Translations under genes and position numbers: made by a program
NCBI GenBank assembly: GCA_045803245.1
Contig: JBJMPK010000122.1
Coordinates: forward strand, 438-64,437
Direction: 5' to 3'
Source of the DNA: Gemmatimonadales bacterium
GTDB lineage: Bacteria; Gemmatimonadota; Gemmatimonadetes; Gemmatimonadales; GWC2-71-9
DNA length: 64,000 bases
In this document: piece by piece, positions 1-64,000 of the stretch
How positions within the stretch are numbered: the stretch's first letter is position 1
How the letters are laid out: each line of letters starts with the position of its first letter
The notes under the pieces: generated by a model
Told to the model about the DNA's origin: nothing
Seen by the model: the letters and a program-made list of their open reading frames with translations, nothing else
The model's database searches: none

Positions 1-1161
1 ACCAAGAACCCCGTGTTCCTGCTGGATGAGGTTGATAAGCTCGGTGTCTCGTTCCAGGGCGATCCCGCGAGCGCGCTGCTCGAGGTGCTCGACCCGGCCC
101 AGAACGACTCGTTCGTCGACCATTACCTCGGCGTGCCGTTCGATCTGAGCGAAGTGCTGTTCATCGCCACCGCAAACTTCATTCAGAACATTCCGGGGCC
201 GCTGCTCGACCGGATGGAGATCGTGGAGTTTGCCGGCTATACCGAGCGGGAGAAGCAGGAGATCGCCCGGAAGTACCTCATCCCGCGCCAGTTCAACGAG
301 AATGGGGTCAACGCGGAGCAGCTGACCATCACCGATGGGGCGTTGTCGGAGGTCATCACCAGCTACACCCGCGAGTCGGGAGTCCGGCAGCTGGAGCGCG
401 AGATCGGCCGGCTGGCCCGGAAGGTGGCCCGGAAGATCGCGACCCAGGAGGTCGATCGAATCACCATCGACCGCGAGATGGTCGACGACCTGCTCGGCCG
501 GCCCAAGGTGCATCCGGAGAAGATGGCGCGGGAGGACGAAGTCGGTGTCGCCACCGGCATGTACTACACGCCCACCGGCGGCGATATCATGTTCGTCGAA
601 GCTTCCACTATGCGGGGCAAGGGCGAGCTGGTCTTAACCGGTCAGCTGGGCGACGTGATGAAGGAGTCGGCTCGGGCGGCCTGGACCTACGCCCGGTCTC
701 ATGCGGCGGCGTTGCAGATACCGGACGAGATGTTCGACCGGGATATCCATATCCACGTCCCGGCCGGAGCCATCCCGAAAGATGGGCCGTCGGCCGGCGT
801 GACCATGGCGTCAGCTGTGGTTTCGGCCCTGTCTGGCCGCGCCGTCCGCCACGACATCGCCATGACCGGGGAGATTACTCTCCGCGGTCGGGTGATGCCG
901 ATCGGGGGAGTCAAGGAGAAGGTATTGGGTGCGGTCCGGGCCGGAATCACCCACATCATCCTGCCCAAAGAGAATGAGCCGGACCTGGAGGATCTGCCGC
1001 GCGAAGTGCGCGATAAGATCGAGGTATTCCTGGTCCAGGAGCTGGGCGAGGTGCTGGCCTTTACCCTCCGCGGCGCCACTTTCCGCGAAGGACGGCTGCT
1101 CTTCGGAGACGAGAAGAATCCCAGAGACGTGCTGCCCCTCTCGACCGGGTTTCGGCACTAA
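1..1161 (+). CDS. lon: Lon protease, C-terminal part (5' end outside window)
   Basis: Frame 1 is open from base 1; the track ORF 13..1161 merely starts at an internal GTG. Translation shows the AAA+ region ([25 protein letters not shown]) and the S16 protease domain ([31 protein letters not shown]). TAA at 1159-1161. Confidence 0.95.
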
Positions 1162-1277
1162 GCAGCGGCGCAGATGGGCAGCGGGGCGGCGGGGCGGTTC
1201 GCTCCGCAAACACGAACCCTCTCGAGCTGAGTATGGCCCGAGAGGGTTTCTGTTTTCGTAGACCCCCCCTGTCGCCG

Positions 1278-2861
1278 CTACGGCCCCGCCGCCTCGCTGC
1301 CCCGCTGCCCCGCTCTTCGCAGCGCCCGATCCGCCATTTGAGCCAGCTCGGCGGCGGTGGTGCCGTCCTGGGGGAACACGGCGGTGCCCACCCTCACGTG
1401 GAGGGTGATGGCCTCACTCGCGGTGGTGCGGGCCGGCTGTTCGCTCAGAACCCGGTGGAGCTTCTCGCTCAACACCGCGGCTCCCCGGGCATCGACGCCC
1501 CGAAGCAGCATTCCGAATGCCTCGGACCCGTATCGTCCTATGACATCGCTGGCCCGGACGTTCGATCGAAATATGCCGGCCACGTGCAGCAGCACTTCAT
1601 CCCCCGAGCGCGGGCCCAGACGCTCGCTCACCCTGCGAAAGCCCTCCAGCTCGAAGAGCACGAACGCCAACGGCTCGCCATGACGTTGGCTGTAATCGAC
1701 CGCGTTCTCCAGCTCGGCCAGCAGCGTTGGGTGGTTGAGCAGGCCGGTAAGGGCGTCTCGATGAACCATCTCCCGGAGCCGGCGCCCTCGAGCCGCCCGT
1801 GCGATCACCGTTTGCACCAGGAGCTCCGGCTCTATGGCAGCGGTGACGAAATCATCCCCGCCGGCTCTCAGCATCGAGATCCGCTCTGCCGGAGTATCTT
1901 CGCCGACCAGAACGATGGGAAGCAGGTGATAGCGTGGATCCTGCCGCACCACCCGGGTGACCGCGAATGCATCCGGGCCGGCGATGCGGGTATTCAGCAG
2001 CAGGAGGTCGGGCACGTCGCGCTCCAGCGCTTCCGGTACCGTTTGCCCCTGCAGGCATCGGGTCACTTTGATATTGGCCGCTTCCAACGCGGGAATGATA
2101 CGGGCGGCAAATACGGCGTCGTGATCCACCAGCAGCACATTCGATGGCGGTGGACCGATCCGCGCGAAGGTTCGGGCATAGCGGGGGAGCTTCTGTTCGA
2201 CCTGTTCCGCCGGAAAGACCGCATCCACCCCGGCCGCAATGGCCCGCAGGCGATCGACCGCTCGAAGAGTCTCGACCAGCACGACGGCACCCGGCCTCCG
2301 GGCCGGGTTGTTGGTCCAGGCGGAAGCGATGGCCGAAGGGTCGCCATCTCCGGCCTCCCCACCGATCACTATCAAGTGGGGCAGCTCCTCCAGCGGTGTC
2401 GCGCCGGGGTCGTCCTGCCGGTTGGCAAAACGAACCTGATAGCCGGCATTCCTGAGCTCCTGCGCGATTCGCTCCCGTTGGGGGCTGGGCCGAAGGATGA
2501 GCAGGGCGCGCGGGATTGGATTGGGTGACCGGTCCGCCGTGGTTGCGGACAGCTGTGCTTCGGCGTTCCGCGCCGCCTCTCCCAGTCGAGCCACTATGCT
2601 GGGTAGTCCGTCAGGCTCGGGCCCGGCGCCCGACGCCAACCAGCGCTCCCCCTCGCGGGCGATTGCGCTCAGCTCCAGAAATCCAAAAGACCCCCCGGAA
2701 CCGGCGAGGCGATGGAGTCTCGCCTTGAGCGATCCGGTCGCCTCCGGGAGGCCTTGCTTCATTCCCGCGAGATCGGCGCGTAGCTCCGTGAGGCGGGCCG
2801 GCATGGATGCCAGGTACTCCCGCTGGAGCTCCAGAAACGCGCCATCGAGCGCATCAGTCAT
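1278..2861 (-). CDS. HPt / pseudo-receiver / degenerate-GGDEF signalling protein
   Basis: ORF 1278..3011 trimmed to the ATG at 2861 (MTDALDG), which forms an ATGA overlap with the upstream stop. HPt-like segment (LHRLAGSGGSFG). Receiver-like fold with Asn at the expected phospho-Asp (DLLLLNTRIAGPDAF). GGDEF fold whose signature reads GSEAF. Confidence 0.8.
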   Translation of the reverse strand: MTDALDGAFLELQREYLASMPARLTELRADLAGMKQGLPEATGSLKARLHRLAGSGGSFGFLELSAIAREGERWLASGAGPEPDGLPSIVARLGEAARNAEAQLSATTADRSPNPIPRALLILRPSPQRERIAQELRNAGYQVRFANRQDDPGATPLEELPHLIVIGGEAGDGDPSAIASAWTNNPARRPGAVVLVETLRAVDRLRAIAAGVDAVFPAEQVEQKLPRYARTFARIGPPPSNVLLVDHDAVFAARIIPALEAANIKVTRCLQGQTVPEALERDVPDLLLLNTRIAGPDAFAVTRVVRQDPRYHLLPIVLVGEDTPAERISMLRAGGDDFVTAAIEPELLVQTVIARAARGRRLREMVHRDALTGLLNHPTLLAELENAVDYSQRHGEPLAFVLFELEGFRRVSERLGPRSGDEVLLHVAGIFRSNVRASDVIGRYGSEAFGMLLRGVDARGAAVLSEKLHRVLSEQPARTTASEAITLHVRVGTAVFPQDGTTAAELAQMADRALRRAGQRGSEAAGP

Positions 2862-3544
2862 TCGCCCATCCTGAACCGTTCGAGGGCTAATCGCGCCGCA
2901 GCCACGAACGCCGGCGCCGTGCTCCAGTGGCCGCTGACCCGGGTGCCCTCCCGGGAGCCGAGAATGGCGCTGCGATCGTCCACCACAACGATTATCGGCG
3001 CGCCAGGCCATTCGGGTCCATCCGCAATCACTTCCACGGGTGCAAAGCCCAAGTCGACCGGTCCGGTAGACCAGAGCGATACCGGGAGGCCGGCCGACAC
3101 CGGCTTTCGGAGCGCCGGGCTGAGAAGAGGGAATGCGTCCATGGGAGCCAGCAAGGCGACGGACCGCGTGGCGCGGGCTACGTCATGGCTGATCAGTTGG
3201 AGGACGGCGCGACCCGACTCGATCTCTACCACGGTGGGGGTGCTGGGAACGGAGATCTGCTCCAGGTCGGTACTGAGCCGATCCAACGCCAGGCCGTGGA
3301 GGTGCGCTATTCGGGCGATGAGACCGGCGGGAGCCTCGGGGCGATAGAGCCGGGGACGCCCTCCCTCCACCCGCGCGGCCCCCTTGGCCACCAGCCCCGC
3401 CAACGCGCTATAGGCATTGGCTCGGGCCAGACCCGCGGCCCGCGCGATGGCGTACCCGGTGCCCGGTCCGCTGGTCAGGAGGACTTCGTAGACCAGGCTT
3501 TCGGTGGGCGTGAATCCGAAGTGCGTCAGATCGAGGCGAGGCAC
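2858..3544 (-). CDS. TrmB-family winged-helix transcriptional regulator
   Basis: N-terminal HTH resembling TrmB-type regulators (FGFTPTESLVYEVLLTSGPGTGYAIARAAGLARANAYSALAGLVAKGA). Stop overlaps the next gene's start. Confidence 0.7.
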   Translation of the reverse strand: MPRLDLTHFGFTPTESLVYEVLLTSGPGTGYAIARAAGLARANAYSALAGLVAKGAARVEGGRPRLYRPEAPAGLIARIAHLHGLALDRLSTDLEQISVPSTPTVVEIESGRAVLQLISHDVARATRSVALLAPMDAFPLLSPALRKPVSAGLPVSLWSTGPVDLGFAPVEVIADGPEWPGAPIIVVVDDRSAILGSREGTRVSGHWSTAPAFVAAARLALERFRMGE

Positions 3545-3587
3545 GGTAGTAGTATGAACTGCTACCCAGTCCGCCGCAAGCTGCGAT

Positions 3588-4577
3588 TTAGGTGTACGTC
3601 AGCGTCCAGCCTAGCGCTTTAGCGATCAGGGCCAGGCGAAATGTCAGGTCCACCTCTTTCCCTTCGGCTGACTTGGAATCGAGGTGAAGAGGATAGTAAT
3701 GGTGGGTAATCTTATTGAGCGGCTTGGGTTGCGATCGAAGGTTCTTAGGCCGCCAGACCCCGGTGGGATCGCAATCGTCGAGTAACCGGCCCAGGACCTT
3801 GGTGGCCACCGGCGCCCACTCGAGGGCACCCATCCGGGCGAGTAGCTCGATGTAATGAAGAGCCAGGGGGATGTCCTTAGCGTGCCCCTTGCTGTCGGCG
3901 TCGATCGGGTCGCCCAGAATGAGATGCTGCGGCTTTACGGTCTTCTTTCCCACCTGAAGCACGAACGCCTTCTTGGGGGCGGGCTGGGCCAGGTAGTGGC
4001 CCAAGCGCTCGGTAAAGCCGGCCCGCTCACGCTGGAGGTTGGGCATAGACGCCAGCATAGCGACAGAATACCAACTCGGCGGGTATGCCTGGGGGTGAAG
4101 GACGATCTGCTTGCCCGATTTGAGGAAAGGCTTTTCCGCCAACGGGCTGCGCAGGAACTGGGAAATGGCACTGGCAATCTTGTGGCCGGCGCCCCTGAGC
4201 CGGGGATCTTCCGCGTATCCTGCTTCGGCTAAGGCTGCTGATGCGGCCTCCCGCATGATTCCGCGGGCCCATGCCTCTGCCTCCACATCGGCCTTCACGC
4301 TCTTCTGGAACTCGAACAGCAGGGAAGGATCTTCGTCCCGGGAGAGCAGCCGGAAGAGGACCCTGTCCGCCAGCTTGAAAGGCCGGCCCGAACGGGGCCA
4401 CTCCAACTGGAGCAGGCGGCGGTACTGGGGGATGGTGCCGACGTCCTTGATGCCCTGGGCCGCCGAAACGGCTAACCCCAGCAGGTTCCCCCCCCAAATC
4501 CCGTTGTCCTTCTGCTTCTTTACTACTGCCAGGGCCGTCTTGGACTCAGGAATCGCATGCCGAGCCGCTTCCACCAC
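3588..4577 (-). CDS. hypothetical protein (true start probably upstream of 4577)
   Basis: Track ORF. The frame stays open upstream to the TGA at 4770-4772, and that stretch translates to coding-looking sequence (PLTWLIENAGPSIRYRTYREL) with no ATG/GTG/TTG. A CTG at 4694 is preceded by GGAG at 4700-4703. GC looks lower than in the neighbours. Confidence 0.6.
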   Translation of the reverse strand: MVEAARHAIPESKTALAVVKKQKDNGIWGGNLLGLAVSAAQGIKDVGTIPQYRRLLQLEWPRSGRPFKLADRVLFRLLSRDEDPSLLFEFQKSVKADVEAEAWARGIMREAASAALAEAGYAEDPRLRGAGHKIASAISQFLRSPLAEKPFLKSGKQIVLHPQAYPPSWYSVAMLASMPNLQRERAGFTERLGHYLAQPAPKKAFVLQVGKKTVKPQHLILGDPIDADSKGHAKDIPLALHYIELLARMGALEWAPVATKVLGRLLDDCDPTGVWRPKNLRSQPKPLNKITHHYYPLHLDSKSAEGKEVDLTFRLALIAKALGWTLTYT

Positions 4578-4769
4578 CTCGGCGGCAGCAAATCCTTCCG
4601 GAGCGAGCTCCCGGTAGGTGCGGTAGCGGATTGACGGCCCGGCGTTCTCGATTAGCCAGGTGAGTGGGATCCGGTGCTCGGAAGGCAGGTCCAGAGTGGC
4701 TCCGGAGATCGGGGGGCAGGCGCGAGCGGCGGAGAAGATAGCCGCTGGCGGGAAAGACGGGAAGGTCGC

Positions 4770-6413
4770 TCAGCGCCGCCGCTCCTCCCCTGCCTGACGA
4801 AATTCGGAGTTCCTGTTCCACGCCGGTTGCTGTGAAGCATCGGCTACTGCGAGCGCTGTACGGACGATGACTCGAAGCTGTTGAGCTGCTCCGTCATAGT
4901 TGAACCAGGGCGCCACCTCGTCGCTGGGCTGGTGATAGCGCTTTTCGGTGTACTCTGCCTCCCGCTTGCTGCCGTAATCCGCCGGCTGACCCACGTACTG
5001 GCGCCCATTCTCGATGGAGGTTCCCGGAATGCCCGCCCGGGCAAAGGGGAAGTGATCAGAACGGAAATAGGAGCCGCGAATCAGGGCATCCTGGTTGACG
5101 CTGACCGATAACCCTTCGGCGGCGGCTGCGCGGTTAAAGACGCCGCCCAGGGATGACTGATCCAGCCCCAAAGCCGATACGTCCCGGGTCCGGCCGTACA
5201 GGTTCATCACGTCGAGGTTGAGAATCGCCGCTATTCGGCTCAAAGGAATGGTGGGTTTGACCACGAAGGCCTGGGAACCGAGCAAGCCGGCTTCCTCGGC
5301 CGTGAACGCAACGAATACGATGGAGCGTTCGGTTGGCACCCCGCTCCGGACGAAGGCCTCGGCCGACGCGAGCACGGCCGCCGTGCCGGAGGCGTTGTCT
5401 TCCGCGCCGTTATAGATGGAATCGCCATCGATGGGTGTGCTGATACCGAAGTGATCGTAGTGGCCCCCGATCATGACCGCCTCGCGCGCTAAGGGACCAC
5501 GGCCCGGCCGGCGTCCCAGCACGTTGCTGGTCGACGATCGTGTGATGGTGCTGCGAACGGTGGCCTCGAGCTGCACCCCCAGCGGAACGGCTTTGAACCC
5601 GCGGTGCCAGGCTTGGTCCATGAGACTCGTCAGGTCCTGGTTTCCCTGGCGGAACAACTTTGCAGCCGCATCCTGATTGAGCCATCCTGCGACGAGGAGC
5701 GACTGGGCCGGCTCCTCGATACGGACCTGAGGGCCGGTCCAGCTCGACTGGACGGTGCTCCACGGGTACGTGGCGCTCTCGGTTGTATGCACCAGCAGAA
5801 TTCCGGCCGCGCCCTGGCGTTGGGCCTCCTCGATCTTGTAGGTCCAACGGCCGTAGTACGTCAGGATAGGACCGCGAAAGATGGTCGAATCGCGGAGGCC
5901 CGGATCGTTCACCAGAACCACGACAATTTTGTTCTTGACGTCGATGCCTTTGTAGTCGTCCCACTGGTATTCCGGCGCCACGATGCCGTATCCGACAAAG
6001 ACAAGATCGGCTTTGACCGTGGTCGTCGAGTCGTTGCGCATCGACCAGAGCACGTAATCCGTGCGGTAAGCCAGCTCCCCAGCGGCCGGGCTGGTGATCT
6101 TCACCGTGGGATTCGGTGTCAGCGTGATGATCGGTACGTGATGGAAGTATGTGCCGCTGTCCCCGGCGGGCTCGAGTCCCAGCCGCTCGAACTGCGCCGC
6201 GATGTACTTCGCCGCAAGGTCTCCGCCTCGGGTGCCCGGTTTGCGTCCCTCAAGCGCGTCGTCGGCCAGAAACTCGAGGTGGGCTCGCATGACCTTTCCG
6301 TCCACCGCTCGCGCGACCCGGGCTGACGGCGGTCCAGCAGACGGAGGCTGCTGGGCCATTGCGGTGGCCGCACCGCAGCAGACGAGAAAGGTGATAGTCG
6401 GACGGATGCGCAT
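4770..6413 (-). CDS. secreted M28-family aminopeptidase with PA domain
   Basis: Signal-like N-terminus (MRIRPTITFLVCCGAATAMAQQ). M28 zinc-site motifs GGHYDHFG, GAEDNASGTAAVL and FTAEEAGLLGS. Confidence 0.85.
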   Translation of the reverse strand: MRIRPTITFLVCCGAATAMAQQPPSAGPPSARVARAVDGKVMRAHLEFLADDALEGRKPGTRGGDLAAKYIAAQFERLGLEPAGDSGTYFHHVPIITLTPNPTVKITSPAAGELAYRTDYVLWSMRNDSTTTVKADLVFVGYGIVAPEYQWDDYKGIDVKNKIVVVLVNDPGLRDSTIFRGPILTYYGRWTYKIEEAQRQGAAGILLVHTTESATYPWSTVQSSWTGPQVRIEEPAQSLLVAGWLNQDAAAKLFRQGNQDLTSLMDQAWHRGFKAVPLGVQLEATVRSTITRSSTSNVLGRRPGRGPLAREAVMIGGHYDHFGISTPIDGDSIYNGAEDNASGTAAVLASAEAFVRSGVPTERSIVFVAFTAEEAGLLGSQAFVVKPTIPLSRIAAILNLDVMNLYGRTRDVSALGLDQSSLGGVFNRAAAAEGLSVSVNQDALIRGSYFRSDHFPFARAGIPGTSIENGRQYVGQPADYGSKREAEYTEKRYHQPSDEVAPWFNYDGAAQQLRVIVRTALAVADASQQPAWNRNSEFRQAGEERRR

Positions 6414-6432
6414 CTGGCTTCCTGAAAGAGGG

Positions 6433-7209
6433 TCAGACGAGAGACGACGGACAGAGCTGCGCGAGCACGCAGTCGCCGCAGCGGGGTCGCCGGGCGATGC
6501 AGACCTGCCGCCCGTGAAAAATCAGCAAGTGCGAGAGGAGGGCCCAATCCTGCTGGGGAAACAGCTTCATGAGCACCTGCTCGATCTTCACGGGATCGTC
6601 CTCCCGGCTCAAACCGAGCAGCCTACTGAGGCGGGTGACGTGAGTGTCGACGGTGACCCCTTCATTGATGCCGAAGGCGTTTCCCAGCACCACGTTGGCG
6701 GTCTTGCGGCCGACACCGGGAAGCCGGCGCAGCTCCTCCATCGTCCGGGGTACTTCCCCCGCGTGGTCGGCCACGAGGGCCTGGGCCATTCCGATCAGAC
6801 TCCTGGCCTTGTTGCGGAAGAACCCGGTGGATTTAATGATCTCCTGAAGCTCCATCGAGTCGGCCTGAGCCAGCTCAAACGGCGTCGGGTAACGGGAAAA
6901 CAGGGTGGGAGTCACCAGGTTTACCCGAACATCGGTGCACTGGGCCGAAAGGATGGTGGCGCAGAGGAGCTCGTAGGCATTCCGATAATCCAGGGCGCAC
7001 CGGGCGTCGGGGTAGAGGGCCCTGAGCCGGGAGAGGAGCTCGGGGGCACGGGCGGACAGGCGGACGGGCTTACGGGCCGACTGCGGACCCTGAGTATCCG
7101 ACCTTGAGAGAGCGCCCTTCTTAAGGCGAACAGATCCCTTCTTAGCCGGAGTTTTTCTGTCCGGCCCTCCGGCTGCCCGCCTGTCCGCCCGTCTGCCCAC
7201 CTTCATCAC
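6433..7209 (-). CDS. nth: endonuclease III (DNA glycosylase/AP lyase) with basic N-terminal extension
   Basis: HhH-GPD motif (LPGVGRKTANVVL). C-terminal 4Fe-4S loop (CIARRPRCGDCVLAQLC). Start is GTG 7209 or ATG 7206; both overlap the PolX stop at 7206-7208. Confidence 0.9.
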   Translation of the reverse strand: MMKVGRRADRRAAGGPDRKTPAKKGSVRLKKGALSRSDTQGPQSARKPVRLSARAPELLSRLRALYPDARCALDYRNAYELLCATILSAQCTDVRVNLVTPTLFSRYPTPFELAQADSMELQEIIKSTGFFRNKARSLIGMAQALVADHAGEVPRTMEELRRLPGVGRKTANVVLGNAFGINEGVTVDTHVTRLSRLLGLSREDDPVKIEQVLMKLFPQQDWALLSHLLIFHGRQVCIARRPRCGDCVLAQLCPSSLV

Positions 7210-8945
7210 CGCCGTCTCCTCGCGTAGGCCACGAATTCGTCCACCGGCCGCGCATTCAGAATATCCTGTGCCGCCAGCCAGCCCTTTCTCGCCATCCCCA
7301 CGCCGTACTCGACATAGCCCAGGCCGGCGACGTTGTGCGCGTCCGCGCCGATCGAGATGGCCACCCCTTTGTCGCGCGCCTCGCGCAGCACGCGCCAGTC
7401 GAGATCGAGCCGGTGAGGGTCGGCATTGATCTCCAGCGCCACGCCGGTCTCAGCCGCCTTGTCGGTCACCGCCTCCAGGTCTATGGGATAGGGATCCCGC
7501 GAGAGCAGGAGCCGGCCGGTGGGATGGCCGATGATGGTGAGATGGGGATTGTCCATGGCGGCCAGCATACGTGCGGTCATCTCCCGCTCACCCATGTTGA
7601 ACCGGCTGTGCACCGACGCGATCACGAAATCCAGCCGCTCGAGCACATGCGCGTCGTAATCGACCCGGCCGTCCTGGAGGATGTCAGCCTCGATCCCCTT
7701 CAACACTCGAAAACCCTCGAGCCTCGCGTTCACCTCGTCGATCTCGTCGGCCTGCCGGGCCAGATCATCGGCGCTAAGGCCACCGGCATAGGCTGCCGCC
7801 TGGCTGTGATCGGTGACGCCGAGGTAATCGTACCCCGCGGCCTTGCAGGCTAAAGCCAGCTCCTCGACCGTGCTGGATCCATCGGAGTAGCTGGTGTGGC
7901 AGTGCAGTAATCCCCGGACATCCTTCCTGTCCACCAGTTTGGGAAGCTGCCTGCGTTCGGCCGCCGCTACTTCGCCCCTGCCCTCGCGCAGTTCCGGCGG
8001 TATGAAGCTCAATCCCAGCGCCTCATAGAATGCATTCTCGTCGGGCGTGGGAACGAACTGGCTGCCGCGCCACAACGCCGCTCCGCTCAAGGCAAACCCG
8101 TTGCTGCCGGCGTAGGCGGCCAGCTCCCGTAGATGTCCCTCGCTTCCGGTGGCCTGAACCAGGACGGCGCCGGCGTTGACCGGCGTCGTGGCGACAACCT
8201 GAGCGGTAGCCCCGCCGGCAAACCGGAGCGTCAGCCGGCGTTCATCCTGGCCGGCGAACTCGTGCACCCCAGGCAGCTGACTGAGCCGGCGAAACAAGTC
8301 CGCGGGGGAGGACTCCGCCACCAGGACGACGACGAGCTCCCGCACCACCTCGGACCGGCGCCGGACGTCGCCCGCAACGATCGCTCGGGTCACACCGGGC
8401 AACCTCTCCAGGGCCGCGCGCAGTCCCTCTGCCTCGTCCGCGGCGTGGTGGGAGAGCCGAAACGCGCTCGCCTGGCGCAGGTAGGCGATAGACTTGAGCA
8501 AGTTCTCGGATGTTTTGGGGCCGAAACGGGGCAGCTTGGCCAATCGTCCGTCGTGCGCGGCGGCCTCCAGCTCGGGCAAGGTATCGATGCCGAGCACCTC
8601 GTGAATCTGGCGGATCTTGGCGACGCCCAATCCGGAGATCTCGAGCATTTCGACCAGTCCCGGCGGAATCTGCTCCCGGAGGTCTTCCAGCATGCTGGCC
8701 CTACCGGTGCCCACCAGCTCCTTGACGATCTGCAGCGTTGCCGGTCCGACTCCTTTGGCCGACGCGAGCGAGCCGTCGTCCAGAGACTCGCGGAGATCAC
8801 GGGGGAAGCCACTGATCGCTCGGGCCGCCGTCCTGAAAGCCCGAATGCGAAACGGATTCTCGTTCTTGAGCTCGAGAAATGCGGCGATCTGTTCCAGCAC
8901 CTGGGCGACCGCCTTCTTGTCCATGTAGTCCTTTACGCTCTCCAT
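7206..8945 (-). CDS. polX: family X DNA polymerase with C-terminal PHP domain (PolX)
   Basis: Pol-beta-like N-terminus with HhH motifs (KGVGPATLQ, ISGLGVAKI). PHP domain (LLHCHTSYSDG, GVTDHS). ATG 8945 overlaps the upstream TGA (TGATG); the track uses TTG 8948. Confidence 0.9.
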   Translation of the reverse strand: MESVKDYMDKKAVAQVLEQIAAFLELKNENPFRIRAFRTAARAISGFPRDLRESLDDGSLASAKGVGPATLQIVKELVGTGRASMLEDLREQIPPGLVEMLEISGLGVAKIRQIHEVLGIDTLPELEAAAHDGRLAKLPRFGPKTSENLLKSIAYLRQASAFRLSHHAADEAEGLRAALERLPGVTRAIVAGDVRRRSEVVRELVVVLVAESSPADLFRRLSQLPGVHEFAGQDERRLTLRFAGGATAQVVATTPVNAGAVLVQATGSEGHLRELAAYAGSNGFALSGAALWRGSQFVPTPDENAFYEALGLSFIPPELREGRGEVAAAERRQLPKLVDRKDVRGLLHCHTSYSDGSSTVEELALACKAAGYDYLGVTDHSQAAAYAGGLSADDLARQADEIDEVNARLEGFRVLKGIEADILQDGRVDYDAHVLERLDFVIASVHSRFNMGEREMTARMLAAMDNPHLTIIGHPTGRLLLSRDPYPIDLEAVTDKAAETGVALEINADPHRLDLDWRVLREARDKGVAISIGADAHNVAGLGYVEYGVGMARKGWLAAQDILNARPVDEFVAYARRRR

Positions 8946-9616
8946 CAACCGGCCTCCACCGCAGGCTCCTCCGCCAGCGCCCGGAGGCGCCAGCCGAGCT
9001 CGAGGAGCTCCTCCTCACCCGTGATCGAGAACAGTCCCGCCGCAGCGCCACCGGGCAATGCGGCTGAAAACAGGTTGCTGCCGTCGGCCCTGAGCAACGC
9101 GCTGGGCCGGTCTCCTGCTATCTCGACGACGCTGAAACCGGCCCGGTCGCGGTGCAGCCCAAAGATGCCAAGTACGTGGATGGCTCGACTGTCGGGCGAG
9201 TCGTAGATGAAGCATCCATCGAGTGGCTCCTGCGCTGCACCGGGGACGGCTTCGGCCCAGACGCGACGCTCCGGCATCCGGGCGTAAAAGGGCCGCTGTT
9301 CGGGTTGATCGCCGGCCGGTGGGGGACCCATCAGTTCCACCACTCGCTCTTGATCCACATCCACTGTGCGACACCCGGAGTCCCAGAACAGGTAGCAGTG
9401 GTGTACCAGTGCCGCCAACTGATCGATTCCCTCGCCCAGCCCTTCGTCCGGCCGGAGCTCGCGCAGCAGCTCCACCACCTCCCGTATCATCAGGAAGGCA
9501 TCCCGGTCGCGGGGATCCTGTCCCGCGCCGGTCAAGGCGGCTCGGATGCTCTGGAGACGGGGGCCGGCGCTGTCGCCGAAGACAAGATCGAACGGGGTAG
9601 GGCGAGGGGCTGACAT
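8945..9616 (-). CDS. hypothetical protein, first gene of the PolX-Nth operon
   Basis: 223-aa ORF with no family I recognise. Codon usage matches the neighbours, and its stop overlaps the PolX start. Confidence 0.6.
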   Translation of the reverse strand: MSAPRPTPFDLVFGDSAGPRLQSIRAALTGAGQDPRDRDAFLMIREVVELLRELRPDEGLGEGIDQLAALVHHCYLFWDSGCRTVDVDQERVVELMGPPPAGDQPEQRPFYARMPERRVWAEAVPGAAQEPLDGCFIYDSPDSRAIHVLGIFGLHRDRAGFSVVEIAGDRPSALLRADGSNLFSAALPGGAAAGLFSITGEEELLELGWRLRALAEEPAVEAG

Positions 9617-9633
9617 GGGTGGAATTTAGCGGA

Positions 9634-9710
9634 GTCGCGGGTCACGAGTCGCGAGCCGCCAAGTCCCTCTAAACCGCGCCGGGGAGCCCTTTGGTGTCGT
9701 GACTCGCGAC
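9634..9710. repeat. inverted repeat (14-nt arms) upstream of the repair operon
   Basis: gtcgcgggtcacga (9634-9647) and tcgtgactcgcgac (9697-9710) are reverse complements with one mismatch. The core GAGTCGCG also recurs as a direct repeat at 9632 and 9646. Confidence 0.5.
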
Positions 9711-9723
9711 AATCGTCTCCCGA

Positions 9724-10596
9724 CTAGGTCGCCGGCAGAAACCCATCCATCAACCTCACAAACTCATCGAATGCCTCCACATACGGCACATGTCCGCTGC
9801 GAGGCAGCAGCTGAAACTCCGCACCGAGCAGCTGGGCAAGCTGGCGGGTGGCGTCGACCGGAATCACGTCCTCCTCGCCCTGGACGATCATGACCGGCAG
9901 GTGCAGGCGTGAAAGAGCCGGCCTGAGATCGTAGCCCTCCAGGCTGCCCCAGACCTCCTGCTGGGTCCGACCCGTCACTCGAAAGGGGGTGAGGTCGCGC
10001 GCTCGCGCTGGATCGTAGAAATACGGAGTGACCGAGAGGTCGAACTGGCGCCGGGCGTATTCAGCCGGATCGCGCTCTCGAAGCCCACTCTCGCGGAGCG
10101 CGGCGCGTTGCTGCTGGAGCTGGGGAGCAAGGTTTCGGGCCCCAAAGCGAGACTCGAATTCCCGCCTGGCCTCGGCCCACGCCGGTGCCGGCGAGACCAG
10201 CGCCAGGCGCGCGACCTGGCCGGGGAACTCAGTGGCGTAGAGCAGCGCCAGCAGCCCACCCCAGGAATAACCGGCCAAGGTGAGGCGCTCCAAACCCCAT
10301 TGCCGCCGGAGCTCCTCGAGATCGGCCACGTGCTCGCGCCAACCCACGGGAGTATCGCGGGAGACGGGAGACCGTCCCCCACCGCGCTGATCGTAGTAGA
10401 TCAGCTCGCGGCCACGGGCCAGAGCATCGAAGCCCGGAAGCAGATAATCGTGGTGCGCGCCGGGGCCACCGTGCAATACCACCACCGGTGGCCCGCTGCC
10501 GATCCGCCGCTCGAAAATGCCGACTCCGCGCACCTCGAGGGTTTGGGTGCTTGGAATCAACTGACGCGCGTGAATTCTGTTTCCCAACCTACTCAC
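9724..10596 (-). CDS. alpha/beta hydrolase, prolyl aminopeptidase-like (S33)
   Basis: HGGPG oxyanion motif (VVLHGGPGAHH) and nucleophile elbow GYSWGG. Length is typical for proline iminopeptidases. Confidence 0.8.
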   Translation of the reverse strand: MSRLGNRIHARQLIPSTQTLEVRGVGIFERRIGSGPPVVVLHGGPGAHHDYLLPGFDALARGRELIYYDQRGGGRSPVSRDTPVGWREHVADLEELRRQWGLERLTLAGYSWGGLLALLYATEFPGQVARLALVSPAPAWAEARREFESRFGARNLAPQLQQQRAALRESGLRERDPAEYARRQFDLSVTPYFYDPARARDLTPFRVTGRTQQEVWGSLEGYDLRPALSRLHLPVMIVQGEEDVIPVDATRQLAQLLGAEFQLLPRSGHVPYVEAFDEFVRLMDGFLPAT

Positions 10597-10614
10597 CAGG
10601 TGGCCGCGAGCGGA

Positions 10615-10697
10615 GTTGGGCTGGACCCCGCAGGCTGAGTGTCAGGGGTAGGGTAGGGGGAAGTCGTACACTCGAAGCCGAAGGGGTCCAGCCCAAC
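10615..10697. repeat. 83-nt intergenic stem-loop with 15-bp perfect stem
   Basis: gttgggctggacccc (10615-10629) is the exact reverse complement of ggggtccagcccaac (10683-10697). Inner pairings ggct/agcc and gagtgt/acactc extend the stem. The loop is G-rich on the + strand (ggggtagggtaggggg). Confidence 0.6.
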
Positions 10698-10720
10698 ACT
10701 GCTCGCCGGCGTGGGGTGAT

Positions 10721-11176
10721 TCACAACAAGATCGCCAGCGCATCGGCCACCCGCTTGACGGCGGACTCCTCCTCCGGCGAGAACGGGTCGGGCACATCGC
10801 TGTCGATGTCGATCTGGCCCAGGACCAGGCTCCCCCGGCGGATGAGCACCACCAGCTCGGAACGGGTCCAGGCGTTGCACGCGAGGTAGTTCTCCACCGC
10901 CCGAACATCGGGGATGTTCTGATCTTCACCGCTGGCCACCGCGGTTCCGCAGACCCCCATTCCGACCGGGATCCGGGTATGGTCGGTTTCCCGCCCGTCG
11001 AAAGCCTCGAGCACCAGCTCGTTCCCGTGCAGCATGTAGAGGTACACCGAGGTGTACGGCGGGCCCGAGGCCCGGATCTTCTGGGCCGCGGTCCTGAGCA
11101 CCCCCTGGCGGCCTTCCTCCCGGGCGAAAGCGCCGCGCAAGGCCGCAATGACGCGATCGCTGTCGAGCACCGGCAT
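10721..11176 (-). CDS. msrC: GAF-domain protein, free methionine-(R)-sulfoxide reductase-like
   Basis: Single GAF domain resembling the fRMsr/YebR family (IPVGMGVCGTAVASGEDQNIPDV, YLACNAWTRSELVV, LGQIDIDS). Confidence 0.75.
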   Translation of the reverse strand: MPVLDSDRVIAALRGAFAREEGRQGVLRTAAQKIRASGPPYTSVYLYMLHGNELVLEAFDGRETDHTRIPVGMGVCGTAVASGEDQNIPDVRAVENYLACNAWTRSELVVLIRRGSLVLGQIDIDSDVPDPFSPEEESAVKRVADALAILL

Positions 11177-11179
11177 GGC

Positions 11180-12454
11180 TCAGCCGCCGCGAATTCCGAG
11201 AGTGGCACGCAACGTCGTGACCGTCGCGCCGCGTCGCACCAGAATTTCCACGGTCTCGCCGGGGCGGTGGCTCCGCAGCGCGTCGGTCATCGCTTGCAGG
11301 TCGGGTGTTTCCCTGGTGCCGATGCGGGTGATGATGTCATCCCCCCTGAGTCCCGCTCGTTCCGCCGGGCTCCCCGCTCTGACCCCCACCAGGCGTACCC
11401 CTCCGGGCGTCCCAGCCAGATCGGGAACCGTTCCCAGATAGGCGCCATAACCGGGACTCGGCGTCGGGGCGGCGGTCTGCGTCGGTAGCGGGGCGGGAAG
11501 ATCTTGAAAGGTGAGCGGATGGGGGCGGTTGGCCAGCGCCGTCACCAGTCCGAGGGTGAAATCGGAGACCCGCTTCAGCCCGTCCAGATTGATCTTCTGC
11601 CAGTCATCCGTGGTCCGGTGGTAGTCCTCGTGCAGGTCGGTGAACAGATGGAGCACCGGGCGTTTGGCCGCATAAAACGAAGACTGGTCGCTGGGCCCGT
11701 ATCCGTCGCCTTGAGCCTTGAGGTCGAAGCCGGCGTACCAATTGAGCGAGTCGAGCAGCGGGGGGAACTCCTTCGCACTCCGGGCGCCGTACACGATCAG
11801 ACGGCCATTCCGGAGCCGGCCGACCATGTCGAGGTTCACCATGGCGAGAGTTCCGGCCACGGGATAGATCGGCTCTTTCACGTAATAGGCCGAGCCCAGC
11901 AGGCCGAGCTCTTCCCCGCTGAAAGCGATGAACACCACGGTCCGGGCGGGAGGTGAGACCGCCAGCCATGCCGCGACCTGAATCAAGGCGGCAACACCGG
12001 AGGCGTTGTCATCCGCACCATTGTGAACCCTACCGGTGCTGTCCGGATCCAGGCTGCCGAACCCGCCCAGGCCCAGGTGATCGTAGTGCGCGCCGAGGAC
12101 GACGGTCTGATTGCGCAAGACCGGATCACGCCCGGGGAGAATTCCGATCACGTTTTTCCCGGTGACCCCGCCCGACTTCGCTTGCCTCCCCGCCGGTGCC
12201 TCGGGTCCAACGCTGAACGATTGGAACCATCCGCCGGCCGCGGGCTGCAGCCCAACCTCCGAGAACCGGCGAGCCAGATACGCGGCTGACGAGTCGGCGC
12301 CGGGAGAGCCGGTGACGCGGCCCTGGAGCCGGTCGTCGCTGAGAAACTTGATATCGTCGAGCAAACGCGGCGGCTGAATGACCCGCTGCGCCTCGAGCCG
12401 CCCGGCGACAGAGGTCAGGGTGAGTAAGAGGCAGAGCTGCGAGAGGCGGGTCAT
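11180..12454 (-). CDS. secreted M28 peptidase with C-terminal PDZ domain
   Basis: ORF 11180..13438 trimmed to the ATG at 12454 (MTRLSQLCLLLTLTSVAGRLEAQ, a signal peptide). The longer N-terminus is Arg/Gly-rich junk overlapping the M42 gene. M28 motifs GAHYDHLG, GADDNASGVAAL and FSGEELGLLGS. PDZ segment GVRAGSPAERAGLRGDDIITRIG. Confidence 0.8.
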   Translation of the reverse strand: MTRLSQLCLLLTLTSVAGRLEAQRVIQPPRLLDDIKFLSDDRLQGRVTGSPGADSSAAYLARRFSEVGLQPAAGGWFQSFSVGPEAPAGRQAKSGGVTGKNVIGILPGRDPVLRNQTVVLGAHYDHLGLGGFGSLDPDSTGRVHNGADDNASGVAALIQVAAWLAVSPPARTVVFIAFSGEELGLLGSAYYVKEPIYPVAGTLAMVNLDMVGRLRNGRLIVYGARSAKEFPPLLDSLNWYAGFDLKAQGDGYGPSDQSSFYAAKRPVLHLFTDLHEDYHRTTDDWQKINLDGLKRVSDFTLGLVTALANRPHPLTFQDLPAPLPTQTAAPTPSPGYGAYLGTVPDLAGTPGGVRLVGVRAGSPAERAGLRGDDIITRIGTRETPDLQAMTDALRSHRPGETVEILVRRGATVTTLRATLGIRGG

Positions 12455-12477
12455 TGGTTCGAGGAAAGATAAATCCG

Positions 12478-13545
12478 CTAGCGGGGCACGAAGCTGGTTG
12501 TGGGTGTCAGCCGGCCCACAAAGGCAGCGAGCAGGCGGGCAGTGCGATCGAGGTCGTCCAGCGCCACCATCTCGTTGGGGCTGTGCATGTACCGGTTCGG
12601 GACCGACACCAGCGCCGTGGCCACCCCGCGGTGCGCGTTGAAGATGGCCTCGGCATCGGTGTGGGTATCGCGGGAAGCAGCCTCGATGCTGTAAGGGATC
12701 TTCTCCGCCTCCGCCGTCTCCACCAGTATATCGAAGACCAGCTCGCTCACCGATGCGCCGCGCGAGAGGACGGGCCCTCCGCCCAGTCGGTAATCTCCGT
12801 GCTTGCGCTTCTCGATGCCGGGATAGTCGGTTGCGTGGGTCACGTCGATCACGATGGCCACGTCGGGCTCCAGCCGATTGGCCGAAGTCCGGGCACCGCC
12901 TCCGGTCGAGGCGATCTCCTCCCGAGTGGTAGCCACCGCGGTCACCGACGCACCCGGACGGCTGCCCGACAACAGCCGCAGCGTCTCGAGCACCACGAAT
13001 GCGCCGATCCGGTTGTCGATACTCCGGCTGACCAGCCGCCCGTTGGGAAACTCCAGCACTCCGGCGGCCAGCACGCCCGGGTCTCCGATGCGGACCCTGC
13101 CCGCCGCTTCCGCCCGGGTCGCGGCACCGATGTCGATCCAGAGCTCCTCCACCTTGGAGACCTTCTCCCGCTCTTCCCGCTCCATCACATGGATCGCTTT
13201 CTTTCCCACCACGCCGCTGACCTGCCCCAGCTTGCCCAGCAGAACGACTCTCTGCCCCACGAACACCTGGTGATCCCACCCGCCGATCGTGTCGAAACTG
13301 AGAAAGCCCTCGTCGTCGATGTGGGTGATCATCACCCCGATCTCGTCGATGTGGCCGGCCAGCATCAGCCTGGGCGAGCCTCCGGGATTGATGGTGGCGA
13401 AGGAGTTGCCCGCCACGTCCGCCTCGACCGAGTCGCAAAACCGTTCGGCTTCGGCCCGCCAGATCCTGCCGGCCGCTGCCTCGAAGGACGACGGCCCCGG
13501 GGTATCCAGCAAAAGCTTCAGAAATTTCAGCGACTCAGGAGTCAT
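12478..13545 (-). CDS. M42-family glutamyl aminopeptidase (FrvX/CelM-like)
   Basis: Full-length resemblance to M42 peptidases (LMLAGHIDEIGVMITHIDDEGFLSF, SRSIDNRIGAFVVLE). Confidence 0.85.
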   Translation of the reverse strand: MTPESLKFLKLLLDTPGPSSFEAAAGRIWRAEAERFCDSVEADVAGNSFATINPGGSPRLMLAGHIDEIGVMITHIDDEGFLSFDTIGGWDHQVFVGQRVVLLGKLGQVSGVVGKKAIHVMEREEREKVSKVEELWIDIGAATRAEAAGRVRIGDPGVLAAGVLEFPNGRLVSRSIDNRIGAFVVLETLRLLSGSRPGASVTAVATTREEIASTGGGARTSANRLEPDVAIVIDVTHATDYPGIEKRKHGDYRLGGGPVLSRGASVSELVFDILVETAEAEKIPYSIEAASRDTHTDAEAIFNAHRGVATALVSVPNRYMHSPNEMVALDDLDRTARLLAAFVGRLTPTTSFVPR

Positions 13546-14039
13546 GGTGAGGATCGATCCAGTTCCAGTTCCAGAAACACTGCCCCCTCGACCGGGTTCG
13601 CGGTATACGGCGCAATTTCCCGGAACCCCAGCCGCCGGTACAGCTCCAGTGCTGGGCCCATCGAGGGAAGGCTGTCCAGCCGCATTGTGTGATAACCGGC
13701 GGCGCGGGCCTCATCGATGATTCGGCGGGCGAGCAGACCTCCGATGCCAAGACTCCGGTAGGGAAGACGAACATACAGCCGCTTCATCTCGCAGACCCCG
13801 GGCGCTAACGGCCGTAGCGCTACACAGCCGGCCAGTTGGCCATCCGAGCGGGCGAGCAGCAGCCGGCCTAGCGGTGGCGCATAGTTGCCGGGGAGGCCGG
13901 CGAGCTCCTGATCGAAAGACTGGAAGCACAGGTCGACGCCGAGTGCTGCCGCGTACTCCGTGAAGAGGCCGCGCGCCTGCTCCACTCCGTTTCCATCCGA
14001 TGCTTCTACGAGAGCGACGACTGTACCGGAGGCGCCCAC
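13542..14039 (-). CDS. GNAT-family N-acetyltransferase
   Basis: C-terminal 165 aa of ORF 13542..14405 carry the GNAT core (CVALRPLAPGVCEMKRLYVRLPYRSLGIGGLLARRIIDEARAAGY). The upstream part is Arg-rich and overlaps the next gene. GTG 14039 is the first plausible start, but the start is uncertain. Confidence 0.65.
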   Translation of the reverse strand: MGASGTVVALVEASDGNGVEQARGLFTEYAAALGVDLCFQSFDQELAGLPGNYAPPLGRLLLARSDGQLAGCVALRPLAPGVCEMKRLYVRLPYRSLGIGGLLARRIIDEARAAGYHTMRLDSLPSMGPALELYRRLGFREIAPYTANPVEGAVFLELELDRSSP

Positions 14040-14911
14040 TTCTCGATCTTTCCGGCCCACGGCTGGTCTCCAATGGCGCTGTGGATCAGCCTGGCACCGT
14101 CCACCACTCTTGGCCCCGCGCGAGAGGTAAAGCTGTTGCCGTCGATGATCCAGGTCGGAACTCGGCTCATCAGCTCGAGGCCTTCGGGGTCTTCCAATGT
14201 GCTCAGCTCGCGGCGGATCCGCTCGACCCCGAACCCGCAGAGCATGACGATGAGACAGTCCGGTTCGAGACGGTGCAGATCGCGCCATTCGCGCCGGAAC
14301 GAGTGGCTCCCAGGGCGGGCCCCGACGTCTTCCCCGCCGGCGGCTTCCACCAGCTCCGGTACCCAGTGGCCGGCGACGTAGAGGGGGTCCAGCCACTCGA
14401 TACAAGCCACCCGTGCGCGAGCTCCGTGGCGCTGGCTGCGAAGCCTCTGAAGGCGGCTCTCGAGACCCAGAACCAGCTCTTCCGCTTCGTCCCCGAGCTC
14501 GAGTGCGGCACCCACCGCATAGATATCACTCCAGATGCCGTCGAGGTTGCGCCCCACCAGCGAGAGCACCTCAGGGGCAGACGCCATGCTGCCGGCTAGT
14601 CGATACACCTGTCCATCGGAAACGGCGCACACGTCGCAGAGGCCCTGCGTGATGATGAGATCGGGCCTGAGCGCTTGCAGCTGCCCGGCATCGATCCCGA
14701 TGACAGGCTTGCCCGACGCACTGAGCCGCCGAACGTCGGCGTCGATTGCCGCTCCCGACATCCGGGAGTCCACCGGCGTCGCGGTAACTCGAGGGAGCCA
14801 TTGCACCGACGGAGGGTAGTCACACTCATGCGAGATCCCCACCAGGTATTCCGCGCCTCCCAGTGCCGCGACGATTTCGGTTGCTGCCGGCAGCAAAGTG
14901 ACGACCCGCAT
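14006..14911 (-). CDS. cobalamin/siderophore-binding-protein-fold protein (BtuF/FhuD class) without signal peptide
   Basis: The class III periplasmic-binding-protein pattern starts at residue 1 (MRVVTLLPAATEIVAALGGAEYLVGISHECDYP, PDLIITQ). No N-terminal hydrophobic signal is present. Confidence 0.7.
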   Translation of the reverse strand: MRVVTLLPAATEIVAALGGAEYLVGISHECDYPPSVQWLPRVTATPVDSRMSGAAIDADVRRLSASGKPVIGIDAGQLQALRPDLIITQGLCDVCAVSDGQVYRLAGSMASAPEVLSLVGRNLDGIWSDIYAVGAALELGDEAEELVLGLESRLQRLRSQRHGARARVACIEWLDPLYVAGHWVPELVEAAGGEDVGARPGSHSFRREWRDLHRLEPDCLIVMLCGFGVERIRRELSTLEDPEGLELMSRVPTWIIDGNSFTSRAGPRVVDGARLIHSAIGDQPWAGKIEKWAPPVQSSLS

Positions 14912-14912
14912 C

Positions 14913-15338
14913 TCAGTCCTCGGTAAGCCGGCTGGGCCGGTAGTTCACGAACAGGAGCAGTCCGGTGAAGGGCGCGATGAGGGTGCGGAAATCATGGGTC
15001 AGCAGATACGCCGCGGTACCCAGGATGGCCGGTGCCTCGACCAGGGCCCATATGCGCACTGCGGTGCCGAAATTGGCCCGCCACCAGTCGTCCTGGGAGC
15101 TGCCGGATTGGGGTGGGGAAAGACGGCTCGCGGTATACATCGCGGCACCGAACAGCACGGCGCTCATCAGAAAGAGTCCCAGGTAAAGCACCTTGCGCTC
15201 GGGCACCACGGATACCGGCAGGGAGATCCGGGTTCCCACATACCACGATACCGCCCAAAACATCATCAGGCCTAGCACCAGCGCGGCGTGAATGATCCGG
15301 GCACTGATGGCCGGTGAAACCGGAGCCGCCGGAGGCAT
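14913..15338 (-). CDS. small integral membrane protein, unknown function
   Basis: 141 aa with about four hydrophobic segments. Its start abuts the OPT transporter stop. Confidence 0.5.
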   Translation of the reverse strand: MPPAAPVSPAISARIIHAALVLGLMMFWAVSWYVGTRISLPVSVVPERKVLYLGLFLMSAVLFGAAMYTASRLSPPQSGSSQDDWWRANFGTAVRIWALVEAPAILGTAAYLLTHDFRTLIAPFTGLLLFVNYRPSRLTED

Positions 15339-17530
15339 TACCGCCTCGCGATGCGGAAGAGCAGTCCCCCCAGCAAGCCGAACATCACCAACGCGGCCAG
15401 ATCGCTGATGGCGAATCCGCCCAACACCCGTTGCAGGCCGGCCAGGTGCGCGAGATAGTCCGCCGCGGGCACCTGGGCGGCTTCCGCTTTGGCGACGAAC
15501 AGGGCGGCGATGCCCGCAATGGCCACACCGGCGAGTGCCCCGCCCGCGATCAGCCCGCTGGAGAAGAGCACGCCGGGTCCGGACTCGACTTCAGCCAGCG
15601 TCCGGGACGCGCCACGGGTCTTCCGTTCCACCAACCAACGGACCACCCCACCGGCGAACATCGCGGAGGAGGTCGAGATCGGGAGGTACACCCCCACGGC
15701 GATCGGCAGCGACTGAAGCCCCATCAGCTCGATGGCGATCGTCAGAAATACACCGATGAGCACCAATCCCCAGGGAAGCTTCTGGGTCAGAATCCCATCG
15801 GTCACCAGCGCCATGATCGTCGCTTTGGGCGAATCGAGCTTGGTCACCGGCTTGCCATCGATCTCCCGAATGCGGCCGCCGATCCCCGGATCCACCAGGT
15901 ACGCGATCTCATGAGTCTTGGGGTCGATGAGGTATTTGCCGGGCTGAATCCCCTGGGTGGGAATGTTCACCCGCACCACGTCCCACTGGCTCCCATCTTT
16001 CGCCATCCGCTCGCCCATGCTGGTGACCGAACGGTCCGGAGCTCCCGGAGGAGACGCCTGCAGCGCCACACCGGGGTGCCGCTCCGGCACGACGTTGGTG
16101 TACGTGGTATTGAGCAGCGCGAGGGTCCAGCCGATGGCCAGAGCCGAGGTGATGGCGCCAACCATGATGGCGATTTGTTGGCGGCGTGGGGTGGAGCCCA
16201 CCAGAAACCCAGTCTTGAGGTCCTGACTGGTGGCGCCGGCGTTGCCCGCGGCCACCGCAATGACGCCGGCGATGGAGATGGCCCCTACCCGGTGATCGAC
16301 CCCGGTCCAGCCGATCAGATAGAAAATCGTGGTTGTGCCGATCAGAGCCGCGATCGTCATTCCCGAGATCGGGTTGGCGCTCACCCCGATTTCGCCGGTG
16401 ATGCGAGACGAGACCACCACGAAGAAGAAGCCGAAGACGATGATCAGGATGGCGCCGAGCAGGTTCACGCCGATTTCGGGGAGAACCGTCAAGAGGAAGG
16501 CGAGGACAATACTTCCGGCCAGGGTCACCCAGATGGGAAGGTCCACATCGGTCCGAAGCCGGGCCGCCACCATTCCCATGGAGCCCTTGAGGTCCTGGAA
16601 TCCGGAACGAAACGCGCTCACGATGGTGGGCAGGGCCCGGACCAGGGCGATGATGCCGGCCGAAGCCACCGCGCCGGCGCCGATATAGAACACGAACGCG
16701 GCCCGCACCTCCCCCGGGCTCATGTCCTTGATCAGCTTGGTTTCGGCGAAGATTGGCTGGGTCAGGCCGGCGCCGAACAGCTTGATGGCGGGAATGAGCA
16801 CCAGGTAGGCCAGCGATCCGCCGGCGAATAGGTAGCCCGCGATGCGGGGCCCGATGATATACCCCACGCCCAGCAGCTCGGGTGACACCTCGGCGGAGAT
16901 CGAGGCGCCTTTGTAAAAGGTGGAGACCCGCCCGGGATACTCCTTCCAGAGCTTGAGCCCGGACATCAGGAATTTGTACAGAAACGCAATGCCGAAGGCC
17001 TGGAAGAGCAGCCGGGCCTGGAGGCCGCCTTTGTCGCCGGCGATGAGCACCTCCGCGCAGGCGGTTCCCTCCGGATAGGTGAGCCGCCCATGCTCCTTCA
17101 CGATCAGGGCCCGCCGGAGAGGAATCATCATCAGAATGCCGAGCAGCCCTCCGATCACCGCTATCACCGCCACCTTGCTCACCGTCAGGTCGTAGCCCAT
17201 CAACAAAATCGCGGGGAGCGTAAACACGATCCCCGCGGCTATGGACTCGCCGGCCGAGCCGGTGGTCTGCACGATGTTGTTCTCGAGGATGGTCGATTTC
17301 CCGAGGGTTCGGAAGAACGCCACCGCCAGCACCGCAATCGGAATCGAGGCGGAGACGGTGAGTCCGATCTTGAGCGCCAGGTACACACTCGAGGCGGCGA
17401 ACACGATCCCGAGTATTGCTCCCAGGATCACCGCGCGAATCGTCAGCTCGGCCGGCGACTGCGTTGCTGGCACATAGGGATGGAAGGCGGGAGGCTCCGG
17501 CGGAGCGGCAGAGCGGATCGGGTGCGCCAT
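15338..17530 (-). CDS. OPT-family oligopeptide transporter
   Basis: 730-aa polytopic protein with the OPT N-terminal signature (ELTIRAVILGAILGIVFAASSVYLALKIGLTVSASIP, NNIVQTTGSAGESIAAG). Confidence 0.9.
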   Translation of the reverse strand: MAHPIRSAAPPEPPAFHPYVPATQSPAELTIRAVILGAILGIVFAASSVYLALKIGLTVSASIPIAVLAVAFFRTLGKSTILENNIVQTTGSAGESIAAGIVFTLPAILLMGYDLTVSKVAVIAVIGGLLGILMMIPLRRALIVKEHGRLTYPEGTACAEVLIAGDKGGLQARLLFQAFGIAFLYKFLMSGLKLWKEYPGRVSTFYKGASISAEVSPELLGVGYIIGPRIAGYLFAGGSLAYLVLIPAIKLFGAGLTQPIFAETKLIKDMSPGEVRAAFVFYIGAGAVASAGIIALVRALPTIVSAFRSGFQDLKGSMGMVAARLRTDVDLPIWVTLAGSIVLAFLLTVLPEIGVNLLGAILIIVFGFFFVVVSSRITGEIGVSANPISGMTIAALIGTTTIFYLIGWTGVDHRVGAISIAGVIAVAAGNAGATSQDLKTGFLVGSTPRRQQIAIMVGAITSALAIGWTLALLNTTYTNVVPERHPGVALQASPPGAPDRSVTSMGERMAKDGSQWDVVRVNIPTQGIQPGKYLIDPKTHEIAYLVDPGIGGRIREIDGKPVTKLDSPKATIMALVTDGILTQKLPWGLVLIGVFLTIAIELMGLQSLPIAVGVYLPISTSSAMFAGGVVRWLVERKTRGASRTLAEVESGPGVLFSSGLIAGGALAGVAIAGIAALFVAKAEAAQVPAADYLAHLAGLQRVLGGFAISDLAALVMFGLLGGLLFRIARR

Positions 17531-17939
17531 GCAGTGCCTTTGTTGTGCTGGGGACCAGTGCGGGAGTGCCGAAGAATCCGAGAACGTAGAAAGTAGGGAG
17601 CGCGGGCAAGTACGTCCAGCCGATTTGCCCGGGGGTCTTGCGGAGAGGGGTACCCGGGGGTAGTATATGTGCCTCGCGCCGATGCCACTGTGCCGGCCGG
17701 TTCCAGTTCCAAGCCAAGTAATTCGGTTTTAATAACTTACGTCGAAGCGGAGCGCCTGCTCCGGAGCACGAGTTGCGGCCGATGCCTCACTGGATCTCGA
17801 ATAACAATGCCGGGCTTCAAAAGATCGAGCGCCTCCTGTGTTTTAAGGGAGCCGCCCGCCTCGAGTCATCGCTTCGCCATCTCACCGCATTCTCCCACTC
17901 CATGTTCGCCCGTCTCCCCCAAACTCAGGAAGCTCACCA

Positions 17940-19397
17940 ATGAAGCGTAGTTTTATTTTCGCCGTTGCTGCGGCGCTCGCTGTCGGAGCCTGTAGCGACC
18001 AGCAGGAGCCGACGACCACTAATTCGAATCCGGGCGAGTTCGCCTCGACCGCGGGAACCAAGCCGATCAACGTTGTCACCAGGACTCCAGCCACTCCTGC
18101 CCAACTAGCCGAGCTGGCCAAGTACGGCAGCGTTCTGAAGGAAATCCGCGAGATCAAGGCCGTCATCATGACAGGCAAGGAGTCGAGCCTCGCTTCTATC
18201 CGGGCGCTTCCGTTCGTAGCGGCGGCGAACTTCGATGCCGAGCGGAACATCCCGCCAGACGTTCAACTTGGCGTTTCGAATTTCACTACGATTGGACTAA
18301 GCACCTGGGATCTCGACGCGGTGAACGTGACCGACCGCGTACCAGGACTGAATAACGACAGGGTAATTGGTTACGATGGCACCGGTGTGTACGTCGCGAT
18401 TCTCGATACCGGCTTGCTTCCAACCTGGCGCTATTACTTCCCGGTCGAGCGGATCGCTACCCAGTATGCCAAGTCGTTCGGCGGCGGCGGCAACGACCGC
18501 GGTGCCGTCTCCGAGCAGCCGAACAAGTGGGAGCACGACAATCACTCGCACGGTACTCACGTCACCAGCACCGTCCTTGGCTATGTCATCCGCGGCACTC
18601 CGATCAACGGAGTTGCGCCGAAGGCGAACGTCATTCCGGTCAAGGTCCTGGGCCAGACCGGCAGCGGTTGGTCCTCTGTCATCGCCGCCGGCATCACCTA
18701 CATCGGCACCTTGAAGGGAGTCGGTGGGGCACTGCACAACAGCCCGGTCGTCATCAACATGAGCCTGGGCGGACCGGACCTCGATGCCGTGGAAAAAGCG
18801 GCGATCGACTTTGCGGTCGGTAACGGCGTCATCATCGTGGCGTCGGCAGGAAACTCCGGCCCCACTGGGAAGATGGGATACCCGGGCGCCTATCAGCCGG
18901 TTATCGGCGTGGCGGCATCAGGATGGGTGGGTGAGTGGCGGAACTGCAACGGAGCGCCCGGAATCTTCGGCGGCTGGTGGAATGCCTGTAACGTGCCGGA
19001 TCCGACTAGCGCGGCCGACTTCTACATCACCGACTTCTCCAGCCGTCAGGGAACCAATTCAGACGGAACCCCTCAAGACCTCGATGTGGCTGCGCCCGGC
19101 AGTTGGGTGGTAGGTCCGTTCCAGCAGCAGCAGGGCCAGCTCAGCTGGTTCTTCCTCGGTGGCACCTCGATGGCCAGCCCGCACGTCGCGGGGATCGCGG
19201 CCCTCATGGCTCAGAAGAGGAACACGCTTACCGCGGCTGACGCCGAGGCCATCCTTAACGCGACGGCGATCCCGCTTGCACCCGGTTGCCGCAACGTCCT
19301 CAATCCCAACACGGGGGCGGAGGACAATACCTGCTGGGGAGCTGACGCCACCGGTGCCGGTCTCGCGACCGCTGATGCGGCGCTGGCAGGAACCTGA
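17940..19397 (+). CDS. subtilisin-like S8 serine protease, lipoprotein
   Basis: Lipobox (LAVGAC). Catalytic triad contexts VAILDTGL, HGTHVTST and GGTSMASPHVAG. AGGAAG lies 8 nt upstream of the ATG. Confidence 0.9.
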   Translation: MKRSFIFAVAAALAVGACSDQQEPTTTNSNPGEFASTAGTKPINVVTRTPATPAQLAELAKYGSVLKEIREIKAVIMTGKESSLASIRALPFVAAANFDAERNIPPDVQLGVSNFTTIGLSTWDLDAVNVTDRVPGLNNDRVIGYDGTGVYVAILDTGLLPTWRYYFPVERIATQYAKSFGGGGNDRGAVSEQPNKWEHDNHSHGTHVTSTVLGYVIRGTPINGVAPKANVIPVKVLGQTGSGWSSVIAAGITYIGTLKGVGGALHNSPVVINMSLGGPDLDAVEKAAIDFAVGNGVIIVASAGNSGPTGKMGYPGAYQPVIGVAASGWVGEWRNCNGAPGIFGGWWNACNVPDPTSAADFYITDFSSRQGTNSDGTPQDLDVAAPGSWVVGPFQQQQGQLSWFFLGGTSMASPHVAGIAALMAQKRNTLTAADAEAILNATAIPLAPGCRNVLNPNTGAEDNTCWGADATGAGLATADAALAGT

Positions 19398-19424
19398 TCT
19401 AACAATCCCTACGCAGTCATAAAC

Positions 19425-19455
19425 AAAGGGCCGCCTGTATGGCGGCCCTTTGTGT
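19425..19455. terminator. intrinsic terminator hairpin
   Basis: aaagggccgcc (19425-19435) / ggcggcccttt (19441-19451) form a perfect 11-bp stem with a 5-nt loop, flanked by A and T runs. Confidence 0.75.
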
Positions 19456-19543
19456 ATCGTGATTCACTAAAGCTCTGGCAGAAACCAGAACTTAGCGCGA
19501 GTATAAGGAGAAGTCTCAAGTGCGCCTACGCACCGGAGGGCAC

Positions 19544-19696
19544 ATGCTCTGGACTATCTTCGCGGTTCTTGTGGTACTCTGGCTCCTCGGAATCGTCTCG
19601 GCCTATACCTTCGGCGGCTTCATTCATGTGCTGCTCGCCTTAGCCGTCGCCGTGGTCCTGCTTCGCGTTATTCAACAGCAACGCTCCTCAGACTAG
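19544..19696 (+). CDS. lmo0937-family small membrane protein (50 aa, below ORF-track cutoff)
   Basis: ATG 19544, preceded by GGAGGG at 19535-19540. Translation is MLWTIFAVLVVLWLLGIVSAYTFGGFIHVLLALAVAVVLLRVIQQQRSSD, which closely matches the two-helix lmo0937 family pattern. TAG at 19694-19696. Confidence 0.7.
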   Translation: MLWTIFAVLVVLWLLGIVSAYTFGGFIHVLLALAVAVVLLRVIQQQRSSD

Positions 19697-19723
19697 GCCC
19701 GAGCCAGAGCCATTCTCCGTTCC

Positions 19724-21379
19724 TCATCTGCGTTGATCTGCGTCATCTGCGGCTGCAGTATCGGCCGCGGTGGAATCCGCTGCCGCTGAGTCCGAAGGCC
19801 ACCAGGACGGGGCCGCGGTCTGTTCTCCGCCCAGCTGCGGTGGCTCGCCCGTAGAGGTATCCGCCGGGATCACCACGCCGTTGGCTCCCAACAGTCGGAA
19901 CAGCTTCCACTGAGCCTTGCGCGCCGCGCCGGGACGGGAGCCGTTGTACATGAGAGAAACGAGAAGAGTCCCCTCGGGTCGCCCCAAATATCCCACTACT
20001 GTCGATACCCGGCCGAGCGTGCCGGTCTTGGCCCGTACGACGCCCGCGCCAGGGAAGCCGCTGTTCAGTCTCCGCAGAGTTCCGGTTCCATTCGCCGGCA
20101 GCAGCTGGGGGAAGTTGTGGCCGGCGGCAGTGGCGGGGAACTTTGCCAGGTAGGTGACGAACGCCAAAGACGTAACCCGATCTTGATACGATAGCCCGCT
20201 GCCGTCGACCAGGTGCACTCCCTCGTCCTGGCCGGTTACCTGCTGCACATGGGCCATGAGGTTGTTCGGCCCCTGCTCCCGGCCGCCGGCCCACTGGAGC
20301 AACAGCTCGGCGCCGAGGTTGAGACTCCTGCGGTTGATCTCGCTCGCGAGGGAGTCCAGGGTCGGCGATGAAACCTCCGCGAGCACCCGGGGAGACGCGT
20401 CGAGCGAAGCTGGCGGCTTGGCGGAACGGTTCCAGATCACACCGGCCTTGCGGAGCGCATTGGCCCACACAGCCCCCAGTACCACTCTCGGATCGGAGGC
20501 AGTAGCGGTGAGCCGTCGAGGCACCGCGCGAATCCCGATGCTCCCGGTAACGACCCATCCTCCACCTCGGCGGGGCCGTAACCGAAGACGCGAGCGTCGC
20601 CCGGTGTGGGTCGTGGCGGTCACGCTCACAAGTGAAGTGATCCCTTCGGGAGCGGTCCCCACCAGGCGCGCCTTGTCGCCCAGGCCGCGGCCAGGACGGA
20701 TGGTGAGCCAAACAATGTTTTCGTGCACCGTGAGCGGCCCGACCAGGGGGGCAAAGAGGCGCCCCATATGCCGGGGAGACCAGACGTCCGGATAAACCGC
20801 GTCGGCCGGCCCATCTTCGCTCTGTACCTGAAGCGGACCCGCCAGCCGATGAACGCCGGCGCTCGCGAGCTGAGCGGCCAGGTCGTAGAGAGTGGGGCCG
20901 GATCCTTCGGCTCGCTCCAGCGAGGGATCTCCGTTCAGCTCCAGGGCCCAATCACCCAGCCATTCGCCACTCGCTGTGTCGATCGTTCCGGCTCCAACGA
21001 CTCTGGTAGCGCGGCGCGCGGTGCCGCCCAGAACGCTTCGGGCGTACCCGGTGGTAAAGAGTTTGACCGCGGATGCCGGCATGAGGGAGAGATCCGGGTT
21101 CATGCTCCAGAGGATGCGTCCGGACTGATCGGCAACGGCTATGCCCCATTCTCCCGGCGCGGCGCGGGTGGTGGTCTCGAACCACTCAGCCATGCGATCG
21201 TGCAGCCACAACGCGTTGGTCTGAGCCTGAAGGAGAGGTATTCGGCCGCTGAGCGCCGCCGTTGCGGCAAGGACAAGACAGGCGCGACGAGAGCAGGACA
21301 AAAGTTCCACGGGGTTCTCTGAGTTATCCGTTAGAGATGAGGCGGATCGTGCGGTCGGAACTGCGTCGTACCAACTCAC
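19724..21379 (-). CDS. dacB: D-alanyl-D-alanine carboxypeptidase/endopeptidase (PBP4, S13)
   Basis: SxxK (PASAVKLFTTGYA), DGSGLS and KTGTL motifs, plus an N-terminal signal region. The start is uncertain. Confidence 0.85.
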   Translation of the reverse strand: MSWYDAVPTARSASSLTDNSENPVELLSCSRRACLVLAATAALSGRIPLLQAQTNALWLHDRMAEWFETTTRAAPGEWGIAVADQSGRILWSMNPDLSLMPASAVKLFTTGYARSVLGGTARRATRVVGAGTIDTASGEWLGDWALELNGDPSLERAEGSGPTLYDLAAQLASAGVHRLAGPLQVQSEDGPADAVYPDVWSPRHMGRLFAPLVGPLTVHENIVWLTIRPGRGLGDKARLVGTAPEGITSLVSVTATTHTGRRSRLRLRPRRGGGWVVTGSIGIRAVPRRLTATASDPRVVLGAVWANALRKAGVIWNRSAKPPASLDASPRVLAEVSSPTLDSLASEINRRSLNLGAELLLQWAGGREQGPNNLMAHVQQVTGQDEGVHLVDGSGLSYQDRVTSLAFVTYLAKFPATAAGHNFPQLLPANGTGTLRRLNSGFPGAGVVRAKTGTLGRVSTVVGYLGRPEGTLLVSLMYNGSRPGAARKAQWKLFRLLGANGVVIPADTSTGEPPQLGGEQTAAPSWWPSDSAAADSTAADTAAADDADQRR

Positions 21380-21747
21380 GGCGGAGTCGCAAATCTACCC
21401 TGGTGCCCGTCTTGCGAGCCAGATTCAAGGGCAAATTGCAAAGCTGCTTATCCGAAAGTGGCTTGGAGAGAGAGCCTGACCGCATCTTAGGCGCTCCCCA
21501 TTTTCAAAGCAGCAATTCCCGGGCCCACCAAACGATTGCACCACGAGCCGCTTCGGGCCTTCCCAGGACGACCGCGGAGCTGTCGCCATGGCGGTCCTGC
21601 AACGGGGTGAGCCAAATCACAGAAGCCCCCATAGCCGGCGGATATGATGCTCCCCTGGGACACTTTCGATGGGCCGAGCGTAATCGCCGGCATGGTGCCG
21701 GAACGCGGGACCCGGATGACTCATTGCACGGCGACCAAGGAGGTTCA

Positions 21748-22305
21748 ATGCGAATTCACTCTTCCACCCGCTATGCGGCCCTGGCAGCACTTGCAGGCGC
21801 CTTAGCGTGTGCAGGCAACAAGGCCCGTACTGACGACACGACGCGGCCCGATCAAGCGGCCGCTGCCCGGGATACGACTTCAGGCCGTGATACCCTGAAT
21901 GGCCAGGCCCAGAATCCACCGGGTTATCGGGGAATGGAGCGCGACACCAGCGTCGCTCCGGAACGCCAGCAGACCCCGACTGACACCTTCCTCCAGCGGC
22001 AGGGACAGGGTGCCCCTCAGGACACGGCCGGCTACTCGGGAATCGAGCGGGACACCACCGGCCAGGGCAGACAGCAGAGTCAGGCTGATACCACTGCCGC
22101 AGGCCGGACCGACACGACCAGCGCAGGCGTGGGCCGGGATACCACAGGCATGAGCGGCATGGATTCGACGCAAATGCGTTCCGACACCACCAGCAGCAGC
22201 GGCGCGGGCCAGACCGGTCTGGACTCGACCGGCATGTCTCGCAGCGGCGATACGACCGGCTACAACCCGGCGCAGCAACCCCAGGATTCGACCAGCGCCC
22301 GTTAA
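21748..22305 (+). CDS. Thr/Asp/Gln-rich low-complexity lipoprotein
   Basis: ORF 21262..22305 trimmed to the ATG at 21748, preceded by AAGGAGG. Lipobox (LAGALACAG). Repeated GY-x-G-[MI]-ERDT[ST] units. Confidence 0.6.
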   Translation: MRIHSSTRYAALAALAGALACAGNKARTDDTTRPDQAAAARDTTSGRDTLNGQAQNPPGYRGMERDTSVAPERQQTPTDTFLQRQGQGAPQDTAGYSGIERDTTGQGRQQSQADTTAAGRTDTTSAGVGRDTTGMSGMDSTQMRSDTTSSSGAGQTGLDSTGMSRSGDTTGYNPAQQPQDSTSAR

Positions 22306-22328
22306 GCTCCACGCAGGTCAGGTCCCGG

Positions 22329-22364
22329 TTCGGGGGCGCGAGGTGGCGCCCCCGAACTGTTTTT
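22329..22364 (+). terminator. intrinsic terminator
   Basis: ttcgggggcgc (22329-22339) / gcgcccccgaa (22346-22356) form the stem, followed by ctgttttt. Confidence 0.8.
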
Positions 22365-22515
22365 CCTCCTCTGCTGGGTAACGGTGTGACCGGACTCACG
22401 ATCATGCACCGTCACCTCTCACCGCGCGACACCCTGCAGCACCGTAGGCTGGGTCTGGTTCGCACATAACGCAGCCCCACACGCCAGTTTTTCAGGATCC
22501 TGGAGGATAGAGCTC

Positions 22516-23742
22516 ATGAACTTCAACTCTCACGGCCGAGCGCTGGTCCGTAGCATCGTTGCTGGCGCACTGGTTCTGGCTGCGACATCCGGTTGTTCGC
22601 GCTCGGACCGCGACAACACCCAGTCGGGCACCGCCTCGAGCTCGACCGCAACGACCGACACCACCGCAACCGTCGATACCGCTGCCACCGCTCCGGCTCA
22701 GCCGAGTACTGCAACGCAGCCTACCAGCGACAGCCGCCGGGCCGGGAATGACACGGCTAAGGCTACCGCCCATACCCGCCCTCACCATCAGAAGCCAACG
22801 GCCAGCGGCCAGATCAAACAAGATTCCACCAGTGATCAGGCAGCCGCCGGATATGTGGGCATGCAGCGCGACACTACAGCCCAAGCCACGGACACGGCCT
22901 CCACTGAAATGGCGGGTGCCGCAACCGATACCGCGGATACCGCAGCTGCCGCAGGCTCCGAGATGGCGCGGGACACCAGCACCGAACTGGCCAGCGCCAA
23001 CGAGGCGGGTAATGCCACAGTCGATACCACCGGTAACGCAGGACGGATTCGCCCACCCGAGGATTCGACCGAAATCGCAGGCCAGGTGACGACCGACGCG
23101 GCTGCCGGCGCGGCCAACGGCAACGTGGCAAACAATTCAGAGTCGGACCGGGTGCGTCCACCCGCGGATTCGGCTGAGACCGATACCGCGAATGTCCAAG
23201 TCAAGGTCGACACCGCGACGGCCGATGTGGCCCAGAGCGATACCGTTGCGGCTGCCGCAGATTCGGCCGCGACCGATACCTCAAACGCCGCGGTCCAGGT
23301 CGACACCGCCACGGCTGAGGTCGCCCAGGGCGATACGGCCACGGCCGCGGTAGACACGACAGGCAATGCCGGCCGTATCCGCCCGCCCGAGGATTCAACC
23401 GAAGTCGCCGGCCAGGTGAGCACCGACAGCACGACCGGCGCTATCGCCAGCAAGTCGGAGTCGGACCGGATACGTCCCCCCGAGGATTCCACCGAGACCC
23501 ACGGAAACGTTTCCAGCGACGAGAAGGTCTCGGCCGACGCGACCGGGGCCGCGTCAATGACCCCCATGGTAACGGGGCCGGAGGCGGTCTCGCTGCTGAC
23601 CCGCGCCGGCGAGCGCTGCACGATGTTGGACCGGGAGTCCACCGAGGCGGCCTGGGACATATCGGACAGCCCCGCCAACTTGAATCCTTGCGGTCCTGGC
23701 ACGATGACGCTTTCACCCGTGAGGACCGGAGAGACGCATTAA
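22516..23742 (+). CDS. repeat-containing Thr/Asp/Ala-rich lipoprotein with Cys-containing C-terminal domain
   Basis: GGAGG lies upstream of the ATG. Lipobox (LAATSGC). Shares GYVGMQRDTT with the preceding gene. Four R[IV]RPP[EA]DS[TA]E motifs. C-terminal ~60 aa are non-repetitive with two Cys. Confidence 0.65.
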   Translation: MNFNSHGRALVRSIVAGALVLAATSGCSRSDRDNTQSGTASSSTATTDTTATVDTAATAPAQPSTATQPTSDSRRAGNDTAKATAHTRPHHQKPTASGQIKQDSTSDQAAAGYVGMQRDTTAQATDTASTEMAGAATDTADTAAAAGSEMARDTSTELASANEAGNATVDTTGNAGRIRPPEDSTEIAGQVTTDAAAGAANGNVANNSESDRVRPPADSAETDTANVQVKVDTATADVAQSDTVAAAADSAATDTSNAAVQVDTATAEVAQGDTATAAVDTTGNAGRIRPPEDSTEVAGQVSTDSTTGAIASKSESDRIRPPEDSTETHGNVSSDEKVSADATGAASMTPMVTGPEAVSLLTRAGERCTMLDRESTEAAWDISDSPANLNPCGPGTMTLSPVRTGETH

Positions 23743-23743
23743 G

Positions 23744-23783
23744 GCGGGGAAGCGGGGAAGCGGGGAAGCGGGGAAGTAGGGAA
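23744..23783. repeat. 8-bp tandem repeat (gcggggaa x4 plus one degenerate unit)
   Basis: Read directly from the sequence, immediately after the TAA at 23740-23742. Confidence 0.8.
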
Positions 23784-23797
23784 ATTGCTGGGAAAGC

Positions 23798-23836
23798 CGA
23801 GGGGGCCTGAAGCTGGTCTGAGCTTCGGCCCCCTCG
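23798..23836. terminator. bidirectional terminator hairpin between convergent genes
   Basis: cgagggggcc-t-gaagct / agcttc-ggccccctcg forms a 16-bp stem with one bulge and a 6-nt loop. Confidence 0.7.
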
Positions 23837-23840
23837 CTGC

Positions 23841-25004
23841 TTACTTCAACAACCCTTTCGCGATCGTCTGCAACTGCATGTTGCTCGTACCCTCGTAAAT
23901 CGTTCCGATCTTCGCGTCGCGATAGTACTTCTCGGCCGGATACTCTTTGGAGTACCCGTACCCGCCAAACAGCTCGAGACACGAGGAGGTGATCCGGTCG
24001 GCCACCTGGGAGCTGAACAGCTTGGCCATGGCCGCCTGCTGGGCAAACGGCTGGCGCGCGTCCTTGAGCCGGGCGGCGTTGTAGACCATTAGCCGCGCCG
24101 CCTCCAGATCGGTGGCCATCTGGGCCAGCTGGAACTGCACTGCCTGGAACTCCGCTATGGCTTTACCGAACTGCCGGCGTTCCTTGACGTAGGCCGTTGC
24201 CGCCTGGAGCGCCCCGGTGGCCACCCCGATCATCTGGGCGCCGATCCCGATGCGACCCTCGTTCAGGGTCTCGATCGAGATCTTGTAGCCCTGGCCCACC
24301 GGCCCGAGCACGTTGTCCGCCGGAACGACGCATTCCTCCAGAATCAGCTCGGTGGTACTGGAAGCCCTGATCCCGAGCTTGTTTTCCTTTTTCCCGATGG
24401 AGAAGCCGGGAAAGCCGCGCTCGACCAGAAATCCGGTGATGCCCTTATAGCCTTTGGCGGGGTCCGCGTTGGCGAAGACGATGAACAGGCCTGCCTCCGC
24501 TCCGTTGGTGATCCAGAACTTCCGGCCCGTGAGGATCCACTCGCTGCCTCTCCGCTCGGCCCGCGTTGCCAACGCAAACGCGTCGCTACCGCTGCCCGGC
24601 TCCGAGAGAGCGAAGGCGCCCAACAGCTCGGTCGTAAGCCGGGGGAAATAGCGGCGCTGCTGCTCGGCGCTGCCCCACCGGAGCAGGCCGTTGTTTACCA
24701 GAGTGTTGTGAACGTCGACATAGATAGCCGCCGAGGCATCGACCCGGGCCAGCTCTTCGATGGCCAGGACCGCCATGAAGATGCTGCCTCCGCTTCCACC
24801 GTACTGCTCCGGCACCTCGATGCCCATCAATCCCAGCTCGAAGAATTTGGGAATCAGATCGGGGCGGAACTGGGCCGCCTCGTCCATGTCGTGGACATGG
24901 GGCCGGATCTCGGTCTCGGCGAATTCCCGGACCGCGTCTCGGAACATGGATTCTTCATCTGATAAGCTGGTGAGGGCGGGGGCATTGCTACTGAGGTCCT
25001 GCAT
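23841..25004 (-). CDS. acyl-CoA dehydrogenase (short/branched-chain type)
   Basis: ORF trimmed to the ATG at 25004 (MQDLSSNAPALTSLSDEESMFRDAVREFAE). Full-length ACAD pattern, ending YEGTSNMQLQTIAKGLLK. Confidence 0.9.
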   Translation of the reverse strand: MQDLSSNAPALTSLSDEESMFRDAVREFAETEIRPHVHDMDEAAQFRPDLIPKFFELGLMGIEVPEQYGGSGGSIFMAVLAIEELARVDASAAIYVDVHNTLVNNGLLRWGSAEQQRRYFPRLTTELLGAFALSEPGSGSDAFALATRAERRGSEWILTGRKFWITNGAEAGLFIVFANADPAKGYKGITGFLVERGFPGFSIGKKENKLGIRASSTTELILEECVVPADNVLGPVGQGYKISIETLNEGRIGIGAQMIGVATGALQAATAYVKERRQFGKAIAEFQAVQFQLAQMATDLEAARLMVYNAARLKDARQPFAQQAAMAKLFSSQVADRITSSCLELFGGYGYSKEYPAEKYYRDAKIGTIYEGTSNMQLQTIAKGLLK

Positions 25005-25038
25005 ACGCGCCGGACTCCGGGAATGCGGACGTGGGACG

Positions 25039-30659
<5,621 letters not shown>

Positions 30660-30677
30660 CAGTGATCTCCGGATATT

Positions 30678-30760
30678 AAAAAACCCCGAAGCCAAAACGC
30701 CTCAAGGGGAGCGTTTTAGCGGTTTATTTAACGTGGCCGCAATCAGCGCAAATCGCCACG
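30678..30760 (-). promoter_or_regulatory. structured metH leader: hairpin, possible pseudoknot tail, and terminator/antiterminator (riboswitch-like, class unverified)
   Basis: In RNA sense: P1 hairpin CGUGGC..GCCACG (30732-30760). A GCUAAAACGC tail follows. AAAACGC (30711-30717) can pair with GCGUUUU (30694-30700). The alternative structure is CCCC-GAGGC/GCUUC-GGGG (30684-30709) followed by U6 (30678-30683). Confidence 0.4.
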
Positions 30761-30788
30761 GAGTCAATTGTTAAGCCTAAAGCTAACG

Positions 30789-30804
30789 CTCTCGGCGTCG
30801 AGAG
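30789..30804 (-). terminator. short hairpin directly after the yggT-like stop
   Basis: ctctcg gcgt cgagag forms a 6-bp stem. No clear U-tract follows, so terminator function is uncertain. Confidence 0.3.
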
Positions 30805-30805
30805 T

Positions 30806-31327
30806 CTAGAGCAATCCCATGACGAAGCCTCGGACCACATACAAGACGAGCCAGGCCACCATGGGGCTGAAATCGATCATGCCAAATGGGGGGAGAATTC
30901 GCCGGATAGGGTCAATGAGCCAGTTGGTGAGGACGTAGAAAGGACGCATCCATTTTCGGTAAGGACCGATACCGAACCACGATCCGATGACTCGGATCAG
31001 AATCGCGGTCATGAGGACGGTAAAGAGGAAACTCACCAGCGATTCCAGCCACATCCGGGGTCCACTCTGGGCCATGAATTCCAGGCGCACGACCGTATCG
31101 ATGAGCCATGCTGCCAGGCTCATGAGGACCAGACCGGCGGCTATCACGAGGCCAAGGAGCCAATAAGGGGCATTCTGAGGATTGCCGCCGGCCCGGATGA
31201 CGCGGCGTTCAAGGGGCAAGACCACCGGATCGCTGATCCGGCGGACGAAACGGGCCCAGCCGCTGAACGGCTCGATGCGCCGGTTTCGAACCGCCCAGTG
31301 CGTAACCGCAACGATCGCCGCGTACAC
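30806..31327 (-). CDS. YggT-family membrane protein (start probably upstream)
   Basis: Two YggT repeats (DPVVLPLERRV and DPIRRILPPFGMIDFSPMVAWLVL). The first canonical start, GTG 31327, truncates a hydrophobic helix that continues in frame upstream (ILFYLHTAIRSLVLLAL). Confidence 0.75.
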   Translation of the reverse strand: MYAAIVAVTHWAVRNRRIEPFSGWARFVRRISDPVVLPLERRVIRAGGNPQNAPYWLLGLVIAAGLVLMSLAAWLIDTVVRLEFMAQSGPRMWLESLVSFLFTVLMTAILIRVIGSWFGIGPYRKWMRPFYVLTNWLIDPIRRILPPFGMIDFSPMVAWLVLYVVRGFVMGLL

Positions 31328-31377
31328 CAGAGCGAGGAGAACGAGGCTTCGAATCGCGGTGTGCAGGTAGAAGAGGA

Positions 31378-31818
31378 TTACTTCTCCACCTCCATGGGCC
31401 GTTGTGCCCCGGAGCTAGCGGTGCACATGATCGTAAAGAGGCCGCGTACGGCTGCCTGCTCGAGGACCTGACTGTCTCCCCGGCAGGAGAGTATCTCGCG
31501 CCCAGTGGGCTGACGAAAGGCCACCGTCACGACCGGCTCCCGCTGAACGTTCACCACCCGGCGTACCGTATTGGTGGTGAGACTCTCGATCCCCATCATG
31601 CGGAAATTCGCTGCCGGGCGCCCCCGGTGGGAACCGCGGTAATCGACCGCGCGGTCGACCAGCTCGTAGACTTCGCGGCCGAGGATGTGGGCATCGCGTT
31701 CGTCGGGCGGGAGATGACTGTCATCGGATGCAGGACGGGCCCTCGAGCTGGCCCGCTGGTCACAACCCACGACCGCAATGAGTGCGAGAATGACCAGCCA
31801 GGGGAACCGGCAGCTCAT
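31378..31818 (-). CDS. hypothetical lipoprotein
   Basis: Lipobox (LIAVVGC). The ATG at 31818 forms an ATGA overlap with the desaturase stop. Confidence 0.5.
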   Translation of the reverse strand: MSCRFPWLVILALIAVVGCDQRASSRARPASDDSHLPPDERDAHILGREVYELVDRAVDYRGSHRGRPAANFRMMGIESLTTNTVRRVVNVQREPVVTVAFRQPTGREILSCRGDSQVLEQAAVRGLFTIMCTASSGAQRPMEVEK

Positions 31819-32792
31819 TCCATTGCGAATTCGCGGTTGAACACGACCTCGAAGCTGAAAGTCTTGCTCTTGGTCCGGGTCTCCATGTGCTCGGCAATCC
31901 GCTTGAGCCGAGCCGGAATGCCCATGATCTTTTCCTGCGCTTTGCGTCCCAGCTCGTTCAGCCCCTCCAGGCTCTCGATCTTCCAGTAGCGAATCTGCTC
32001 CTGCACGATGCGGAGGTAGTCGCGCGGGCCGTAAATCCCCGCCCGGCGGATAACCTCGGCCAACTCTTTGAATCCGGGCATGGTGACCCCGGGCATATCG
32101 ATGGCCGGAAGAATGAAGGACGCGGAATGCAGCGCCTGGTCGGGATCGCGCTTCAGGATCTCTTCGAACACGGTGCGGTAAAAGGTGTAATGCCGGGCCT
32201 CCTCTTTGGCCACCTGGCTGAGAATGGAGGCAAGGCGCGGCTCATATTCGGCGATGATCTTGCCGGTTTCGCTGTGGGAGAACTGCGTGGCTCGTTCCTG
32301 AACCGTGGTGTAGGCAAAGACCCGATAGGGATCGCGATCCCACTCGGGATGGAAGCCGGCCCGAAGATATTCGAACTGCATCTCCTCGAGCTTCCGCTGG
32401 TGGAGCAAACGGGTATCCCGGGCGTAGTCGTGGAGCACCTGGCCGTGACGGTCCTCCTCCGCGGTCCACAGATTGTTCCAGCTTCGCCAGAAGCTTTCGT
32501 CTCCCAGGTACACCGCCAGCAGGCGGTGGAAGTGAGGCAGGCCCTCTTCGGTAAGGAGGTTCAGGGCCAGGGCGGCCCGCGCGGGGTCGGGGATTCCGGC
32601 GGCCTGGGCTCTCAACTCCGCGAGATGGGCGTCCGGGTCCTCATCCTGTGCCGGTCCCACCAGATCGGAGGGAAACCAGAGCTCCCGTTTCCGCTCGTGC
32701 GTTTCCATCAGCTCGCGAACCTTCTCTTCAAGGTCCTGGAGCACTTCGATCTTCGAGTAGAGTTCCCGAGCGGGTTCGGTGGCGATGCCCAT
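31815..32792 (-). CDS. soluble diiron acyl-ACP desaturase (DesA-like)
   Basis: Diiron ligand motifs (TAEEDRHG, KEEARH) and overall resemblance to stearoyl-ACP desaturase-type proteins. Confidence 0.85.
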   Translation of the reverse strand: MGIATEPARELYSKIEVLQDLEEKVRELMETHERKRELWFPSDLVGPAQDEDPDAHLAELRAQAAGIPDPARAALALNLLTEEGLPHFHRLLAVYLGDESFWRSWNNLWTAEEDRHGQVLHDYARDTRLLHQRKLEEMQFEYLRAGFHPEWDRDPYRVFAYTTVQERATQFSHSETGKIIAEYEPRLASILSQVAKEEARHYTFYRTVFEEILKRDPDQALHSASFILPAIDMPGVTMPGFKELAEVIRRAGIYGPRDYLRIVQEQIRYWKIESLEGLNELGRKAQEKIMGIPARLKRIAEHMETRTKSKTFSFEVVFNREFAME

Positions 32793-32897
32793 CGTTAGCC
32801 CTCAAAAACCGGGGAGCGTACAGGGGATGGGATTAAGACCAGCCACGAAAGATAGTGTTGCTGGTCCCTGCGATGCTACTCAAGGGGAGGGGGAAAG

Positions 32898-33332
32898 TCA
32901 GGACCCGGGCTGGCCGAGGCTCTTCTCCAGCAACGACCAGGTACGGCGGCCCAAGTAGCCCTCACGCACGAAGATGCGCCGCCACCCCAGAGCGCCCAGC
33001 AGCCCCTCGGAACGGGTGTCATCGGTCCAGAATTCTGCCAGATGGGCTCCCGACTCGGTGGCTCGCTGTTCGAAGGCCGCCAGCAGCCGGTGGGCATGTC
33101 CCCGGTGACGTTCCTGAGGTAGGACGACGATGTCTACCAGATGGGCCACGCCGCCCCGAAGCCAATACCGCAGTCCCCCAATCCAATCGCCGATCTCATT
33201 GCTCAGGATTAGGTAGCGTTCATCGAGCGCGCTGGACCAGCCGGCTGGGTCCTCTTCCTGCTCCAGGACCTCCGAGAACCAGGCCGCGAAATCCTCGTCC
33301 TGCTCCATGTCCCGAATCGTCAGCTCGCTCAT
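32898..33332 (-). CDS. GNAT-family acetyltransferase
   Basis: GNAT core (VAHLVDIVVLPQERHRGHAHRLLAAFEQRATESGA). Confidence 0.65.
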   Translation of the reverse strand: MSELTIRDMEQDEDFAAWFSEVLEQEEDPAGWSSALDERYLILSNEIGDWIGGLRYWLRGGVAHLVDIVVLPQERHRGHAHRLLAAFEQRATESGAHLAEFWTDDTRSEGLLGALGWRRIFVREGYLGRRTWSLLEKSLGQPGS

Positions 33333-33511
33333 CTGCCACCGCCTCTCCGATGGGAGACTCCCACCCTCCCGTCAGCAACAGTAATGCCACGCCCGCCTTT
33401 CTTGTCTGTGAAGGTGATCACCCCAGGCCGGGGCCGCGACGCACACCGGAGTTGCGGCGACTTACATTTGCCTTGGCCTTCTGCGAGGATACATTCCGGG
33501 ACGGAGGCTGT

Positions 33512-33955
33512 ATGACGGAAACTGCTGCGGCCGCGCGTCCCGTAATCGTGCAATGCCCCTTCTGCTCGGCGCCCAACCGGGTGGACCTCAACCGGCTCTC
33601 CGCCGGTCCCAAGTGCGCGAAATGCGGCAAGCCGTTGCGGCTGGACCGGCCGCAGAAGGTAACCGATAAAGAGTTCGATCGTACCATCTCCAGTGCCAGC
33701 GTGCCGGTGCTGGTGGACTTCTATGCCGATTGGTGTGGACCCTGTAAGATGATGGCTCCCACTCTCGACGAACTGGCCCAGAAGCACGCCGGCGATGCCC
33801 TGGTGCTGAAGCTCGATACGGAAGCTAACCCGGCGACCGCCGCCCGATTCGGCATCCGCGGTATACCGACGGTAATCTCGTTCCAGAATGGTAAGGAGCG
33901 GGGCCGCCACGTCGGTGTGGCGGACATGAAGACGCTGGAGGGGCTGGTCGCCTGA
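33512..33955 (+). CDS. trxC: thioredoxin 2 with N-terminal zinc-finger
   Basis: ORF 32855..33955 trimmed to the ATG at 33512, with GGAGG upstream. Zinc finger CPFC...CAKCG, then the WCGPC active site. Confidence 0.9.
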   Translation: MTETAAAARPVIVQCPFCSAPNRVDLNRLSAGPKCAKCGKPLRLDRPQKVTDKEFDRTISSASVPVLVDFYADWCGPCKMMAPTLDELAQKHAGDALVLKLDTEANPATAARFGIRGIPTVISFQNGKERGRHVGVADMKTLEGLVA

Positions 33956-33964
33956 ACCGCGCCG

Positions 33965-35314
33965 TCACCGGACTCCGAGCGCCACTGCCAGGGTCACCCC
34001 CAGAATCGCCAGGACCATCAGCAGGGCGTACAAGGGCACCACGAACTTGAGCCACTGCTCGTATCGGACGCCGGCAGCGGCCAGCATAGCCATCAATGCG
34101 CCGTTGGTCGGGGTGATAATCTCACAGAGTCCCGCCCCGTACTGATAGGCCAGGACGGTCACCTGCCGGGAGAGCCCGATCAGATCGGACAACGGCACCA
34201 GAAGCGGCAGTGTGAGCACGGCCTGGCTGCTGGTGCTCGGGACCGGGACGTGTATCGCTGCCTGAACTCCCATCATCCCGATGGCGGATAGTGTGGCCGG
34301 CAACCCTGCAATCGGAGTAAAGAGTCCGTGGACGACAGTGTCCACTATCAGGCCGTCATTCAGCACTACGTAGATGGCTCGGGCGAAGCCGATGAGCAGT
34401 CCGGCAAAAGCCATCGATTTGAAGCCGTCCACAAACGCCTCGGCCGTGCCTGCCACGCCCAACCCGCGAAGCGCTCCCGCCAGGACTCCCACGATGAAGA
34501 ACAGCGCCGCCAACTCGTCGAACTCCCATCCTAGCCGCTGAGCACCATAGATATAGATGGCGAAGGCAGCGAGGATCGAAAGCAGTACGGCGATATCTCG
34601 CCCATCGAGTCTCCCGTACAGCTGCCCTGACGGTTCCTCGGGAGGGACTCTCGTGCGTCTGGCGTACACCATCGTCCCCCAGATCCAGAGAGTCAGTGCG
34701 GGCAGCAAGAACGCGAGACGGAACCCCAGTCCCGACGCCGGTGGTAGCTCGGCAACCTTCTGGGCTATGATGACCTGAAACGGGTTCACCGGGCTGAATG
34801 CCGCACCCACCGCGGCGGCTCCCAGGCTCACCGCCACGGCGGTCAGCGGGGTGAACCCGAGCTGGCGCATCAACAGCAGCAGGACGGGGATGAACGCGAT
34901 CAGCTCCTCCTGCATTTGCATCATGATGCCGCCCAGGCTGAACGCCACACTGGCGATCGGGATGACCATGATGCCCCGTCCTCGAAGGCGGCTGGCCAGG
35001 CCGCTCACGAGACGTCCGAATGTGCCGGTCCGCTCGACCACGGTAAATCCACCGCCGATGAGGAACACCAGGCCGATCACCGAGGCTGCGTCTACGATGC
35101 CCTTGGGAATGGCGACGAAGGCCCGGAAGGCTCCCACCGGATGGGGCTCCACCCTGGCGTAGGTGCCGGCTATCACGACGCTCCGGCCCGTGGCCGGGTC
35201 CTCCCGCCGCTGGAACTTGCCCGCCGGGAGAATCCAGGTCAGGGCCGCGGCAATGAGGACACAGCCGACCAGCAGGGCCAGGGGGTGGGGGAATTTCCAC
35301 CGACGCCCATTCAC
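33965..35314 (-). CDS. YfcC-family (DcuC-like/putative amino-acid antiporter) membrane transporter
   Basis: 449-aa polytopic protein with a YfcC-type N-terminus (KFPHPLALLVGCVLIAAALTWILPAGKFQR). Confidence 0.8.
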   Translation of the reverse strand: MNGRRWKFPHPLALLVGCVLIAAALTWILPAGKFQRREDPATGRSVVIAGTYARVEPHPVGAFRAFVAIPKGIVDAASVIGLVFLIGGGFTVVERTGTFGRLVSGLASRLRGRGIMVIPIASVAFSLGGIMMQMQEELIAFIPVLLLLMRQLGFTPLTAVAVSLGAAAVGAAFSPVNPFQVIIAQKVAELPPASGLGFRLAFLLPALTLWIWGTMVYARRTRVPPEEPSGQLYGRLDGRDIAVLLSILAAFAIYIYGAQRLGWEFDELAALFFIVGVLAGALRGLGVAGTAEAFVDGFKSMAFAGLLIGFARAIYVVLNDGLIVDTVVHGLFTPIAGLPATLSAIGMMGVQAAIHVPVPSTSSQAVLTLPLLVPLSDLIGLSRQVTVLAYQYGAGLCEIITPTNGALMAMLAAAGVRYEQWLKFVVPLYALLMVLAILGVTLAVALGVR

Positions 35315-35342
35315 CGTTCGTCGTTCACTGTGTAGGGTTTCC

Positions 35343-35738
35343 CTAAAGATTCCGGCAGTGCCGGTTTACCGGGGGGATGCGGCTGCACGCGATCCGCTCG
35401 TTCATGCCTTGGGCGAGAGGTCCGCAGGCCGCTGTCTGGGCCTCGCGTAGGGCATCGGCTTCCGCCGCCGCCGACGCGGTGCCCGTGTTCCGGCCGCCCT
35501 GATATTGGACGGTTACGGTGCACTCGACATGCTGGGAGGACAGAGTGGACCACAGAAGAAATGCGGCAAAGGCCACGGCTATCAGGAGGGTGAGGATCTT
35601 ACTGCGGGCGGTCACGCCTCGCTCCAGTCCCGACGTGTGGTCCGGCGAGCCACCATCCCTGGAACCGGGCAGCCGTTCCCGCTGTTCTTCTCCCAAGCGT
35701 CCGGCATGGTAGGAGCGGGTCCTTTCAGGGTAGGTCAA
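35343..35738 (-). CDS. small membrane-anchored Cys-containing protein, unknown function
   Basis: One TM helix (ILTLLIAVAFAAFLLW) followed by a ~60-aa domain with four Cys. The alternative start GTG 35615 (GGAG upstream) would remove a hydrophilic leader and the zero-bp head-to-head abutment with the next gene. Confidence 0.4.
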   Translation of the reverse strand: MTYPERTRSYHAGRLGEEQRERLPGSRDGGSPDHTSGLERGVTARSKILTLLIAVAFAAFLLWSTLSSQHVECTVTVQYQGGRNTGTASAAAEADALREAQTAACGPLAQGMNERIACSRIPPVNRHCRNL

Positions 35739-35963
35739 ATGGAATGTGAAGCGGTGCTGTTCCGCCTTTGGGAATATCTGGACCGGCAGGTCGGGCCGGA
35801 AGAGGCGGTATCAATTCAAGTGCATTTGAGCGGGTGCCCGGATTGCTATCCCGCGTACTGTTGTGACCGCGCTCTGTTGCAACTTCTTTCCCGACAGCGT
35901 ACCCGGTGTTCGGCCCCTGCCGCACTGATTGCCGCGGTTCGAGCCCGCATCCGCATCGCGTGA
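35739..35963 (+). CDS. zinc-binding anti-sigma factor (ZAS, RsrA-like), 74 aa
   Basis: ORF 35505..35963 trimmed to the ATG at 35739 (MECEAVLFRLWEYLD). H-x3-C-x2-C motif (VHLSGCPDC) plus the N-terminal Cys, as in RsrA-type anti-sigma factors. Confidence 0.65.
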   Translation: MECEAVLFRLWEYLDRQVGPEEAVSIQVHLSGCPDCYPAYCCDRALLQLLSRQRTRCSAPAALIAAVRARIRIA

Positions 35964-35992
35964 ACCCTCCCGAGGGCCATTGGGTCGGATAG

Positions 35993-37393
35993 CTAAAGCA
36001 GGGTACCACGCAATAGCACGAGGGCCACAGTGAAGTAGATGACGAGCCCGGTGACGTCTACCAGCGTCGCGACGAAGGGCGCCGATGCGCTGGCGGGGTC
36101 GAACCCGATCCTTCGCAGCAGGAAGGGCAGCATGGACCCAGCCAGTGAGCCAAACAGAACCACACCGAGCAGTGCCAGAGCCACCGTAGTGCCCACCAGA
36201 AGGTGGTTCGGTCCGTAGTCGTACCAACCGGCATATTGCCAGGTCAGGATCCGGATGAAGCCGATCAGGCCCAGGATACCTCCCAGCGCCAGCCCGGAGG
36301 GGAGCTCCCTTGCCGCCACCTTCCACCAATCGGCGAGCGTGACCTCCTGGAGCGCCATCGCCCGGATGATCAGGGATGTGGCCTGAGACCCTGAGTTGCC
36401 TCCCGAGCTGATGATGAGTGGTATGAAGAGAGCCAGGACGACGGCCTTGCTGATCTCGGCTTCGAAGTGCCCCATAGCCGTGGCCGTCAGCATTTCGCCC
36501 AGGAAAAGGGCGCACAACCAGCCAGCCCGCTTCCGAACCATGGCCCACAGGCCGATCTGCATGTAGGGCTCACCGAGCGCCTCCATACCGCCGAACTTCT
36601 GGACGTCTTCGGTCTGCTCGCTGATGAGGGCGTCGATCACATCGTCCACCGTAACGATGCCGAGCACATGGCGAGTGTCATCGACCACGGGGATGGCGAG
36701 CAGGTTGTATTTCGAGATGAGCCGGGCGACCTCTTCGCGATCGGCGTTCGGGCCGATGCTTATCGGCCTGCGTCCGCTGGCCAGCTCGCCCGCTTTTTGG
36801 CCGGGCTCGGCCAGCATGACCTCCCGCAGTGATACGACCGTCTCCAGCCGCTCGTCGCTCGGGTCGAGGACGTAAATGGCGTAGACTGTCTCCTTGGCCC
36901 GGCCTACCTCTCGGATGTGCTTTTTGATCTGCTCCGCGGTCCAGGTCGCGGGCACTCCAACGAACGCGGTGGTCATGATTCCGCCGGCGCTGGTGGGCGG
37001 AAATTGAAGGAGGAGCTCGAGGGCGGCTCGTGTCGGGGCGTGGAGGACATGAAATAGACGGGCCCGGTCGGCCGCCTTGAGCGACCGGAACAGCTCGACC
37101 TGCTGGTCTGGGGATATGGCTTCGATCAGGGGAACGGCGGTCTTTTCGTCCAGCAGCTCGAAGATGTCGGCTCGGCGCTCCAGCTCGGGCTCGTCGAGGA
37201 GTTCGACCCCGAGGTGAAAAGGCAGAGCCGCGATGACCCGCGCAGCCGCCGGGAGCGGCAGATGATTCAGTGCCTCGGCGGCGTCGGCCGGCCGAAGATC
37301 CGCACAGGCGGTGAGAAAATCCTCCTCGTCTCCGGATAGGAGATAGAGGAGCTCGGGCGATGGGGGACTGATGGGAGACGCCATTGGGTCCAC
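35993..37393 (-). CDS. mgtE: magnesium transporter MgtE
   Basis: MgtE N-domain, tandem CBS domains, and a C-terminal 5-TM channel domain (IPLIISSGGNSGSQA). Confidence 0.9.
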   Translation of the reverse strand: MDPMASPISPPSPELLYLLSGDEEDFLTACADLRPADAAEALNHLPLPAAARVIAALPFHLGVELLDEPELERRADIFELLDEKTAVPLIEAISPDQQVELFRSLKAADRARLFHVLHAPTRAALELLLQFPPTSAGGIMTTAFVGVPATWTAEQIKKHIREVGRAKETVYAIYVLDPSDERLETVVSLREVMLAEPGQKAGELASGRRPISIGPNADREEVARLISKYNLLAIPVVDDTRHVLGIVTVDDVIDALISEQTEDVQKFGGMEALGEPYMQIGLWAMVRKRAGWLCALFLGEMLTATAMGHFEAEISKAVVLALFIPLIISSGGNSGSQATSLIIRAMALQEVTLADWWKVAARELPSGLALGGILGLIGFIRILTWQYAGWYDYGPNHLLVGTTVALALLGVVLFGSLAGSMLPFLLRRIGFDPASASAPFVATLVDVTGLVIYFTVALVLLRGTLL

Positions 37394-37415
37394 CGGGAGT
37401 GAGCGGTCGGAGGTC

Positions 37416-37733
37416 TCACCTTACGGTCTCCTGGATCCATTCCAGGTAATCGGCATTTCCCTGCATGATTGGTACCGCGATAATCTCCGGGACTTCATAG
37501 GGGTGCAGCTCACGGATACGGACCAGGAGGACGGGCAGGCGCTCGACGGTGGTCTTGAGATGGCAGTACCACTCCGCGGCCCGTTCGACCTTCTCCTGCC
37601 ACCAATAGGTGCTCGACACGGGGCCGAACACCTGGGCGCAGGCCGCCAGACGTTCCTCGACGACGCGGGCCGCCATCTGGTCCGCGGCGGCCTGGTCGGG
37701 CAAGCTGGTCGTGACCTGACAACAGCTGGTCAC
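37416..37733 (-). CDS. cutA: divalent-cation tolerance protein CutA
   Basis: CutA1 pattern (LAACAQVFGPVSSTYWWQEKVE, LHPYEVPEIIAVPI). Confidence 0.85.
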   Translation of the reverse strand: MTSCCQVTTSLPDQAAADQMAARVVEERLAACAQVFGPVSSTYWWQEKVERAAEWYCHLKTTVERLPVLLVRIRELHPYEVPEIIAVPIMQGNADYLEWIQETVR

Positions 37734-37742
37734 GTCAGAACC

Positions 37743-38144
37743 TCAGTGCGTCGTCTTGGGCGCGGCTCCTCCGGGAGACCCTGCCGTCTCGCTGCCACGC
37801 TTGCCGTCCTCAATGGGAGTGACCATCGTTCGCCAGCCGCTTTTGAAACGGAGCGTGAGCCGCAGTCCCGGAGGATCGGCCTGAACATCCACCAAATCGG
37901 GAAGACTGCGGGCGTACCTCGCGGCTTCATCCGCCGGCCTGATTACGTTTCCAGATGATCGCTTGAGCGCGGCGCCAAACTCCCGGGCAATGGCCATTTC
38001 CTCGGCCTGCTCGCCGCCGTAGCGGGCAAACTGGTCCGCGGGTACCAGGCCCTGCTGACTGGTCAGGCGGGCACCGAGGTCGTAGCTCCGGCAGGACGCG
38101 ACTGCCATTAGAACGATTGCAACAACCATGGTTTGCTTGAGCAT
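37743..38144 (-). CDS. hypothetical lipoprotein
   Basis: Lipobox (LMAVASC). No recognisable domain. Confidence 0.5.
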   Translation of the reverse strand: MLKQTMVVAIVLMAVASCRSYDLGARLTSQQGLVPADQFARYGGEQAEEMAIAREFGAALKRSSGNVIRPADEAARYARSLPDLVDVQADPPGLRLTLRFKSGWRTMVTPIEDGKRGSETAGSPGGAAPKTTH

Positions 38145-38220
38145 AAGTCCCCGAGCCGAGGTTCAGCCGCCGGTGAAAACGTCCAGGTCCGAAAGTAATC
38201 CGTCCACTGCGAGAGTAGGA

Positions 38221-38973
38221 GTGTGGTCCGCCCGGGGCCCGCACTATCGGCTCCTGCTAGCGGTTGCCATCCTTATTCAGCCGGTAGGGGTCGCGGCTCA
38301 GACGGAGGTTGTGCCTCCAGCCGACCAGTCTGCCCCCATACGCTGGTGGCATGGAGCTGTGGTGCTGGGTGGGCTCTCCGCCCTCCTGCTCCTGGACCAG
38401 CCGGCCCAGGATTTTTTCCAAGACAACCGATCCACCCACTCCAACGATGTTGCCGCTGCCCTGCGCCATTTTGGCCAACCGGAAGTATACGGGACGGTCA
38501 CGCTTGGCCTGGTGGGCGCGGGACTGATCAGCGGCAATCATGAGGTGACCCGGGCGGGTGGGCGGCTTGCGGCTAGCCTTGCTCTTGCCGGCGCGGCTGC
38601 GACCGGGCTTAAGCTGGCGGCAGGCCGGCCGCGGCCGAATGAGAGCCTCGATTCCGATGGATTCGACCCCTTCTCCGGCCAGGATGCGCTGCCCTCGGGC
38701 CACACCACCGTCGCGTTCGCTCTCGCCACCTCCCTGGCCGACGACATCCACCGCACTTGGGCCAGCGTTGGTTTGTACACCATCGCCGGCGGCGTAGGCT
38801 GGTCCCGGCTGAACGACAACAAGCACTGGCTGAGCGATGTGGCGCTGGGCGCGGTACTGGGCGTAACCTCGGCCAAGCTGGTGAACGGCCATTGGCGCAT
38901 CTTCAACCTGCACCCGCCAAGGGTGCTCATAGGCCCTGGTCATGCCGCCCTCGCCTGGCAGGTCTCGTTCTGA
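38221..38973 (+). CDS. PAP2-family phosphatase
   Basis: PAP2 motifs KLAAGRPRP, PSGH and SRLNDNKHWLSD. GTG 38221 gives a clean signal peptide (WSARGPHYRLLLAVAILIQPVGVAAQ). The track start at 38128 adds 31 hydrophilic residues and overlaps the divergent gene. Confidence 0.8.
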   Translation: MWSARGPHYRLLLAVAILIQPVGVAAQTEVVPPADQSAPIRWWHGAVVLGGLSALLLLDQPAQDFFQDNRSTHSNDVAAALRHFGQPEVYGTVTLGLVGAGLISGNHEVTRAGGRLAASLALAGAAATGLKLAAGRPRPNESLDSDGFDPFSGQDALPSGHTTVAFALATSLADDIHRTWASVGLYTIAGGVGWSRLNDNKHWLSDVALGAVLGVTSAKLVNGHWRIFNLHPPRVLIGPGHAALAWQVSF

Positions 38974-39361
38974 GGCCAAGCGTGGAGTAGCTGTCCCGTC
39001 ACGGACATCCGAGCCCAGCCGGCACCTCACTCCCCGGCACAAGGTCTGGCTCAACTGGGACGGCAGGTTCCTGATGGGACCCAACTATCTCCGCTTTCTC
39101 TCGGCCGTCGACAAGGCCGGCACGATTCGCGAGGGGGGTCAGGCGGTTGGGTGGAGCTATCGTACTTGCCTCAACCGCTTGCGCCGCATGGAACGAGCAC
39201 TCGGCCGGCCGGTCCTCATCACGACCCGTGGCGGTCGATCTGGTGGCAGCGCCCGGCTGACCGCCGAAGCCCGGCGCTTCGTCCGGATCTTCGACCAGTG
39301 GCAGCAAGCGGTGGACCGCAGCAGCCGCCGCGCATTCCGGCAAGTCCTTCGTCGAAGCTGA
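38942..39361 (+). CDS. ModE N-terminal-domain-like winged-helix regulator (no Mop domains)
   Basis: Aligns by eye to the ModE N-domain (FLSAVDKAGTIREGGQAVGWSYRTCLNRLRRMERALGRPVLITTRGGRSGGSARLT). ATG 38942 is the only canonical start upstream of the conserved region. Confidence 0.6.
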   Translation: MPPSPGRSRSEAKRGVAVPSRTSEPSRHLTPRHKVWLNWDGRFLMGPNYLRFLSAVDKAGTIREGGQAVGWSYRTCLNRLRRMERALGRPVLITTRGGRSGGSARLTAEARRFVRIFDQWQQAVDRSSRRAFRQVLRRS

Positions 39362-39439
39362 GTCAGCGATAGGCACCTCGTTGCCTATCGGTAGGGGTTG
39401 GGGTACGTTGGAGCCTTGAGTCCTTCACCCAAGGCTTTC

Positions 39440-40387
39440 ATGCGGCCCTGCAGTTACCCCGGCCTGGTCCTGGCTCACTTGATTATGGCGGGCTCGGTGG
39501 GCGCGCAGTCGCCTCCTGCCAGCCCGGCGGTGAAGCTGAGCGGTTATCTCCAGGCGCGGGAGGTTTACCAGAGGGACGTCGGGCTTACGAGCTCGATCAA
39601 TCGGGCACGACTGGCCGCCTCCGGCAGCGTTCTCGAGGCGGTCACCTGGCGGATTCAAGGTGAATTCCGCACCGGCTCGGTGGGTACCGGCAAGGCCAGC
39701 GTCTCGCTCCAGGACGCGTACCTGCGTTACGCCCCCAAACTTTGGGCTCTGCAGATCGGGCAGTTCAAGACGCCTTTCGCACTGGAATTCATAACCTCTC
39801 TGGCGGATGTGGAGACCGCCGACCGCTCGACTGTGGTCGATTCGCTCGCGCCCAAGCGGGACATCGGATTGATGGCCGAATACACCCCTGCAAGAGTTCA
39901 CCTCTGGGCAGGGGTGTTTAACGGAGAGGGGCAGAATGTCACCGGGAACCCAGACTCGTCGCTGCTTGGAGCAGGCCGGGTGGCGGTTCGGGTCTTGCCG
40001 GAGCTGTCGCTCGCTATAAACGGTGCGCGGTATTTTGGCGACAGTACCCGATACGGCGGCGATGTCGCGTACGAGCACGGCGCGGTGATCTTGAAGGGTG
40101 AATACATCGGGCAGGCGAGAGATGGGATATCGGCTCCGGATGATTGGGGCTGGTACGGGCTCGGTGCTACCTACCTCACCCCATCCGTGCAGGCGGTAGG
40201 AAAATACGAAGATTTCGGCCGTCCCAGCATCAGCACCGGGTCAAGGAACCGAGCCTGGACCGCGGGCGTCAACGTGTACCCGGGCGGCAAGAACCTGAGA
40301 CTCACTTTCGACTATGTGTCACGCAAGATCGGTGTCCCGGGGACTCGCAAGGGCCGAGTCCTGGCCCAAGTACAAGCACGTTTTTGA
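39440..40387 (+). CDS. phosphate-selective porin O/P-like outer-membrane porin
   Basis: Signal peptide from ATG 39440 (the track's TTG 39398 is the alternative). OprO/P-like pattern (LSGYLQAR, QIGQFKTPFALEF). C-terminal Phe. Confidence 0.75.
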   Translation: MRPCSYPGLVLAHLIMAGSVGAQSPPASPAVKLSGYLQAREVYQRDVGLTSSINRARLAASGSVLEAVTWRIQGEFRTGSVGTGKASVSLQDAYLRYAPKLWALQIGQFKTPFALEFITSLADVETADRSTVVDSLAPKRDIGLMAEYTPARVHLWAGVFNGEGQNVTGNPDSSLLGAGRVAVRVLPELSLAINGARYFGDSTRYGGDVAYEHGAVILKGEYIGQARDGISAPDDWGWYGLGATYLTPSVQAVGKYEDFGRPSISTGSRNRAWTAGVNVYPGGKNLRLTFDYVSRKIGVPGTRKGRVLAQVQARF

Positions 40388-40408
40388 GCGGACACCTGGA
40401 GGAGTGAT

Positions 40409-41356
40409 ATGCGGCGCCTAGTCGCTGGTCTGATCCTGGGGACATCTCTCTTTGGTACTCCGACAGTTTCAGCCCAGACTGATCCCAGCGGTCCGCTCAT
40501 TGTCTTCAATGCGGGAAGCCTGGCGAAGCCGTTCGGCGAGCTATTAAAGGCGTTCAAGGTCAAACATCCTCGAGTCGTCCCGGCACAGGAGAACTCCGGC
40601 AGCCTCGAGGCGGCCCGGAAGCTGACCGACCTGGGAAAGATTCCGGACGTGATCGGGGTGGCAGACTACGGGGTGATCTCACGGCTCCTGATTCCGCAGT
40701 ACGCGAGCTGGTACGCGACGTTCGCCCGGAACGCGATGGTGCTCATCCACACCGACCAGTCTATCGGTGCCAAGGAGATCAACGGCCGAAACTGGTGGCA
40801 AATCCTGATGCGACCGGATGTGCGCGCGGGTCACTCCGATCCGGCCCTCGATCCGAATGGATACCGCACGCTGATGGTGTTCCAACTGGCCGAGAAGTTC
40901 TACCATCAGCCAGGGCTGGCAACTCGGCTGGAGCGGGTGTTTCCGCCGAAATACATCCGGCCCAAGGAAGCCGACCTCACCGCGTTGGTGCAGGCGGGCG
41001 AGCTCGACTACTCCTGGTCGTACGCCTCCATCGCCAAAACAGCCGGCCTGCCGTTCGTGGAGCTGCCGCGCGAGATCGATCTCAGCGATCCCGCACTGGC
41101 CAAATGGTACGCTCAGGCGGTGGTACGGGTTCCGGGCGCGAGTCGATCGGGCAAGGACTCGGTCGAGTTTCGGGGCGAACCGATCGTCTACGCCCTGACC
41201 ATCCCCACAGCCGCTCCTCATCCGGAAACCGCAGCAGCATTTGTTCATTTCGTCTTCTCGGCGGAAGGCCTTTCCATCATTCGGGCCAACGGCCTCACTA
41301 TCCTCGAGCGGCCGCTGCTGGCGGGCCCGGGAAAGCCGCCGGCCGGTTTGTTCTGA
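40409..41356 (+). CDS. WtpA-like tungstate/molybdate-class periplasmic binding protein
   Basis: GGAGGAG upstream, and a signal peptide. Resembles the WtpA family (LIVFNAGSLAKPFGELLKAF, GKIPDVIGVADYGVI, YASWYATFARNAMVLIHTD). Confidence 0.75.
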   Translation: MRRLVAGLILGTSLFGTPTVSAQTDPSGPLIVFNAGSLAKPFGELLKAFKVKHPRVVPAQENSGSLEAARKLTDLGKIPDVIGVADYGVISRLLIPQYASWYATFARNAMVLIHTDQSIGAKEINGRNWWQILMRPDVRAGHSDPALDPNGYRTLMVFQLAEKFYHQPGLATRLERVFPPKYIRPKEADLTALVQAGELDYSWSYASIAKTAGLPFVELPREIDLSDPALAKWYAQAVVRVPGASRSGKDSVEFRGEPIVYALTIPTAAPHPETAAAFVHFVFSAEGLSIIRANGLTILERPLLAGPGKPPAGLF

Positions 41357-41391
41357 TTATCTTCACCGGATCTTCGGCTTCCGGTGGAGTA

Positions 41392-43020
41392 ATGAGCGGT
41401 ATCCCCAACATCCCAACGCCTCGAAACGAGCCGGTGCTGAGTTATGCCCCGGGAACCCAGGAGCGAGCCGCCCTCAAAGCGGCGCTCGCCGGGGTGGGGG
41501 CACATCAAGCGGAGATCCCGGCAGTGGTCGGCGGGCGCGAGGTCCGCACCGGGGTCACCCACGATGTCGTTTCTCCCCACTGCCACCGGCGGGTGCTGGC
41601 CAAGGTCCACCAGGCTGACCGCGACACCATTGTGGCATCGGTCAAAGCCGCCACCGAGGCCCAGCGGGAGTGGGGAAGCTGGCGTTTCGAGGACCGGGCG
41701 GCGGTCTTCCTCAAGGCGGCCGAGCTGCTGGCGACGACTCACCGGCAGTTGCTGAATGCGGCCACCATGCTGGGCCAAAGCAAGACGGCGTATCAGGCCG
41801 AGATCGACAGTGCCTGCGAGCTGATCGACTTCCTGCGGTTCAACGTCCACTATGCGGAGCGGATCTACCGGGAGCAGCCAGAGTCGTCGCCGGGGGTATG
41901 GAATCGCATGGATCAGCGCCCGCTCGAGGGGTTCGTCTACGCCATAACCCCATTCAACTTCACCGCCATCGGCGGCAACCTCCCGACCGCTCCAGCCCTG
42001 ATGGGCAACGCAGTAATCTGGAAGCCGTCAGCGACAGCCATGCTCAGCAACTGGCACTTCTTCAAGCTGCTGGAGCAGGCTGGTTTGCCACCAGGAGTCA
42101 TCAACTTCCTTCCCGGTAATTCGATCGAGGTCAGCGAGACCCTGCTGGCCGACAGGCAGCTCGCCGGAATTCACTTCACGGGCTCGACGCCGGTCTTTCA
42201 AAGCCTGTGGAGATCGGTCGGGGAGAACCTCGAGCGATACGCTGGATATCCCCGGATAGTGGGAGAAACCGGAGGAAAGGACTTCATCCTGGCGCATCCC
42301 AGTGCCGACGTGGACGCGCTGGCGGTGGGGATCGTTCGGGGTGCGTACGAGTATCAGGGTCAGAAGTGCAGCGCGGCCTCGCGAGCCTATATCCCGGACG
42401 GGTTGTGGCCCGCGGTGCGTGACCGGGTCGTGGGGATGATTCAAGAGATTCAGGTGGGCGATGTGGCGGACTTTCGGAACTTCATGGGAGCGGTGATCGA
42501 CCGCCGGGCGTTTACCCGGCTCCGCGATCACCTGGAGGCCGCCAAGCAGGATTCCGGAGTCAAGATACTCGCGGGGGGCGGCACCGACGATTCGGTCGGC
42601 TATTTCGTGCAACCGACGCTGCTTCAGGTGGAGGATCCTGCCTACCGGCTGATGTGCGAGGAGCTGTTCGGGCCGGTGCTGACCGTGTATGTGTATCCGG
42701 CGGCTCGCTGGCAGGAAACCCTCACGCTGGTGGACCAGACCAGCCCGTATGCGCTCACTGGGGCGGTGTTCGCCCGCGACCGCCGGGCGGTTGCGGAGGC
42801 GGAACAGAAGCTCAGGCATGCCGCGGGTAACTTTTACATCAATGACAAGCCCACCGGTGCGGTGGTAGGACAACAGCCTTTCGGCGGCAGCCGTGCCAGC
42901 GGAACCAACGACAAGGCCGGTTCCATCTTCAATCTGATCCGCTGGGTATCCCCCCGCAGCATCAAGGAGACGTTGAGCCCCCCCAAGGACTACCGCTATC
43001 CATTCATGGAGGCGGAGTAG
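41392..43020 (+). CDS. pruA: L-glutamate gamma-semialdehyde (1-pyrroline-5-carboxylate) dehydrogenase
   Basis: ORF 40795..43020 trimmed to the ATG at 41392, with GGTGGAG upstream. Aldehyde dehydrogenase motifs (ETGGKDF, catalytic QGQKCSAASR). Confidence 0.9.
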   Translation: MSGIPNIPTPRNEPVLSYAPGTQERAALKAALAGVGAHQAEIPAVVGGREVRTGVTHDVVSPHCHRRVLAKVHQADRDTIVASVKAATEAQREWGSWRFEDRAAVFLKAAELLATTHRQLLNAATMLGQSKTAYQAEIDSACELIDFLRFNVHYAERIYREQPESSPGVWNRMDQRPLEGFVYAITPFNFTAIGGNLPTAPALMGNAVIWKPSATAMLSNWHFFKLLEQAGLPPGVINFLPGNSIEVSETLLADRQLAGIHFTGSTPVFQSLWRSVGENLERYAGYPRIVGETGGKDFILAHPSADVDALAVGIVRGAYEYQGQKCSAASRAYIPDGLWPAVRDRVVGMIQEIQVGDVADFRNFMGAVIDRRAFTRLRDHLEAAKQDSGVKILAGGGTDDSVGYFVQPTLLQVEDPAYRLMCEELFGPVLTVYVYPAARWQETLTLVDQTSPYALTGAVFARDRRAVAEAEQKLRHAAGNFYINDKPTGAVVGQQPFGGSRASGTNDKAGSIFNLIRWVSPRSIKETLSPPKDYRYPFMEAE

Positions 43021-43036
43021 GCCCCGGGAACTGTCG

Positions 43037-43858
43037 ATGTTCGGATTGAGAGAATGCGCGACGCTCGCCCTGTGGGGCCTGTTCGTTGGGGCTGGCCCTG
43101 CCGGTCGGGCGCAGTCGCCCGCCCTCCGATACACCTTCGGCCAACTCCACTGCGCTCGATTCCTGGAAACAGCTGAATCTACGATCGAGACGGAAACCGG
43201 CGGCTTGATCCGGGAGCAGACCTCAGGCCGCACGGCGGTGTGGCAGTTCCGGGCCGCTCCCTCAGTAGATGGGATCCGGCTCGAAGGCTGGCTCGACTCT
43301 CTCTCGCTCTGGCGAAAATCGAAGGAGACCACTATTCGCCCCGACACCGACGGCTTGATCGGGGGGCGGTATCGCGGGCTCCTGAGCGGCACGGGTGGGT
43401 ACCAAAGCCAAGCCAGGCCGTTCGTTCCCGATGAGGTGGCTGAAGTGGCGGGCATGGGTACCGCTCTGGATGACTTCTTCCCTCCGTTGCCGGTGGGTCC
43501 CATTCGTCCGGGGCAGGGCTGGAGCGACTCGTCCGGTGTCACCCTCCGGCGAATGGCAGATAGCGGTCTGGCAGGCGTCTCCCTCTACCGATACCGGCTC
43601 GAGGCCCACCGGGTGGCCAGGAGCGCTCCGGTCCGGGGAGATTCGGCTGCGCTTCCGCTCCGGCAGGTGAGCCGGGAGCTGGGCACGTTTGTCTGGCATC
43701 CGTCGTTGGGCCTGCTGCGGCGAGACCGCCGTATAGTGGTGGAGACGACGGTTCCGGCTGGCCGGACGGTGCGGCAGCCGGTGCGCGCCAGGATCGAGCA
43801 ACGGATCACGGTGCTCCGCGATCTCACCGTCCCGCCGCCGGACTCGGGAGGCTGCTAG
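43037..43858 (+). CDS. hypothetical secreted protein
   Basis: Signal-like N-terminus (ATLALWGLFVGAGPAGRAQS). No recognisable domain. Convergent with the ABC permease, with a 4-nt overlap. Confidence 0.5.
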   Translation: MFGLRECATLALWGLFVGAGPAGRAQSPALRYTFGQLHCARFLETAESTIETETGGLIREQTSGRTAVWQFRAAPSVDGIRLEGWLDSLSLWRKSKETTIRPDTDGLIGGRYRGLLSGTGGYQSQARPFVPDEVAEVAGMGTALDDFFPPLPVGPIRPGQGWSDSSGVTLRRMADSGLAGVSLYRYRLEAHRVARSAPVRGDSAALPLRQVSRELGTFVWHPSLGLLRRDRRIVVETTVPAGRTVRQPVRARIEQRITVLRDLTVPPPDSGGC

Positions 43859-44631
43859 GTGGCTGAGGGTTTGCGCCCGATGAAGCGCTGTTCCGGATCG
43901 AAGAGCGCGGCCGCCAGCCCGAATAGGGCCGCCGTTGCCGCCGCAAGGACCAGGATATCGAGTTGGACGGTGAATTCGGCCGGCTGCCCGAAGGCGTGGC
44001 GCATCAGGTCAACCTGATACGTCACCGGATTGATCCGGGCCAGGGATCGAAGCAGGTACGGCATGCCCGCGGTGGGATAGAGGGCCCCGCTCGCAAAGAG
44101 CAGCGGAAAGAGTACCACATTGATGACGCCGGCAAAATTCTCGACCGACCGCAGCCGGGCCGCGATCAAGAGTCCCAGCGTGCCGCTCGAGATGCAGCTG
44201 AGTGCCAGCGCACCGACGGCGGCTGCGAAATTCGGGAGAGATAGGGGGAGCACCAGGGGCGCACAGGCGAGGACGATGCCTCCTTGCAGCACACCGACCA
44301 GCGCCGCGGCCAACGCGCGTCCCAGCAACACTGCCGGCGCACCCGCCGGACTCGCCAGCATCAGCCGCAGCATGCCGAACTCGCGGTCGTAGACGGTCGA
44401 AATAGCCGTCAGCATCGACCCGAACAACGCCGCCATGACCACGATTCCGGGAAACACGAACGCCTGGTAGGAAAGATCTCCACTAATGCGGGCGATGGCA
44501 TTGTAGCCGGTGCCCACCAGCAGCAGCCACATGAACGGCCGCGCCACGCCGCCGAGGAGCCGGCTCGTCTGCCGGGTAGCCCTCGTCAGGTCTCTCGCCA
44601 CGATGCCGTATACCGCCGTCACCCCGCTCAT
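43855..44631 (-). CDS. ABC-2 type transporter permease
   Basis: 258 aa and about six TM segments, typical of ABC-2 (DrrB-like) permeases. ATGA overlap with the ATPase stop. Confidence 0.85.
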   Translation of the reverse strand: MSGVTAVYGIVARDLTRATRQTSRLLGGVARPFMWLLLVGTGYNAIARISGDLSYQAFVFPGIVVMAALFGSMLTAISTVYDREFGMLRLMLASPAGAPAVLLGRALAAALVGVLQGGIVLACAPLVLPLSLPNFAAAVGALALSCISSGTLGLLIAARLRSVENFAGVINVVLFPLLFASGALYPTAGMPYLLRSLARINPVTYQVDLMRHAFGQPAEFTVQLDILVLAAATAALFGLAAALFDPEQRFIGRKPSAT

Positions 44632-45554
44632 GCGGTCGGGATCTGCGTCTTGGCGAAGTAGACATCCTCGAGGGTGGGCCGACGAAGGGTGAAGCGCTCG
44701 ATTCCCGGGGCGGTACCCGCCAGCTCGACCACAGCATCGCGAGCACTACTCAGTCCCACCCGGTAGCCCCGCTCCGTCCGCACGCGAGTCCTGGCGACCC
44801 CCAGTCCGGCGAGTGCCTTGACCAGGCGCTCGGCGCCCGAGCCCTCGATCTCAGCCACCTCGACACCGATCGCGTTCTGCAGCTCGGATGGCGCGTCGTT
44901 CGCCACGACCTTTCCGCTCGACAGGAGCACAACGCGGTCGGCCGGCTCTGCTTCGGTGAGATAGTGGGTCGAGAAGAAAATGGTGGTCCCGTGCTCCCTC
45001 CGCCGGGTCTCCAGCAACGACCAAACCCGCTCCCGATGCTCGGGATCGAGTCCTACGGTCGGCTCATCGAGAATGAGAAGATCGGGCTGGTGGAGCAGGG
45101 CGCGGACGATGTCCAGAACCCGGCGCCATCCGCCTGAGAGCTGGCGTGCGGGAGTCCGGGCCCGGGGGCCGAGGCCCGACCAACCGAGCGCTCCGGCAAC
45201 AGCGGTTCTCGCGGTACTGCCTCCGAGCCCCATCAGACGGGCAGCAAAAAAAAGGTTCTCCGTTACCGTCAGAAGGCCGTCGATGGTGCTGTCCTGGAAC
45301 ACGAGCCCGAGTCTTTGCCGGACGGCCCGGCGCTGGCGGGTTACATCGTTGCCGAAGATGCGGGCCGATCCCCTGGTCGGGGCGAGGAGGGTAGCGAGCA
45401 GCAGCATAGTGGTGGTTTTGCCGGCCCCATTGGGACCCAGCAGGCCGACCATCGACCCGGGAGAGATCCGGAGATCGAGCGCGTCCAGGGCCCGGGTATC
45501 TCCGTAGTCACGTCCCAGCCGCTCGGCTTCGATGACGGGCGGCGTTCCGCTCAC
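44628..45554 (-). CDS. ABC transporter ATP-binding protein (DrrA-like)
   Basis: Walker A GPNGAGKTT, signature LSGGWRR, Walker B LLILDEPT. The GTG at 45554 forms a GTGA overlap with the pqqE stop. Confidence 0.9.
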   Translation of the reverse strand: MSGTPPVIEAERLGRDYGDTRALDALDLRISPGSMVGLLGPNGAGKTTTMLLLATLLAPTRGSARIFGNDVTRQRRAVRQRLGLVFQDSTIDGLLTVTENLFFAARLMGLGGSTARTAVAGALGWSGLGPRARTPARQLSGGWRRVLDIVRALLHQPDLLILDEPTVGLDPEHRERVWSLLETRRREHGTTIFFSTHYLTEAEPADRVVLLSSGKVVANDAPSELQNAIGVEVAEIEGSGAERLVKALAGLGVARTRVRTERGYRVGLSSARDAVVELAGTAPGIERFTLRRPTLEDVYFAKTQIPTA

Positions 45555-46645
45555 ACCGGAGCGGGCTCGCCTGCGATATGGCGGTACTGGTATTCGTGCA
45601 TGGGCCGGGACGGCTCCTGCAGCGCTTCATCGATGATTGCACGCAAGGGCGTGAGGGTGCAGACCGGGTCGGTATTGGTGGCGTCGCCGGTGAGCGCGAA
45701 AGCCTGGCACCTGCAGCCGCCGAAATCGACCGTCTTACGGGGACACGATCGACACGGCTCCTTCATCCAACCATCCCCCCGGAAGGCCCGGAAGGCCTCT
45801 GATTCCCGCCAGATCCATTCCAGTGAATGCTCTCGCACGTTGTCGAACCGCAGTGTCGTAATCTGGGTGGCGCCATGACAAGGGAGCACTGCGCCGTTGG
45901 GAGCGATAACCAGATAGAGCTTGCCCCATCCGCCATAACAGGCCTTGGGGTACGGCTCGTAGTAGTCTGGCAGGACGTAGGTGATCTGCATCCGTCCACG
46001 GTAGCGCTGAATGGCGCGCTCGGCGATTTCGCGCGACCGCTCGACCTGTTCCCGGGTGGGCTGGAGGCTGGCCCGGTTCTGGAGTCCCCACCCGTAGTAC
46101 TGGGTATTTGCCAGCTCGATGCGGTCGGCGCCCAGATCGGCTGCCATATCGATGATTTCACCGATCCGGTCCAGGTTCGCCCGGTGGAGCACGACATTGA
46201 TCGTGAACGCGAAGCCCAGCTCCCGTACCAGCGCCGCTGCCGCCTGTTTGTGCTTGACGGAGCGCAGCCCCGCGATGCGCTCCGCGATCTCGGGATCGGA
46301 GTCCTGAATCGAGATCTGAATGTGCTCCAGCCCCGCTTCCTTGAGGCGCTCGGCGCGGGGACGGGTCAGGCCGAGCCCCGACGTCACGAGGGTGGAGTAG
46401 AGACCCTGCCCGCGGGCGTGGGCCGCCAACTCCTCGAGGTCCTTGCGGAGCAGCGGCTCGCCACCTGAGAGACCCAGTTGCAGCACGCCGAGCTCCCGCG
46501 CCTGAGAGAATGCCCGTTTCCAGTCGTCGGTGGACAGCTCGGCCTCTGCCCGGATCAGCTCGAGCGGATTGGAGCAGTACGGGCAGTGAAGCGGACAGCG
46601 GTGTGTCAGCTCGGCCAGCAGTGTGGTCGGAATTTCAGTTGGCAC
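45551..46645 (-). CDS. pqqE: PQQ biosynthesis radical-SAM protein PqqE
   Basis: CPLHCPYCSNP radical-SAM cluster motif and a SPASM-type C-terminal Cys cluster. Overall PqqE pattern. Confidence 0.95.
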   Translation of the reverse strand: MPTEIPTTLLAELTHRCPLHCPYCSNPLELIRAEAELSTDDWKRAFSQARELGVLQLGLSGGEPLLRKDLEELAAHARGQGLYSTLVTSGLGLTRPRAERLKEAGLEHIQISIQDSDPEIAERIAGLRSVKHKQAAAALVRELGFAFTINVVLHRANLDRIGEIIDMAADLGADRIELANTQYYGWGLQNRASLQPTREQVERSREIAERAIQRYRGRMQITYVLPDYYEPYPKACYGGWGKLYLVIAPNGAVLPCHGATQITTLRFDNVREHSLEWIWRESEAFRAFRGDGWMKEPCRSCPRKTVDFGGCRCQAFALTGDATNTDPVCTLTPLRAIIDEALQEPSRPMHEYQYRHIAGEPAPV

Positions 46646-46925
46646 GGACCAGCTCGCGATCTGCCATTCGGCTCAGGTACTCGGTGACGTCGGTGCTGAC
46701 ATCCGCCTGGTAGCGATCGGTCAGGATGGTGACGATCTGCCCCACCGTGTGAGTTCCATTACAAAGCTCCAGGATGGCGGCTCCCGTCTCATTCAAGAGC
46801 ACCGCGCCCTCGGGATATAGAAGGACAGGCCGTTGCCTCACGGTATCGTAGTCGAGGCGAGCCAGGCGCCAGAGCCGGGGAACCGAGTCGGGAGTCAGGA
46901 GTCGGGGGTCGGCAGCCACGGTCAC
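46635..46925 (-). CDS. pqqD: PQQ biosynthesis peptide chaperone PqqD
   Basis: C-terminal 96 aa of ORF 46635..47495 (LLYPEGAVLLNETGAAILELCNGTHTVGQIV). The GTG at 46925 forms a GTGA overlap with the pqqC stop. Confidence 0.85.
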   Translation of the reverse strand: MTVAADPRLLTPDSVPRLWRLARLDYDTVRQRPVLLYPEGAVLLNETGAAILELCNGTHTVGQIVTILTDRYQADVSTDVTEYLSRMADRELVRAN

Positions 46926-47683
46926 GATTCCCGGTAGGCGTTGTGAATCGTATCGATCATCACCCACAACATCTCGAGCTTGAACGCCAGTGCGTCGAAG
47001 GCGCGGCGTTGGGTCTCCACCGTGGTGCAATGCTGCTGCACCAAACGCAGGCCCTGCCGGCTGTCGCGCGGCGCCTGGATCAGCCGGGACTTGAAATAGT
47101 CGAGAGCCTCGGGCCTGATCCACGAATAATGCGCTGGAAAGGCGGCGATCCGCTTGCGCATGAGGTCGGGCGCGAAGAGCTCGGTGAGGGACGACGCCAC
47201 CGCTTCGATCCAGGGCCTGGTTTTGCAGAAGGTCACGTAGGCTTCTGCCGCAAACCGGACTCCGGGAAGCACGTGCCGCTCGTCCTCCATCTCCTCCCGG
47301 GGCACGCCGAGTGCTTCGCCCAGACGGATCCACAATTCGATGCCGCCGGGCGCGCCGTCTGCGTTTCCGGTGCCGTCGTGATCGATGATCCGCTGGATCC
47401 ACTCCCGCCGCACCTCCGGATCGGGACAGTTCGAGATGATGGCGGCGTCCTTGCGCGGGATTGCCCGCTGATAGGCCAACCGGTTCGCCACCCACCCCTG
47501 GAGCTGTCTGGGGCTCAGCCGTCCCTCGTGCATAAGCTGATGAAAAGGATGGTTGGCATAATACGAGGTGCTGAACGAGCGCAGGCCCTCGGCCAGCGCT
47601 TCCGGCCCCAGGGGCCGGTCGAGGACGGGGATCGGCGGCGGGGGCGGAGCGGCGAGCCCGGAAGCGAACAGTGTGGTAGTCAT
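46922..47683 (-). CDS. pqqC: pyrroloquinoline-quinone synthase PqqC
   Basis: ORF trimmed to the ATG at 47683 (MTTTLF). PqqC pattern (YYANHPFHQLMHEGRLSPRQLQGWVANR). Confidence 0.95.
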   Translation of the reverse strand: MTTTLFASGLAAPPPPPIPVLDRPLGPEALAEGLRSFSTSYYANHPFHQLMHEGRLSPRQLQGWVANRLAYQRAIPRKDAAIISNCPDPEVRREWIQRIIDHDGTGNADGAPGGIELWIRLGEALGVPREEMEDERHVLPGVRFAAEAYVTFCKTRPWIEAVASSLTELFAPDLMRKRIAAFPAHYSWIRPEALDYFKSRLIQAPRDSRQGLRLVQQHCTTVETQRRAFDALAFKLEMLWVMIDTIHNAYRES

Positions 47684-47684
47684 C

Positions 47685-48593
47685 TCAAACCATGAAAGAC
47701 ATGCCGTCGGCGCCGACCTGGAGTCCGGCCCGCTCGACCCTGGCACGCTCGGGCGAGTCTTCGAGCAGCATCGGATTGGTGTTGTTGATGTGGGTGTACA
47801 CTTTGCGTGGACGGCGCAGACGGGCCAGCTGGAGAAGACTTCCGCCGGCACCCGACACCGGCAGGTGATCCATATCCCGCGCGCTACGATCGCTGATCCC
47901 AAGCACGCGCAGCTCGTTGTCGCTCCAGAACGTGCCATCGAAGAGCAGCAGATCGCTCTCTCCCAAACGCTCGAGCAGGGAGGGGTCCAAATCGCCGCAG
48001 CCGGGAACGAACGCGCAAGATCCGCCGCTGGTCTCGTCGGACAGCATGAGGCCCGCGGTGTGGCCGACCTCAGCCTCAGGCGCAAAGCGCGGCGGGCCGG
48101 CGGGCACCCGGAAAGGCTGGACCGAGATGCCGCTCGGCTCACCGCCTTGGTATCGGAGCTGAATCCGTTCTTCCAACGGCATCTCGGTCACGGTGACCGC
48201 GGCGAACGCGCGGGTAACCGGAAGCAGCCGCGAGTCGTGCTCCAGGATGGATTGCACGGCTGGCGTGGAGTACAACTGAAGCTGCCGCGCCTCCCGGAGC
48301 AGGACAATTCCCAGAGTGTGATCCAGCTCGGCATCGGTGGTGACCACGCCCTCGACCGGCACGTGGCGGCATCCGGCCGGCATGATTCCGGGAAGGCAGG
48401 CGATCTGGCTGCGAATGTCGGGAGAGGCGTTCAGCAGGAACCAGCGAAGCCCATCGGCACTGACCGCGGCGGTGGATTGGCTACGGGAATGCGCCCGGCG
48501 CGGATCGGATCGCCCGGCGCGGCACGTGGGGCACCAACAGTTCCACTGCGGGAAGCCCCCTCCAGCCGCAGTACCGAGTAGCACGACGCGCAT
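47685..48593 (-). CDS. pqqB: PQQ biosynthesis protein PqqB (metallo-beta-lactamase fold)
   Basis: MRVVLLGTAAGGGFPQWNCWCPTC N-terminus and overall PqqB pattern. Confidence 0.95.
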   Translation of the reverse strand: MRVVLLGTAAGGGFPQWNCWCPTCRAGRSDPRRAHSRSQSTAAVSADGLRWFLLNASPDIRSQIACLPGIMPAGCRHVPVEGVVTTDAELDHTLGIVLLREARQLQLYSTPAVQSILEHDSRLLPVTRAFAAVTVTEMPLEERIQLRYQGGEPSGISVQPFRVPAGPPRFAPEAEVGHTAGLMLSDETSGGSCAFVPGCGDLDPSLLERLGESDLLLFDGTFWSDNELRVLGISDRSARDMDHLPVSGAGGSLLQLARLRRPRKVYTHINNTNPMLLEDSPERARVERAGLQVGADGMSFMV

Positions 48594-48605
48594 GTTGAAT
48601 AGCCG

Positions 48606-48629
48606 AAGGGCCCGCTTTCACGGGCCCTT
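48606..48629 (-). promoter_or_regulatory. stem-loop between pqqA and pqqB
   Basis: aagggcccg / cgggccctt form a 9-bp perfect stem with a 6-nt loop, located 14 nt after the pqqA stop. Only a weak U run follows. Confidence 0.55.
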
Positions 48630-48643
48630 GAACTCAGCTCCAG

Positions 48644-48718
48644 TTAGAGCGTCGCGACGTAGGCAGTGACTTCCATCGTGACGGCCACGACTTCAGCTTC
48701 GGGCTTGGTCCAGGACAT
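48644..48718 (-). CDS. pqqA: PQQ precursor peptide PqqA (24 aa, below ORF-track cutoff)
   Basis: Translated by hand: MSWTKPEAEVVAVTMEVTAYVATL. It has the conserved E-x3-Y cross-link pair (EVTAY) and the WxKP N-terminus. GGAG lies 8 nt upstream, and the ORF sits directly upstream of pqqB. Confidence 0.9.
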   Translation of the reverse strand: MSWTKPEAEVVAVTMEVTAYVATL

Positions 48719-48812
48719 GATGTACGCTCCAGTTCAGTGTAAGATCTGCGAGTGCTCCTGGGTCATTTAACCCAGCCGGGCCGTCGCGTCGACCCGATGA
48801 CACCGCTCGTAA

Positions 48813-48828
48813 AGCATCCGACGTGCCA
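48813..48828 (-). promoter_or_regulatory. sigma-54 (-24/-12) promoter upstream of pqqA
   Basis: The minus strand reads TGGCACGTCGGATGCT, against the consensus TGGCACG-N4-TTGCW. GG and GC have the correct 10-nt spacing. The element lies ~95 nt upstream of the pqqA ATG. An AT-rich IHF-like stretch (TTCAAATGTTTG) lies ~35 nt further upstream. Confidence 0.6.
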
Positions 48829-48955
48829 CGCGGCACCTCAGTACCAGCACAGAGCCCAAACATTTGAACACTATGTCTTTGGAGACCAGCGCCGAGCCAC
48901 AGCCCCTATTTTGAGAACCGGCCGGGACTGGGGCATCCCACCGAACTGGGTGTTC

Positions 48956-50374
48956 TCACCCACTCTGGATTCCGAACTTCTTCAACCGGTAGCGCAGGGT
49001 GTCACGGGTAATGCCCAGGCGCTGTGCGGCCTTGGTCTGATTTCCGCCGGCTTCTCTCATGGCGCGCTCGATCAGCGTGCGCTCCCACAGGGTAAGGTCT
49101 CCGTCCCGAGGCAGCTCGGGTGCGGCAGGCCCCTCGGTGGTCCGCACAGCATTCGTGGGCATAGATGTCTCATCGCGGCCATCCGCCTCCGGGCGCACCG
49201 GGGTGGCGAGCGAAAGGTGCTCGACCTTGAGCGTCGAATCGCGGCTCCAAAGCACCGCCCGCTCGATGACGTGGCTCAGCTCCCTGACGTTGCCGGGCCA
49301 GGGATATGCCAGCAGCACCTCGCGGGCAGGTCCATCGATCCGCCGGACGTCTTTGCCATACTTGGCGCTGAAGCGCCGGAGATAGTGGTCGGCCAGGAGA
49401 AGTGCATCCTCTCCTCGTTCCCGCAGCGGCGGCAAGTGAAGCAGGATGACGGCCAGCCGAAAGTACAGGTCGTTGCGGAAGCGACCCTGTTGAACCTCGC
49501 GATCCAGGTCGCGGTTCGTGGCAGCTAGAATTCGCACGTCGATCTTCCGATCCCGGATCCCCCCTACCCGGCGGACAGTCCGCTCCTCGATCGCCCGGAG
49601 CAGCTTCCCCTGAAGCGACTGCTCCAGGTCTCCCACCTCGTCCAGGAACAGAAATCCGGCTTCCGCGGCTTCGAATAAGCCGAGCTTCGACTCCTTAGCA
49701 TCGGTGAACGCGCCTCGCTCGTATCCGAACAGCTCCGCTTCCATGAGATTGGCCGGCAACGCGGTGCAGTTCACGTCGATAAACGGTTTATCCGCGCGCC
49801 GGCCGGAGCCGTGGAGCGTGCGGGCGACCAATCCCTTTCCGGTACCAGTCTCACCAGTGATGAGGACCGGCGGCATTTCGTCCAGGGCGGCCACCTGGCG
49901 AACCTGTTCCATGACGGCGCGCAGTGCCGGTGAGCTGCCCAGTATCCCCGCGAACGGTATCTCACTGGCGGCCTTCCGGCGGTAGTAGGAGAGCTCCTGC
50001 TTCATGAGTGCGGTCTGGCGGGCCCGGTCCGCCAATAGCTTGAGCTCCTCCAAATCGACCGGCTTCTTCATGTAGTCGAACGCGCCGAGCTTGACCGCCT
50101 CGACCGCGCCCTCGATGGTCCCGTAGGCGGTCATGATGATCACCGGAATGGCGGCATCGAACTCCCGAATGCGCCGCAGGAGGTCGATACCGCTCATGCC
50201 GGGCAGGCGCACGTCGGCGAACACCACGTCGGGCCGGAGCCGGGGAAGCATCTCGATCGCTTGCTCCGCGTCAGCGGCGACCTCGGCCTCGTATCCGGCT
50301 TCACTCAGGAAGGCCTTGACCGCACGAGCCAGGGTACGCTCGTCATCGACGATGAGAACCGTGGATCCGCTCAT
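48956..50374 (-). CDS. sigma-54-dependent response regulator (NtrC family)
   Basis: Receiver domain (VLIVDDE, DVVFADVRLPGMSG). AAA+ sigma-54 activator domain (GETGTGKG, ERGAFTDA, i.e. the GAFTGA loop). Fis-type HTH (AAQRLGITRDTLRYRLKKFGI). Confidence 0.9.
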   Translation of the reverse strand: MSGSTVLIVDDERTLARAVKAFLSEAGYEAEVAADAEQAIEMLPRLRPDVVFADVRLPGMSGIDLLRRIREFDAAIPVIIMTAYGTIEGAVEAVKLGAFDYMKKPVDLEELKLLADRARQTALMKQELSYYRRKAASEIPFAGILGSSPALRAVMEQVRQVAALDEMPPVLITGETGTGKGLVARTLHGSGRRADKPFIDVNCTALPANLMEAELFGYERGAFTDAKESKLGLFEAAEAGFLFLDEVGDLEQSLQGKLLRAIEERTVRRVGGIRDRKIDVRILAATNRDLDREVQQGRFRNDLYFRLAVILLHLPPLRERGEDALLLADHYLRRFSAKYGKDVRRIDGPAREVLLAYPWPGNVRELSHVIERAVLWSRDSTLKVEHLSLATPVRPEADGRDETSMPTNAVRTTEGPAAPELPRDGDLTLWERTLIERAMREAGGNQTKAAQRLGITRDTLRYRLKKFGIQSG

Positions 50375-51840
50375 ATCGGGACGGCTGCCTCGGACCGCGC
50401 GGCCCGCAGCCGCAATCGAACGGTGGTTCCTCCCGGCCGGCTCACGATCTCGAGCCGTCCGCCGTTTTGCTCCACGTAGCGCTTGGCGATGGCGAGTCCC
50501 AGGCCGGTGCCCTCCTGCCTGGTGGTGAAGAACGGCTCACACACCGACGGGAGCACCTGCTCAGGAATGCCGGGACCGGTATCGGCGATCTCGATGACCA
50601 CCTGGGTAGAACCATCGGCATCTCCATCGCGCGAAGCAGCGATACGAAGCCGCCCTCCATCCGGCATGGCGTCGAGCGCGTTGGAGACTACCTCGACCAG
50701 CGCTTGTTCCAGCTGCATCGGGTCAACCCGCACGTCCGGAAGGCCGGGGGAGAGATCGAGCTGGAGCTCCACCCGCCGGTCCCGAATCAGCTGCGAAAAG
50801 GCGGGCAGCAGGCTCTCGACCAGACGCGGGACGCTCTCCTGGAGTGGGTGGAACGGGGCGGGACGGGAGAAGCTCAGCAGGTGACTGATCCGGCGGTCCA
50901 GACGATCGACCTCTTCGATAATGGCATCGAGATGCTCGGATGAGGATGGAGACTCAGGGTGACGGCGGACCAGTTGAGCCGCCGCTCGAAGGCTCGCCAG
51001 CGGGTTTCGGAGTCCGTGGGCCACCGCGGCCGCCATCTCGCCGATGGAGGCCAGCTTTTCCGATTGCACCAGTTGGGCTCGGGATTGGCGGAGATTCTCG
51101 GTCATCCGGCCGAACGCGCCCGCGAGCTCGCCGATCTCATCTTTGGATTGCGGGGTAATGGGGTGATCCAGCTGGCCGGCGCCCACCACCGCCATGGCGC
51201 CGGTGAGCTGGTTGAGCGGGCGGGCCAGACTGCGTGAGATCAGCCAGGAGCCGATGAGACCGCCGGCGAGTGACAGTATCAGAATGGCGAGCAGCACCCG
51301 TTCCTGGGAGGCGAGAATCTCCTCCAACCGGGCGTACGCGCCCCGGACGCTCGACTCCCGGGCCCGCCGGTAAATCTCCCGATTCATCTGCGTCAGCGCC
51401 GGCAGCAGGCGGCCTTTGAGCTCCCGCTGGGCGGCCGAATAGGCCTGCTGATGGTGGCCGGTGTCGAAGAGACGAAAGACGCTATCCGCGGCCGCCTGGA
51501 TCTGCTGCTGAATGCCACGCACGCCGTCGGCGAGACCCATCTCCTCGGGGCGAAGCTCCGCCGTCCACCGTCGCTGCCAGTAGTCGACCACCTCGCCGTT
51601 TAGCCGAAATTCCTTCTTTGCGGTGGGATCCATCCCGGTGAGATAGCGCCAGATGACCTCACTCTGATCGAACATCGCCGTTTCCAGCTCGGCGTAGGTC
51701 CGAGTCCGCGCCATACTCTGTCCCAGCGCCTGCAGCGCCCGGCGCTCGAGCAGGTTACTCCGGATCGCCTCCGCCCCAATCAGGAGCGCGGGGAGGACCA
51801 TGAGCGAAAAGCCAAGCAGCAGTTTGCGTTGGAAGGTCAC
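50371..51840 (-). CDS. sensor histidine kinase (periplasmic helical sensor, HAMP, HisKA, HATPase)
   Basis: Two TM segments flank a ~150-aa sensor region, followed by a HAMP domain. H-box AHGLRNPL. G-boxes DTGPGIP and GTGLGLAIA. 4-nt overlap with the regulator gene. Confidence 0.9.
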   Translation of the reverse strand: MTFQRKLLLGFSLMVLPALLIGAEAIRSNLLERRALQALGQSMARTRTYAELETAMFDQSEVIWRYLTGMDPTAKKEFRLNGEVVDYWQRRWTAELRPEEMGLADGVRGIQQQIQAAADSVFRLFDTGHHQQAYSAAQRELKGRLLPALTQMNREIYRRARESSVRGAYARLEEILASQERVLLAILILSLAGGLIGSWLISRSLARPLNQLTGAMAVVGAGQLDHPITPQSKDEIGELAGAFGRMTENLRQSRAQLVQSEKLASIGEMAAAVAHGLRNPLASLRAAAQLVRRHPESPSSSEHLDAIIEEVDRLDRRISHLLSFSRPAPFHPLQESVPRLVESLLPAFSQLIRDRRVELQLDLSPGLPDVRVDPMQLEQALVEVVSNALDAMPDGGRLRIAASRDGDADGSTQVVIEIADTGPGIPEQVLPSVCEPFFTTRQEGTGLGLAIAKRYVEQNGGRLEIVSRPGGTTVRLRLRAARSEAAVPI

Positions 51841-51907
51841 GTCTCAAAGCTAACCGATACAACGAGGGCCGGTCAGACGCCCTACTTTCCCTCCCACCCC
51901 ATTTAAA

Positions 51908-51945
51908 CACGGATGACCACGGATGGGAACGGATGAGCACGGATT
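51908..51945 (+). repeat. four tandem 10-bp-periodic repeats, core CACGGATG
   Basis: cacggatg at 51908, cacggatg at 51918, aacggatg at 51928 and cacggatt at 51938, with exactly 10-bp spacing. The repeats overlap the 5' end of the GxxExxY ORF. Confidence 0.85.
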
Positions 51946-52372
51946 AAAACACAGCGCCATAACTTCCCAGGTGATCAGGGCCTTTTTTCAGGTCTACAAT
52001 GAACTGGGCGCTGGATTTCTCGAATCGGTATACGTCGAGGCGCTCGATCTGGCACTGTCTGAAGCGGGACTTTCAACTCAGCGGGAGGTACCGCTGGCGG
52101 TCACTTTCCGAGGTCATGTCGTCGGGAGATTCAGGGCGGATCTCGTGGTCGAAAGAAACGTTTTAGTGGAAGCCAAGGCCTGCCCCAGGCTGCATCCGAG
52201 CCATGAAGCACAGGTTTTGAACTATCTGCGTGCCACGGTTCTCGAGGGTTGGCCTGGCTCTGAACTTTGGGCCGCGGCCTCAGTTCAAACGCCTTCTATT
52301 CGACAACGTATTAAAAAAACACCCTCCAAAGCCTTCGCTTTGGACGTGCTCGGGGGGCTAGCGTTGGACTAG
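51923..52372 (+). CDS. GxxExxY protein (PD-(D/E)XK nuclease-like), apparently frameshifted near the 3' end
   Basis: GFLESVY motif and family-typical core (FRADLVVERNVLVEAKA, HEAQVLNYLRAT). After LE at 52244-52246 the family-typical C-terminus (VGLALNFGPRPQFKRLLFDN) continues in the +1 frame to the TAG at 52359-52361. One extra G in the run at 52246-52248 would explain this. Confidence 0.7.
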   Translation: MGTDEHGLKHSAITSQVIRAFFQVYNELGAGFLESVYVEALDLALSEAGLSTQREVPLAVTFRGHVVGRFRADLVVERNVLVEAKACPRLHPSHEAQVLNYLRATVLEGWPGSELWAAASVQTPSIRQRIKKTPSKAFALDVLGGLALD

Positions 52373-52387
52373 GAACGATCTGTTGCC

Positions 52388-52405
52388 CATCCGTGTTCAT
52401 CCGTG
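52388..52405 (+). repeat. two 10-bp-periodic repeats CATCCGTG, inverted relative to 51908-51945
   Basis: catccgtg at 52388 and 52398 is the reverse complement of CACGGATG. The repeats lie 16 nt after the ORF stop. Confidence 0.85.
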
Positions 52406-52415
52406 GCTTCCTAGT

Positions 52416-53552
52416 TCATTTAACGGCGGCCGAGCTCGTCGGGTTGGACTGACGGCTTCCTGCCGTTGCTATGTCGACGTCGACCGACATACCCGGTCGG
52501 AGAGGATGCGTCTGATCGCTCGACCGGTCTACCGCGATCTTGACGGGGATTCGCTGCACCACCTTAGTGAAATTCCCGGTGGCGTTGTCCGGCGGCAGCA
52601 GCGAGAAGCGGGCGCCCGTTGCCGGACTGAGACTTTCCACCCGGCCGCGGAACTTGCGCCCGGGATATGCATCCACCGTGAACTCGACCGGATCTCCCAC
52701 CCGGATGTTGGCGAGTTGGGTTTCCTTCAGGTTGGCCGTCACCCAGACATCGCTGTCCGGCACGATCGACATCAGGCTCTGGCCTGGCTGGACCAAGGCA
52801 CCGGTTTCCGCGTTGCGCTTAGCAATGACCCCGTTCGTCGGTGCCGTAAGGCGAGCATAGCTGAGCTGGAGCCGGGCGTTGTCCACCGCGGCTTGGGCCG
52901 CCGCCAGCCTCGCATCCGCGCTCCGGAGCGCCGCACCCGAGGCGGAGACCTGGCTGCCGGCTGCGACCGCCTGCTTGCGGGCGGACTCGAGGTTCGCAGC
53001 CGCGGCATCGAAGGCCGCTTGCGCGGCATCGAGCTGCTGAGCCGAAATGATCTTTTGTGCGGCCAGCGACCGGTAACGCTCGAGGTCCGCGGCCGCCTTC
53101 TTGTAGGCCGATTCCGCCGCCGTTACCGAGGCCGCCACCGATCCAGCCTGGGCCCGAGTGGCCTGCAGCTGGGCCTCGGCCTGCCCCGCACGGCCCCGGG
53201 TACCCACGGCGGCCTCGGCATCTCGCAGCTCTGCTTCCGCCTGCTCGAGCTTTACCCGGAGATCGCGGTCATCGAGCACGACCAGCGTATCACCCATCCT
53301 CACGTGCTGATTGTCATCCACCATCACCCGGTCGATGAATGCCGAGATCCGGGGGGCGATGTTGGTGATGTGGCCATCCACCTGGGCGTTGTCGGTGGAG
53401 ACGTGGTGCCGGGAATAGAGGTACCGGCTTATGGCCCAGCCTCCCAGGGCGATCACGAGTATCCCCAGAATCAGCAGCGGAAGCCGCCGCTTTCTCGCGC
53501 CGCCAGCCGGGGGAGTTGGCGCGGAGGGTTCCTGTTCGGGCTCGGTGGCCAT
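52416..53552 (-). CDS. HlyD/EmrA-family membrane fusion protein
   Basis: N-terminal TM anchor (LPLLILGILVIALGGWAI), coiled-coil region, and EmrA-like barrel motifs. Start is ATG 53552 (MATEPEQ) or GTG 53606 as in the track. Confidence 0.85.
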   Translation of the reverse strand: MATEPEQEPSAPTPPAGGARKRRLPLLILGILVIALGGWAISRYLYSRHHVSTDNAQVDGHITNIAPRISAFIDRVMVDDNQHVRMGDTLVVLDDRDLRVKLEQAEAELRDAEAAVGTRGRAGQAEAQLQATRAQAGSVAASVTAAESAYKKAAADLERYRSLAAQKIISAQQLDAAQAAFDAAAANLESARKQAVAAGSQVSASGAALRSADARLAAAQAAVDNARLQLSYARLTAPTNGVIAKRNAETGALVQPGQSLMSIVPDSDVWVTANLKETQLANIRVGDPVEFTVDAYPGRKFRGRVESLSPATGARFSLLPPDNATGNFTKVVQRIPVKIAVDRSSDQTHPLRPGMSVDVDIATAGSRQSNPTSSAAVK

Positions 53553-53583
53553 GGTCGATTCTCTCGTGAGGTCGGGGGTGATG

Positions 53584-54888
53584 CTACCGGAGCTGATCGA
53601 TGACACCGAGTGCGCGGTAGGCGCTCACGCGGGCGGTGCCATAATTCACCCTCGCCTGGATCAGCGCGTCCCGCGCGGCGATCACCGAGCTCTGGGCATT
53701 GGTCGTTTCCACGCTACCGGCGACTCCCGCCCGGAAGCGTTCCTGGGCTTCGGACAGCTCGAGCTCCGCCAACCGCATCCGGTCGGCGGCAATCGCGACC
53801 TGCTGTTCCGCCGAGGAGAGGTCCAGAACCGTCTGACGAGCCTCGGTCTCCACCTGGTTGGCGAGGTCTCGCTCGCGGATCTCCTGGATTTCGAGCCTGG
53901 CACTTTGCTCGCTCGACCGGCTTTGCCGGCGAAACCCGTCCAGAATCGGCACATTGAGAAGGAGCTGGAGGTTATAGGTACCGGCGATGTCGCTGGTACG
54001 GCGACCACTCTCGATGTATGCGCCGTTGACCGAAAGGTTGGGCAGGTTCTCGTATCGAATCGCGCGAAGGCTCCGGCGTGCCGCCTCGGTTCGGGCTCGC
54101 TCGGCCGCCAGCTCGGCTCGGTGCTCGCGAGCAAAGTGGGCCGCTTCGTCGGGGTGCCGGGGAATGTCCAGGGGAGCCAATCCGAGCGAATCCGCCAGCT
54201 GAAGGTGGGTACCGGACGGAAGATCGAGCGCGCGAGCCAGATCCAGTCCGGCCCGGCCGGCGGTATTGCGCGAGAGCTCCAGCTGGGTCCTGACCGACGC
54301 GAAGCTCACCTCGCTGCGGGTCGCGTCGATGGCGGGATTCACGCCGGCCCTTACCAGTTGGCGAGCCTGGTTCAGCAGATCAGCGGCAACCACACTATCC
54401 GCCGTTCGGGCTCGAACCGTTGCCTCGGCGCTCAATACCCGGAGATAGGCCAGGCCGGCCGCAGCACCAGAGATCTCGCCCACCGCTTGAGCGTCGAGGC
54501 CGGCCGCTATCGCGGTGTCCCGGCCGGCTCGAAGCCGGGCGATGGCGCTGGCATCGAACACCGTCTGCGAGGCCCGGATCTGCAGGTGGTACAGCGTGAA
54601 CGGATCGGTGATGCCGGTTGCTATCGGAATCCCGAATTCGTCCAGGTTGAGCGTCTGCCGGGTAAGCGTGGCTTGGCCACTGATGTTGGGCAGAAGATCG
54701 GCCCGGCGCTCCGCGGTGCGGGCGTTGGCGGCCCGCAGGTTCAGGCGGGCGATCGCTGCTTCCACGCCATGCTGCCGGCCCTGGCTGATCGCGTCGAGCA
54801 GGGTGATGGGGCGGGAGGGGGTCGCCGGCTGTTGGCCCATGGCGGGGTTCGCCAGGAGGAAGAGCAACGCGGCGATGGTGAAACGCAT
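53584..54888 (-). CDS. TolC-family outer-membrane efflux protein
   Basis: ORF trimmed to the ATG at 54888 (MRFTIAALLFLLANPAMGQQ, a signal peptide). Two TolC repeats. Confidence 0.85.
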   Translation of the reverse strand: MRFTIAALLFLLANPAMGQQPATPSRPITLLDAISQGRQHGVEAAIARLNLRAANARTAERRADLLPNISGQATLTRQTLNLDEFGIPIATGITDPFTLYHLQIRASQTVFDASAIARLRAGRDTAIAAGLDAQAVGEISGAAAGLAYLRVLSAEATVRARTADSVVAADLLNQARQLVRAGVNPAIDATRSEVSFASVRTQLELSRNTAGRAGLDLARALDLPSGTHLQLADSLGLAPLDIPRHPDEAAHFAREHRAELAAERARTEAARRSLRAIRYENLPNLSVNGAYIESGRRTSDIAGTYNLQLLLNVPILDGFRRQSRSSEQSARLEIQEIRERDLANQVETEARQTVLDLSSAEQQVAIAADRMRLAELELSEAQERFRAGVAGSVETTNAQSSVIAARDALIQARVNYGTARVSAYRALGVIDQLR

Positions 54889-55042
54889 ACGACGAAACCT
54901 CACTACGAGAGTTGGTCCGACCGACAGCCGCTGCCCTCCGGCAAGCCGCCCTATGACATACAATGTAAATGGCGCCCATTCTCTTGCTCCGCTCACCGCA
55001 ATTTCATAGTTTGTCGGTAACCAGTCGCGGGAGGCCCTGCCG

Positions 55043-56161
55043 ATGTCGGACGCATTCTTCAGCTCCGACGACTTCGACGAACAAGCCCATCACCTCTACA
55101 ATGAAGGCCGCTACGATGAAGCCCTGACCGTCCTGAAGGAAGGCATCGCTCTTTATCCCCACGCAGTCGAACTGCATATCGGCCGAGCCTATGCTCACCT
55201 CGCACGGGAGGAATTCGCCTGGGCGCGGCGCAGCTTCGAGCAGGCCCTTGCCCTCGATCCCGATCATGAAGACGGACTCGCCGGTCTAGGTGAGACGCTG
55301 CTCAAGCTGGGAGACCGGGCCGGCGCCATGCGGGCAGTCGAGCGGATCCTGCAGTTGGGGTTTCAGGACGACCACGAGCTCATGCTCCAGATCGGGCGGG
55401 CCCTCTTTCGGGAAGGGCTGGTTGCGCCGGCGCACCGTTTCTTCGATCTAGCCGCCGCGGCCCATCCCGAATCGCCCGACGCCGCTGCTTGCCTGGGCTA
55501 CGCGTCGCACCGGCTGGGCAACGATGCCGGCTCGCTCTATTGGCTCCGACGAGCGCTGGAAATCGACGCGACCTACAGTGAAGCCAGGATCTACCTCGCC
55601 AACCTGCTCTACGATCGGGGCGAGACCGAAGCCGCGCTCCACCATCTCGAGCGGACCCAGCCGGAGGATCACTATGACGAGCTGGGCATTTGGCGTCACA
55701 TCGAGCTGAAGAAGACCATCTACCGGCTGCCGGACGAGGATCCCGAGCTCGCTCCCTGGTTGGTGCGGTTGGGCGAAGTGGCCGGTGAACCTGACTCGAT
55801 CGACATGCTGCTGGCCGAAGTGGAGGCCCAAAACGCAGACGGGGGTGTCCGAGACCCACACCAGCTCGAGCTGTTCGGCACCCTTCTGAGTGAGCTCCAT
55901 GCCATGCAGAAGAAGCCGGGTCATGCCGAATCCCACCTGATCATGACCCTTGCCGGCCACAGCATTCGGGGCACCTGGGATGAAATCCTGCTGCAGATGA
56001 AGGCCGCCGACCGGGAGTGGGCCAAGGGCTCGCTCAGCGATTTCATGGCCAGCCTGGCCCGGCGCGGTCACGCGGAGACCGGCGTGGTAATCCCTACCAC
56101 CGATGCGGAGGCTTTCATTCGGGGCAGCGCGGAGGCGGGAGTGCTTCGGATCGTCCAATAA
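55043..56161 (+). CDS. TPR-repeat protein
   Basis: Several TPR-like units in the N-terminal 200 aa (e.g. AHHLYNEGRYDEALTVLKEGIALYP). The C-terminal half is unassigned. Confidence 0.7.
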   Translation: MSDAFFSSDDFDEQAHHLYNEGRYDEALTVLKEGIALYPHAVELHIGRAYAHLAREEFAWARRSFEQALALDPDHEDGLAGLGETLLKLGDRAGAMRAVERILQLGFQDDHELMLQIGRALFREGLVAPAHRFFDLAAAAHPESPDAAACLGYASHRLGNDAGSLYWLRRALEIDATYSEARIYLANLLYDRGETEAALHHLERTQPEDHYDELGIWRHIELKKTIYRLPDEDPELAPWLVRLGEVAGEPDSIDMLLAEVEAQNADGGVRDPHQLELFGTLLSELHAMQKKPGHAESHLIMTLAGHSIRGTWDEILLQMKAADREWAKGSLSDFMASLARRGHAETGVVIPTTDAEAFIRGSAEAGVLRIVQ

Positions 56162-56184
56162 GACGTAAGCGGCGCTGCAAAGGC

Positions 56185-56290
56185 GTGAGCGGTGAGCGGG
56201 GGGCCCGGTTAAATTTCGGACTCCCCGCTTGTTTTCCGAGTACAGGGATTGAACTGCGATGACCGTTTCCAGCGCCCGCTCACCGCTCAC
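56185..56290. repeat. 16-bp perfect inverted repeat bracketing the M16 start codon
   Basis: gtgagcggtgagcggg (56185-56200) is the reverse complement of cccgctcaccgctcac (56275-56290). Both arms are themselves tandem heptamers (GTGAGCG x2). Confidence 0.8.
56194..56235 (+). terminator. putative intrinsic terminator after the TPR gene
   Basis: gagcgggggg / ctccccgctt form a stem with G-U pairs and a 17-nt loop, followed by tgtttt. The left arm overlaps the left arm of the 16-bp inverted repeat. Confidence 0.5.
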
Positions 56291-58925
56291 CTCACACCTC
56301 TCACCTGTCTGGACGGCGGGCGTCCGCCGCGAAGTTCTCCCCAACGGCCTCACTCTACTGGTTCAGCCGGACCATTCCGCGCCGGTCGTGGCGGTGGTCA
56401 CCCACGTGAAGGCGGGGTTCTTCGATGAACCCGACCGGTGGACCGGTATTTCGCACGTGCTGGAGCACATGTTCTTCACGGGACCGGCTCGACGCGGGGT
56501 GGGTCAGATTGCCCGGGAAACCAAAGCCGCGGGGGGGTATCTCAACGCCGGTACCGGGTACGATCACACCAGCTATTTCAGCGTGCTTCCATCGTCGGGA
56601 CTCGAAACGGCCCTGGATATCCAGGCCGATGCGCTGCGCCATTCGGTTATCGATGCCGATGAGCTGCGCCGAGAGCTCCAGGTCATCGTTCAGGAGGCCA
56701 AACGGAAGCTGGATACGGCCAGTGCCGTGGCCCACGAGACCCTGCACCAGGTCATGTTCGACCGGCATCGGATCAGGCGCTGGCGCATTGGACGGGAGGA
56801 CCAGTTGGCCCGGCTGACTCGCGACGATGTCTGGTCCTATTATCGCTCACGGTATGTCCCGGAGCGCACCATTGTGGCGATCGCGGGGGATATCGACCCA
56901 GACCGCGGGTTGGAGCTGGGCCGGGCGGCCTACGTCGGGTGGACTGCCGCACCTGGCGCAGTGGATCCGTCACCGGACGAGCCTCCCCATCGGGAAGTCC
57001 GGGCCCGGACCCTCCGGGGCGACGTCAGCCAGGCTGAGCTGGTCCTGGGCTGGCGTACGGTACCGCCCCTTCACCAGGACGCACCCGCCCTGGATCTCGC
57101 TGCCGCGGTGCTAGGATCAGGCCGGGGGAGCTGGCTCTACCGGGCGCTGCGCGAGCGGGGGATCGTGACGTCGATCTCCGCCCATAATTACACGCCGACG
57201 GAGCTGGGAGTCTTCAGCATCGGGGCCGACCTCGCCCCGGAGAGGCTGCCGCTCGCGCTCGAAGCCATCGCGGAGTCCGTCGCCCGGCTCACCCTCTTGG
57301 GGCCAGACGCCGGGGAGCTCGAGCGAGCGCGGACGCTGCTCCAATCGCGCTGGGCTCGCCGGCTCGAACCGATGGAAGGAAAGGCTGCCGCTCTGGCCTC
57401 GGCGGAGGCTCTGGAGCACGTGTCGTTCTTAGATCGTGAGTACGAGGCCCTGGGGCGGGTCGAGCCGGATGAGCTACGCGCCGCGGCAGCCCGGTACCTC
57501 CACCCGGACGACATTTCCGCCGTGGTTTACCTGCCAGATAATGCCGGCCCCCAACTGGATGCCCAGCTGCTGGAGCAGAGCTTCGCGGTTTCGGCGCTGC
57601 GGAAACCGTCCTCGGTTTCGCCCGCCCGTATCGATGTGCCACGGCCGGTCCGTCTGGCCGGCCGCAGCGAAGCGGAGGTGTTCCACACCGCCCTTCCCGG
57701 AGTGGACCTTCTGGTTCGACAGAAGCCTGGCGTTCCTCTGGCCACCCTGGGGATGTACGTACCGCGGCCGGAGTTCGATCCCCCGGAATCGGCCGGTCTC
57801 GGTGCCCTGGTGGTTCGAAGCTCTGTGCGTGGGGCTGGGGCTTTCGACACCGGAGAGCTGGCATTTGCGTTCGAGCACCTCGGTGGCACGCTGGCTGCCA
57901 GCGTTGCCTCGGACTGGTTGGGCTTCGGCACCACGGTGCTCTCCGAGCATCTGGGCGAGGCCGGGGTTCTCATCGACACCGTATTCAGCACACCGCGGCT
58001 GGTCGAGGCCGACGTCCTCACCGAGCGAGAGCTCATGATTCGGGAGGCCGAGCAGGTTGCCGATGACATGTTTCGTTACCCGTTTCAGTTGGGCTTCTCG
58101 GCGGCATTCGGCAATGCCGGATACGGTCTACCCGCAAGCGGCCTTCCCGACACACTGGCCAACATCGGTGCGGCGGAGGTGCGGAACTGGCACGAGCGCG
58201 CTCTGCTCGGGGTCCGACCGGTCGTGGTTGCGGTGGGAGACATCGAGCCGGAGTCGGCCGCGGCCACCCTGGCCGGTATCTTTCAAAAGCGGAGTCACGC
58301 GCCTGACCACCGAACGCTGTCGGACCTTCCCTGGGCTGTGACCAGGTCCGAGGGCTCCACCAATGTGGTCACCCGGGAAAAGGCCCAGGCGGCGCTCGCG
58401 ATGATCTTTCCCGGTCCCCAGCGGCGTGATCCCGACCGATTCGCGGCCGAAGTCTGGGCTGCGGTTGCGAGCGGGCTCGGTGGAAGGATGTTCGAGGCGC
58501 TGCGGGACCGGCGGTCTCTCGCCTATACCGTGCTTGCGTCGAGTTGGCAGCGGGGCCGAGCCGGGGCATTGGTGACGTACATCGCGACGTCGCCCGACCG
58601 CGAGGCCGAGGCCCGGGCCGCCATGCTGCAGGAGCTGGAGCGGTTCACACGCGAGCCGGTCAGTGCCTCCGAGCTGGGGCAAGCCATCAGCTACCTGGCG
58701 GGCCAGGCGGAAGTCGGGCGGCAGAGTGGAAGCGCGCTGGCGGGCGAGATCCTCGAGGCATGGCTCATCGGCAACGGTCTCGAGGATCTGGAAAATCCGG
58801 GTGCGGCATTCCGAAGGGTCACGGCGGACCAGGTCCTGCGGATCGCCAGTCGGTATCTCGAGCCGTCCCAGCGGGCGGAAGGGGTGGTGCGGGGTACCGG
58901 GCTCAGCTCGCCAATCGCCGGTTGA
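56259..58925 (+). CDS. fused double M16 (pitrilysin-family) zinc peptidase
   Basis: HxxEH zinc motif (GISHVLEHMFF) in the first module. The second half repeats the M16 fold without the motif. 888 aa in total. Confidence 0.85.
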   Translation: MTVSSARSPLTSHLSPVWTAGVRREVLPNGLTLLVQPDHSAPVVAVVTHVKAGFFDEPDRWTGISHVLEHMFFTGPARRGVGQIARETKAAGGYLNAGTGYDHTSYFSVLPSSGLETALDIQADALRHSVIDADELRRELQVIVQEAKRKLDTASAVAHETLHQVMFDRHRIRRWRIGREDQLARLTRDDVWSYYRSRYVPERTIVAIAGDIDPDRGLELGRAAYVGWTAAPGAVDPSPDEPPHREVRARTLRGDVSQAELVLGWRTVPPLHQDAPALDLAAAVLGSGRGSWLYRALRERGIVTSISAHNYTPTELGVFSIGADLAPERLPLALEAIAESVARLTLLGPDAGELERARTLLQSRWARRLEPMEGKAAALASAEALEHVSFLDREYEALGRVEPDELRAAAARYLHPDDISAVVYLPDNAGPQLDAQLLEQSFAVSALRKPSSVSPARIDVPRPVRLAGRSEAEVFHTALPGVDLLVRQKPGVPLATLGMYVPRPEFDPPESAGLGALVVRSSVRGAGAFDTGELAFAFEHLGGTLAASVASDWLGFGTTVLSEHLGEAGVLIDTVFSTPRLVEADVLTERELMIREAEQVADDMFRYPFQLGFSAAFGNAGYGLPASGLPDTLANIGAAEVRNWHERALLGVRPVVVAVGDIEPESAAATLAGIFQKRSHAPDHRTLSDLPWAVTRSEGSTNVVTREKAQAALAMIFPGPQRRDPDRFAAEVWAAVASGLGGRMFEALRDRRSLAYTVLASSWQRGRAGALVTYIATSPDREAEARAAMLQELERFTREPVSASELGQAISYLAGQAEVGRQSGSALAGEILEAWLIGNGLEDLENPGAAFRRVTADQVLRIASRYLEPSQRAEGVVRGTGLSSPIAG

Positions 58926-59208
58926 TCACATCGATTCCTTTGCTGACGTTCGCGGGCGCTCGGGCGATAATCTCGACCAGGCAGATCCCTTCTGCAGGCG
59001 CGCCATGCAGCACGATGTGGCCCTCGAGGCAGAGCAGAGCGACTGCGATACCGCCGGCACCCTCGCGCACTACCGGGGGTCCCAGCGAGGGCATACCGGC
59101 TGCACCCGCGGCGGAGACCAACAGGGCGGCCAGCGTATCGGTGTCCCGGAGTTTGACAGGATCCACCGAGGTGAGCTCGAGTAGCTGGTGATTGAACGTG
59201 GCGCTCAC
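58903..59208 (-). CDS. S-adenosylmethionine decarboxylase-fold protein lacking the processing serine
   Basis: Aligns by eye to small SpeH/SpeD proenzymes. The self-cleavage site (ESH in SpeD) reads LCLEGHIVLHGAPAEG. 23-nt convergent overlap with the M16 3' end. Confidence 0.5.
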   Translation of the reverse strand: MSATFNHQLLELTSVDPVKLRDTDTLAALLVSAAGAAGMPSLGPPVVREGAGGIAVALLCLEGHIVLHGAPAEGICLVEIIARAPANVSKGIDVINRRLAS

Positions 59209-59225
59209 GAAGACTCCGCTTTCGA

Positions 59226-59999
59226 TCAGGCTCGAGCGGGGAACTTGGCCACCGCTTCCCGGTAGCCTTCCGGAACCCCGACGTCGAAAAACATGGCGGG
59301 GCTGATCGCACCCGCCAGCGCATCGCGCCGGGCCAGGCGCTGCATCACCGGAACGTCGTCGAGCTCGACGCCGGGTCCCAGTCCGCGCCCCACCTCCTCG
59401 AACTCATTCAGGATGTCTCCCGGAAATGCCATCCGGCCGATCGGGGTCACGGCCACCTGATCGCCCGCGGTATCGAACCGACCCGCTCCCTTGTCTGCCA
59501 CGGCCGTAACCCGCAGGGTGCCGTCCGGCGCGTTGCGAACCGAGGCTCTGCCCGTCGCGCCTTTCGAGCCCGCGGTCTTGCGCTCGATCTCGGCGAGAAG
59601 GACCGTGGCCAAGCCGGTCTTCCGATAGGTGGCGAGCAGGGGAACCGTAGGGTTGGGTCCTTGAAACAGGTTGTCGGGAAGCAGCGCCACAAAGGGGGAA
59701 CCCGCGAGCTGGTCCCGCGCCCTCAGGAACGCATCGCCGAGGCCACGGGGATGGTCCTGGGGCACGAACTCCAGCTCGAGCGGCCCCTGGTAGTTCCGGG
59801 CGACCGCCTCGAGCATCGGCTTATGGGGATTGGTGATGATGATGGCCCGCAGTAACCCGGCATCGGCTGCCTCATCCAGGGTCCAGTACAGTACCGGCTT
59901 CAGTCCAACCGGAAGCATCTCTTTCGGCAGCCAGCGGGTAATCGGATGAAGCCGGGTGCCCAGACCCCCACACGGAATGACCGCCGTGTCGAGCATCAT
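59226..59999 (-). CDS. sugar-phosphate nucleotidyltransferase (GalU-like)
   Basis: N-terminal nucleotide-binding signature (VIPCGGLGTRLHPITRWLPKEMLPV). Confidence 0.8.
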   Translation of the reverse strand: MMLDTAVIPCGGLGTRLHPITRWLPKEMLPVGLKPVLYWTLDEAADAGLLRAIIITNPHKPMLEAVARNYQGPLELEFVPQDHPRGLGDAFLRARDQLAGSPFVALLPDNLFQGPNPTVPLLATYRKTGLATVLLAEIERKTAGSKGATGRASVRNAPDGTLRVTAVADKGAGRFDTAGDQVAVTPIGRMAFPGDILNEFEEVGRGLGPGVELDDVPVMQRLARRDALAGAISPAMFFDVGVPEGYREAVAKFPARA

Positions 60000-60082
60000 G
60001 AGGGAGCCAAGGTCACGATGTGATGGAGAGCCGGAGGAAGGACCTGGGTATCTTGTACGCTCACGTTCAGTGAGGGAACAGC

Positions 60083-60637
60083 GTGTCCGAAGCTAGTTCT
60101 GGTCGGAGGGGCGAGCAAGGCCGCCGGCACCTGAAGCCGGCTGACGTGGTCAGCTTCATCCGGATACCGTTGGCGTTGGCGTTCGTTCTGGTATCGAGCC
60201 CCGATTGGCGGTTGGGCATTCTTGGCGCCTGTGCCGCCAGCGACCTCCTCGACGGACCGGTCGCGCGCCGCTTCGGCAGCTCGGCTCTGGGTCCCGTCGT
60301 CGATCCCATTGCGGATAAGCTGTTCATGGCATGCGCCTTCGGCGTGGTGGCGTTCTCCGGACGGCTGGAGCTGTACGAAGTGGCGGCGGTCCTGCTGCGC
60401 GACGCGGTGGCCACGGTCGCATTCGTCAGCACCTACCTTTCCCACCGGCCCAGGGCCATTCCTGCCCGCCCCGGTGGCAAGGCCGTGACCGTCGCCCAGG
60501 TCCTCACCCTGGTGGCATTCCTCCTCGACTCTCCCCTCCTGAGGCCGATGGCCTGGGCCACGGGCGCGATCGCCATTTACGCCATCTGGGACTACTACAA
60601 GGTGGCGCCCCGGGCCGGGCGAAGGGTGGGAGAGTAA
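60083..60637 (+). CDS. CDP-alcohol phosphatidyltransferase family protein
   Basis: Signature DLLDGPVARRFGSSALGPVVDPIADK, matching D-x2-DG-x2-AR...G-x3-D-x3-D. Multiple TM segments. Confidence 0.8.
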   Translation: MSEASSGRRGEQGRRHLKPADVVSFIRIPLALAFVLVSSPDWRLGILGACAASDLLDGPVARRFGSSALGPVVDPIADKLFMACAFGVVAFSGRLELYEVAAVLLRDAVATVAFVSTYLSHRPRAIPARPGGKAVTVAQVLTLVAFLLDSPLLRPMAWATGAIAIYAIWDYYKVAPRAGRRVGE

Positions 60638-60638
60638 C

Positions 60639-61049
60639 GTGGCGCGAGAGACGAAGCGGGCGATTCTCACCTGGCAGGAGGGGCTCCGCTTTTCGGCCGG
60701 CTCACCCGATGGGCCGACCATGACCGTCGACGGCGACAACGCCGCCGGCCCGGGACCCATGTTGACCCTCTTGCTGGCGGCAGCGGCCTGCACCGCATCT
60801 GACGTGGTCGTGATCCTGGAGAAGATGCGAATCAAGCTGGCTGCCCTCCGGATCGAGATCGAGGGAGTCCGGCGGGAGGAGGAGCCCCGTCGCTATGTCT
60901 CGATCCATTTCGACTACCGCCTGGGGGGAGTGGGACTCGACCCGGCCAAGGCGCGTCGAGCCATCGATCTGTCGTTGGAGAAGTATTGTTCGGTGGTTCA
61001 TTCTCTGGCACCCGACATCGCGATCACCTATGCGCTTTCCCTGGAGTGA
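60639..61049 (+). CDS. OsmC/Ohr-family peroxiredoxin-like protein
   Basis: Two conserved Cys contexts (AAAACTASD, EKYCSVVHS). 136 aa. Confidence 0.85.
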   Translation: MARETKRAILTWQEGLRFSAGSPDGPTMTVDGDNAAGPGPMLTLLLAAAACTASDVVVILEKMRIKLAALRIEIEGVRREEEPRRYVSIHFDYRLGGVGLDPAKARRAIDLSLEKYCSVVHSLAPDIAITYALSLE

Positions 61050-61497
61050 AGTGATCGCAACGGCCTGGGCTATTGGGGGAGCCGCTCAAGGGGCCGCGCA
61101 GCAGGTCCGGGAGATCGGTATTGAAGCGGTGGCCGCCTCGTCGGACCCCGCGCTTCTTGTCGCAGGACCCTACGGTGCCCTCCGCCCTTCCGGCAGAACC
61201 CGGATTTCCGCCGCATTCGGCGCCGGTGTCAGCGACGGAGCGTTTGCCTGGCGGGGTGAGGTGCTGGGCCACTTCCTCCTGAGCCCGGTGCTGCGGCGCG
61301 GTTGGGGAGCTTACTTCGGCGGAGGCCTGGCTGCGGTGGGTGGGCCGGTGAGTCGCGGCTATCTGGTAGTGACGCTGGGGATCGAGGAGCGCCCCGGAGG
61401 AAGGTCGGGCTGGTTCGCGGAGGGCGGCGTCGGCGGGGGAGTGAGAGTCGCGGCGGGATATCGATGGCGGAAGTTTCCCGCCGGCTGGCCCCAATAA
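61030..61497 (+). CDS. hypothetical Gly-rich secreted protein
   Basis: ORF 60895..61497 trimmed to the ATG at 61030. Signal-like start and Gly/aromatic-rich alternating sequence. Weak support. Confidence 0.4.
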   Translation: MRFPWSEVIATAWAIGGAAQGAAQQVREIGIEAVAASSDPALLVAGPYGALRPSGRTRISAAFGAGVSDGAFAWRGEVLGHFLLSPVLRRGWGAYFGGGLAAVGGPVSRGYLVVTLGIEERPGGRSGWFAEGGVGGGVRVAAGYRWRKFPAGWPQ

Positions 61498-61498
61498 G

Positions 61499-61524
61499 AA
61501 CGCCCCGAAGGCTCCCGGGGCGTT
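61499..61524. terminator. bidirectional terminator hairpin
   Basis: aacgccccg (61499-61507) / cggggcgtt (61516-61524) form the stem, flanked by A and T runs, between convergent genes. Confidence 0.65.
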
Positions 61525-61551
61525 TCGTCTTCCATCTTCCGCTGCGGCAGT

Positions 61552-61809
61552 TCAGGCTGCGCCGGACTCGACCACCCGGCGTACCGGTTGGCAATAGCGC
61601 TCGCCCAGGATCCGAAGCTGGCCTAACTCTTCTCCCGCCAAATCCTCGTACCGGTCGGCAATGTACCCCATGGTATCGTCAAACCAGTCCTTCTGGTGCT
61701 CCGGCAGGGCCTCGATGACGCCACAGCGGAGAATATGGCTGAACAGCTCGTCACGCGCCTGGGCGAACGAAGCCGCCTCGGCGGTTGTGCGGGTCTTCTT
61801 CTTGGTCAT
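61552..61809 (-). CDS. hypothetical small protein (85 aa)
   Basis: Track ORF with a Lys-rich N-terminus and a helical, acidic body. No family recognised. Confidence 0.45.
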   Translation of the reverse strand: MTKKKTRTTAEAASFAQARDELFSHILRCGVIEALPEHQKDWFDDTMGYIADRYEDLAGEELGQLRILGERYCQPVRRVVESGAA

Positions 61810-61868
61810 GCACCGTCCTTATCTAACAGTGTGCGGTTGCTCAATTTCACTGCGCTAAACATAACCGA

Positions 61869-61886
61869 TTGCACCTTTTGGTGCAA
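61869..61886. promoter_or_regulatory. palindrome TTGCACC-N4-GGTGCAA in divergent promoter region
   Basis: Perfect 7-bp inverted repeat with a TTTT spacer, between divergent genes 61552..61809 (-) and 62007..62309 (+). Confidence 0.4.
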
Positions 61887-62006
61887 AGACTTGGGAGCTT
61901 AACTCCAAGCTGGCGACTGCCGACGCTCGACTCCCGACTCATTATCTTTACCGGCCGGATTAGCATGAACTTGACCGAAGGCGGCGGCTGCCTTCCAGGT
62001 GTTTCT

Positions 62007-62309
62007 ATGGCTGAGCATGACGAGGTGTATGGAAAGGAGCGGGCCGAGCGGCTTGCGGCACTGCTGCGGGCGCTGGCAGCCCGCATCCAGGAGCTGGACC
62101 GCAATGGCCAACTGCTCAGGGCCGGTCCGGAACTGCTTCGCTTGATGGGCGATGCGCGGAGTGAGCTGTTCCACTACGAGGTCCGCTCCACCTACGATAC
62201 CCCCGAAATCGCCGACAACCGCCGCATCGTGGAAGAGGCGCGGCAAGACTCCTTTCTGCCTGACGAACCAGAGGATGATGAGCCATGGCGGCCAAGCCGA
62301 CCGGAATGA
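62007..62309 (+). CDS. hypothetical acidic protein (100 aa)
   Basis: ORF 61869..62309. ATG 62007 (MAEHDE) or ATG 61965 are candidate starts. The stop forms ATGA with a candidate dsbA start. Confidence 0.4.
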   Translation: MAEHDEVYGKERAERLAALLRALAARIQELDRNGQLLRAGPELLRLMGDARSELFHYEVRSTYDTPEIADNRRIVEEARQDSFLPDEPEDDEPWRPSRPE

Positions 62310-62968
62310 AGCGCTTTTATGCCGTGTTCGCTGTGCTGGCCATTATCGGAGTTGGAGTCCTGGGGTTTCTCATCAGCAGGCCTCGCACCGTAAGCATCCC
62401 CGCCAATGTCACGGTTCAGCCGTCGGACACCTCGGGATTTCACGGTTACGTAAAAGGCTCGGCCGATGCTCCGGTTGAGATCACCGAGTTCGCCGATTAC
62501 CAGTGTCCCTTCTGCCAGACCTTTGCCACCCTGCAGATGCCCACCATCGAAGAACGGCTGATCAAGACCGGCCGACTCCGCTGGCGCTATCGCGACTTTC
62601 CCCTGCAGCAGCATTCGTTCTCCCGGTTGGCGGCGCACTCGGCGGCCTGTGCCGACGAGCAAGGCAAATACTGGCAGCAGCACGAACGGATCTATGAGGG
62701 TCAATCGGACTGGGCGGCGGCCCGGGACGCCGGCCCGATTTTCCGGCGGTACGCCAAGGAAAGCGGACTGGATCTCGGACGGTACGACGCGTGTATGAGC
62801 TCCGGGAAGTATGCCGGCCGGATTCAAGCCAGCCAGGATGAGGGAATTCGGCTCGGAGTGAGCTCGACGCCGACTCTCCTGGTGGGCAACAGACTCTATC
62901 AGGGTCGCTTCGATTCAGACGCCATAACCCGGTTGGTGGACTCTCTGGCGCCCCGCCGCCCCCAATGA
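62306..62968 (+). CDS. DsbA-family thiol:disulfide oxidoreductase, membrane-anchored
   Basis: CPFC active site (FADYQCPFCQTF). ATG 62306 (MKRFYAVFAVLAIIGVGVLGF) overlaps the upstream stop as ATGA. The track start at 62285 is the alternative. Confidence 0.85.
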   Translation: MKRFYAVFAVLAIIGVGVLGFLISRPRTVSIPANVTVQPSDTSGFHGYVKGSADAPVEITEFADYQCPFCQTFATLQMPTIEERLIKTGRLRWRYRDFPLQQHSFSRLAAHSAACADEQGKYWQQHERIYEGQSDWAAARDAGPIFRRYAKESGLDLGRYDACMSSGKYAGRIQASQDEGIRLGVSSTPTLLVGNRLYQGRFDSDAITRLVDSLAPRRPQ

Positions 62969-63399
62969 TCTATCGGATGAGCGCGGCGGTGTTGAGCCTC
63001 GCGGGTCTTTTCATCTCCGCTTATCTCTATCTCTACAAGATCGGCAAGATCGGTACGCTGGCTTGCGGGACCGGCGGCTGTGAGACGGTGCAGCTGAGTC
63101 CATGGAGCCGGCTGGGCGGGCTGGAGATCTCCTTGATCGGCGTTGCCGGCTACGCGACCCTCCTGGTGTTGAGTTTGGTCTCGTTGCACCCCCAGCGAGC
63201 ATTGCAGCGCTGGCCCGCCACGGCGCTCGCTCTCCTCGCGGGAGTCGGTGTGTGCCTTACGATATATCTGACTTACCTGGAACTGTTCGTCATCCACGCC
63301 ATTTGCCGGTGGTGCGTGGCCTCGGGCGTCATTATAGCCGCCACGTTCGCCGTGGCCCTGCTCGACCAGCGAAGGCTCTCCCGGGCGAGGGCTTCATAG
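62965..63399 (+). CDS. vitamin K epoxide reductase (VKOR) family protein
   Basis: Four TM segments, loop Cys pair (ACGTGGC) and CRWC active site. ATGA overlap with the dsbA-like stop. Confidence 0.85.
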   Translation: MIYRMSAAVLSLAGLFISAYLYLYKIGKIGTLACGTGGCETVQLSPWSRLGGLEISLIGVAGYATLLVLSLVSLHPQRALQRWPATALALLAGVGVCLTIYLTYLELFVIHAICRWCVASGVIIAATFAVALLDQRRLSRARAS

Positions 63400-64000
63400 G
63401 TGTCGGCGGATCCCAAGGCATCGCCAACCGGTAAGCATCTCGCCCTCATGGCGCTGGGGGCCATCGGCGTCGTATACGGCGACATCGGTACCAGCCCACT
63501 CTACGCCCTGAAGGAATGTTTCATCGGGCCTCACGGGGTCCCGGTCACCAAGCCCAATGTGCTGGGGGTGCTGTCGCTCATTTTCTGGTCGCTGAACTTC
63601 ATCGTCACGTTCAAATATCTCAGTGTGGTGATGCGGGCAGACAATCAAGGCGAGGGTGGTATTCTCGCGCTGCTCGCGCTGGTCCGGCCGCACGGTGACG
63701 CCCGCCCTTCCGGTAAATACCGCTGGCTCGTGGCGATCGGACTGTTCGGGGCGGCATTGCTCTATGGGGATGGCATCATCACCCCGGCCATTTCGGTTCT
63801 GGGGGCGGTGGAGGGGCTCGCGGTGGCGACGCCCGCGCTCCAACAGTGGATCGTGCCGATCGCGGTGCTGATCATTTCAGCCCTGTTCGCGGTGCAACGT
63901 CGAGGCACGGCCGGCATTGGGACCATTTTCGGTCCGGTAACCAGCATCTGGTTCATCTGCATCGCGGTACTCGGTGTGATGGGAATCATGCGGCATCCTT
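63400..64000 (+). CDS. kup: KUP-family potassium transporter, N-terminal part (3' end outside window)
   Basis: Not in the ORF track because it runs off the window. GTG 63400 lies directly after the VKOR TAG. Translation contains LGAIGVVYGDIGTSPLYALKECF and ADNQGEGGILAL. Confidence 0.9.
   Translation, partial: MSADPKASPTGKHLALMALGAIGVVYGDIGTSPLYALKECFIGPHGVPVTKPNVLGVLSLIFWSLNFIVTFKYLSVVMRADNQGEGGILALLALVRPHGDARPSGKYRWLVAIGLFGAALLYGDGIITPAISVLGAVEGLAVATPALQQWIVPIAVLIISALFAVQRRGTAGIGTIFGPVTSIWFICIAVLGVMGIMRHP

Follow-up and report, generated by a model that had tools for sequence, protein, structure and literature searches.

The SAM-II riboswitch (RF00521, SAM_alpha) was described as the metA element, a single stem with a pseudoknot that precedes methionine genes, often has an intrinsic terminator behind it and has been proposed to operate as an OFF switch (PMC1273637). 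Such elements usually have a promoter a few nucleotides before P1 (Corbino 2005, PMC1273637), and the placement of a terminator after P2 is their commonest arrangement in alpha- and beta-Proteobacteria (PMC2258182). SAM-II has been reported in alpha-Proteobacteria, in a few other Proteobacteria and in Bacteroidetes. The SAM_alpha regulon, surveyed across about 200 proteobacterial genomes, comprises metY, metA, metX, metC, hom and metW, and metH is not listed there (PMC4239095). The crystal structure 2QWY shows how the ligand is bound: nucleotides U10-U12 of L1 lie in the major groove of P2b, and U11 forms a triple with U21-A45; the adenine of SAM is stacked between two residues of the P2 5' strand, U21 and G22, and finds its pairing partner in an unpaired 3'-strand residue, U44 (PMC3303485). 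In S. meliloti, levels of RZ, an sRNA predicted to be the termination product of the metZ SAM-II riboswitch, were raised when SAM was high (Scheuer et al. 2022, PMC9373788).

Two further families are close relatives in design. SAM-V (RF01826) and the long-loop form of SAM-II (RF01726) are likewise small pseudoknot/triplex aptamers for SAM, with cores that resemble GAUUU...UUGC...GCUAAA. In Firmicutes, the SAM-I riboswitch (S-box) regulates both the fusion of a homocysteine-binding domain with methylenetetrahydrofolate reductase (MTHFR) and methionine synthase. In leaders such as B. subtilis yitJ, SAM-I follows the same OFF logic of a SAM-dependent terminator and antiterminator, whereas its fold, built on a four-way junction, is unrelated to the pseudoknot triplex of SAM-II.

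The locus described here lies on the minus strand of a 64 kb stretch of DNA from a Gemmatimonadales bacterium, the whole of which was analysed and is called the window. In a cmscan of the whole window with Rfam 15, RF00521 matches upstream of metH with a score of 51.2 bits against a gathering threshold of 36 (E = 1.4e-8), and the match covers the full length of the model (positions 1-79 of 79). No further Rfam match was found in the 64 kb, even at E <= 1. By covariance model, the leader element at 30769-30695 is a SAM-II riboswitch, so that its family membership is established, and SAM would be its ligand. Taken together with the comparative evidence given below, it can be stated with good confidence that the 5' leader ahead of metH and a homocysteine methyltransferase-MTHFR gene contains a canonical SAM-II riboswitch, which most likely works as a transcriptional OFF switch. 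The features of the locus are collected in Table 1.

Table 1. Features of the leader and of the genes that follow it, in window coordinates.
Feature	Position	Strand	Description	Basis
RF00521 match	30695..30769	minus	aptamer core 30760-30714	
Putative sigma-70-type promoter	30780..30808	minus	-35-like TAGACT (30808-30803), 17-nt spacer, -10-like TAGCTT (30785-30780)	
P1 hairpin	30732..30760	minus	CGUGGC (30760-30755) / GCCACG (30737-30732), 17-nt loop	sequence and Rfam structure line
L1, GAUUUG	30749..30754	minus	U-run would be the triplex third strand in the P2b major groove; equivalent to U10-U12 of 2QWY	homology to PMC3303485
P2 5' strand, UUGCG	30738..30742	minus	3' half of the P1 loop; pairs with the tail	
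L3, A-rich linker	30722..30731	minus	UUAAAUAAAC; aligned to the conserved UUAAAcAAg of RF00521	
P2 3' strand	30714..30721	minus	CGCUAAAA; switching sequence common to pseudoknot and antiterminator	
Antiterminator hairpin, ligand-free state	30691..30720	minus	GCUAAAACGCU (30720-30710) / GGCGUUUUGGC (30701-30691); 11 bp, about -14 kcal/mol	
Intrinsic terminator (predicted), SAM-bound state	30678..30709	minus	stem 30707-30699 / 30692-30684, loop GUUUUG (30698-30693), U6 (30683-30678)	
Shine-Dalgarno box and start codon	30657..30670	minus	GGAG (30670-30667), 7-nt spacer, metH GTG start (30659-30657)	sequence and orthologous leaders
metH, cobalamin-dependent methionine synthase	26913..30659	minus	1248 aa; first regulated gene	Pfam
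Fused homocysteine S-methyltransferase and methylenetetrahydrofolate reductase	25039..26916	minus	second gene	Pfam PF02574 and PF02219

A first-pass annotation made from the letters of the window had proposed a SAM-class riboswitch with a small H-type pseudoknot, either SAM-II or SAM-V. A reading of the sequence recovered each of the elements it had described on the minus strand, and the RF00521 match above gathering upholds both the class and the pseudoknot type. Between the two families, however, only SAM-II stood (51.2 bits against 36): the SAM-V covariance model (RF01826) gave no match at E <= 10 when 30550-30900 was scanned with permissive filters. The models for SAH (RF01057), SAM-I (RF00162), SAM/SAH and cobalamin (RF00174) were likewise without a match at E <= 10 in that region. 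The long-loop model RF01726 reached 25.3 bits against a gathering threshold of 44, a sub-threshold score that is a cross-hit due to the shared core.

These results bear on the idea that the aptamer belongs to another class or has another ligand specificity, be it SAM-V, SAH, SAM/SAH or a variant that recognises a new ligand. The binding site of SAM-V is built like that of SAM-II, and the central P1 loop of the window aptamer falls 4 nt short of the RF00521 consensus length. Variant SAM-I riboswitches with altered ligands also exist (PMC10853860). Such an assignment is nevertheless very improbable, as RF01726 was the only model besides RF00521 to score at E <= 10 in 30550-30900, all SAM-contacting positions are retained and invariant, and the gene context is methionine synthesis. 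Spermidine-variant riboswitches were considered and set aside; they concern SAM-I, not SAM-II.

The SAM-II assignment is borne out by the leaders of related loci. The comparison covered 17 leaders, namely the window, seven Gemmatimonadota genome loci (L001-L006 and L022) and nine metagenome-contig leaders (L081-L087, L093 and L096). In six of the genome loci (L001-L006) an RF00521 match that exceeds gathering lies directly before metH, and in the seventh (L022) such a match lies before metF-metH. In all, the same aptamer precedes metH in 15 leaders other than that of the window and metF-metH in L022, and it is almost invariant across the set. Statistics drawn from the window by itself are less striking: there are two sites with a hairpin and a T-run, where shuffling leads one to expect 1.0 +/- 0.9, which is not unusual alone, and the z-score of the whole-leader fold is only -1.9. 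The element goes beyond chance because of the RF00521 E-value of 1.4e-8 and the recurrence of the full arrangement in 16 other leaders. The structure is thus found both by Rfam and in the orthologous leaders, as the first-pass reading would have it.

The aptamer follows the metA-type plan closely, with a single P1, an H-type P2 that joins a GCUAAA tail to the 3' half of the P1 loop, a U-rich L1 (GAUUUG), an A-rich L3 and a terminator after P2, the whole matched at full length above gathering just after a promoter-like motif and upstream of methionine-pathway genes. The conserved blocks of the RF00521 alignment are GAUUUG, UUGC, UUAAA-AA and GCUAAA. The P1 loop, GAUUUGCGCUGAUUGCG, opens with the GAUUUG of L1 and closes with the P2 strand that contains UUGC, and the tail, UUAAAUAAACCGCUAAAACGC, extends over 30731-30711. 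Conservation across the 17 leaders is extreme: GAUUUG and GCUAAA are unchanged in all of them (17/17 each), and P1 is paired in 99% of cells. The covariance model of RF00521 cannot score a pseudoknot. In P2, UUGCG (30742-38) pairs with CGC-U-AA (30721-16), a helix that is 100% paired in the 17 leaders, with a closing pair that is GC in ten, GU in five and AU in two.

The residues that contact SAM in the structure were compared as a set composed of U10-U12 of L1, U21/G22, U44 and A45, with the correspondence to the 2QWY numbering drawn by homology from PMC3303485. Their equivalents (30752-50, 30741/40, 30718 and 30717) are present in the window and unchanged in the 17 leaders. By this analogy, the adenine of SAM would stack between U30741 and G30740, which are the equivalents of U21 and G22, and the unpaired U30718 would be the counterpart of U44 and the partner of that adenine.

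As for the pseudoknot, the first-pass annotation was right in proposing an H-type fold and mistaken in the partner, as it had paired the tail with GAUUUGCG; the canonical partner is UUGCG at 30742-30738, and L1, GAUUUG, would supply the third strand of the triplex. The pairing of the tail with GAUUUGCG is possible in the window itself, and the Gemmatimonadota set is compatible with it because both GCG motifs are conserved there. It fails, however, at the P2a positions of four leaders of betaproteobacterial type (L023, L030, L099 and L139), where L1 is GAUUUGAC or GAUUUGAU, neither of which is able to pair with CGC. The canonical closing pair n37:n54 is kept in three of these four; in this comparison the UU/AA and GC/GC pairs of P2 were fixed by the search pattern, and only the closing pair was free to vary. 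Another candidate, a CGC/GCG helix internal to the loop that RNAalifold drew between columns 28-30 and 36-38, is broken (C.A) in L006 and L096, which keep the P2 pair (A-U), and can be at most a feature of the apo state.

The leader can form two further helices that compete with each other. AAAACGC (30717-30711) is complementary to GCGUUUU (30700-30694), and the 11-bp antiterminator that contains this pairing appears both in the unconstrained minimum free energy (MFE) fold of the leader and in that of the nascent transcript. Its strands are the P2 3' strand, GCUAAAACGC, and the terminator loop, GCGUUUURGC, so that it overlaps both P2 and the terminator. The RNAalifold consensus of the 17 leaders consists of P1 and the antiterminator helix, the latter with 95.9% of cells paired. 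When nascent RNA was folded to the start of the terminator right arm, all 17 leaders formed an antiterminator of 6-13 bp with -10 to -16 kcal/mol, and 15 of the 17 have at least 10 pairs in it.

The competing hairpin was found independently by a terminator scan, which reports the hairpin and T-run in a 9-bp register (30707-30684); an alternative register, CCCC-UU-GAGGC / GCUUC-GGGG, extends over 30709-30684. In order to mimic the SAM-locked pseudoknot, GCUAAAN was held unpaired during folding. Under this constraint the terminator fold of the window amounts to -13.8 kcal/mol, and across the 17 leaders a hairpin forms in every case, with energies between -13.8 and -22 kcal/mol and an adjoining U-tract in 16 of them; in the remaining one, L022, the hairpin is present and the U-tract is poor. 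The stems differ among leaders by compensatory changes, with CCUUGAGGC/GCUUCGGGG, CCUGAGGC/GCCUCAGG and CCGUGAGGC/GCCUCGCGG among the pairs of arms observed, to which GCCC-CAGC/GCUGGGGC and GCCCGGGG/CCCCGGGC are added. Both alternative helices are shown by these folds.

A terminator loop can as a rule vary freely. In these 17 leaders, by contrast, the loop GCGUUUURGC is nearly invariant while the stem around it changes, because the loop is at the same time the 3' strand of the antiterminator and must match the invariant aptamer tail. Tail and loop also differ together where they differ, as AAACCGC/GCGGUU in L022 and ACGGC/GCCGU in L096.

Covariation statistics have to be read with this degree of conservation in mind. 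In a MAFFT-based analysis, shuffle controls left P1 together with the antiterminator unremarkable (76/500), and the aptamer is so conserved in the 17 leaders that covariation is absent from P1 and from most of P2. The OFF state fared better, with 1/500 to 5/500 on three of five measures. Since indels misregister the 3' arm of the terminator in the MAFFT alignment, folding was carried out sequence by sequence.

From these folds a sequence of events can be proposed. At low SAM, the tail GCUAAAACGC(U) (30720-30710) would be free and would pair with GGCGUUUUGGC (30701-30691) as soon as this has been transcribed, giving the 11-bp antiterminator; this helix would use up the 3' end of the left arm of the terminator, its loop and the first bases of the right arm, so that RNA polymerase would read through into metH and the homocysteine methyltransferase/MTHFR gene. 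At high SAM, the ligand would lock the tail into the P2/L1 triplex, the C-rich arm (30709-30699) would then pair with GCUUCGGGG (30692-30684), and transcription would stop in U6 (30683-30678), about 20 nt before the start codon. The element is thus most likely a SAM-dependent transcriptional OFF switch, as judged from the alternative folds. The first-pass annotation had proposed mutually exclusive terminator and antiterminator structures in an OFF-switch attenuator for the metH operon; the competition is conserved in the 17 leaders, and their comparative folds speak for the attenuator. The folding energies of several leaders favour the terminator over the antiterminator, which means that the decision would have to be kinetic and co-transcriptional. 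Such a decision is usual for switches of this kind.

The same difference in stability could be read in another way, with the aptamer as SAM-II, the hairpin and U-tract as a constitutive attenuator, and SAM acting on translation, on mRNA stability or on Rho-dependent termination. A precedent has been proposed for S. meliloti metA, where the terminator that follows the SAM-II aptamer was not predicted to be SAM-responsive and SAM binding stabilised the mRNA (PMC9373788); a hairpin after a SAM-II aptamer is therefore not automatically regulatory. Moreover, the MFE fold of the whole leader pairs UGACUCC of the 5' flank with the Shine-Dalgarno region. Yet it is precisely the P2 3' strand that enters the antiterminator, a helix kept in all 17 leaders, the terminator loop is invariant though the stem varies, and tail and loop differ together in L022 and L096, all of which make a constitutive attenuator unlikely. 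Control at the Shine-Dalgarno box is further opposed by its position: 45 nt separate it from the aptamer upstream, and neither helix includes it. Sequestration of the box by the 5' flank, with UGACUCC paired to GGAGAUCA, was rejected as a candidate, this pairing being not conserved across the other leaders. The transcriptional OFF switch remains the preferred reading, and it resembles the S. meliloti metZ case, where SAM binding to a SAM-II aptamer is predicted to terminate transcription and to yield the short leader RNA RZ. The two differ in phylum and in gene, and also in the kind of support, since metZ has in vivo data and the window element is known from its sequence.

The genes that the switch would control are those named in the first-pass annotation, metH and homocysteine methyltransferase/MetF, and Pfam domains confirm both. 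MetH is complete, with its five domains S-methyl_trans, Pterin_bind, B12-binding_2, B12-binding and Met_synt_B12, and it is followed by the fusion of homocysteine methyltransferase with MTHFR, which we take to be YitJ-like. The ATG of the second gene overlaps the metH stop codon as ATGA (26916-26913), so that co-transcription and translational coupling of the two genes are almost certain. After a gap of 34 nt comes a gene for an acyl-CoA dehydrogenase. On the other side, the upstream neighbour is a YGGT-family gene that ends at 30806, and the riboswitch element lies only 37 nt after its stop codon.

This short distance, together with a longest metH open reading frame that reaches TTG 30695, could suggest that the region is not a regulatory leader at all and that it represents the 3' end or terminator of the YGGT gene, or is partly coding with TTG 30695 as the metH start. 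The orthologous leaders render this scarcely credible. Downstream of the terminator and U-tract they carry a conserved GGAG or GAG box followed after 5-9 nt by a start codon (GTG, TTG or ATG), and the differences in length among the leaders are not multiples of three. In-frame stops in L003, L087 and L093 rule out that translation begins within the terminator, and L001 and L085 are without a start codon there; TTG 30695 is consequently neither a conserved start nor the start of metH. The covariance-model match, at E = 1.4e-8, also argues for a leader, as does the promoter-like motif that 13 of the 17 leaders carry between the YGGT stop and P1. The GTG at 30659 that the first-pass annotation had proposed as the start is supported.

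The promoter-like motif, T[TA]GNNN-16..18-TANNNT, lies 19-29 nt upstream of P1 in those 13 leaders, the window included. Its -35 part begins with TTG in 11 of them and with TAG in the window and in L086; in the window this putative -35, TAGACT, overlaps the TAG stop codon of the YGGT gene. From the position of the motif, transcription would start about 12-15 nt before P1, in agreement with the promoter placement noted for SAM-II elements in general (PMC1273637). A stricter scan with the consensus called no promoter upstream of P1.

What distinguishes the locus from described SAM-II elements is its host phylum, Gemmatimonadota, and its target, metH with the homocysteine methyltransferase/MTHFR fusion, which is different from the surveyed SAM_alpha regulon; in the library that was searched, no paper pairs SAM-II with Gemmatimonad*. 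Host phylum and target gene are the only points of novelty, and these are mild. The regulatory logic is not new, because SAM control of methionine synthase and of the homocysteine/MTHFR fusion is familiar from SAM-I in Firmicutes, and the understanding of riboswitch mechanisms is unchanged; any annotation pipeline based on Rfam would label the element. The gains are that a methionine-synthase operon of a little-studied phylum is correctly annotated, and that the recorded taxonomic range and regulon of SAM-II are extended. In addition, the Gemmatimonadota set provides an unusually clean comparative view of a SAM-II expression platform, with a constant loop in a changing stem.

The distribution of the element among metH loci may extend beyond this phylum. 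The N-terminal 400 residues of the window MetH are 83-86% identical to sequences from Gemmatimonadales MAGs and 64-73% identical to MetH of Beta- and Gammaproteobacteria; G+C is about 65%. Most proteobacterial metH relatives are without an Rfam match at gathering, and none was obtained when 20 further metH loci, proteobacterial and other, were scanned at the gathering threshold. Below the threshold, a candidate diverged SAM-II is seen in metH leaders of betaproteobacterial type (L023, L030, L099, L139 and L156). The leader L023 scores 29.5 bits with RF00521, below the threshold of 36, and has its own terminator. In the betaproteobacterial leaders, L023 included, the sequence of P1 is wholly replaced by GCGCC/GGCGC.

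A broader picture can be put forward tentatively, and at present it is rather doubtful. In it, SAM-II would be conserved throughout the Gemmatimonadota lineage as a regulator of the final step of methionine synthesis, acting on metH with a yitJ-like gene or with metF, outside the range described for this class. The metH gene may have been exchanged between Gemmatimonadota and Beta/Gammaproteobacteria along with its SAM-II leader, as suggested by the 64-73% identity to proteobacterial MetH and by the diverged, sub-threshold SAM-II of the beta-type metH leaders. The terminated leader, of about 95 nt, could also act in trans, in the manner suggested for RZ of S. meliloti. In an Anaerolineae relative of the metH locus (L033), the equivalent position is occupied by SAM-I.

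At the position where Gemmatimonadota carry a SAM-II aptamer upstream of metH, locus L033, which encodes an Anaerolineae MetH relative (68% identity), carries a SAM-I riboswitch (2321-2425, 90 bits); the position being equivalent, this is therefore one regulatory slot occupied by different SAM aptamer classes. A diverged SAM-II-like aptamer was also observed in metH leaders of betaproteobacterial type (L023:2431-2545, L030:2430-2540, L099, L139 and L156), in which the stem P1 reads GCGCC/GGCGC, the core GAUUUG...CUUGCG...CCGCUAAAG is retained, and a hairpin followed by a U-tract lies 3' of the aptamer. Against the Rfam model RF00521, L023 scored 29.5 bits, below the gathering score of 36, and its aptamer is for that reason overlooked at default thresholds.

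In L022, from one Gemmatimonadales MAG, the SAM-II aptamer (1404-1510) lies about 1 kb upstream of metH, and the gene directly behind it is MTHFR-like, with a FEFFPPK motif. Here a G+C-rich hairpin is followed by AAGCCGUUUCC in place of the U-tract, an arrangement that may represent a non-canonical terminator or another mode of control. In L082 (1378-1486), a single metagenome leader, about 108 nt separate the aptamer tail from the metH start, compared with about 55 nt in the others, and the extra length is an insertion 3' of the terminator.

In the window, a perfect 6-bp hairpin directly follows the stop codon of the upstream YGGT gene and is situated in the putative metH promoter, within its spacer; with the CGUUAGCUUU that succeeds it, it forms a weak terminator-like site, and it was not found in orthologous leaders. 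Between the -10-like box and P1, the motif (G)UAACAA(C/U)(C/U)GA is conserved in most of the 17 leaders (the window and 16 from Gemmatimonadota), beyond the 5' flank consensus of the Rfam SAM-II model, and this segment may be the transcription-start region.

Coordinates of features around the metH leader in the window
Feature	Position	Strand	Remark
Acyl-ACP desaturase family protein, two genes upstream	31815-32792	minus	PF03405, E = 7e-97
146-aa ORF, next after the desaturase family gene	31378-31818		no Pfam match
Hairpin CUCUCG-ACGC-CGAGAG	30789-30804	minus	
(G)UAACAA(C/U)(C/U)GA motif	30761-30774		
Homocysteine S-methyltransferase domain + MTHFR fusion, next gene after metH	25039-26946	minus	longest ORF

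The fusion gene behind metH, which we take to be YitJ-like, probably begins at an ATG overlapping the metH stop as ATGA (26913-26916, minus strand), and the longest ORF call, from GTG 26946, is probably 10 codons too long.

Follow-up and report, generated by a model that had tools for sequence, protein, structure and literature searches.

The pqqABCDE genes of a soil Gemmatimonadales genome are directly followed by genes for an ABC ATPase and an ABC-2 permease. Judged from sequence, the best reading of this pair is an accessory pump exporting either PQQ or a pathway product, to which we assign a probability of about 0.5. The seven genes lie on the minus strand and run from 48718 to 43855 of the window, which is the whole stretch of 64,000 nucleotides analyzed (coordinates were read from the sequence):

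48644..48718, minus strand: pqqA, encoding a 24-aa precursor peptide (TIGR02107, 21.1 bits vs. a cut-off of 20; PF08042, 22.2 vs. 21.1)
47685..48593, minus strand: pqqB (TIGR02108, 341.9 bits vs. a cut-off of 245)
46922..47683, minus strand: pqqC (TIGR02111, 298.5 bits vs. a cut-off of 240)
46635..46925, minus strand: pqqD (TIGR03859, 73.1 bits vs. a cut-off of 46)
45551..46645, minus strand: pqqE, encoding a radical SAM/SPASM enzyme (TIGR02109, 535 bits vs. a cut-off of 381)
44628..45554, minus strand: ABC ATPase of 308 aa with a DrrA/ABCA-like nucleotide-binding domain and a C-terminal extension (ABC_tran)
43855..44631, minus strand: ABC-2 permease of 258 aa with a predicted type V exporter fold (PF01061, ABC2_membrane, 111 bits)

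All five proteins PqqA-E exceed the NCBIfam curated cut-offs. The pqqA product, MSWTKPEAEVVAVTMEVTAYVATL, carries the E-x3-Y motif, and a near-identical PqqA peptide is found in all 34 related spacers. The first-pass annotation described a nearly gapless run of seven genes, and every junction reads as it stated. Specifically, the TGA stop of pqqB is separated by one G from the pqqC ATG at 47683. The pqqC and pqqD genes overlap as GTGA (46925-46922, minus strand), with an alternative in-frame GTG start of pqqD at 46919. The pqqE GTG at 46645 and the pqqD stop at 46637-46635 produce an 11-nt overlap, which is kept in most relatives. The ATPase gene overlaps pqqE as GTGA (45554-45551, minus strand), and the permease gene overlaps the ATPase gene as ATGA (44631-44628, minus strand). 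A scan of the operon interior found no promoter-like site and no coding-strand terminator-like site; this includes the pqqE-ATPase junction, where a separate promoter or terminator had been named as evidence against the linkage. The 4-nt pqqE/ATPase overlap recurs in 51 of 62 related loci (GTGA in 46 and ATGA in 5). These features support the assignment of the ATPase and permease genes as a genuine, translationally coupled part of the pqq operon.

The region upstream of pqqA and the pqqA-pqqB spacer contain the following elements:

50371..51840, minus strand: sensor histidine kinase (HAMP, HisKA, and HATPase_c; Pfam and NCBIfam), first gene of a two-component pair upstream of pqqA
48956..50374, minus strand: NtrC/AtoC-type sigma-54-dependent response regulator (Response_reg, Sigma54_activat, and HTH_8 domains)
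48814..48828, minus strand: candidate sigma-54 promoter with the putative -24/-12 element TGGCACGTCGGATGC (GG-N10-GC), read from the sequence
48757..48800, minus strand: conserved two-hairpin 5' leader between the candidate promoter and pqqA (RNAalifold)
48606..48629, minus strand: GC-rich stem-loop between pqqA and pqqB, AAGGGCCCG-TGAAAG-CGGGCCCTT, with a 10-bp stem read from the sequence

The response regulator has AtoC as its top NCBIfam match (460 bits, below the AtoC cut-off), and its gene is immediately upstream of pqqA in relatives too. The histidine kinase gene is syntenic upstream of pqq in loci L001-L011, L015, L017, L020, L022, and L027. A GGCA(C/T)-N5-NTGC block is aligned across all 34 related regulator-pqqA spacers. 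From 25 leaders, RNAalifold predicted 14 base pairs, of which 7 show compensatory changes; a comparison of the pqqA leader with Rfam returned no family match. The pqqA-pqqB stem-loop is present in the minimum-free-energy fold, lacks a U-tract, and did not register in the terminator scan. All seven genes may form one sigma-54-dependent operon, which the adjacent NtrC-type two-component pair would activate at the conserved -24/-12 promoter. The stem-loop 3' of pqqA probably keeps the precursor peptide well in excess of the enzymes, and the overlapping stop and start codons would couple translation, such that the ATPase and permease are made along with PqqE.

We found the contiguous pqqBCDE-ATPase-permease arrangement in at least 22 species-level genomes, which are labeled as Gemmatimonadota, Actinomycetota, one 'Acidobacteriota', and one 'Proteobacteria'. 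Permeases 59-82% identical to that of the window are pqq-fused in all 14 genome loci among the matches listed, and in L001 and L162. Eight more distant loci, with permease identities of 36-43%, are likewise pqq-fused: L016, L018, and L019 of Actinomycetota, L017, L020, L022, and L027 of other Gemmatimonadota, and L025 of 'Proteobacteria'. Conservation of the coupling over large distances, down to this identity range and across at least two phylum labels, is hence supported. An unbiased HMMER search gave best-scoring full-length representatives that correspond to pqq-fused lineages, and the identities of PqqE, ATPase, and permease co-vary with r = 0.91-0.95 across 41 loci. The deep phylogeny does not establish that the pqq-fused pairs arose only once. 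No cultured carrier was identified, and the searchable literature returned no description of a pqq operon with an ABC-2 pump.

The linkage to pqqE is thus not unique to this genome, but it is not universal. In 28 of 66 closely related metagenomic loci (PqqE identity of 82-87%), the synteny is identical with the pump cleanly missing, and pqqE is followed by the next conserved neighbor. The 14 close permease matches in reference genomes include no unlinked copy, which favors true loss over relocation. On the PqqE tree, the pump-less loci look like repeated losses, which would make the pump ancestral but dispensable. It appears to be ancestral in the examined Gemmatimonadales group and cleanly lost in some sublineages. 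Given these 28 loci, the pump cannot be an obligatory step, and close relatives do not need export by it in order to use PQQ.

The ATPase has the motifs GPNGAGKTT (Walker A), LSGGWRR (signature), and LILDEP (Walker B), read from the sequence, and its closest solved nucleotide-binding domains are those of ABCA4, ABCA7, and ABCA1. The AlphaFold model of the permease has a pLDDT of 77 and a pTM of 0.78. Its best fold matches are KpsM, ABCG5/8, ABCG25, NosY, TarG, Wzm, and CcmB; these are type V exporters and extractors, matching an exporter-type ABC-2 protein. Among them, NosFY and CcmB represent cofactor-related systems for periplasmic enzymes, and ABCG25 is a small-carboxylate exporter. The model supports an exporter-type architecture of the pair, and the two proteins would be expected to assemble into a binding-protein-independent (NBD)2(TMD)2 ABC-2 (type V) exporter.

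DrrAB, the daunorubicin self-resistance exporter (TIGR01188, TIGR01247), is the top-scoring family for both proteins. The 'DrrAB-like' label of the first-pass annotation holds to this extent, but both scores are under the DrrAB cut-offs (240 bits vs. 312 for the ATPase and 158 vs. 223 for the permease), and PedBC/LutEF (TIGR03864, TIGR03861) is the other nearest family. Like the window pair, DrrAB needs no binding protein, and its ATPase has a similar length and a C-terminal domain. The genes for DrrAB lie with those that make the molecule it exports. That molecule is a polyketide, whereas the window context is a peptide-derived cofactor and the window ATPase gene overlaps a radical SAM enzyme gene.

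PedBC/LutEF, the ABC-2 core of PedA1A2BC and LutAEF, is also an ATPase-permease pair genomically associated with PQQ biosynthesis genes and PQQ-dependent dehydrogenases, and, of the non-fused relatives retrieved from reference genomes, it is the closest (permease identity of 33-37%). The window pair differs from it in scoring far below both curated cut-offs (214 vs. 302 for TIGR03864, PQQ_ABC_ATP; 146 vs. 241 for TIGR03861, PedC), in having a 308-aa ATPase with a C-terminal extension instead of one of ca. 245 aa, and in being translationally fused to pqqE, whereas PedBC/LutEF sit in a dehydrogenase cluster. The 10 kb around each pqq-fused locus, that of the window included, contain no homologue of PedA1 (binding protein) or PedA2 (beta-propeller), whereas both are encoded directly upstream of the ATPase in ca. 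40 of 54 sampled true PedC loci. Lanthanide import has been attributed to PedBC and LutEF (PMC6839425, PMC7391723), and the implication of these nearest characterized PQQ-associated relatives in lanthanide uptake counts against the PQQ-export reading. PedE-dependent growth proceeds without these transporters (PMC6839425).

CcmAB (haem, cytochrome c maturation) and NosFY (CuZ center of NosZ) are type V systems whose permeases share the fold of the window permease (E-values of ca. 7e-4 to 1e-3 for NosY and 1.8e-3 for CcmB); a weak Pfam CcmB match of 21.7 bits is below the cut-off. Common to them and the proposed pump is the concept of an ABC-2 machine dedicated to cofactor supply for an extracytoplasmic enzyme. 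The analogy is functional only: the window pair has no detectable sequence-family membership with them, and their extra subunits (CcmCDE, NosD, and NosL) are absent at the window locus.

The pump would move a pathway product out of the cytoplasm, and we infer that PQQ itself is the likeliest substrate. As a 330-Da tricarboxylate, PQQ should not cross the membrane unaided, and extracytoplasmic quinoproteins would be loaded on the other side. The earlier proposal of a PQQ-related exporter is favored by operon membership, conserved coupling, the exporter fold, and the lack of PedA1/PedA2, but the pump would be accessory to the pathway, not a step on which it depends. To our knowledge, the pqq operons of the well-studied producers Klebsiella, Pseudomonas, and Methylobacterium are without such pump genes. 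Pump-less sublineages presumably export PQQ by another route, as Proteobacteria must. The pqq-fused pump is hence a testable, non-essential candidate for moving PQQ out of the cytoplasm. Genetic work in Methylorubrum singled out a leucyl aminopeptidase and an ABC exporter as candidates for missing PQQ functions (PMC7391723). The same paper proposes that META1p2359 of Methylorubrum extorquens AM1, an ABC transporter that lacks a binding protein, carries PQQ into the periplasm. Unlike the window pair, META1p2359 has its ATPase and membrane parts fused in one polypeptide, and its gene is not pqq-linked. The searchable literature holds no other published candidate, in agreement with the earlier statement that no inner-membrane PQQ exporter has been assigned.

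As previously noted, the window has no PQQ-dependent dehydrogenase gene by tblastn with three quinoprotein queries and Pfam scans of large ORFs. Such a gene adjoins the pump in L018, L019, L025, and L165. Peptidase genes lie 3' of the pump in several loci, encoding M19 in L018, L019, and L164, an M17 leucyl aminopeptidase in L165, and an M16 peptidase with a weak PqqF match in L025. The pump is thereby placed between pqqE and a peptidase gene in Actinomycetota and one other lineage.

We considered whether the pair is a PedBC/LutEF-like transporter for the metal side of quinoprotein biogenesis (lanthanide, calcium, or metallophore), co-expressed as both cofactors are needed together. TIGR03864/TIGR03861 rank second for the window pair and first for the remaining pqq-fused permeases, and, aside from the kinship described above, PedC-family loci L031, L046, L053, L061, L063, L071, and L074 are within 10 kb of pqq genes. 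Lanthanide-dependent growth requires PedA1A2BC and LutAEF (PMC6839425, PMC7391723), and lanthanide-type XoxF3 systems are present in Gemmatimonadetes (PMC10875860). This role is nonetheless unlikely given the low family scores and the missing PedA1 and PedA2 partners. Moreover, the first extracytoplasmic loop is ca. nine residues shorter than that of PedC, and the sole binding-protein gene near the window pump is WtpA-like, ca. 2.5 kb off on the opposite strand, and retained in pump-less loci, i.e. it does not track the pump. Alternatively, the pump might export or clear a non-PQQ product (PqqA remnants or a reactive intermediate) or excess PQQ as self-protection from redox cycling, like RiPP immunity/export pumps with radical SAM/SPASM enzymes. 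Pumps beside radical SAM/SPASM maturases are common, as in sactipeptide and ranthipeptide clusters, and the operon logic here resembles that of peptide-product clusters. The self-resistance function of DrrAB points the same way, and dispensability in sister lineages is more in keeping with protection or housekeeping than with an essential step. We regard clearance as improbable, however, since the peptidase genes accompanying the pump make remnants likelier to be degraded than exported. A signal peptide is absent from PqqC, which would place the last step in the cytoplasm and leave an intermediate without a fate in the periplasm. Export of PQQ for self-protection is in practice the same as PQQ export.

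The pair might also be a general efflux pump captured by the operon with no specific PQQ link or, in a variant, the inner-membrane partner of two upstream genes:

54996-53584: TolC-like outer-membrane gene
53606-52416: EmrA-like adaptor gene

These two have no inner-membrane partner gene beside them, ABC-2 pumps can pair with HlyD-type adaptors (YbhGFSR), and pump loss is clean and repeated. Capture is very unlikely, though, as a hitch-hiker would not keep the 4-nt pqqE overlap at 36-43% permease identity, lie between pqqE and pathway peptidases, or co-vary with PqqE at r > 0.9. Nor do the adaptor and outer-membrane genes track the pump: they are missing in most pump loci, and the adaptor is present in the pump-less L134.

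The pqq genes of the window run on the minus strand straight into the genes of an ABC ATPase (308 aa) and an ABC-2 permease (258 aa), here referred to as the pump. The stretch is from a Gemmatimonadales metagenome-assembled genome, and an NCBI protein of that label is 100% identical to the permease.

Features of the pqq operon and of the outer-membrane and adaptor genes near it
48718-48644, minus, pqqA (read from the sequence)
48629-48606, minus, GC stem-loop of 10 bp in the pqqA/pqqB interval (read from the sequence)
48593-47685, minus, pqqB (NCBIfam, 341.9 bits, cut-off 245)
47683-46922, minus, pqqC (NCBIfam, 298.5 bits, cut-off 240)
46925-46635, minus, pqqD (NCBIfam, 73.1 bits, cut-off 46)
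46645-45551, minus, pqqE (NCBIfam, 535 bits, cut-off 381)
45554-44628, minus, ABC ATPase (PF00005, 108 bits)
44631-43855, minus, ABC-2 permease (PF01061, 111 bits, cut-off 26.9)
52416-54996, minus, TolC-like outer-membrane and EmrA-like adaptor genes, with no adjoining inner-membrane pump gene

All five proteins from PqqA to PqqE score above the curated equivalog cut-offs of NCBIfam, PqqA with 21.1 bits against 20. The PqqA peptide is kept in 34 of 34 relatives and carries the Glu-x3-Tyr pair (...TMEVTAYVATL), whose Glu and Tyr are the residues converted into PQQ. The gene order and junctions of the first-pass annotation agree with the sequence, namely a 1-nt gap between pqqB and pqqC, a GTGA overlap between pqqC and pqqD, an 11-nt overlap between pqqD and pqqE, a GTGA overlap between pqqE and the ATPase gene, and an ATGA overlap between the ATPase and permease genes. 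That annotation took a promoter or terminator of its own at the pqqE/ATPase junction to speak against a joint operon; a consensus scan of the operon interior found no promoter-like and no coding-strand terminator-like site.

We then inspected the linkage in other genomes. A permease alignment of four sequences served as query against one genome per GTDB species, and at least 588 stretches encode a relative, 80 loci of which were listed and annotated by tblastn with the window proteins as queries. Two of the four query sequences are from pqq-fused loci, in which the pqq genes run directly into the pair; retrieval of their clades is hence partly by construction, and their pqq linkage was not known when the query was built. 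By an unbiased HMMER search against 1.84 billion representatives, the pump family is tight, and the full-length relatives next to it are ca. 40-45% identical. Among the matches listed, all 14 loci with a permease of 59-82% identity have pqqBCDE, ATPase, and permease genes contiguous as far as the contigs reach; they are labelled Gemmatimonadales or Gemmatimonadaceae, aside from one labelled 'Acidobacteriota'. The next 13 loci listed include eight, with a permease of 36-43% identity, that are likewise pqq-fused: L016 and L018 from Actinomycetota, L019 from Solirubrobacterales, L017, L020, L022, and L027 from other Gemmatimonadota, and L025 from a 'Proteobacteria' MAG. The remaining genome matches (33-37% identity) are mostly from Proteobacteria, and true PedC-family members are among them. 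The pqqE/ATPase junction is a 4-nt overlap in 51 of 62 genome and metagenome loci (GTGA in 46, ATGA in 5). A seeming in-frame fusion of PqqE with the ATPase in one of the genome loci (L002) is spurious and results from a local change of frame; the junction there is GTGA. Across 41 loci, the identities of PqqE, ATPase, and permease to those of the window co-vary with r = 0.91-0.95, which fits inheritance of the three as a single unit. As to whether such pairs form one clade, a question raised in the first pass, in a neighbour-joining tree both the window clade and the PedC clade have a bootstrap value of 100%, but the joining of these two with the other pqq-fused clades is without support. A single tree of all pqq-fused pairs was rejected for its unsupported deeper nodes, and we therefore do not claim a single origin.

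The first pass had also considered that the linkage might be unique to this genome. It is not, as it recurs in Gemmatimonadota and Actinomycetota, but it is not universal among close relatives either. When metagenomes were scanned with PqqE, 66 close relatives had 200 nt or more of downstream sequence; the ATPase gene lies directly 3' of pqqE in 38 of them and not in the other 28. Precisely the two ABC genes are missing from these 28 loci, while the kinase, regulator, pqqA-E, 273-aa protein, P5C dehydrogenase, and WtpA-like protein genes are all kept. By neighbour joining of PqqE, the loci without a pump fall into at least two to three clusters nested in pump-bearing diversity, and the pump is present in every basal and outgroup lineage. 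The simplest reading is that the pump is ancestral and was then repeatedly and cleanly lost. None of the 14 close permease matches listed in reference genomes is an unlinked copy; as all 14 are pqq-linked, relocation of the pump is unlikely. The pump is thus dispensable in the 28 relatives, which limits our claim to an accessory role. Capture of an unrelated efflux pump in the operon could be accommodated by this dispensability; we hold it to be improbable, with the conserved junction and the co-variation with PqqE on the other side.

The label 'DrrAB-like' of the first pass stands in so far as DrrA (TIGR01188, 240.2 bits) and DrrB (TIGR01247, 158.3 bits) are the top-scoring families of the ATPase and the permease, but both proteins stay below the curated cut-offs (312.45 and 223.05). 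The second families are TIGR03864 'PQQ_ABC_ATP' for the ATPase (213.9 bits, cut-off 302.25) and TIGR03861 'PedC' for the permease (146.3 bits, cut-off 241.35), whereas six PedC-family members that we scored reach 374-463 bits. With both proteins under the cut-offs, membership in DrrAB as well as in PedBC is ruled out. Walker A, signature motif, Walker B, and the H-loop histidine are all present in the ATPase sequence, and its nucleotide-binding domain, which among solved structures is nearest to ABCA-type domains, is predicted to be catalytically intact. The permease model (pLDDT 77, pTM 0.78) shows the type V fold, its matches being KpsM, ABCG5/8, ABCG25, NosY, TarG, Wzm, and CcmB, with TM-scores of 0.55-0.70 against KpsM, ABCG, Wzm, TarG, and NosY. 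All of its fold matches are exporters or extractors. No homologue of PedA1 or PedA2 was found in the window or within 10 kb of any pqq-fused locus. The window pair is a predicted ABC-2 (type V) exporter without a dedicated substrate-binding protein.

The window pair is a relative of the PedA1A2BC/LutAEF system with a different architecture. Like PedBC/LutEF, it is genomically associated with PQQ biosynthesis, in its case by fusion to pqqE; the TIGRFAM descriptions already tie the PedBC family to this pathway. PedC-type loci have the genes of the binding protein PedA1 (TIGR03863) and the beta-propeller protein PedA2 (TIGR03866) directly upstream of the ATPase gene in ca. 40 of 54 sampled loci, and usually a PQQ alcohol dehydrogenase nearby. 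In contrast, both partners are missing from the window and from 23 of 23 pqq-fused loci (22 genome loci and the related locus L001). In published genetic work, PedA1A2BC and LutAEF are credited with taking up lanthanides into the cytoplasm, and Ca-dependent PedE function is independent of the system (PMC6839425, PMC7391723, PMC12997753). A PedBC-like role of the window pair in metal or metallophore traffic would draw on this kinship; we consider it unlikely, with the missing partners and the scores below the cut-offs set against it. The exporter-type fold in common with the pump bears on how PedBC/LutEF are read as 'lanthanide importers'. True PedBC-type clusters also occur directly beside pqqBCDE (L031:9262-15546, L074:9300-13794, and L046:9-10774), with an M17 aminopeptidase gene between the two in L031.

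In several operons the pump is followed by a peptidase. Specifically, an M19 peptidase follows it in L018, L019, and the Conexibacter MAG L164, an M17 leucyl aminopeptidase in L165, and in L025 an M16 protein of 906 aa that matches PqqF weakly. Next to the cluster, a PQQ-dependent dehydrogenase is encoded in L018, L019, L025, and L165, and one is nearby also in L014; no quinoprotein dehydrogenase is detectable anywhere in the 64-kb window, as the first pass had it. These neighbours argue that the pump is embedded among pathway genes rather than simply appended to them. The Actinomycetota-type pump-peptidase stretches are L018:9980-12936, L019, L164:6889-10701, and L165:7075-10480, and in Actinomycetota tandem-fused permeases of ca. 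567 aa are frequent, although single ones also occur. The M19 and M17 peptidases are candidates for PqqA trimming where PqqF/G is absent. With such peptidases beside the pump, PqqA remnants are more probably broken down than exported, and a pump that exports peptide remnants or intermediates, or serves in self-protection, is in our view unlikely. The window itself encodes an 888-aa M16 peptidase (56259-58925, plus strand) that matches PqqF weakly (81 bits, cut-off 320) and may act in the PqqF/G role. A homologue within ca. 1-2 kb of the kinase gene, upstream of it and in the opposite orientation, is found in L003, L006, L009, and L015.

Operon membership, conservation, the modelled fold, the lack of PedA1/PedA2-type partners, and dispensability are established for the pump. 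As to substrate and direction, we infer with a probability of about one half that it works as an ABC-2 exporter without a binding protein, is co-translated with PqqE, and carries PQQ or a pathway product out of the cytoplasm. Product release from PqqC is slow, and the pump may take PQQ from PqqC and hand it over to extracytoplasmic quinoproteins. More tentatively, such pairs could be the first family of inner-membrane transporters dedicated to PQQ export, ancestral in Gemmatimonadales and several Actinomycetota pqq operons.

To our knowledge, the route of PQQ out of the cytoplasm has been an open question since the idea of PqqB as a transporter was given up. In the literature covered by our full-text search, an ABC-2 pair fused to pqqE is nowhere described, and no exporter has been assigned to PQQ. 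The first-pass annotation likewise knew of no assigned inner-membrane exporter, and the sole suggestion in the literature searched is speculative: it concerns a separate, fused ABC protein of Methylorubrum (META1p2359), not linked to pqq genes (PMC7391723). A leucyl aminopeptidase was flagged in the same study (PMC7391723), and the operons with pump and peptidase parallel this in an intriguing way. With a clonable candidate physically in the operon in two phyla, the old export question is directly testable, and the naturally pump-less, near-isogenic operons provide a ready comparison set. The pump is also relevant to engineering PQQ overproduction and secretion.

Upstream of pqqA and on the same strand, a histidine kinase and an NtrC/AtoC-type sigma-54 activator are encoded (48956-51840, minus), and the regulator adjoining pqqA contains a Sigma54_activat domain. 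The sequence TGGCACGTCGGATGC at 48828-48814 (minus) reads as GG-N10-GC, a candidate -24/-12 element. The block around it aligns across 34 of 34 related regulator-pqqA spacers, all of which also contain pqqA. These features suggest that PQQ synthesis in the window's group is sigma-54-dependent, and one such transcript would extend from pqqA through the permease gene. Between the -24/-12 element and pqqA, the 5' leader (48757-48800, minus) holds two conserved hairpins with 14 predicted pairs, seven of which show compensatory changes. An Rfam search of operon and leader matched no family, its sole match being sub-threshold and due to chance. The two-hairpin leader may serve as an RNA element in regulation or stabilisation.

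Three proposals for partners of the pump were rejected. A tripartite assembly with the TolC-like and EmrA-like genes was dismissed, as neither gene tracks the ABC pair: both are missing from most pump-bearing loci, and the adaptor occurs without the pump in the related locus L134. Their occurrence is variable among relatives, and in L162:1-2683 a TetR gene comes before them. The WtpA-like binding protein (40409-41356, plus strand) is encoded on the opposite strand, belongs to an oxyanion class, and persists in every pump-less locus examined. With a phosphate-type porin it makes up 39398-41356 (plus), where no cognate permease or ATPase gene is nearby. The secreted 273-aa protein (43037-43858, plus) is kept with and without the pump; its N-terminus resembles a signal peptide, it matches no family, and its gene is convergent with the permease gene, overlapping the permease stop by 4 nt. 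Between the adaptor and kinase genes lies a 149-aa ORF (51923-52372, plus) with a GFLESVY (GxxExxY-type) motif. The same spacer is merely 60-140 nt in L001 and L162, and the ORF looks like a small insertion. Farther off, the window encodes a full-length cobalamin-dependent methionine synthase of 1260 aa (25039-30695, minus), which adjoins a 635-aa fusion protein made up of homocysteine S-methyltransferase and MTHFR domains.

Follow-up and report, generated by a model that had tools for sequence, protein, structure and literature searches.

Organization of the pqq locus

The window analyzed here, a 64-kb stretch of DNA from a Gemmatimonadales bacterium, contains a pqq operon preceded on the same strand by the genes of a two-component system. 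The first gene of the operon, pqqA (MSWTKPEAEVVAVTMEVTAYVATL; 48644-48718, minus strand, as for the other genes and elements of this locus), encodes a 24-residue PQQ precursor with the E-X3-Y motif (EVTAY), and GGAG is found at 48727-48730. The peptide passes NCBIfam model TIGR02107 with a score of 21.1 against a cut-off of 20 and is conserved in 58 loci. It is followed by pqqB (47685..48593; TIGR02108 score 341.9, cut-off 245), pqqC (46922..47683; PF03070, E-value 1e-46, with the start taken at the ATG giving MTTTLF), pqqD (46635..46925; PF05402, start approximate) and pqqE, a radical SAM/SPASM enzyme (45551..46645; PF04055 and PF13186). The gene order, with assignments by TIGR02107, TIGR02108 and Pfam, is thus that of a pqqABCDE operon. 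A GC-rich hairpin (AAGGGCCCG-loop-CGGGCCCUU; 48606..48629) lies between pqqA and pqqB in the minimum-free-energy fold; similar hairpins are seen 3' of pqqA in two related loci (L018 and L047).

Two further genes, identified with Pfam as an ABC ATPase (44628-45554) and an ABC-2 permease (43855-44631), each overlap the preceding gene by 4 nt. The pair overlaps pqqE by this distance and so looks translationally coupled to it here; it is an accessory part of the operon, and only some 15 of 25 informative loci have it. The two proteins resemble DrrA/B (DrrAB) and the PedA/PedC-type families TIGR03864 and TIGR03861, with all scores below the cut-offs, and that they export PQQ is a guess. Neither a PQQ-dependent dehydrogenase nor a second enhancer-binding protein was detected by Pfam among 20 further ORFs of the window that were scanned.

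The two-component system consists of a sensor histidine kinase (50371..51840) and an NtrC-type response regulator (bEBP; 48956..50374), the stop codon of the first overlapping the start of the second by 4 nt. The kinase has a first transmembrane helix, a periplasmic domain (about residues 26-178), a second transmembrane helix and, according to Pfam, HAMP, HisKA and HATPase_c domains. When scanned alone, the periplasmic domain matched no Pfam family, even at an E-value of 10. In the AF2 model, residues 45-160 are all helical, with a pLDDT of about 90, and the Foldseek matches are four-helix-bundle ligand-binding domains (MCP2201, Adeh_2942, PcaY, Tar and NarQ). The sensor domain is therefore predicted to be a periplasmic four-helix bundle, a layout of membrane helix, bundle, membrane helix and HAMP that fits the periplasmic signal suggested in the original prediction.

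The regulator comprises REC (PF00072), Sigma54_activat (PF00158), AAA_lid_14 (PF25601) and Fis-type HTH_8 (PF02954) domains. Its sigma-54 interaction loop reads GAFTDA, one position off the textbook GAFTGA; this form is kept in all 70 matches in related loci and in 27 of the 51 more distant homologues retrieved. These domains and the loop confirm that a sensor kinase and a sigma-54 activator are encoded upstream of pqqA on the same strand. In NCBIfam the regulator is closest to AtoC and NtrC, both below cut-off (AtoC, 460.5 against 714), and the kinase core is nearest AtoS and ZraS (AtoS, 225.2 against 646). With scores this far below the cut-offs, the pair are not orthologues of AtoC and AtoS.

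A conserved sigma-54-type promoter element precedes pqqA

The sequence at 48828-48813 reads TGGCACGTCGGATGCT and has the -24 and -12 elements of a sigma-54 promoter. The GG-N10-GC spacing is correct, and the only mismatch to TGGCACG-N4-TTGCW is an A in place of the first T of TTGC. This agrees with the near-consensus site described in the original prediction at about 95 nt from pqqA; the distance from the end of the motif to the pqqA ATG (48718) is 94 nt. No other position in the 64-kb window matches the consensus with one mismatch or fewer. From standard sigma-54 promoter geometry, we infer a transcription start about 12 nt past the C of the GC dinucleotide (48800..48804); a start near 48802 would give a leader of ~84 nt.

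Scoring of the site against background, which the original prediction had proposed, was performed with an approximate sigma-54 weight matrix and gave 15.55, the second-highest score in the window after that of 33374-33389 (16.72). The best scores of 200 simulated 64-kb sequences had a mean of 14.3 and a standard deviation of 1.3, which places the observed site about one standard deviation higher. The promoter sequence by itself is therefore only suggestive: its score is within the reach of chance for a window of this size and is not decisive. A scan of 48550-49000 for sigma-70-like promoters and terminators found neither; for the promoters it relied on the consensus of E. coli, which possibly does not hold in this phylum. 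With no terminator separating pqqA from the regulator gene, read-through from the kinase and regulator genes could also express pqqA.

The decisive evidence is conservation, which the original prediction had named among its tests. We compared 57 distinct related loci, mostly from Gemmatimonadales and including two Methylomirabilota-type loci (L020 and L106). The motif is invariant upstream of pqqA: YGGCAY-N6-TGC is found 58-136 nt 5' of the gene in 57 of 57 loci, and the form GGCA[CT][AG]-N5-TGC is likewise kept in every distinct upstream region (57/57), while spacer and flanks drift. The -24 and -12 bases carry 1.0-2.5 bits of information, against about 0-0.4 bits in the bases around them. 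The motif also accompanies pqqA in loci of altered gene order (L098-L100; L018 and L047; L066, L069 and L081). In L098-L100, pqqA lies between pqqD and pqqE, and in L066, L069 and L081 an insertion of ~1.1 kb follows the regulator gene; in both groups the promoter and the palindromes described below still accompany pqqA. That the motif is a chance match, with pqqA transcribed by read-through from the kinase and regulator genes or from an unrecognised housekeeping promoter, would be compatible with the modest score and the lack of a terminator after the regulator gene. We consider it highly improbable given a motif that persists between drifting flanks and follows its gene through rearrangements, and given that the E. 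coli consensus revealed no sigma-70-like site in this region.

Searches by tblastn and with the RpoN-box motif detected no gene for sigma-54 itself (rpoN), either in the window or in 1.33 Mb of retrieved DNA. Gemmatimonas aurantiaca has sigma-54 (YP_002761129.1; PMC3162934, additional file 1), and across genomes sigma-54 is found together with its activators almost without exception (PMC3162934).

Tandem palindromes upstream of the promoter

An activator of the NtrC family is expected to have repeated palindromes about 100-200 bp upstream of the promoter, and a search for inverted repeats conserved in orthologous loci, also proposed originally, revealed a tandem pair of the form TGGGT-N6-ACCCA. 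Palindrome 1 (TGGGTGAGAACACCCA; 48947..48962) is centred at about -152 and overlaps the TGA stop codon of the regulator gene; palindrome 2 (TCGGTGGGATGCCCCA; 48929..48944), a weaker copy 18 bp downstream, is centred at about -134. Palindrome 1 is conserved in related loci, most of which have a degenerate second copy 18-20 bp from it. Palindrome 1 lies either 126-127 or 136-137 bp from the promoter, a bimodal spacing whose two values are one helical turn apart, so that the sites are helically phased. We propose that palindromes 1 and 2 are binding sites of the adjacent regulator. Palindrome 1 was also considered as a terminator of the regulator gene and rejected, having a stem of 5-6 bp and no U tract.

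The window contains only two exact copies of TGGGT-N6-ACCCA. Across 496 kb of related DNA, all 83 exact palindromes fall within 300 nt upstream of pqqA, where ~0.5 would be expected by chance. The palindrome also varies together with the DNA-binding domain of the regulator: the HTH helix (S/T)RDTLRYR(L/M)KK is paired with TGGGT..ACCCA, and GRGALRHRVKK with CAGCCAATTGGCTG, a change seen in one out-group lineage and hence a single independent contrast. The order kinase, regulator and pqq genes is conserved in related loci, across lineages with 65-89% regulator identity.

These observations bear on whether the promoter could be real and driven by a different enhancer-binding protein, with the palindromes bound by another factor and the adjacent pair controlling something else or only itself. 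Adjacency is circumstantial, and the entry for Gemmatimonas aurantiaca in one listing contains about a dozen enhancer-binding proteins (PMC3162934, additional file 1). Nevertheless, the synteny is kept at this level of divergence, the locus contains no other conserved regulator gene, and the palindrome occurs in the 496 kb in this spacer only and changes with the HTH helix in the out-group; we judge such an arrangement improbable. Taken together, the invariant promoter motif, the synteny, the exclusive palindromes and the HTH co-variation support the original reading that the two-component pair switches on PQQ synthesis.

Between the palindromes and the promoter, near -65, an AT-richer patch (GTTCAAATGTTTG; 48857..48869) may bind IHF or another DNA-bending protein. 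The IHF-like sequence noted originally is present (TTCAAATGTTTG; 48868-48857); it has two mismatches to WATCAANNNNTTR, and the core NAA-N4-TTR, of low information content, occurs at the equivalent position in only 18 of the 57 loci. A small information peak is seen over the 57 loci at TT, -32/-31 relative to the promoter GG. An IHF site between enhancer and promoter is thus weakly supported.

Hairpins and a third palindrome in the predicted leader

The predicted leader contains two potential hairpins. The first, P1 (ATCGGGTC...GGCCCGGC; 48775..48798), would begin ~5 nt past the predicted start site. Compensatory changes are found in four of its eight pairs, G-U pairs are frequent, and 90.7% of cells are paired; none of 500 shuffles match this pairing, and slid controls reach 26-51%. 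RNAalifold predicts the P1 helix core independently, and both leader hairpins, with a small covariation term (-0.41 kcal/mol). The single-sequence minimum-free-energy fold of the leader forms neither P1 nor P2, so that the case for P1 is one of covariation. The most likely role of P1 is to stabilise the pqqA message.

The second hairpin, P2, coincides with palindrome 3 (TGGGTTAAATGACCCA; 48759..48774), an exact copy of the upstream palindrome centred at about +36, within the predicted transcribed leader. In 46 of 57 loci, the interval between the promoter GG and the start of this copy is constant at 52 +/- 1 nt. The copy is dispensable in some lineages, and two loci with short leaders (L010 and L084) are without it and keep a different, co-varying 5' hairpin.

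The +36 palindrome and the hairpin before it could together form an RNA element that stabilises the message or serves as a sensor or protein-binding site for translation or decay, its likeness to the upstream sites being secondary. The compensatory changes and abundant G-U pairs of P1, which make sense only on the sense RNA strand, the position of P1 close to the predicted 5' end, the prediction of both hairpins by RNAalifold and the substitute hairpin of the short-leader loci are all consistent with such an element. However, the P2 core is invariant in 42 sequences whereas P1 drifts, which points to sequence-specific recognition and not to a mere stem, and the consensus of palindrome 3 is that of the untranscribed upstream site 1. 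The single-sequence fold and the small covariation term also count against an RNA element, as does a search of 48500-49100 against Rfam, which gave chance-level matches only (E-values of at least 0.3, located inside pqqA) and no Rfam family. We therefore hold an RNA element to be possible, if somewhat doubtful; the most likely function of the +36 palindrome is to bind the same regulator once more, whether as a third dimer site or as a brake.

A model for activation of the pqq operon

Our favored interpretation, which we consider likely, is that a sigma-54 promoter ahead of the pqq genes is activated by the adjacent kinase and regulator through the upstream palindromes. From the order and spacing of these elements we infer the following steps. 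A sigma-54-dependent promoter within the 237 nt that separate pqqA from the regulator gene would serve pqqA and its downstream genes, here pqqBCDE and the ABC-2 pair. On this promoter, RNA polymerase with sigma-54 would form a closed complex at the -24/-12 elements (48813-48828). A small molecule sensed by the periplasmic four-helix bundle of the membrane kinase would lead to phosphorylation of the NtrC-type regulator, which would occupy the tandem palindromes at ~-152 and ~-134 and assemble into an AAA+ ring. DNA looping, which bending of the AT-richer patch near -65 may assist, would bring the ring to the promoter, and ATP hydrolysis by the ring would open the complex. In the resulting transcript, the short hairpin near the 5' end would most likely stabilise the pqqA message, and the third palindrome at +36 would most likely offer the same regulator an additional site, either a third dimer site or a brake.

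A more specific version takes the two-component pair to be devoted to sensing the periplasmic supply of, or demand for, PQQ and gives the +36 palindrome a dual use, as regulator-binding DNA (in a feedback or promoter-wrapping loop) and as the second 5' RNA hairpin. It is prompted by the fold class of the sensor, since four-helix bundles of this class bind organic acids and PQQ is a tricarboxylate; we think it unlikely.

Most work on the regulation of PQQ synthesis concerns Proteobacteria, and Gemmatimonadales are soil bacteria that are abundant but poorly studied. MxbDM and MxcQE regulate pqq in Methylobacterium. The system proposed here would resemble these and AgmR of Pseudomonas in placing PQQ synthesis under a dedicated signal-transduction system; it differs in the class of regulator, and a sigma-54 promoter is not reported for them. 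In Pseudomonas, control is by the LuxR-type AgmR (ErbR), whose gene lies away from the pqq operon (PMC12997753). Proposals of sigma-54 regulators are limited to date to the neighborhood of xoxF in Methylobacillus and do not extend to pqqA (PMC9988556). A search of the literature for sigma-54 or rpoN together with pqq returned no paper tying pqqA to sigma-54, in agreement with the original remark that this is an unusual pattern for pqq operons. The arrangement thus appears to be an ordinary bEBP/sigma-54 switch on a new target, the pqq operon, for which the searched literature holds no earlier report. General concepts of sigma-54 control would be unchanged. Should the model hold, Gemmatimonadales would make PQQ in an all-or-none, signal-gated manner, as sigma-54 control typically entails; a defined sensor domain would be on hand for finding the cue, and the locus would offer a compact, well-delimited promoter and enhancer module for reporter work together with a natural case of an activator site at +36.

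Among known systems, NtrB/NtrC at glnAp2 has tandem dimer sites located over 100 bp 5' of a GG-N10-GC promoter and depends on the helical face, features that the candidate sites mirror here. NtrB is cytoplasmic and senses PII, whereas the present kinase resides in the membrane and has a periplasmic domain; the extra low-affinity 'governor' sites that modulate output at glnAp2 lie between enhancer and promoter, whereas the extra site here is downstream of the predicted start. A site downstream of the start is the enhancer itself in the ftr elements of FlbD in Caulobacter and the downstream activating sequence of RocR in Bacillus; the +36 candidate shares this position, but here two upstream candidate sites are also present and the downstream copy can be lost.

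The closest parallel in gene arrangement is AtoS/AtoC of Escherichia coli, encoded directly upstream of the sigma-54-dependent atoDAEB operon in the same orientation, with AtoC binding an upstream palindromic repeat (PMC3118216). Both loci place the two-component genes directly 5' of the target operon and a palindromic repeat upstream of the start, and AtoC and AtoS are the best NCBIfam matches of the regulator and the kinase core. They differ in the sensor, here a predicted periplasmic four-helix bundle unlike that of AtoS, and in the target, which is cofactor biosynthesis here and fatty-acid catabolism there. The candidate sites are 16-bp TGGGT-N6-ACCCA palindromes with a further copy at +36, compared with two 20-bp sites for AtoC.

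A probable sigma-54 promoter upstream of pqqA

The sequence TGGCACGTCGGATGCT on the minus strand at 48828-48813 has the GG-N10-GC spacing of a sigma-54 promoter and a single mismatch to TGGCACG-N4-TTGCW; nothing else in the window comes within one mismatch of that consensus. Downstream of it lies pqqA (48644-48718, minus strand; 24 codons, product MSWTKPEAEVVAVTMEVTAYVATL), which scores 21.1 against the NCBIfam PqqA model (cut-off 20). The genes behind it are, in order, pqqBCDE and those for an ABC ATPase and an ABC-2 permease. Upstream of pqqA, the same strand encodes a sensor kinase (50371-51840; HAMP, HisKA, HATPase_c) and a response regulator (48956-50374) that combines REC, sigma-54 interaction and AAA-lid domains with a Fis-type HTH. 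The original prediction had described the motif, pqqA and the kinase/regulator pair accurately. Between pqqA and pqqB there is a strong GC-rich hairpin (48606-48629, minus strand), with similar hairpins after pqqA in two related loci (L018 and L047); it could determine how much pqqA transcript there is relative to the downstream transcripts.

An approximate sigma-54 weight matrix, built from the published consensus and with a maximum possible score of 20.2, gave this site 15.55, the second-highest score in the window. The best scores in 200 simulated 64-kb sequences had a mean of 14.3 (sd 1.3), against which the window sequence alone is suggestive of a promoter, but not conclusive. As the score is within reach of the simulated best, relatives were needed to test the site.

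The top score in the window, 16.72, belongs to the intergenic sequence TGGCATTACTGTTGCT (33374-33389, minus strand). It may be a second sigma-54 promoter and lies 42 nt before a GNAT acetyltransferase gene (32898-33332), behind which is a fatty-acid desaturase gene (31815-32792). The nearby ORFs that were scanned include no activator gene.

Conservation of the promoter among related loci

The window derives from an uncultured Gemmatimonadales bacterium. The regulator has homologues of 65-89% identity in 23 genome-collection loci, of which 21 carry a Gemmatimonadota, Gemmatimonadales or Gemmatimonadaceae label, and in approximately 50 metagenome contigs. The order kinase, regulator, pqqA, pqqBCDE is kept among these relatives, which yielded 57 distinct regions upstream of pqqA for comparison. 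YGGCAY[AG]-N5-TGC is present in all 57, at 58-136 nt (mostly 100-120 nt) before the pqqA ATG; loss of the motif from relatives that share the two-component pair, which would have spoken against the original prediction, was not observed. Aligned at the GG, the regions carry 1.0-2.5 bits of information at GGCAY and TGC, against approximately 0-0.4 bits in the spacer and flanks.

Three natural rearrangements, in each of which the promoter stays with pqqA, strengthen this evidence. L098-L100 carry the genes as kinase, regulator, pqqBCD, pqqA, pqqE, and the enhancer and promoter precede pqqA rather than following the regulator gene; in L018 and L047, pqqE directly follows pqqA and the promoter is retained; and in L066, L069 and L081 an insert of approximately 1.1 kb separates the regulator gene from the enhancer while the promoter still adjoins pqqA. 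The sequence TGGCACGACTTGTGCT also occurs upstream of pqqA in two loci from another lineage, L020, labelled Methylomirabilota, and L106. Overall, the original observation holds, and its interpretation is for the most part right.

Two side observations concern these loci. The TTA three bases after TGC-N (48808-48810, minus strand; approximately -10 to -8) carries 1.0-1.6 bits across related loci, extending the conserved -12 region to TGC-N-TTA. In the Methylomirabilota-type loci L020 (2130-2300) and L106, the regulator, sigma-54 promoter and pqqA are kept and PqqA is divergent (MAWVKPEYTEVRMDAEINSYILVLE).

The sigma-54 contact loop of the regulator, as GAFTDA, is kept in 70/70 matches from related loci. 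No rpoN was found in the 64-kb window or in 1.33 Mb of other DNA searched; the evidence for sigma-54 itself is indirect, from this loop and from Francke et al. (PMC3162934), who report near-perfect co-occurrence of sigma-54 and its activators, and list a sigma-54 orthologue and multiple activators for Gemmatimonas aurantiaca.

Candidate enhancer and DNA-bending sites

The spacer between the regulator gene and pqqA contains the only two perfect copies of TGGGT-N6-ACCCA in the window. One of these, site 1 (48947-48962), overlaps the TGA stop of the regulator gene and is centred approximately 152 nt before the predicted start site; 18 bp downstream of it is a weaker copy, site 2 (48929-48944). 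The pairing of site 1 with a degenerate site 2, 18-20 bp apart, recurs across related loci. Related DNA totalling 496 kb has 83 perfect palindromes, every one no more than 300 nt upstream of pqqA, against a chance expectation of approximately 0.5. Site 1 lies either 126-127 bp or 136-137 bp from the promoter GG; the two classes differ by one helical turn, which is what a bound protein that has to face the promoter would require. The HTH recognition helix reads (S/T)RDTLRYR(L/M)KK wherever the palindrome is TGGGT..ACCCA, and GRGALRHRVKK in L020 and L106, where the palindrome is CAGCCAATTGGCTG. This pairing of helix and palindrome, a single independent contrast, is the signature expected if the adjacent regulator reads the sites.

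The IHF-like patch of the original prediction, TTCAAATGTTTG (48868-48857), is present but has two mismatches to the IHF consensus, and the core NAA-N4-TTR is found at the same position in just 18/57 loci, with almost no occurrences elsewhere. Modest conservation is also seen for a TT pair, 31-32 nt ahead of the GG. A bending site here is plausible, not established, on this comparison.

The pqqA leader

Two leader features absent from the original prediction merit attention: an activator-type palindrome at +36 and a 5' hairpin, P1. P1 (48775-48798) lies between the promoter and the palindrome. Among 42 distinct sequences, double compensatory changes occur at four of its eight pairs and pairing is kept in 90.7% of cells, with many G-U pairs; this level was reached by 0/500 shuffles, and slid controls gave 26-51%. 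The G-U pairs point to selection on the sense-strand RNA, and also support transcription here in the pqqA direction. As P1 would begin approximately 5 nt from the predicted 5' end, it is probably a stabilising 5' stem-loop. Short-leader lineages have another 5' hairpin, likewise co-varying, without the +36 copy. No Rfam family matches the leader region.

The third palindrome, also a perfect copy (48759-48774, minus strand; centre near +36), starts 52 ± 1 nt after the promoter GG in 46/57 loci. RNAalifold, unaided, recovered the P1 core and a second hairpin formed by this palindrome. The core of the palindrome does not vary and matches the consensus of site 1, which is not transcribed, so a DNA site for the regulator is a more likely reading than a plain RNA stem. 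Such a site might serve as a third dimer site or as a brake.

The kinase sensor domain

Approximately 150 residues of the kinase are flanked by two membrane helices and match no Pfam family. An AlphaFold model built with 27 homologues is a confident all-helical bundle (pLDDT ~90 for residues 45-160), which Foldseek places among periplasmic four-helix-bundle ligand-binding domains (MCP2201, Adeh_2942, PcaY, Tar and NarQ), with target-normalised TM-scores up to 0.8 and E-values all weaker than 0.001. The predicted topology supports the proposal of a periplasmic signal.

Relation to known systems and neighbouring genes

The nearest system in architecture is AtoS/AtoC with atoDAEB (PMC3118216), where the two-component genes are encoded just upstream of the sigma-54-dependent operon and a palindromic site for the activator lies ahead of the transcription start. 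Among protein families, too, AtoC and AtoS come closest to the regulator and kinase, at scores far below the cut-offs; the pair is thus related in kind, not by orthology. The pqq regulation described so far depends on regulators of different classes, among them AgmR of Pseudomonas, a LuxR-type protein (PMC12997753), and this fits the earlier remark that the pattern is not the one familiar from pqq operons. In Methylobacillus, sigma-54 regulators have been suggested next to xoxF only (PMC9988556). The full-text literature searched, which has gaps in coverage, contained no description of a sigma-54 promoter in front of pqqA; that is no more than absence of evidence. The proposed pqq switch is of the textbook enhancer-dependent kind, on a new operon in an understudied order.

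The ABC ATPase and ABC-2 permease genes (43855-45554, minus strand) follow pqqE, each overlapping the preceding gene by 4 nt. Below cut-offs, they resemble TIGR03864 and TIGR03861, families linked to a PQQ-dependent alcohol dehydrogenase system. The pair occurs in approximately 15 of 25 informative loci and is accessory; the proposal that the switch extends to PQQ export is the weakest part of the original prediction.

On the plus strand, a PD-(D/E)XK gene (PF13366; 51923-52372) separates an HlyD-type gene from the kinase gene and has short CATCCGT/ACGGATG repeats on either side (~51905-51935 and 52380-52400); it is present in some related loci only, and for this reason looks like a variable insertion. 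A TPR protein (55043-56161, plus strand) is unusually strongly conserved, with 91-96% identity across nearly all related loci against approximately 75% for its neighbours. An M16 peptidase of 888 residues (56259-58925, plus strand), syntenic with the pqq locus, has weak N-terminal similarity to PqqF (TIGR02110, 80.9 bits; cut-off 320) and is a candidate PqqA-processing protease.
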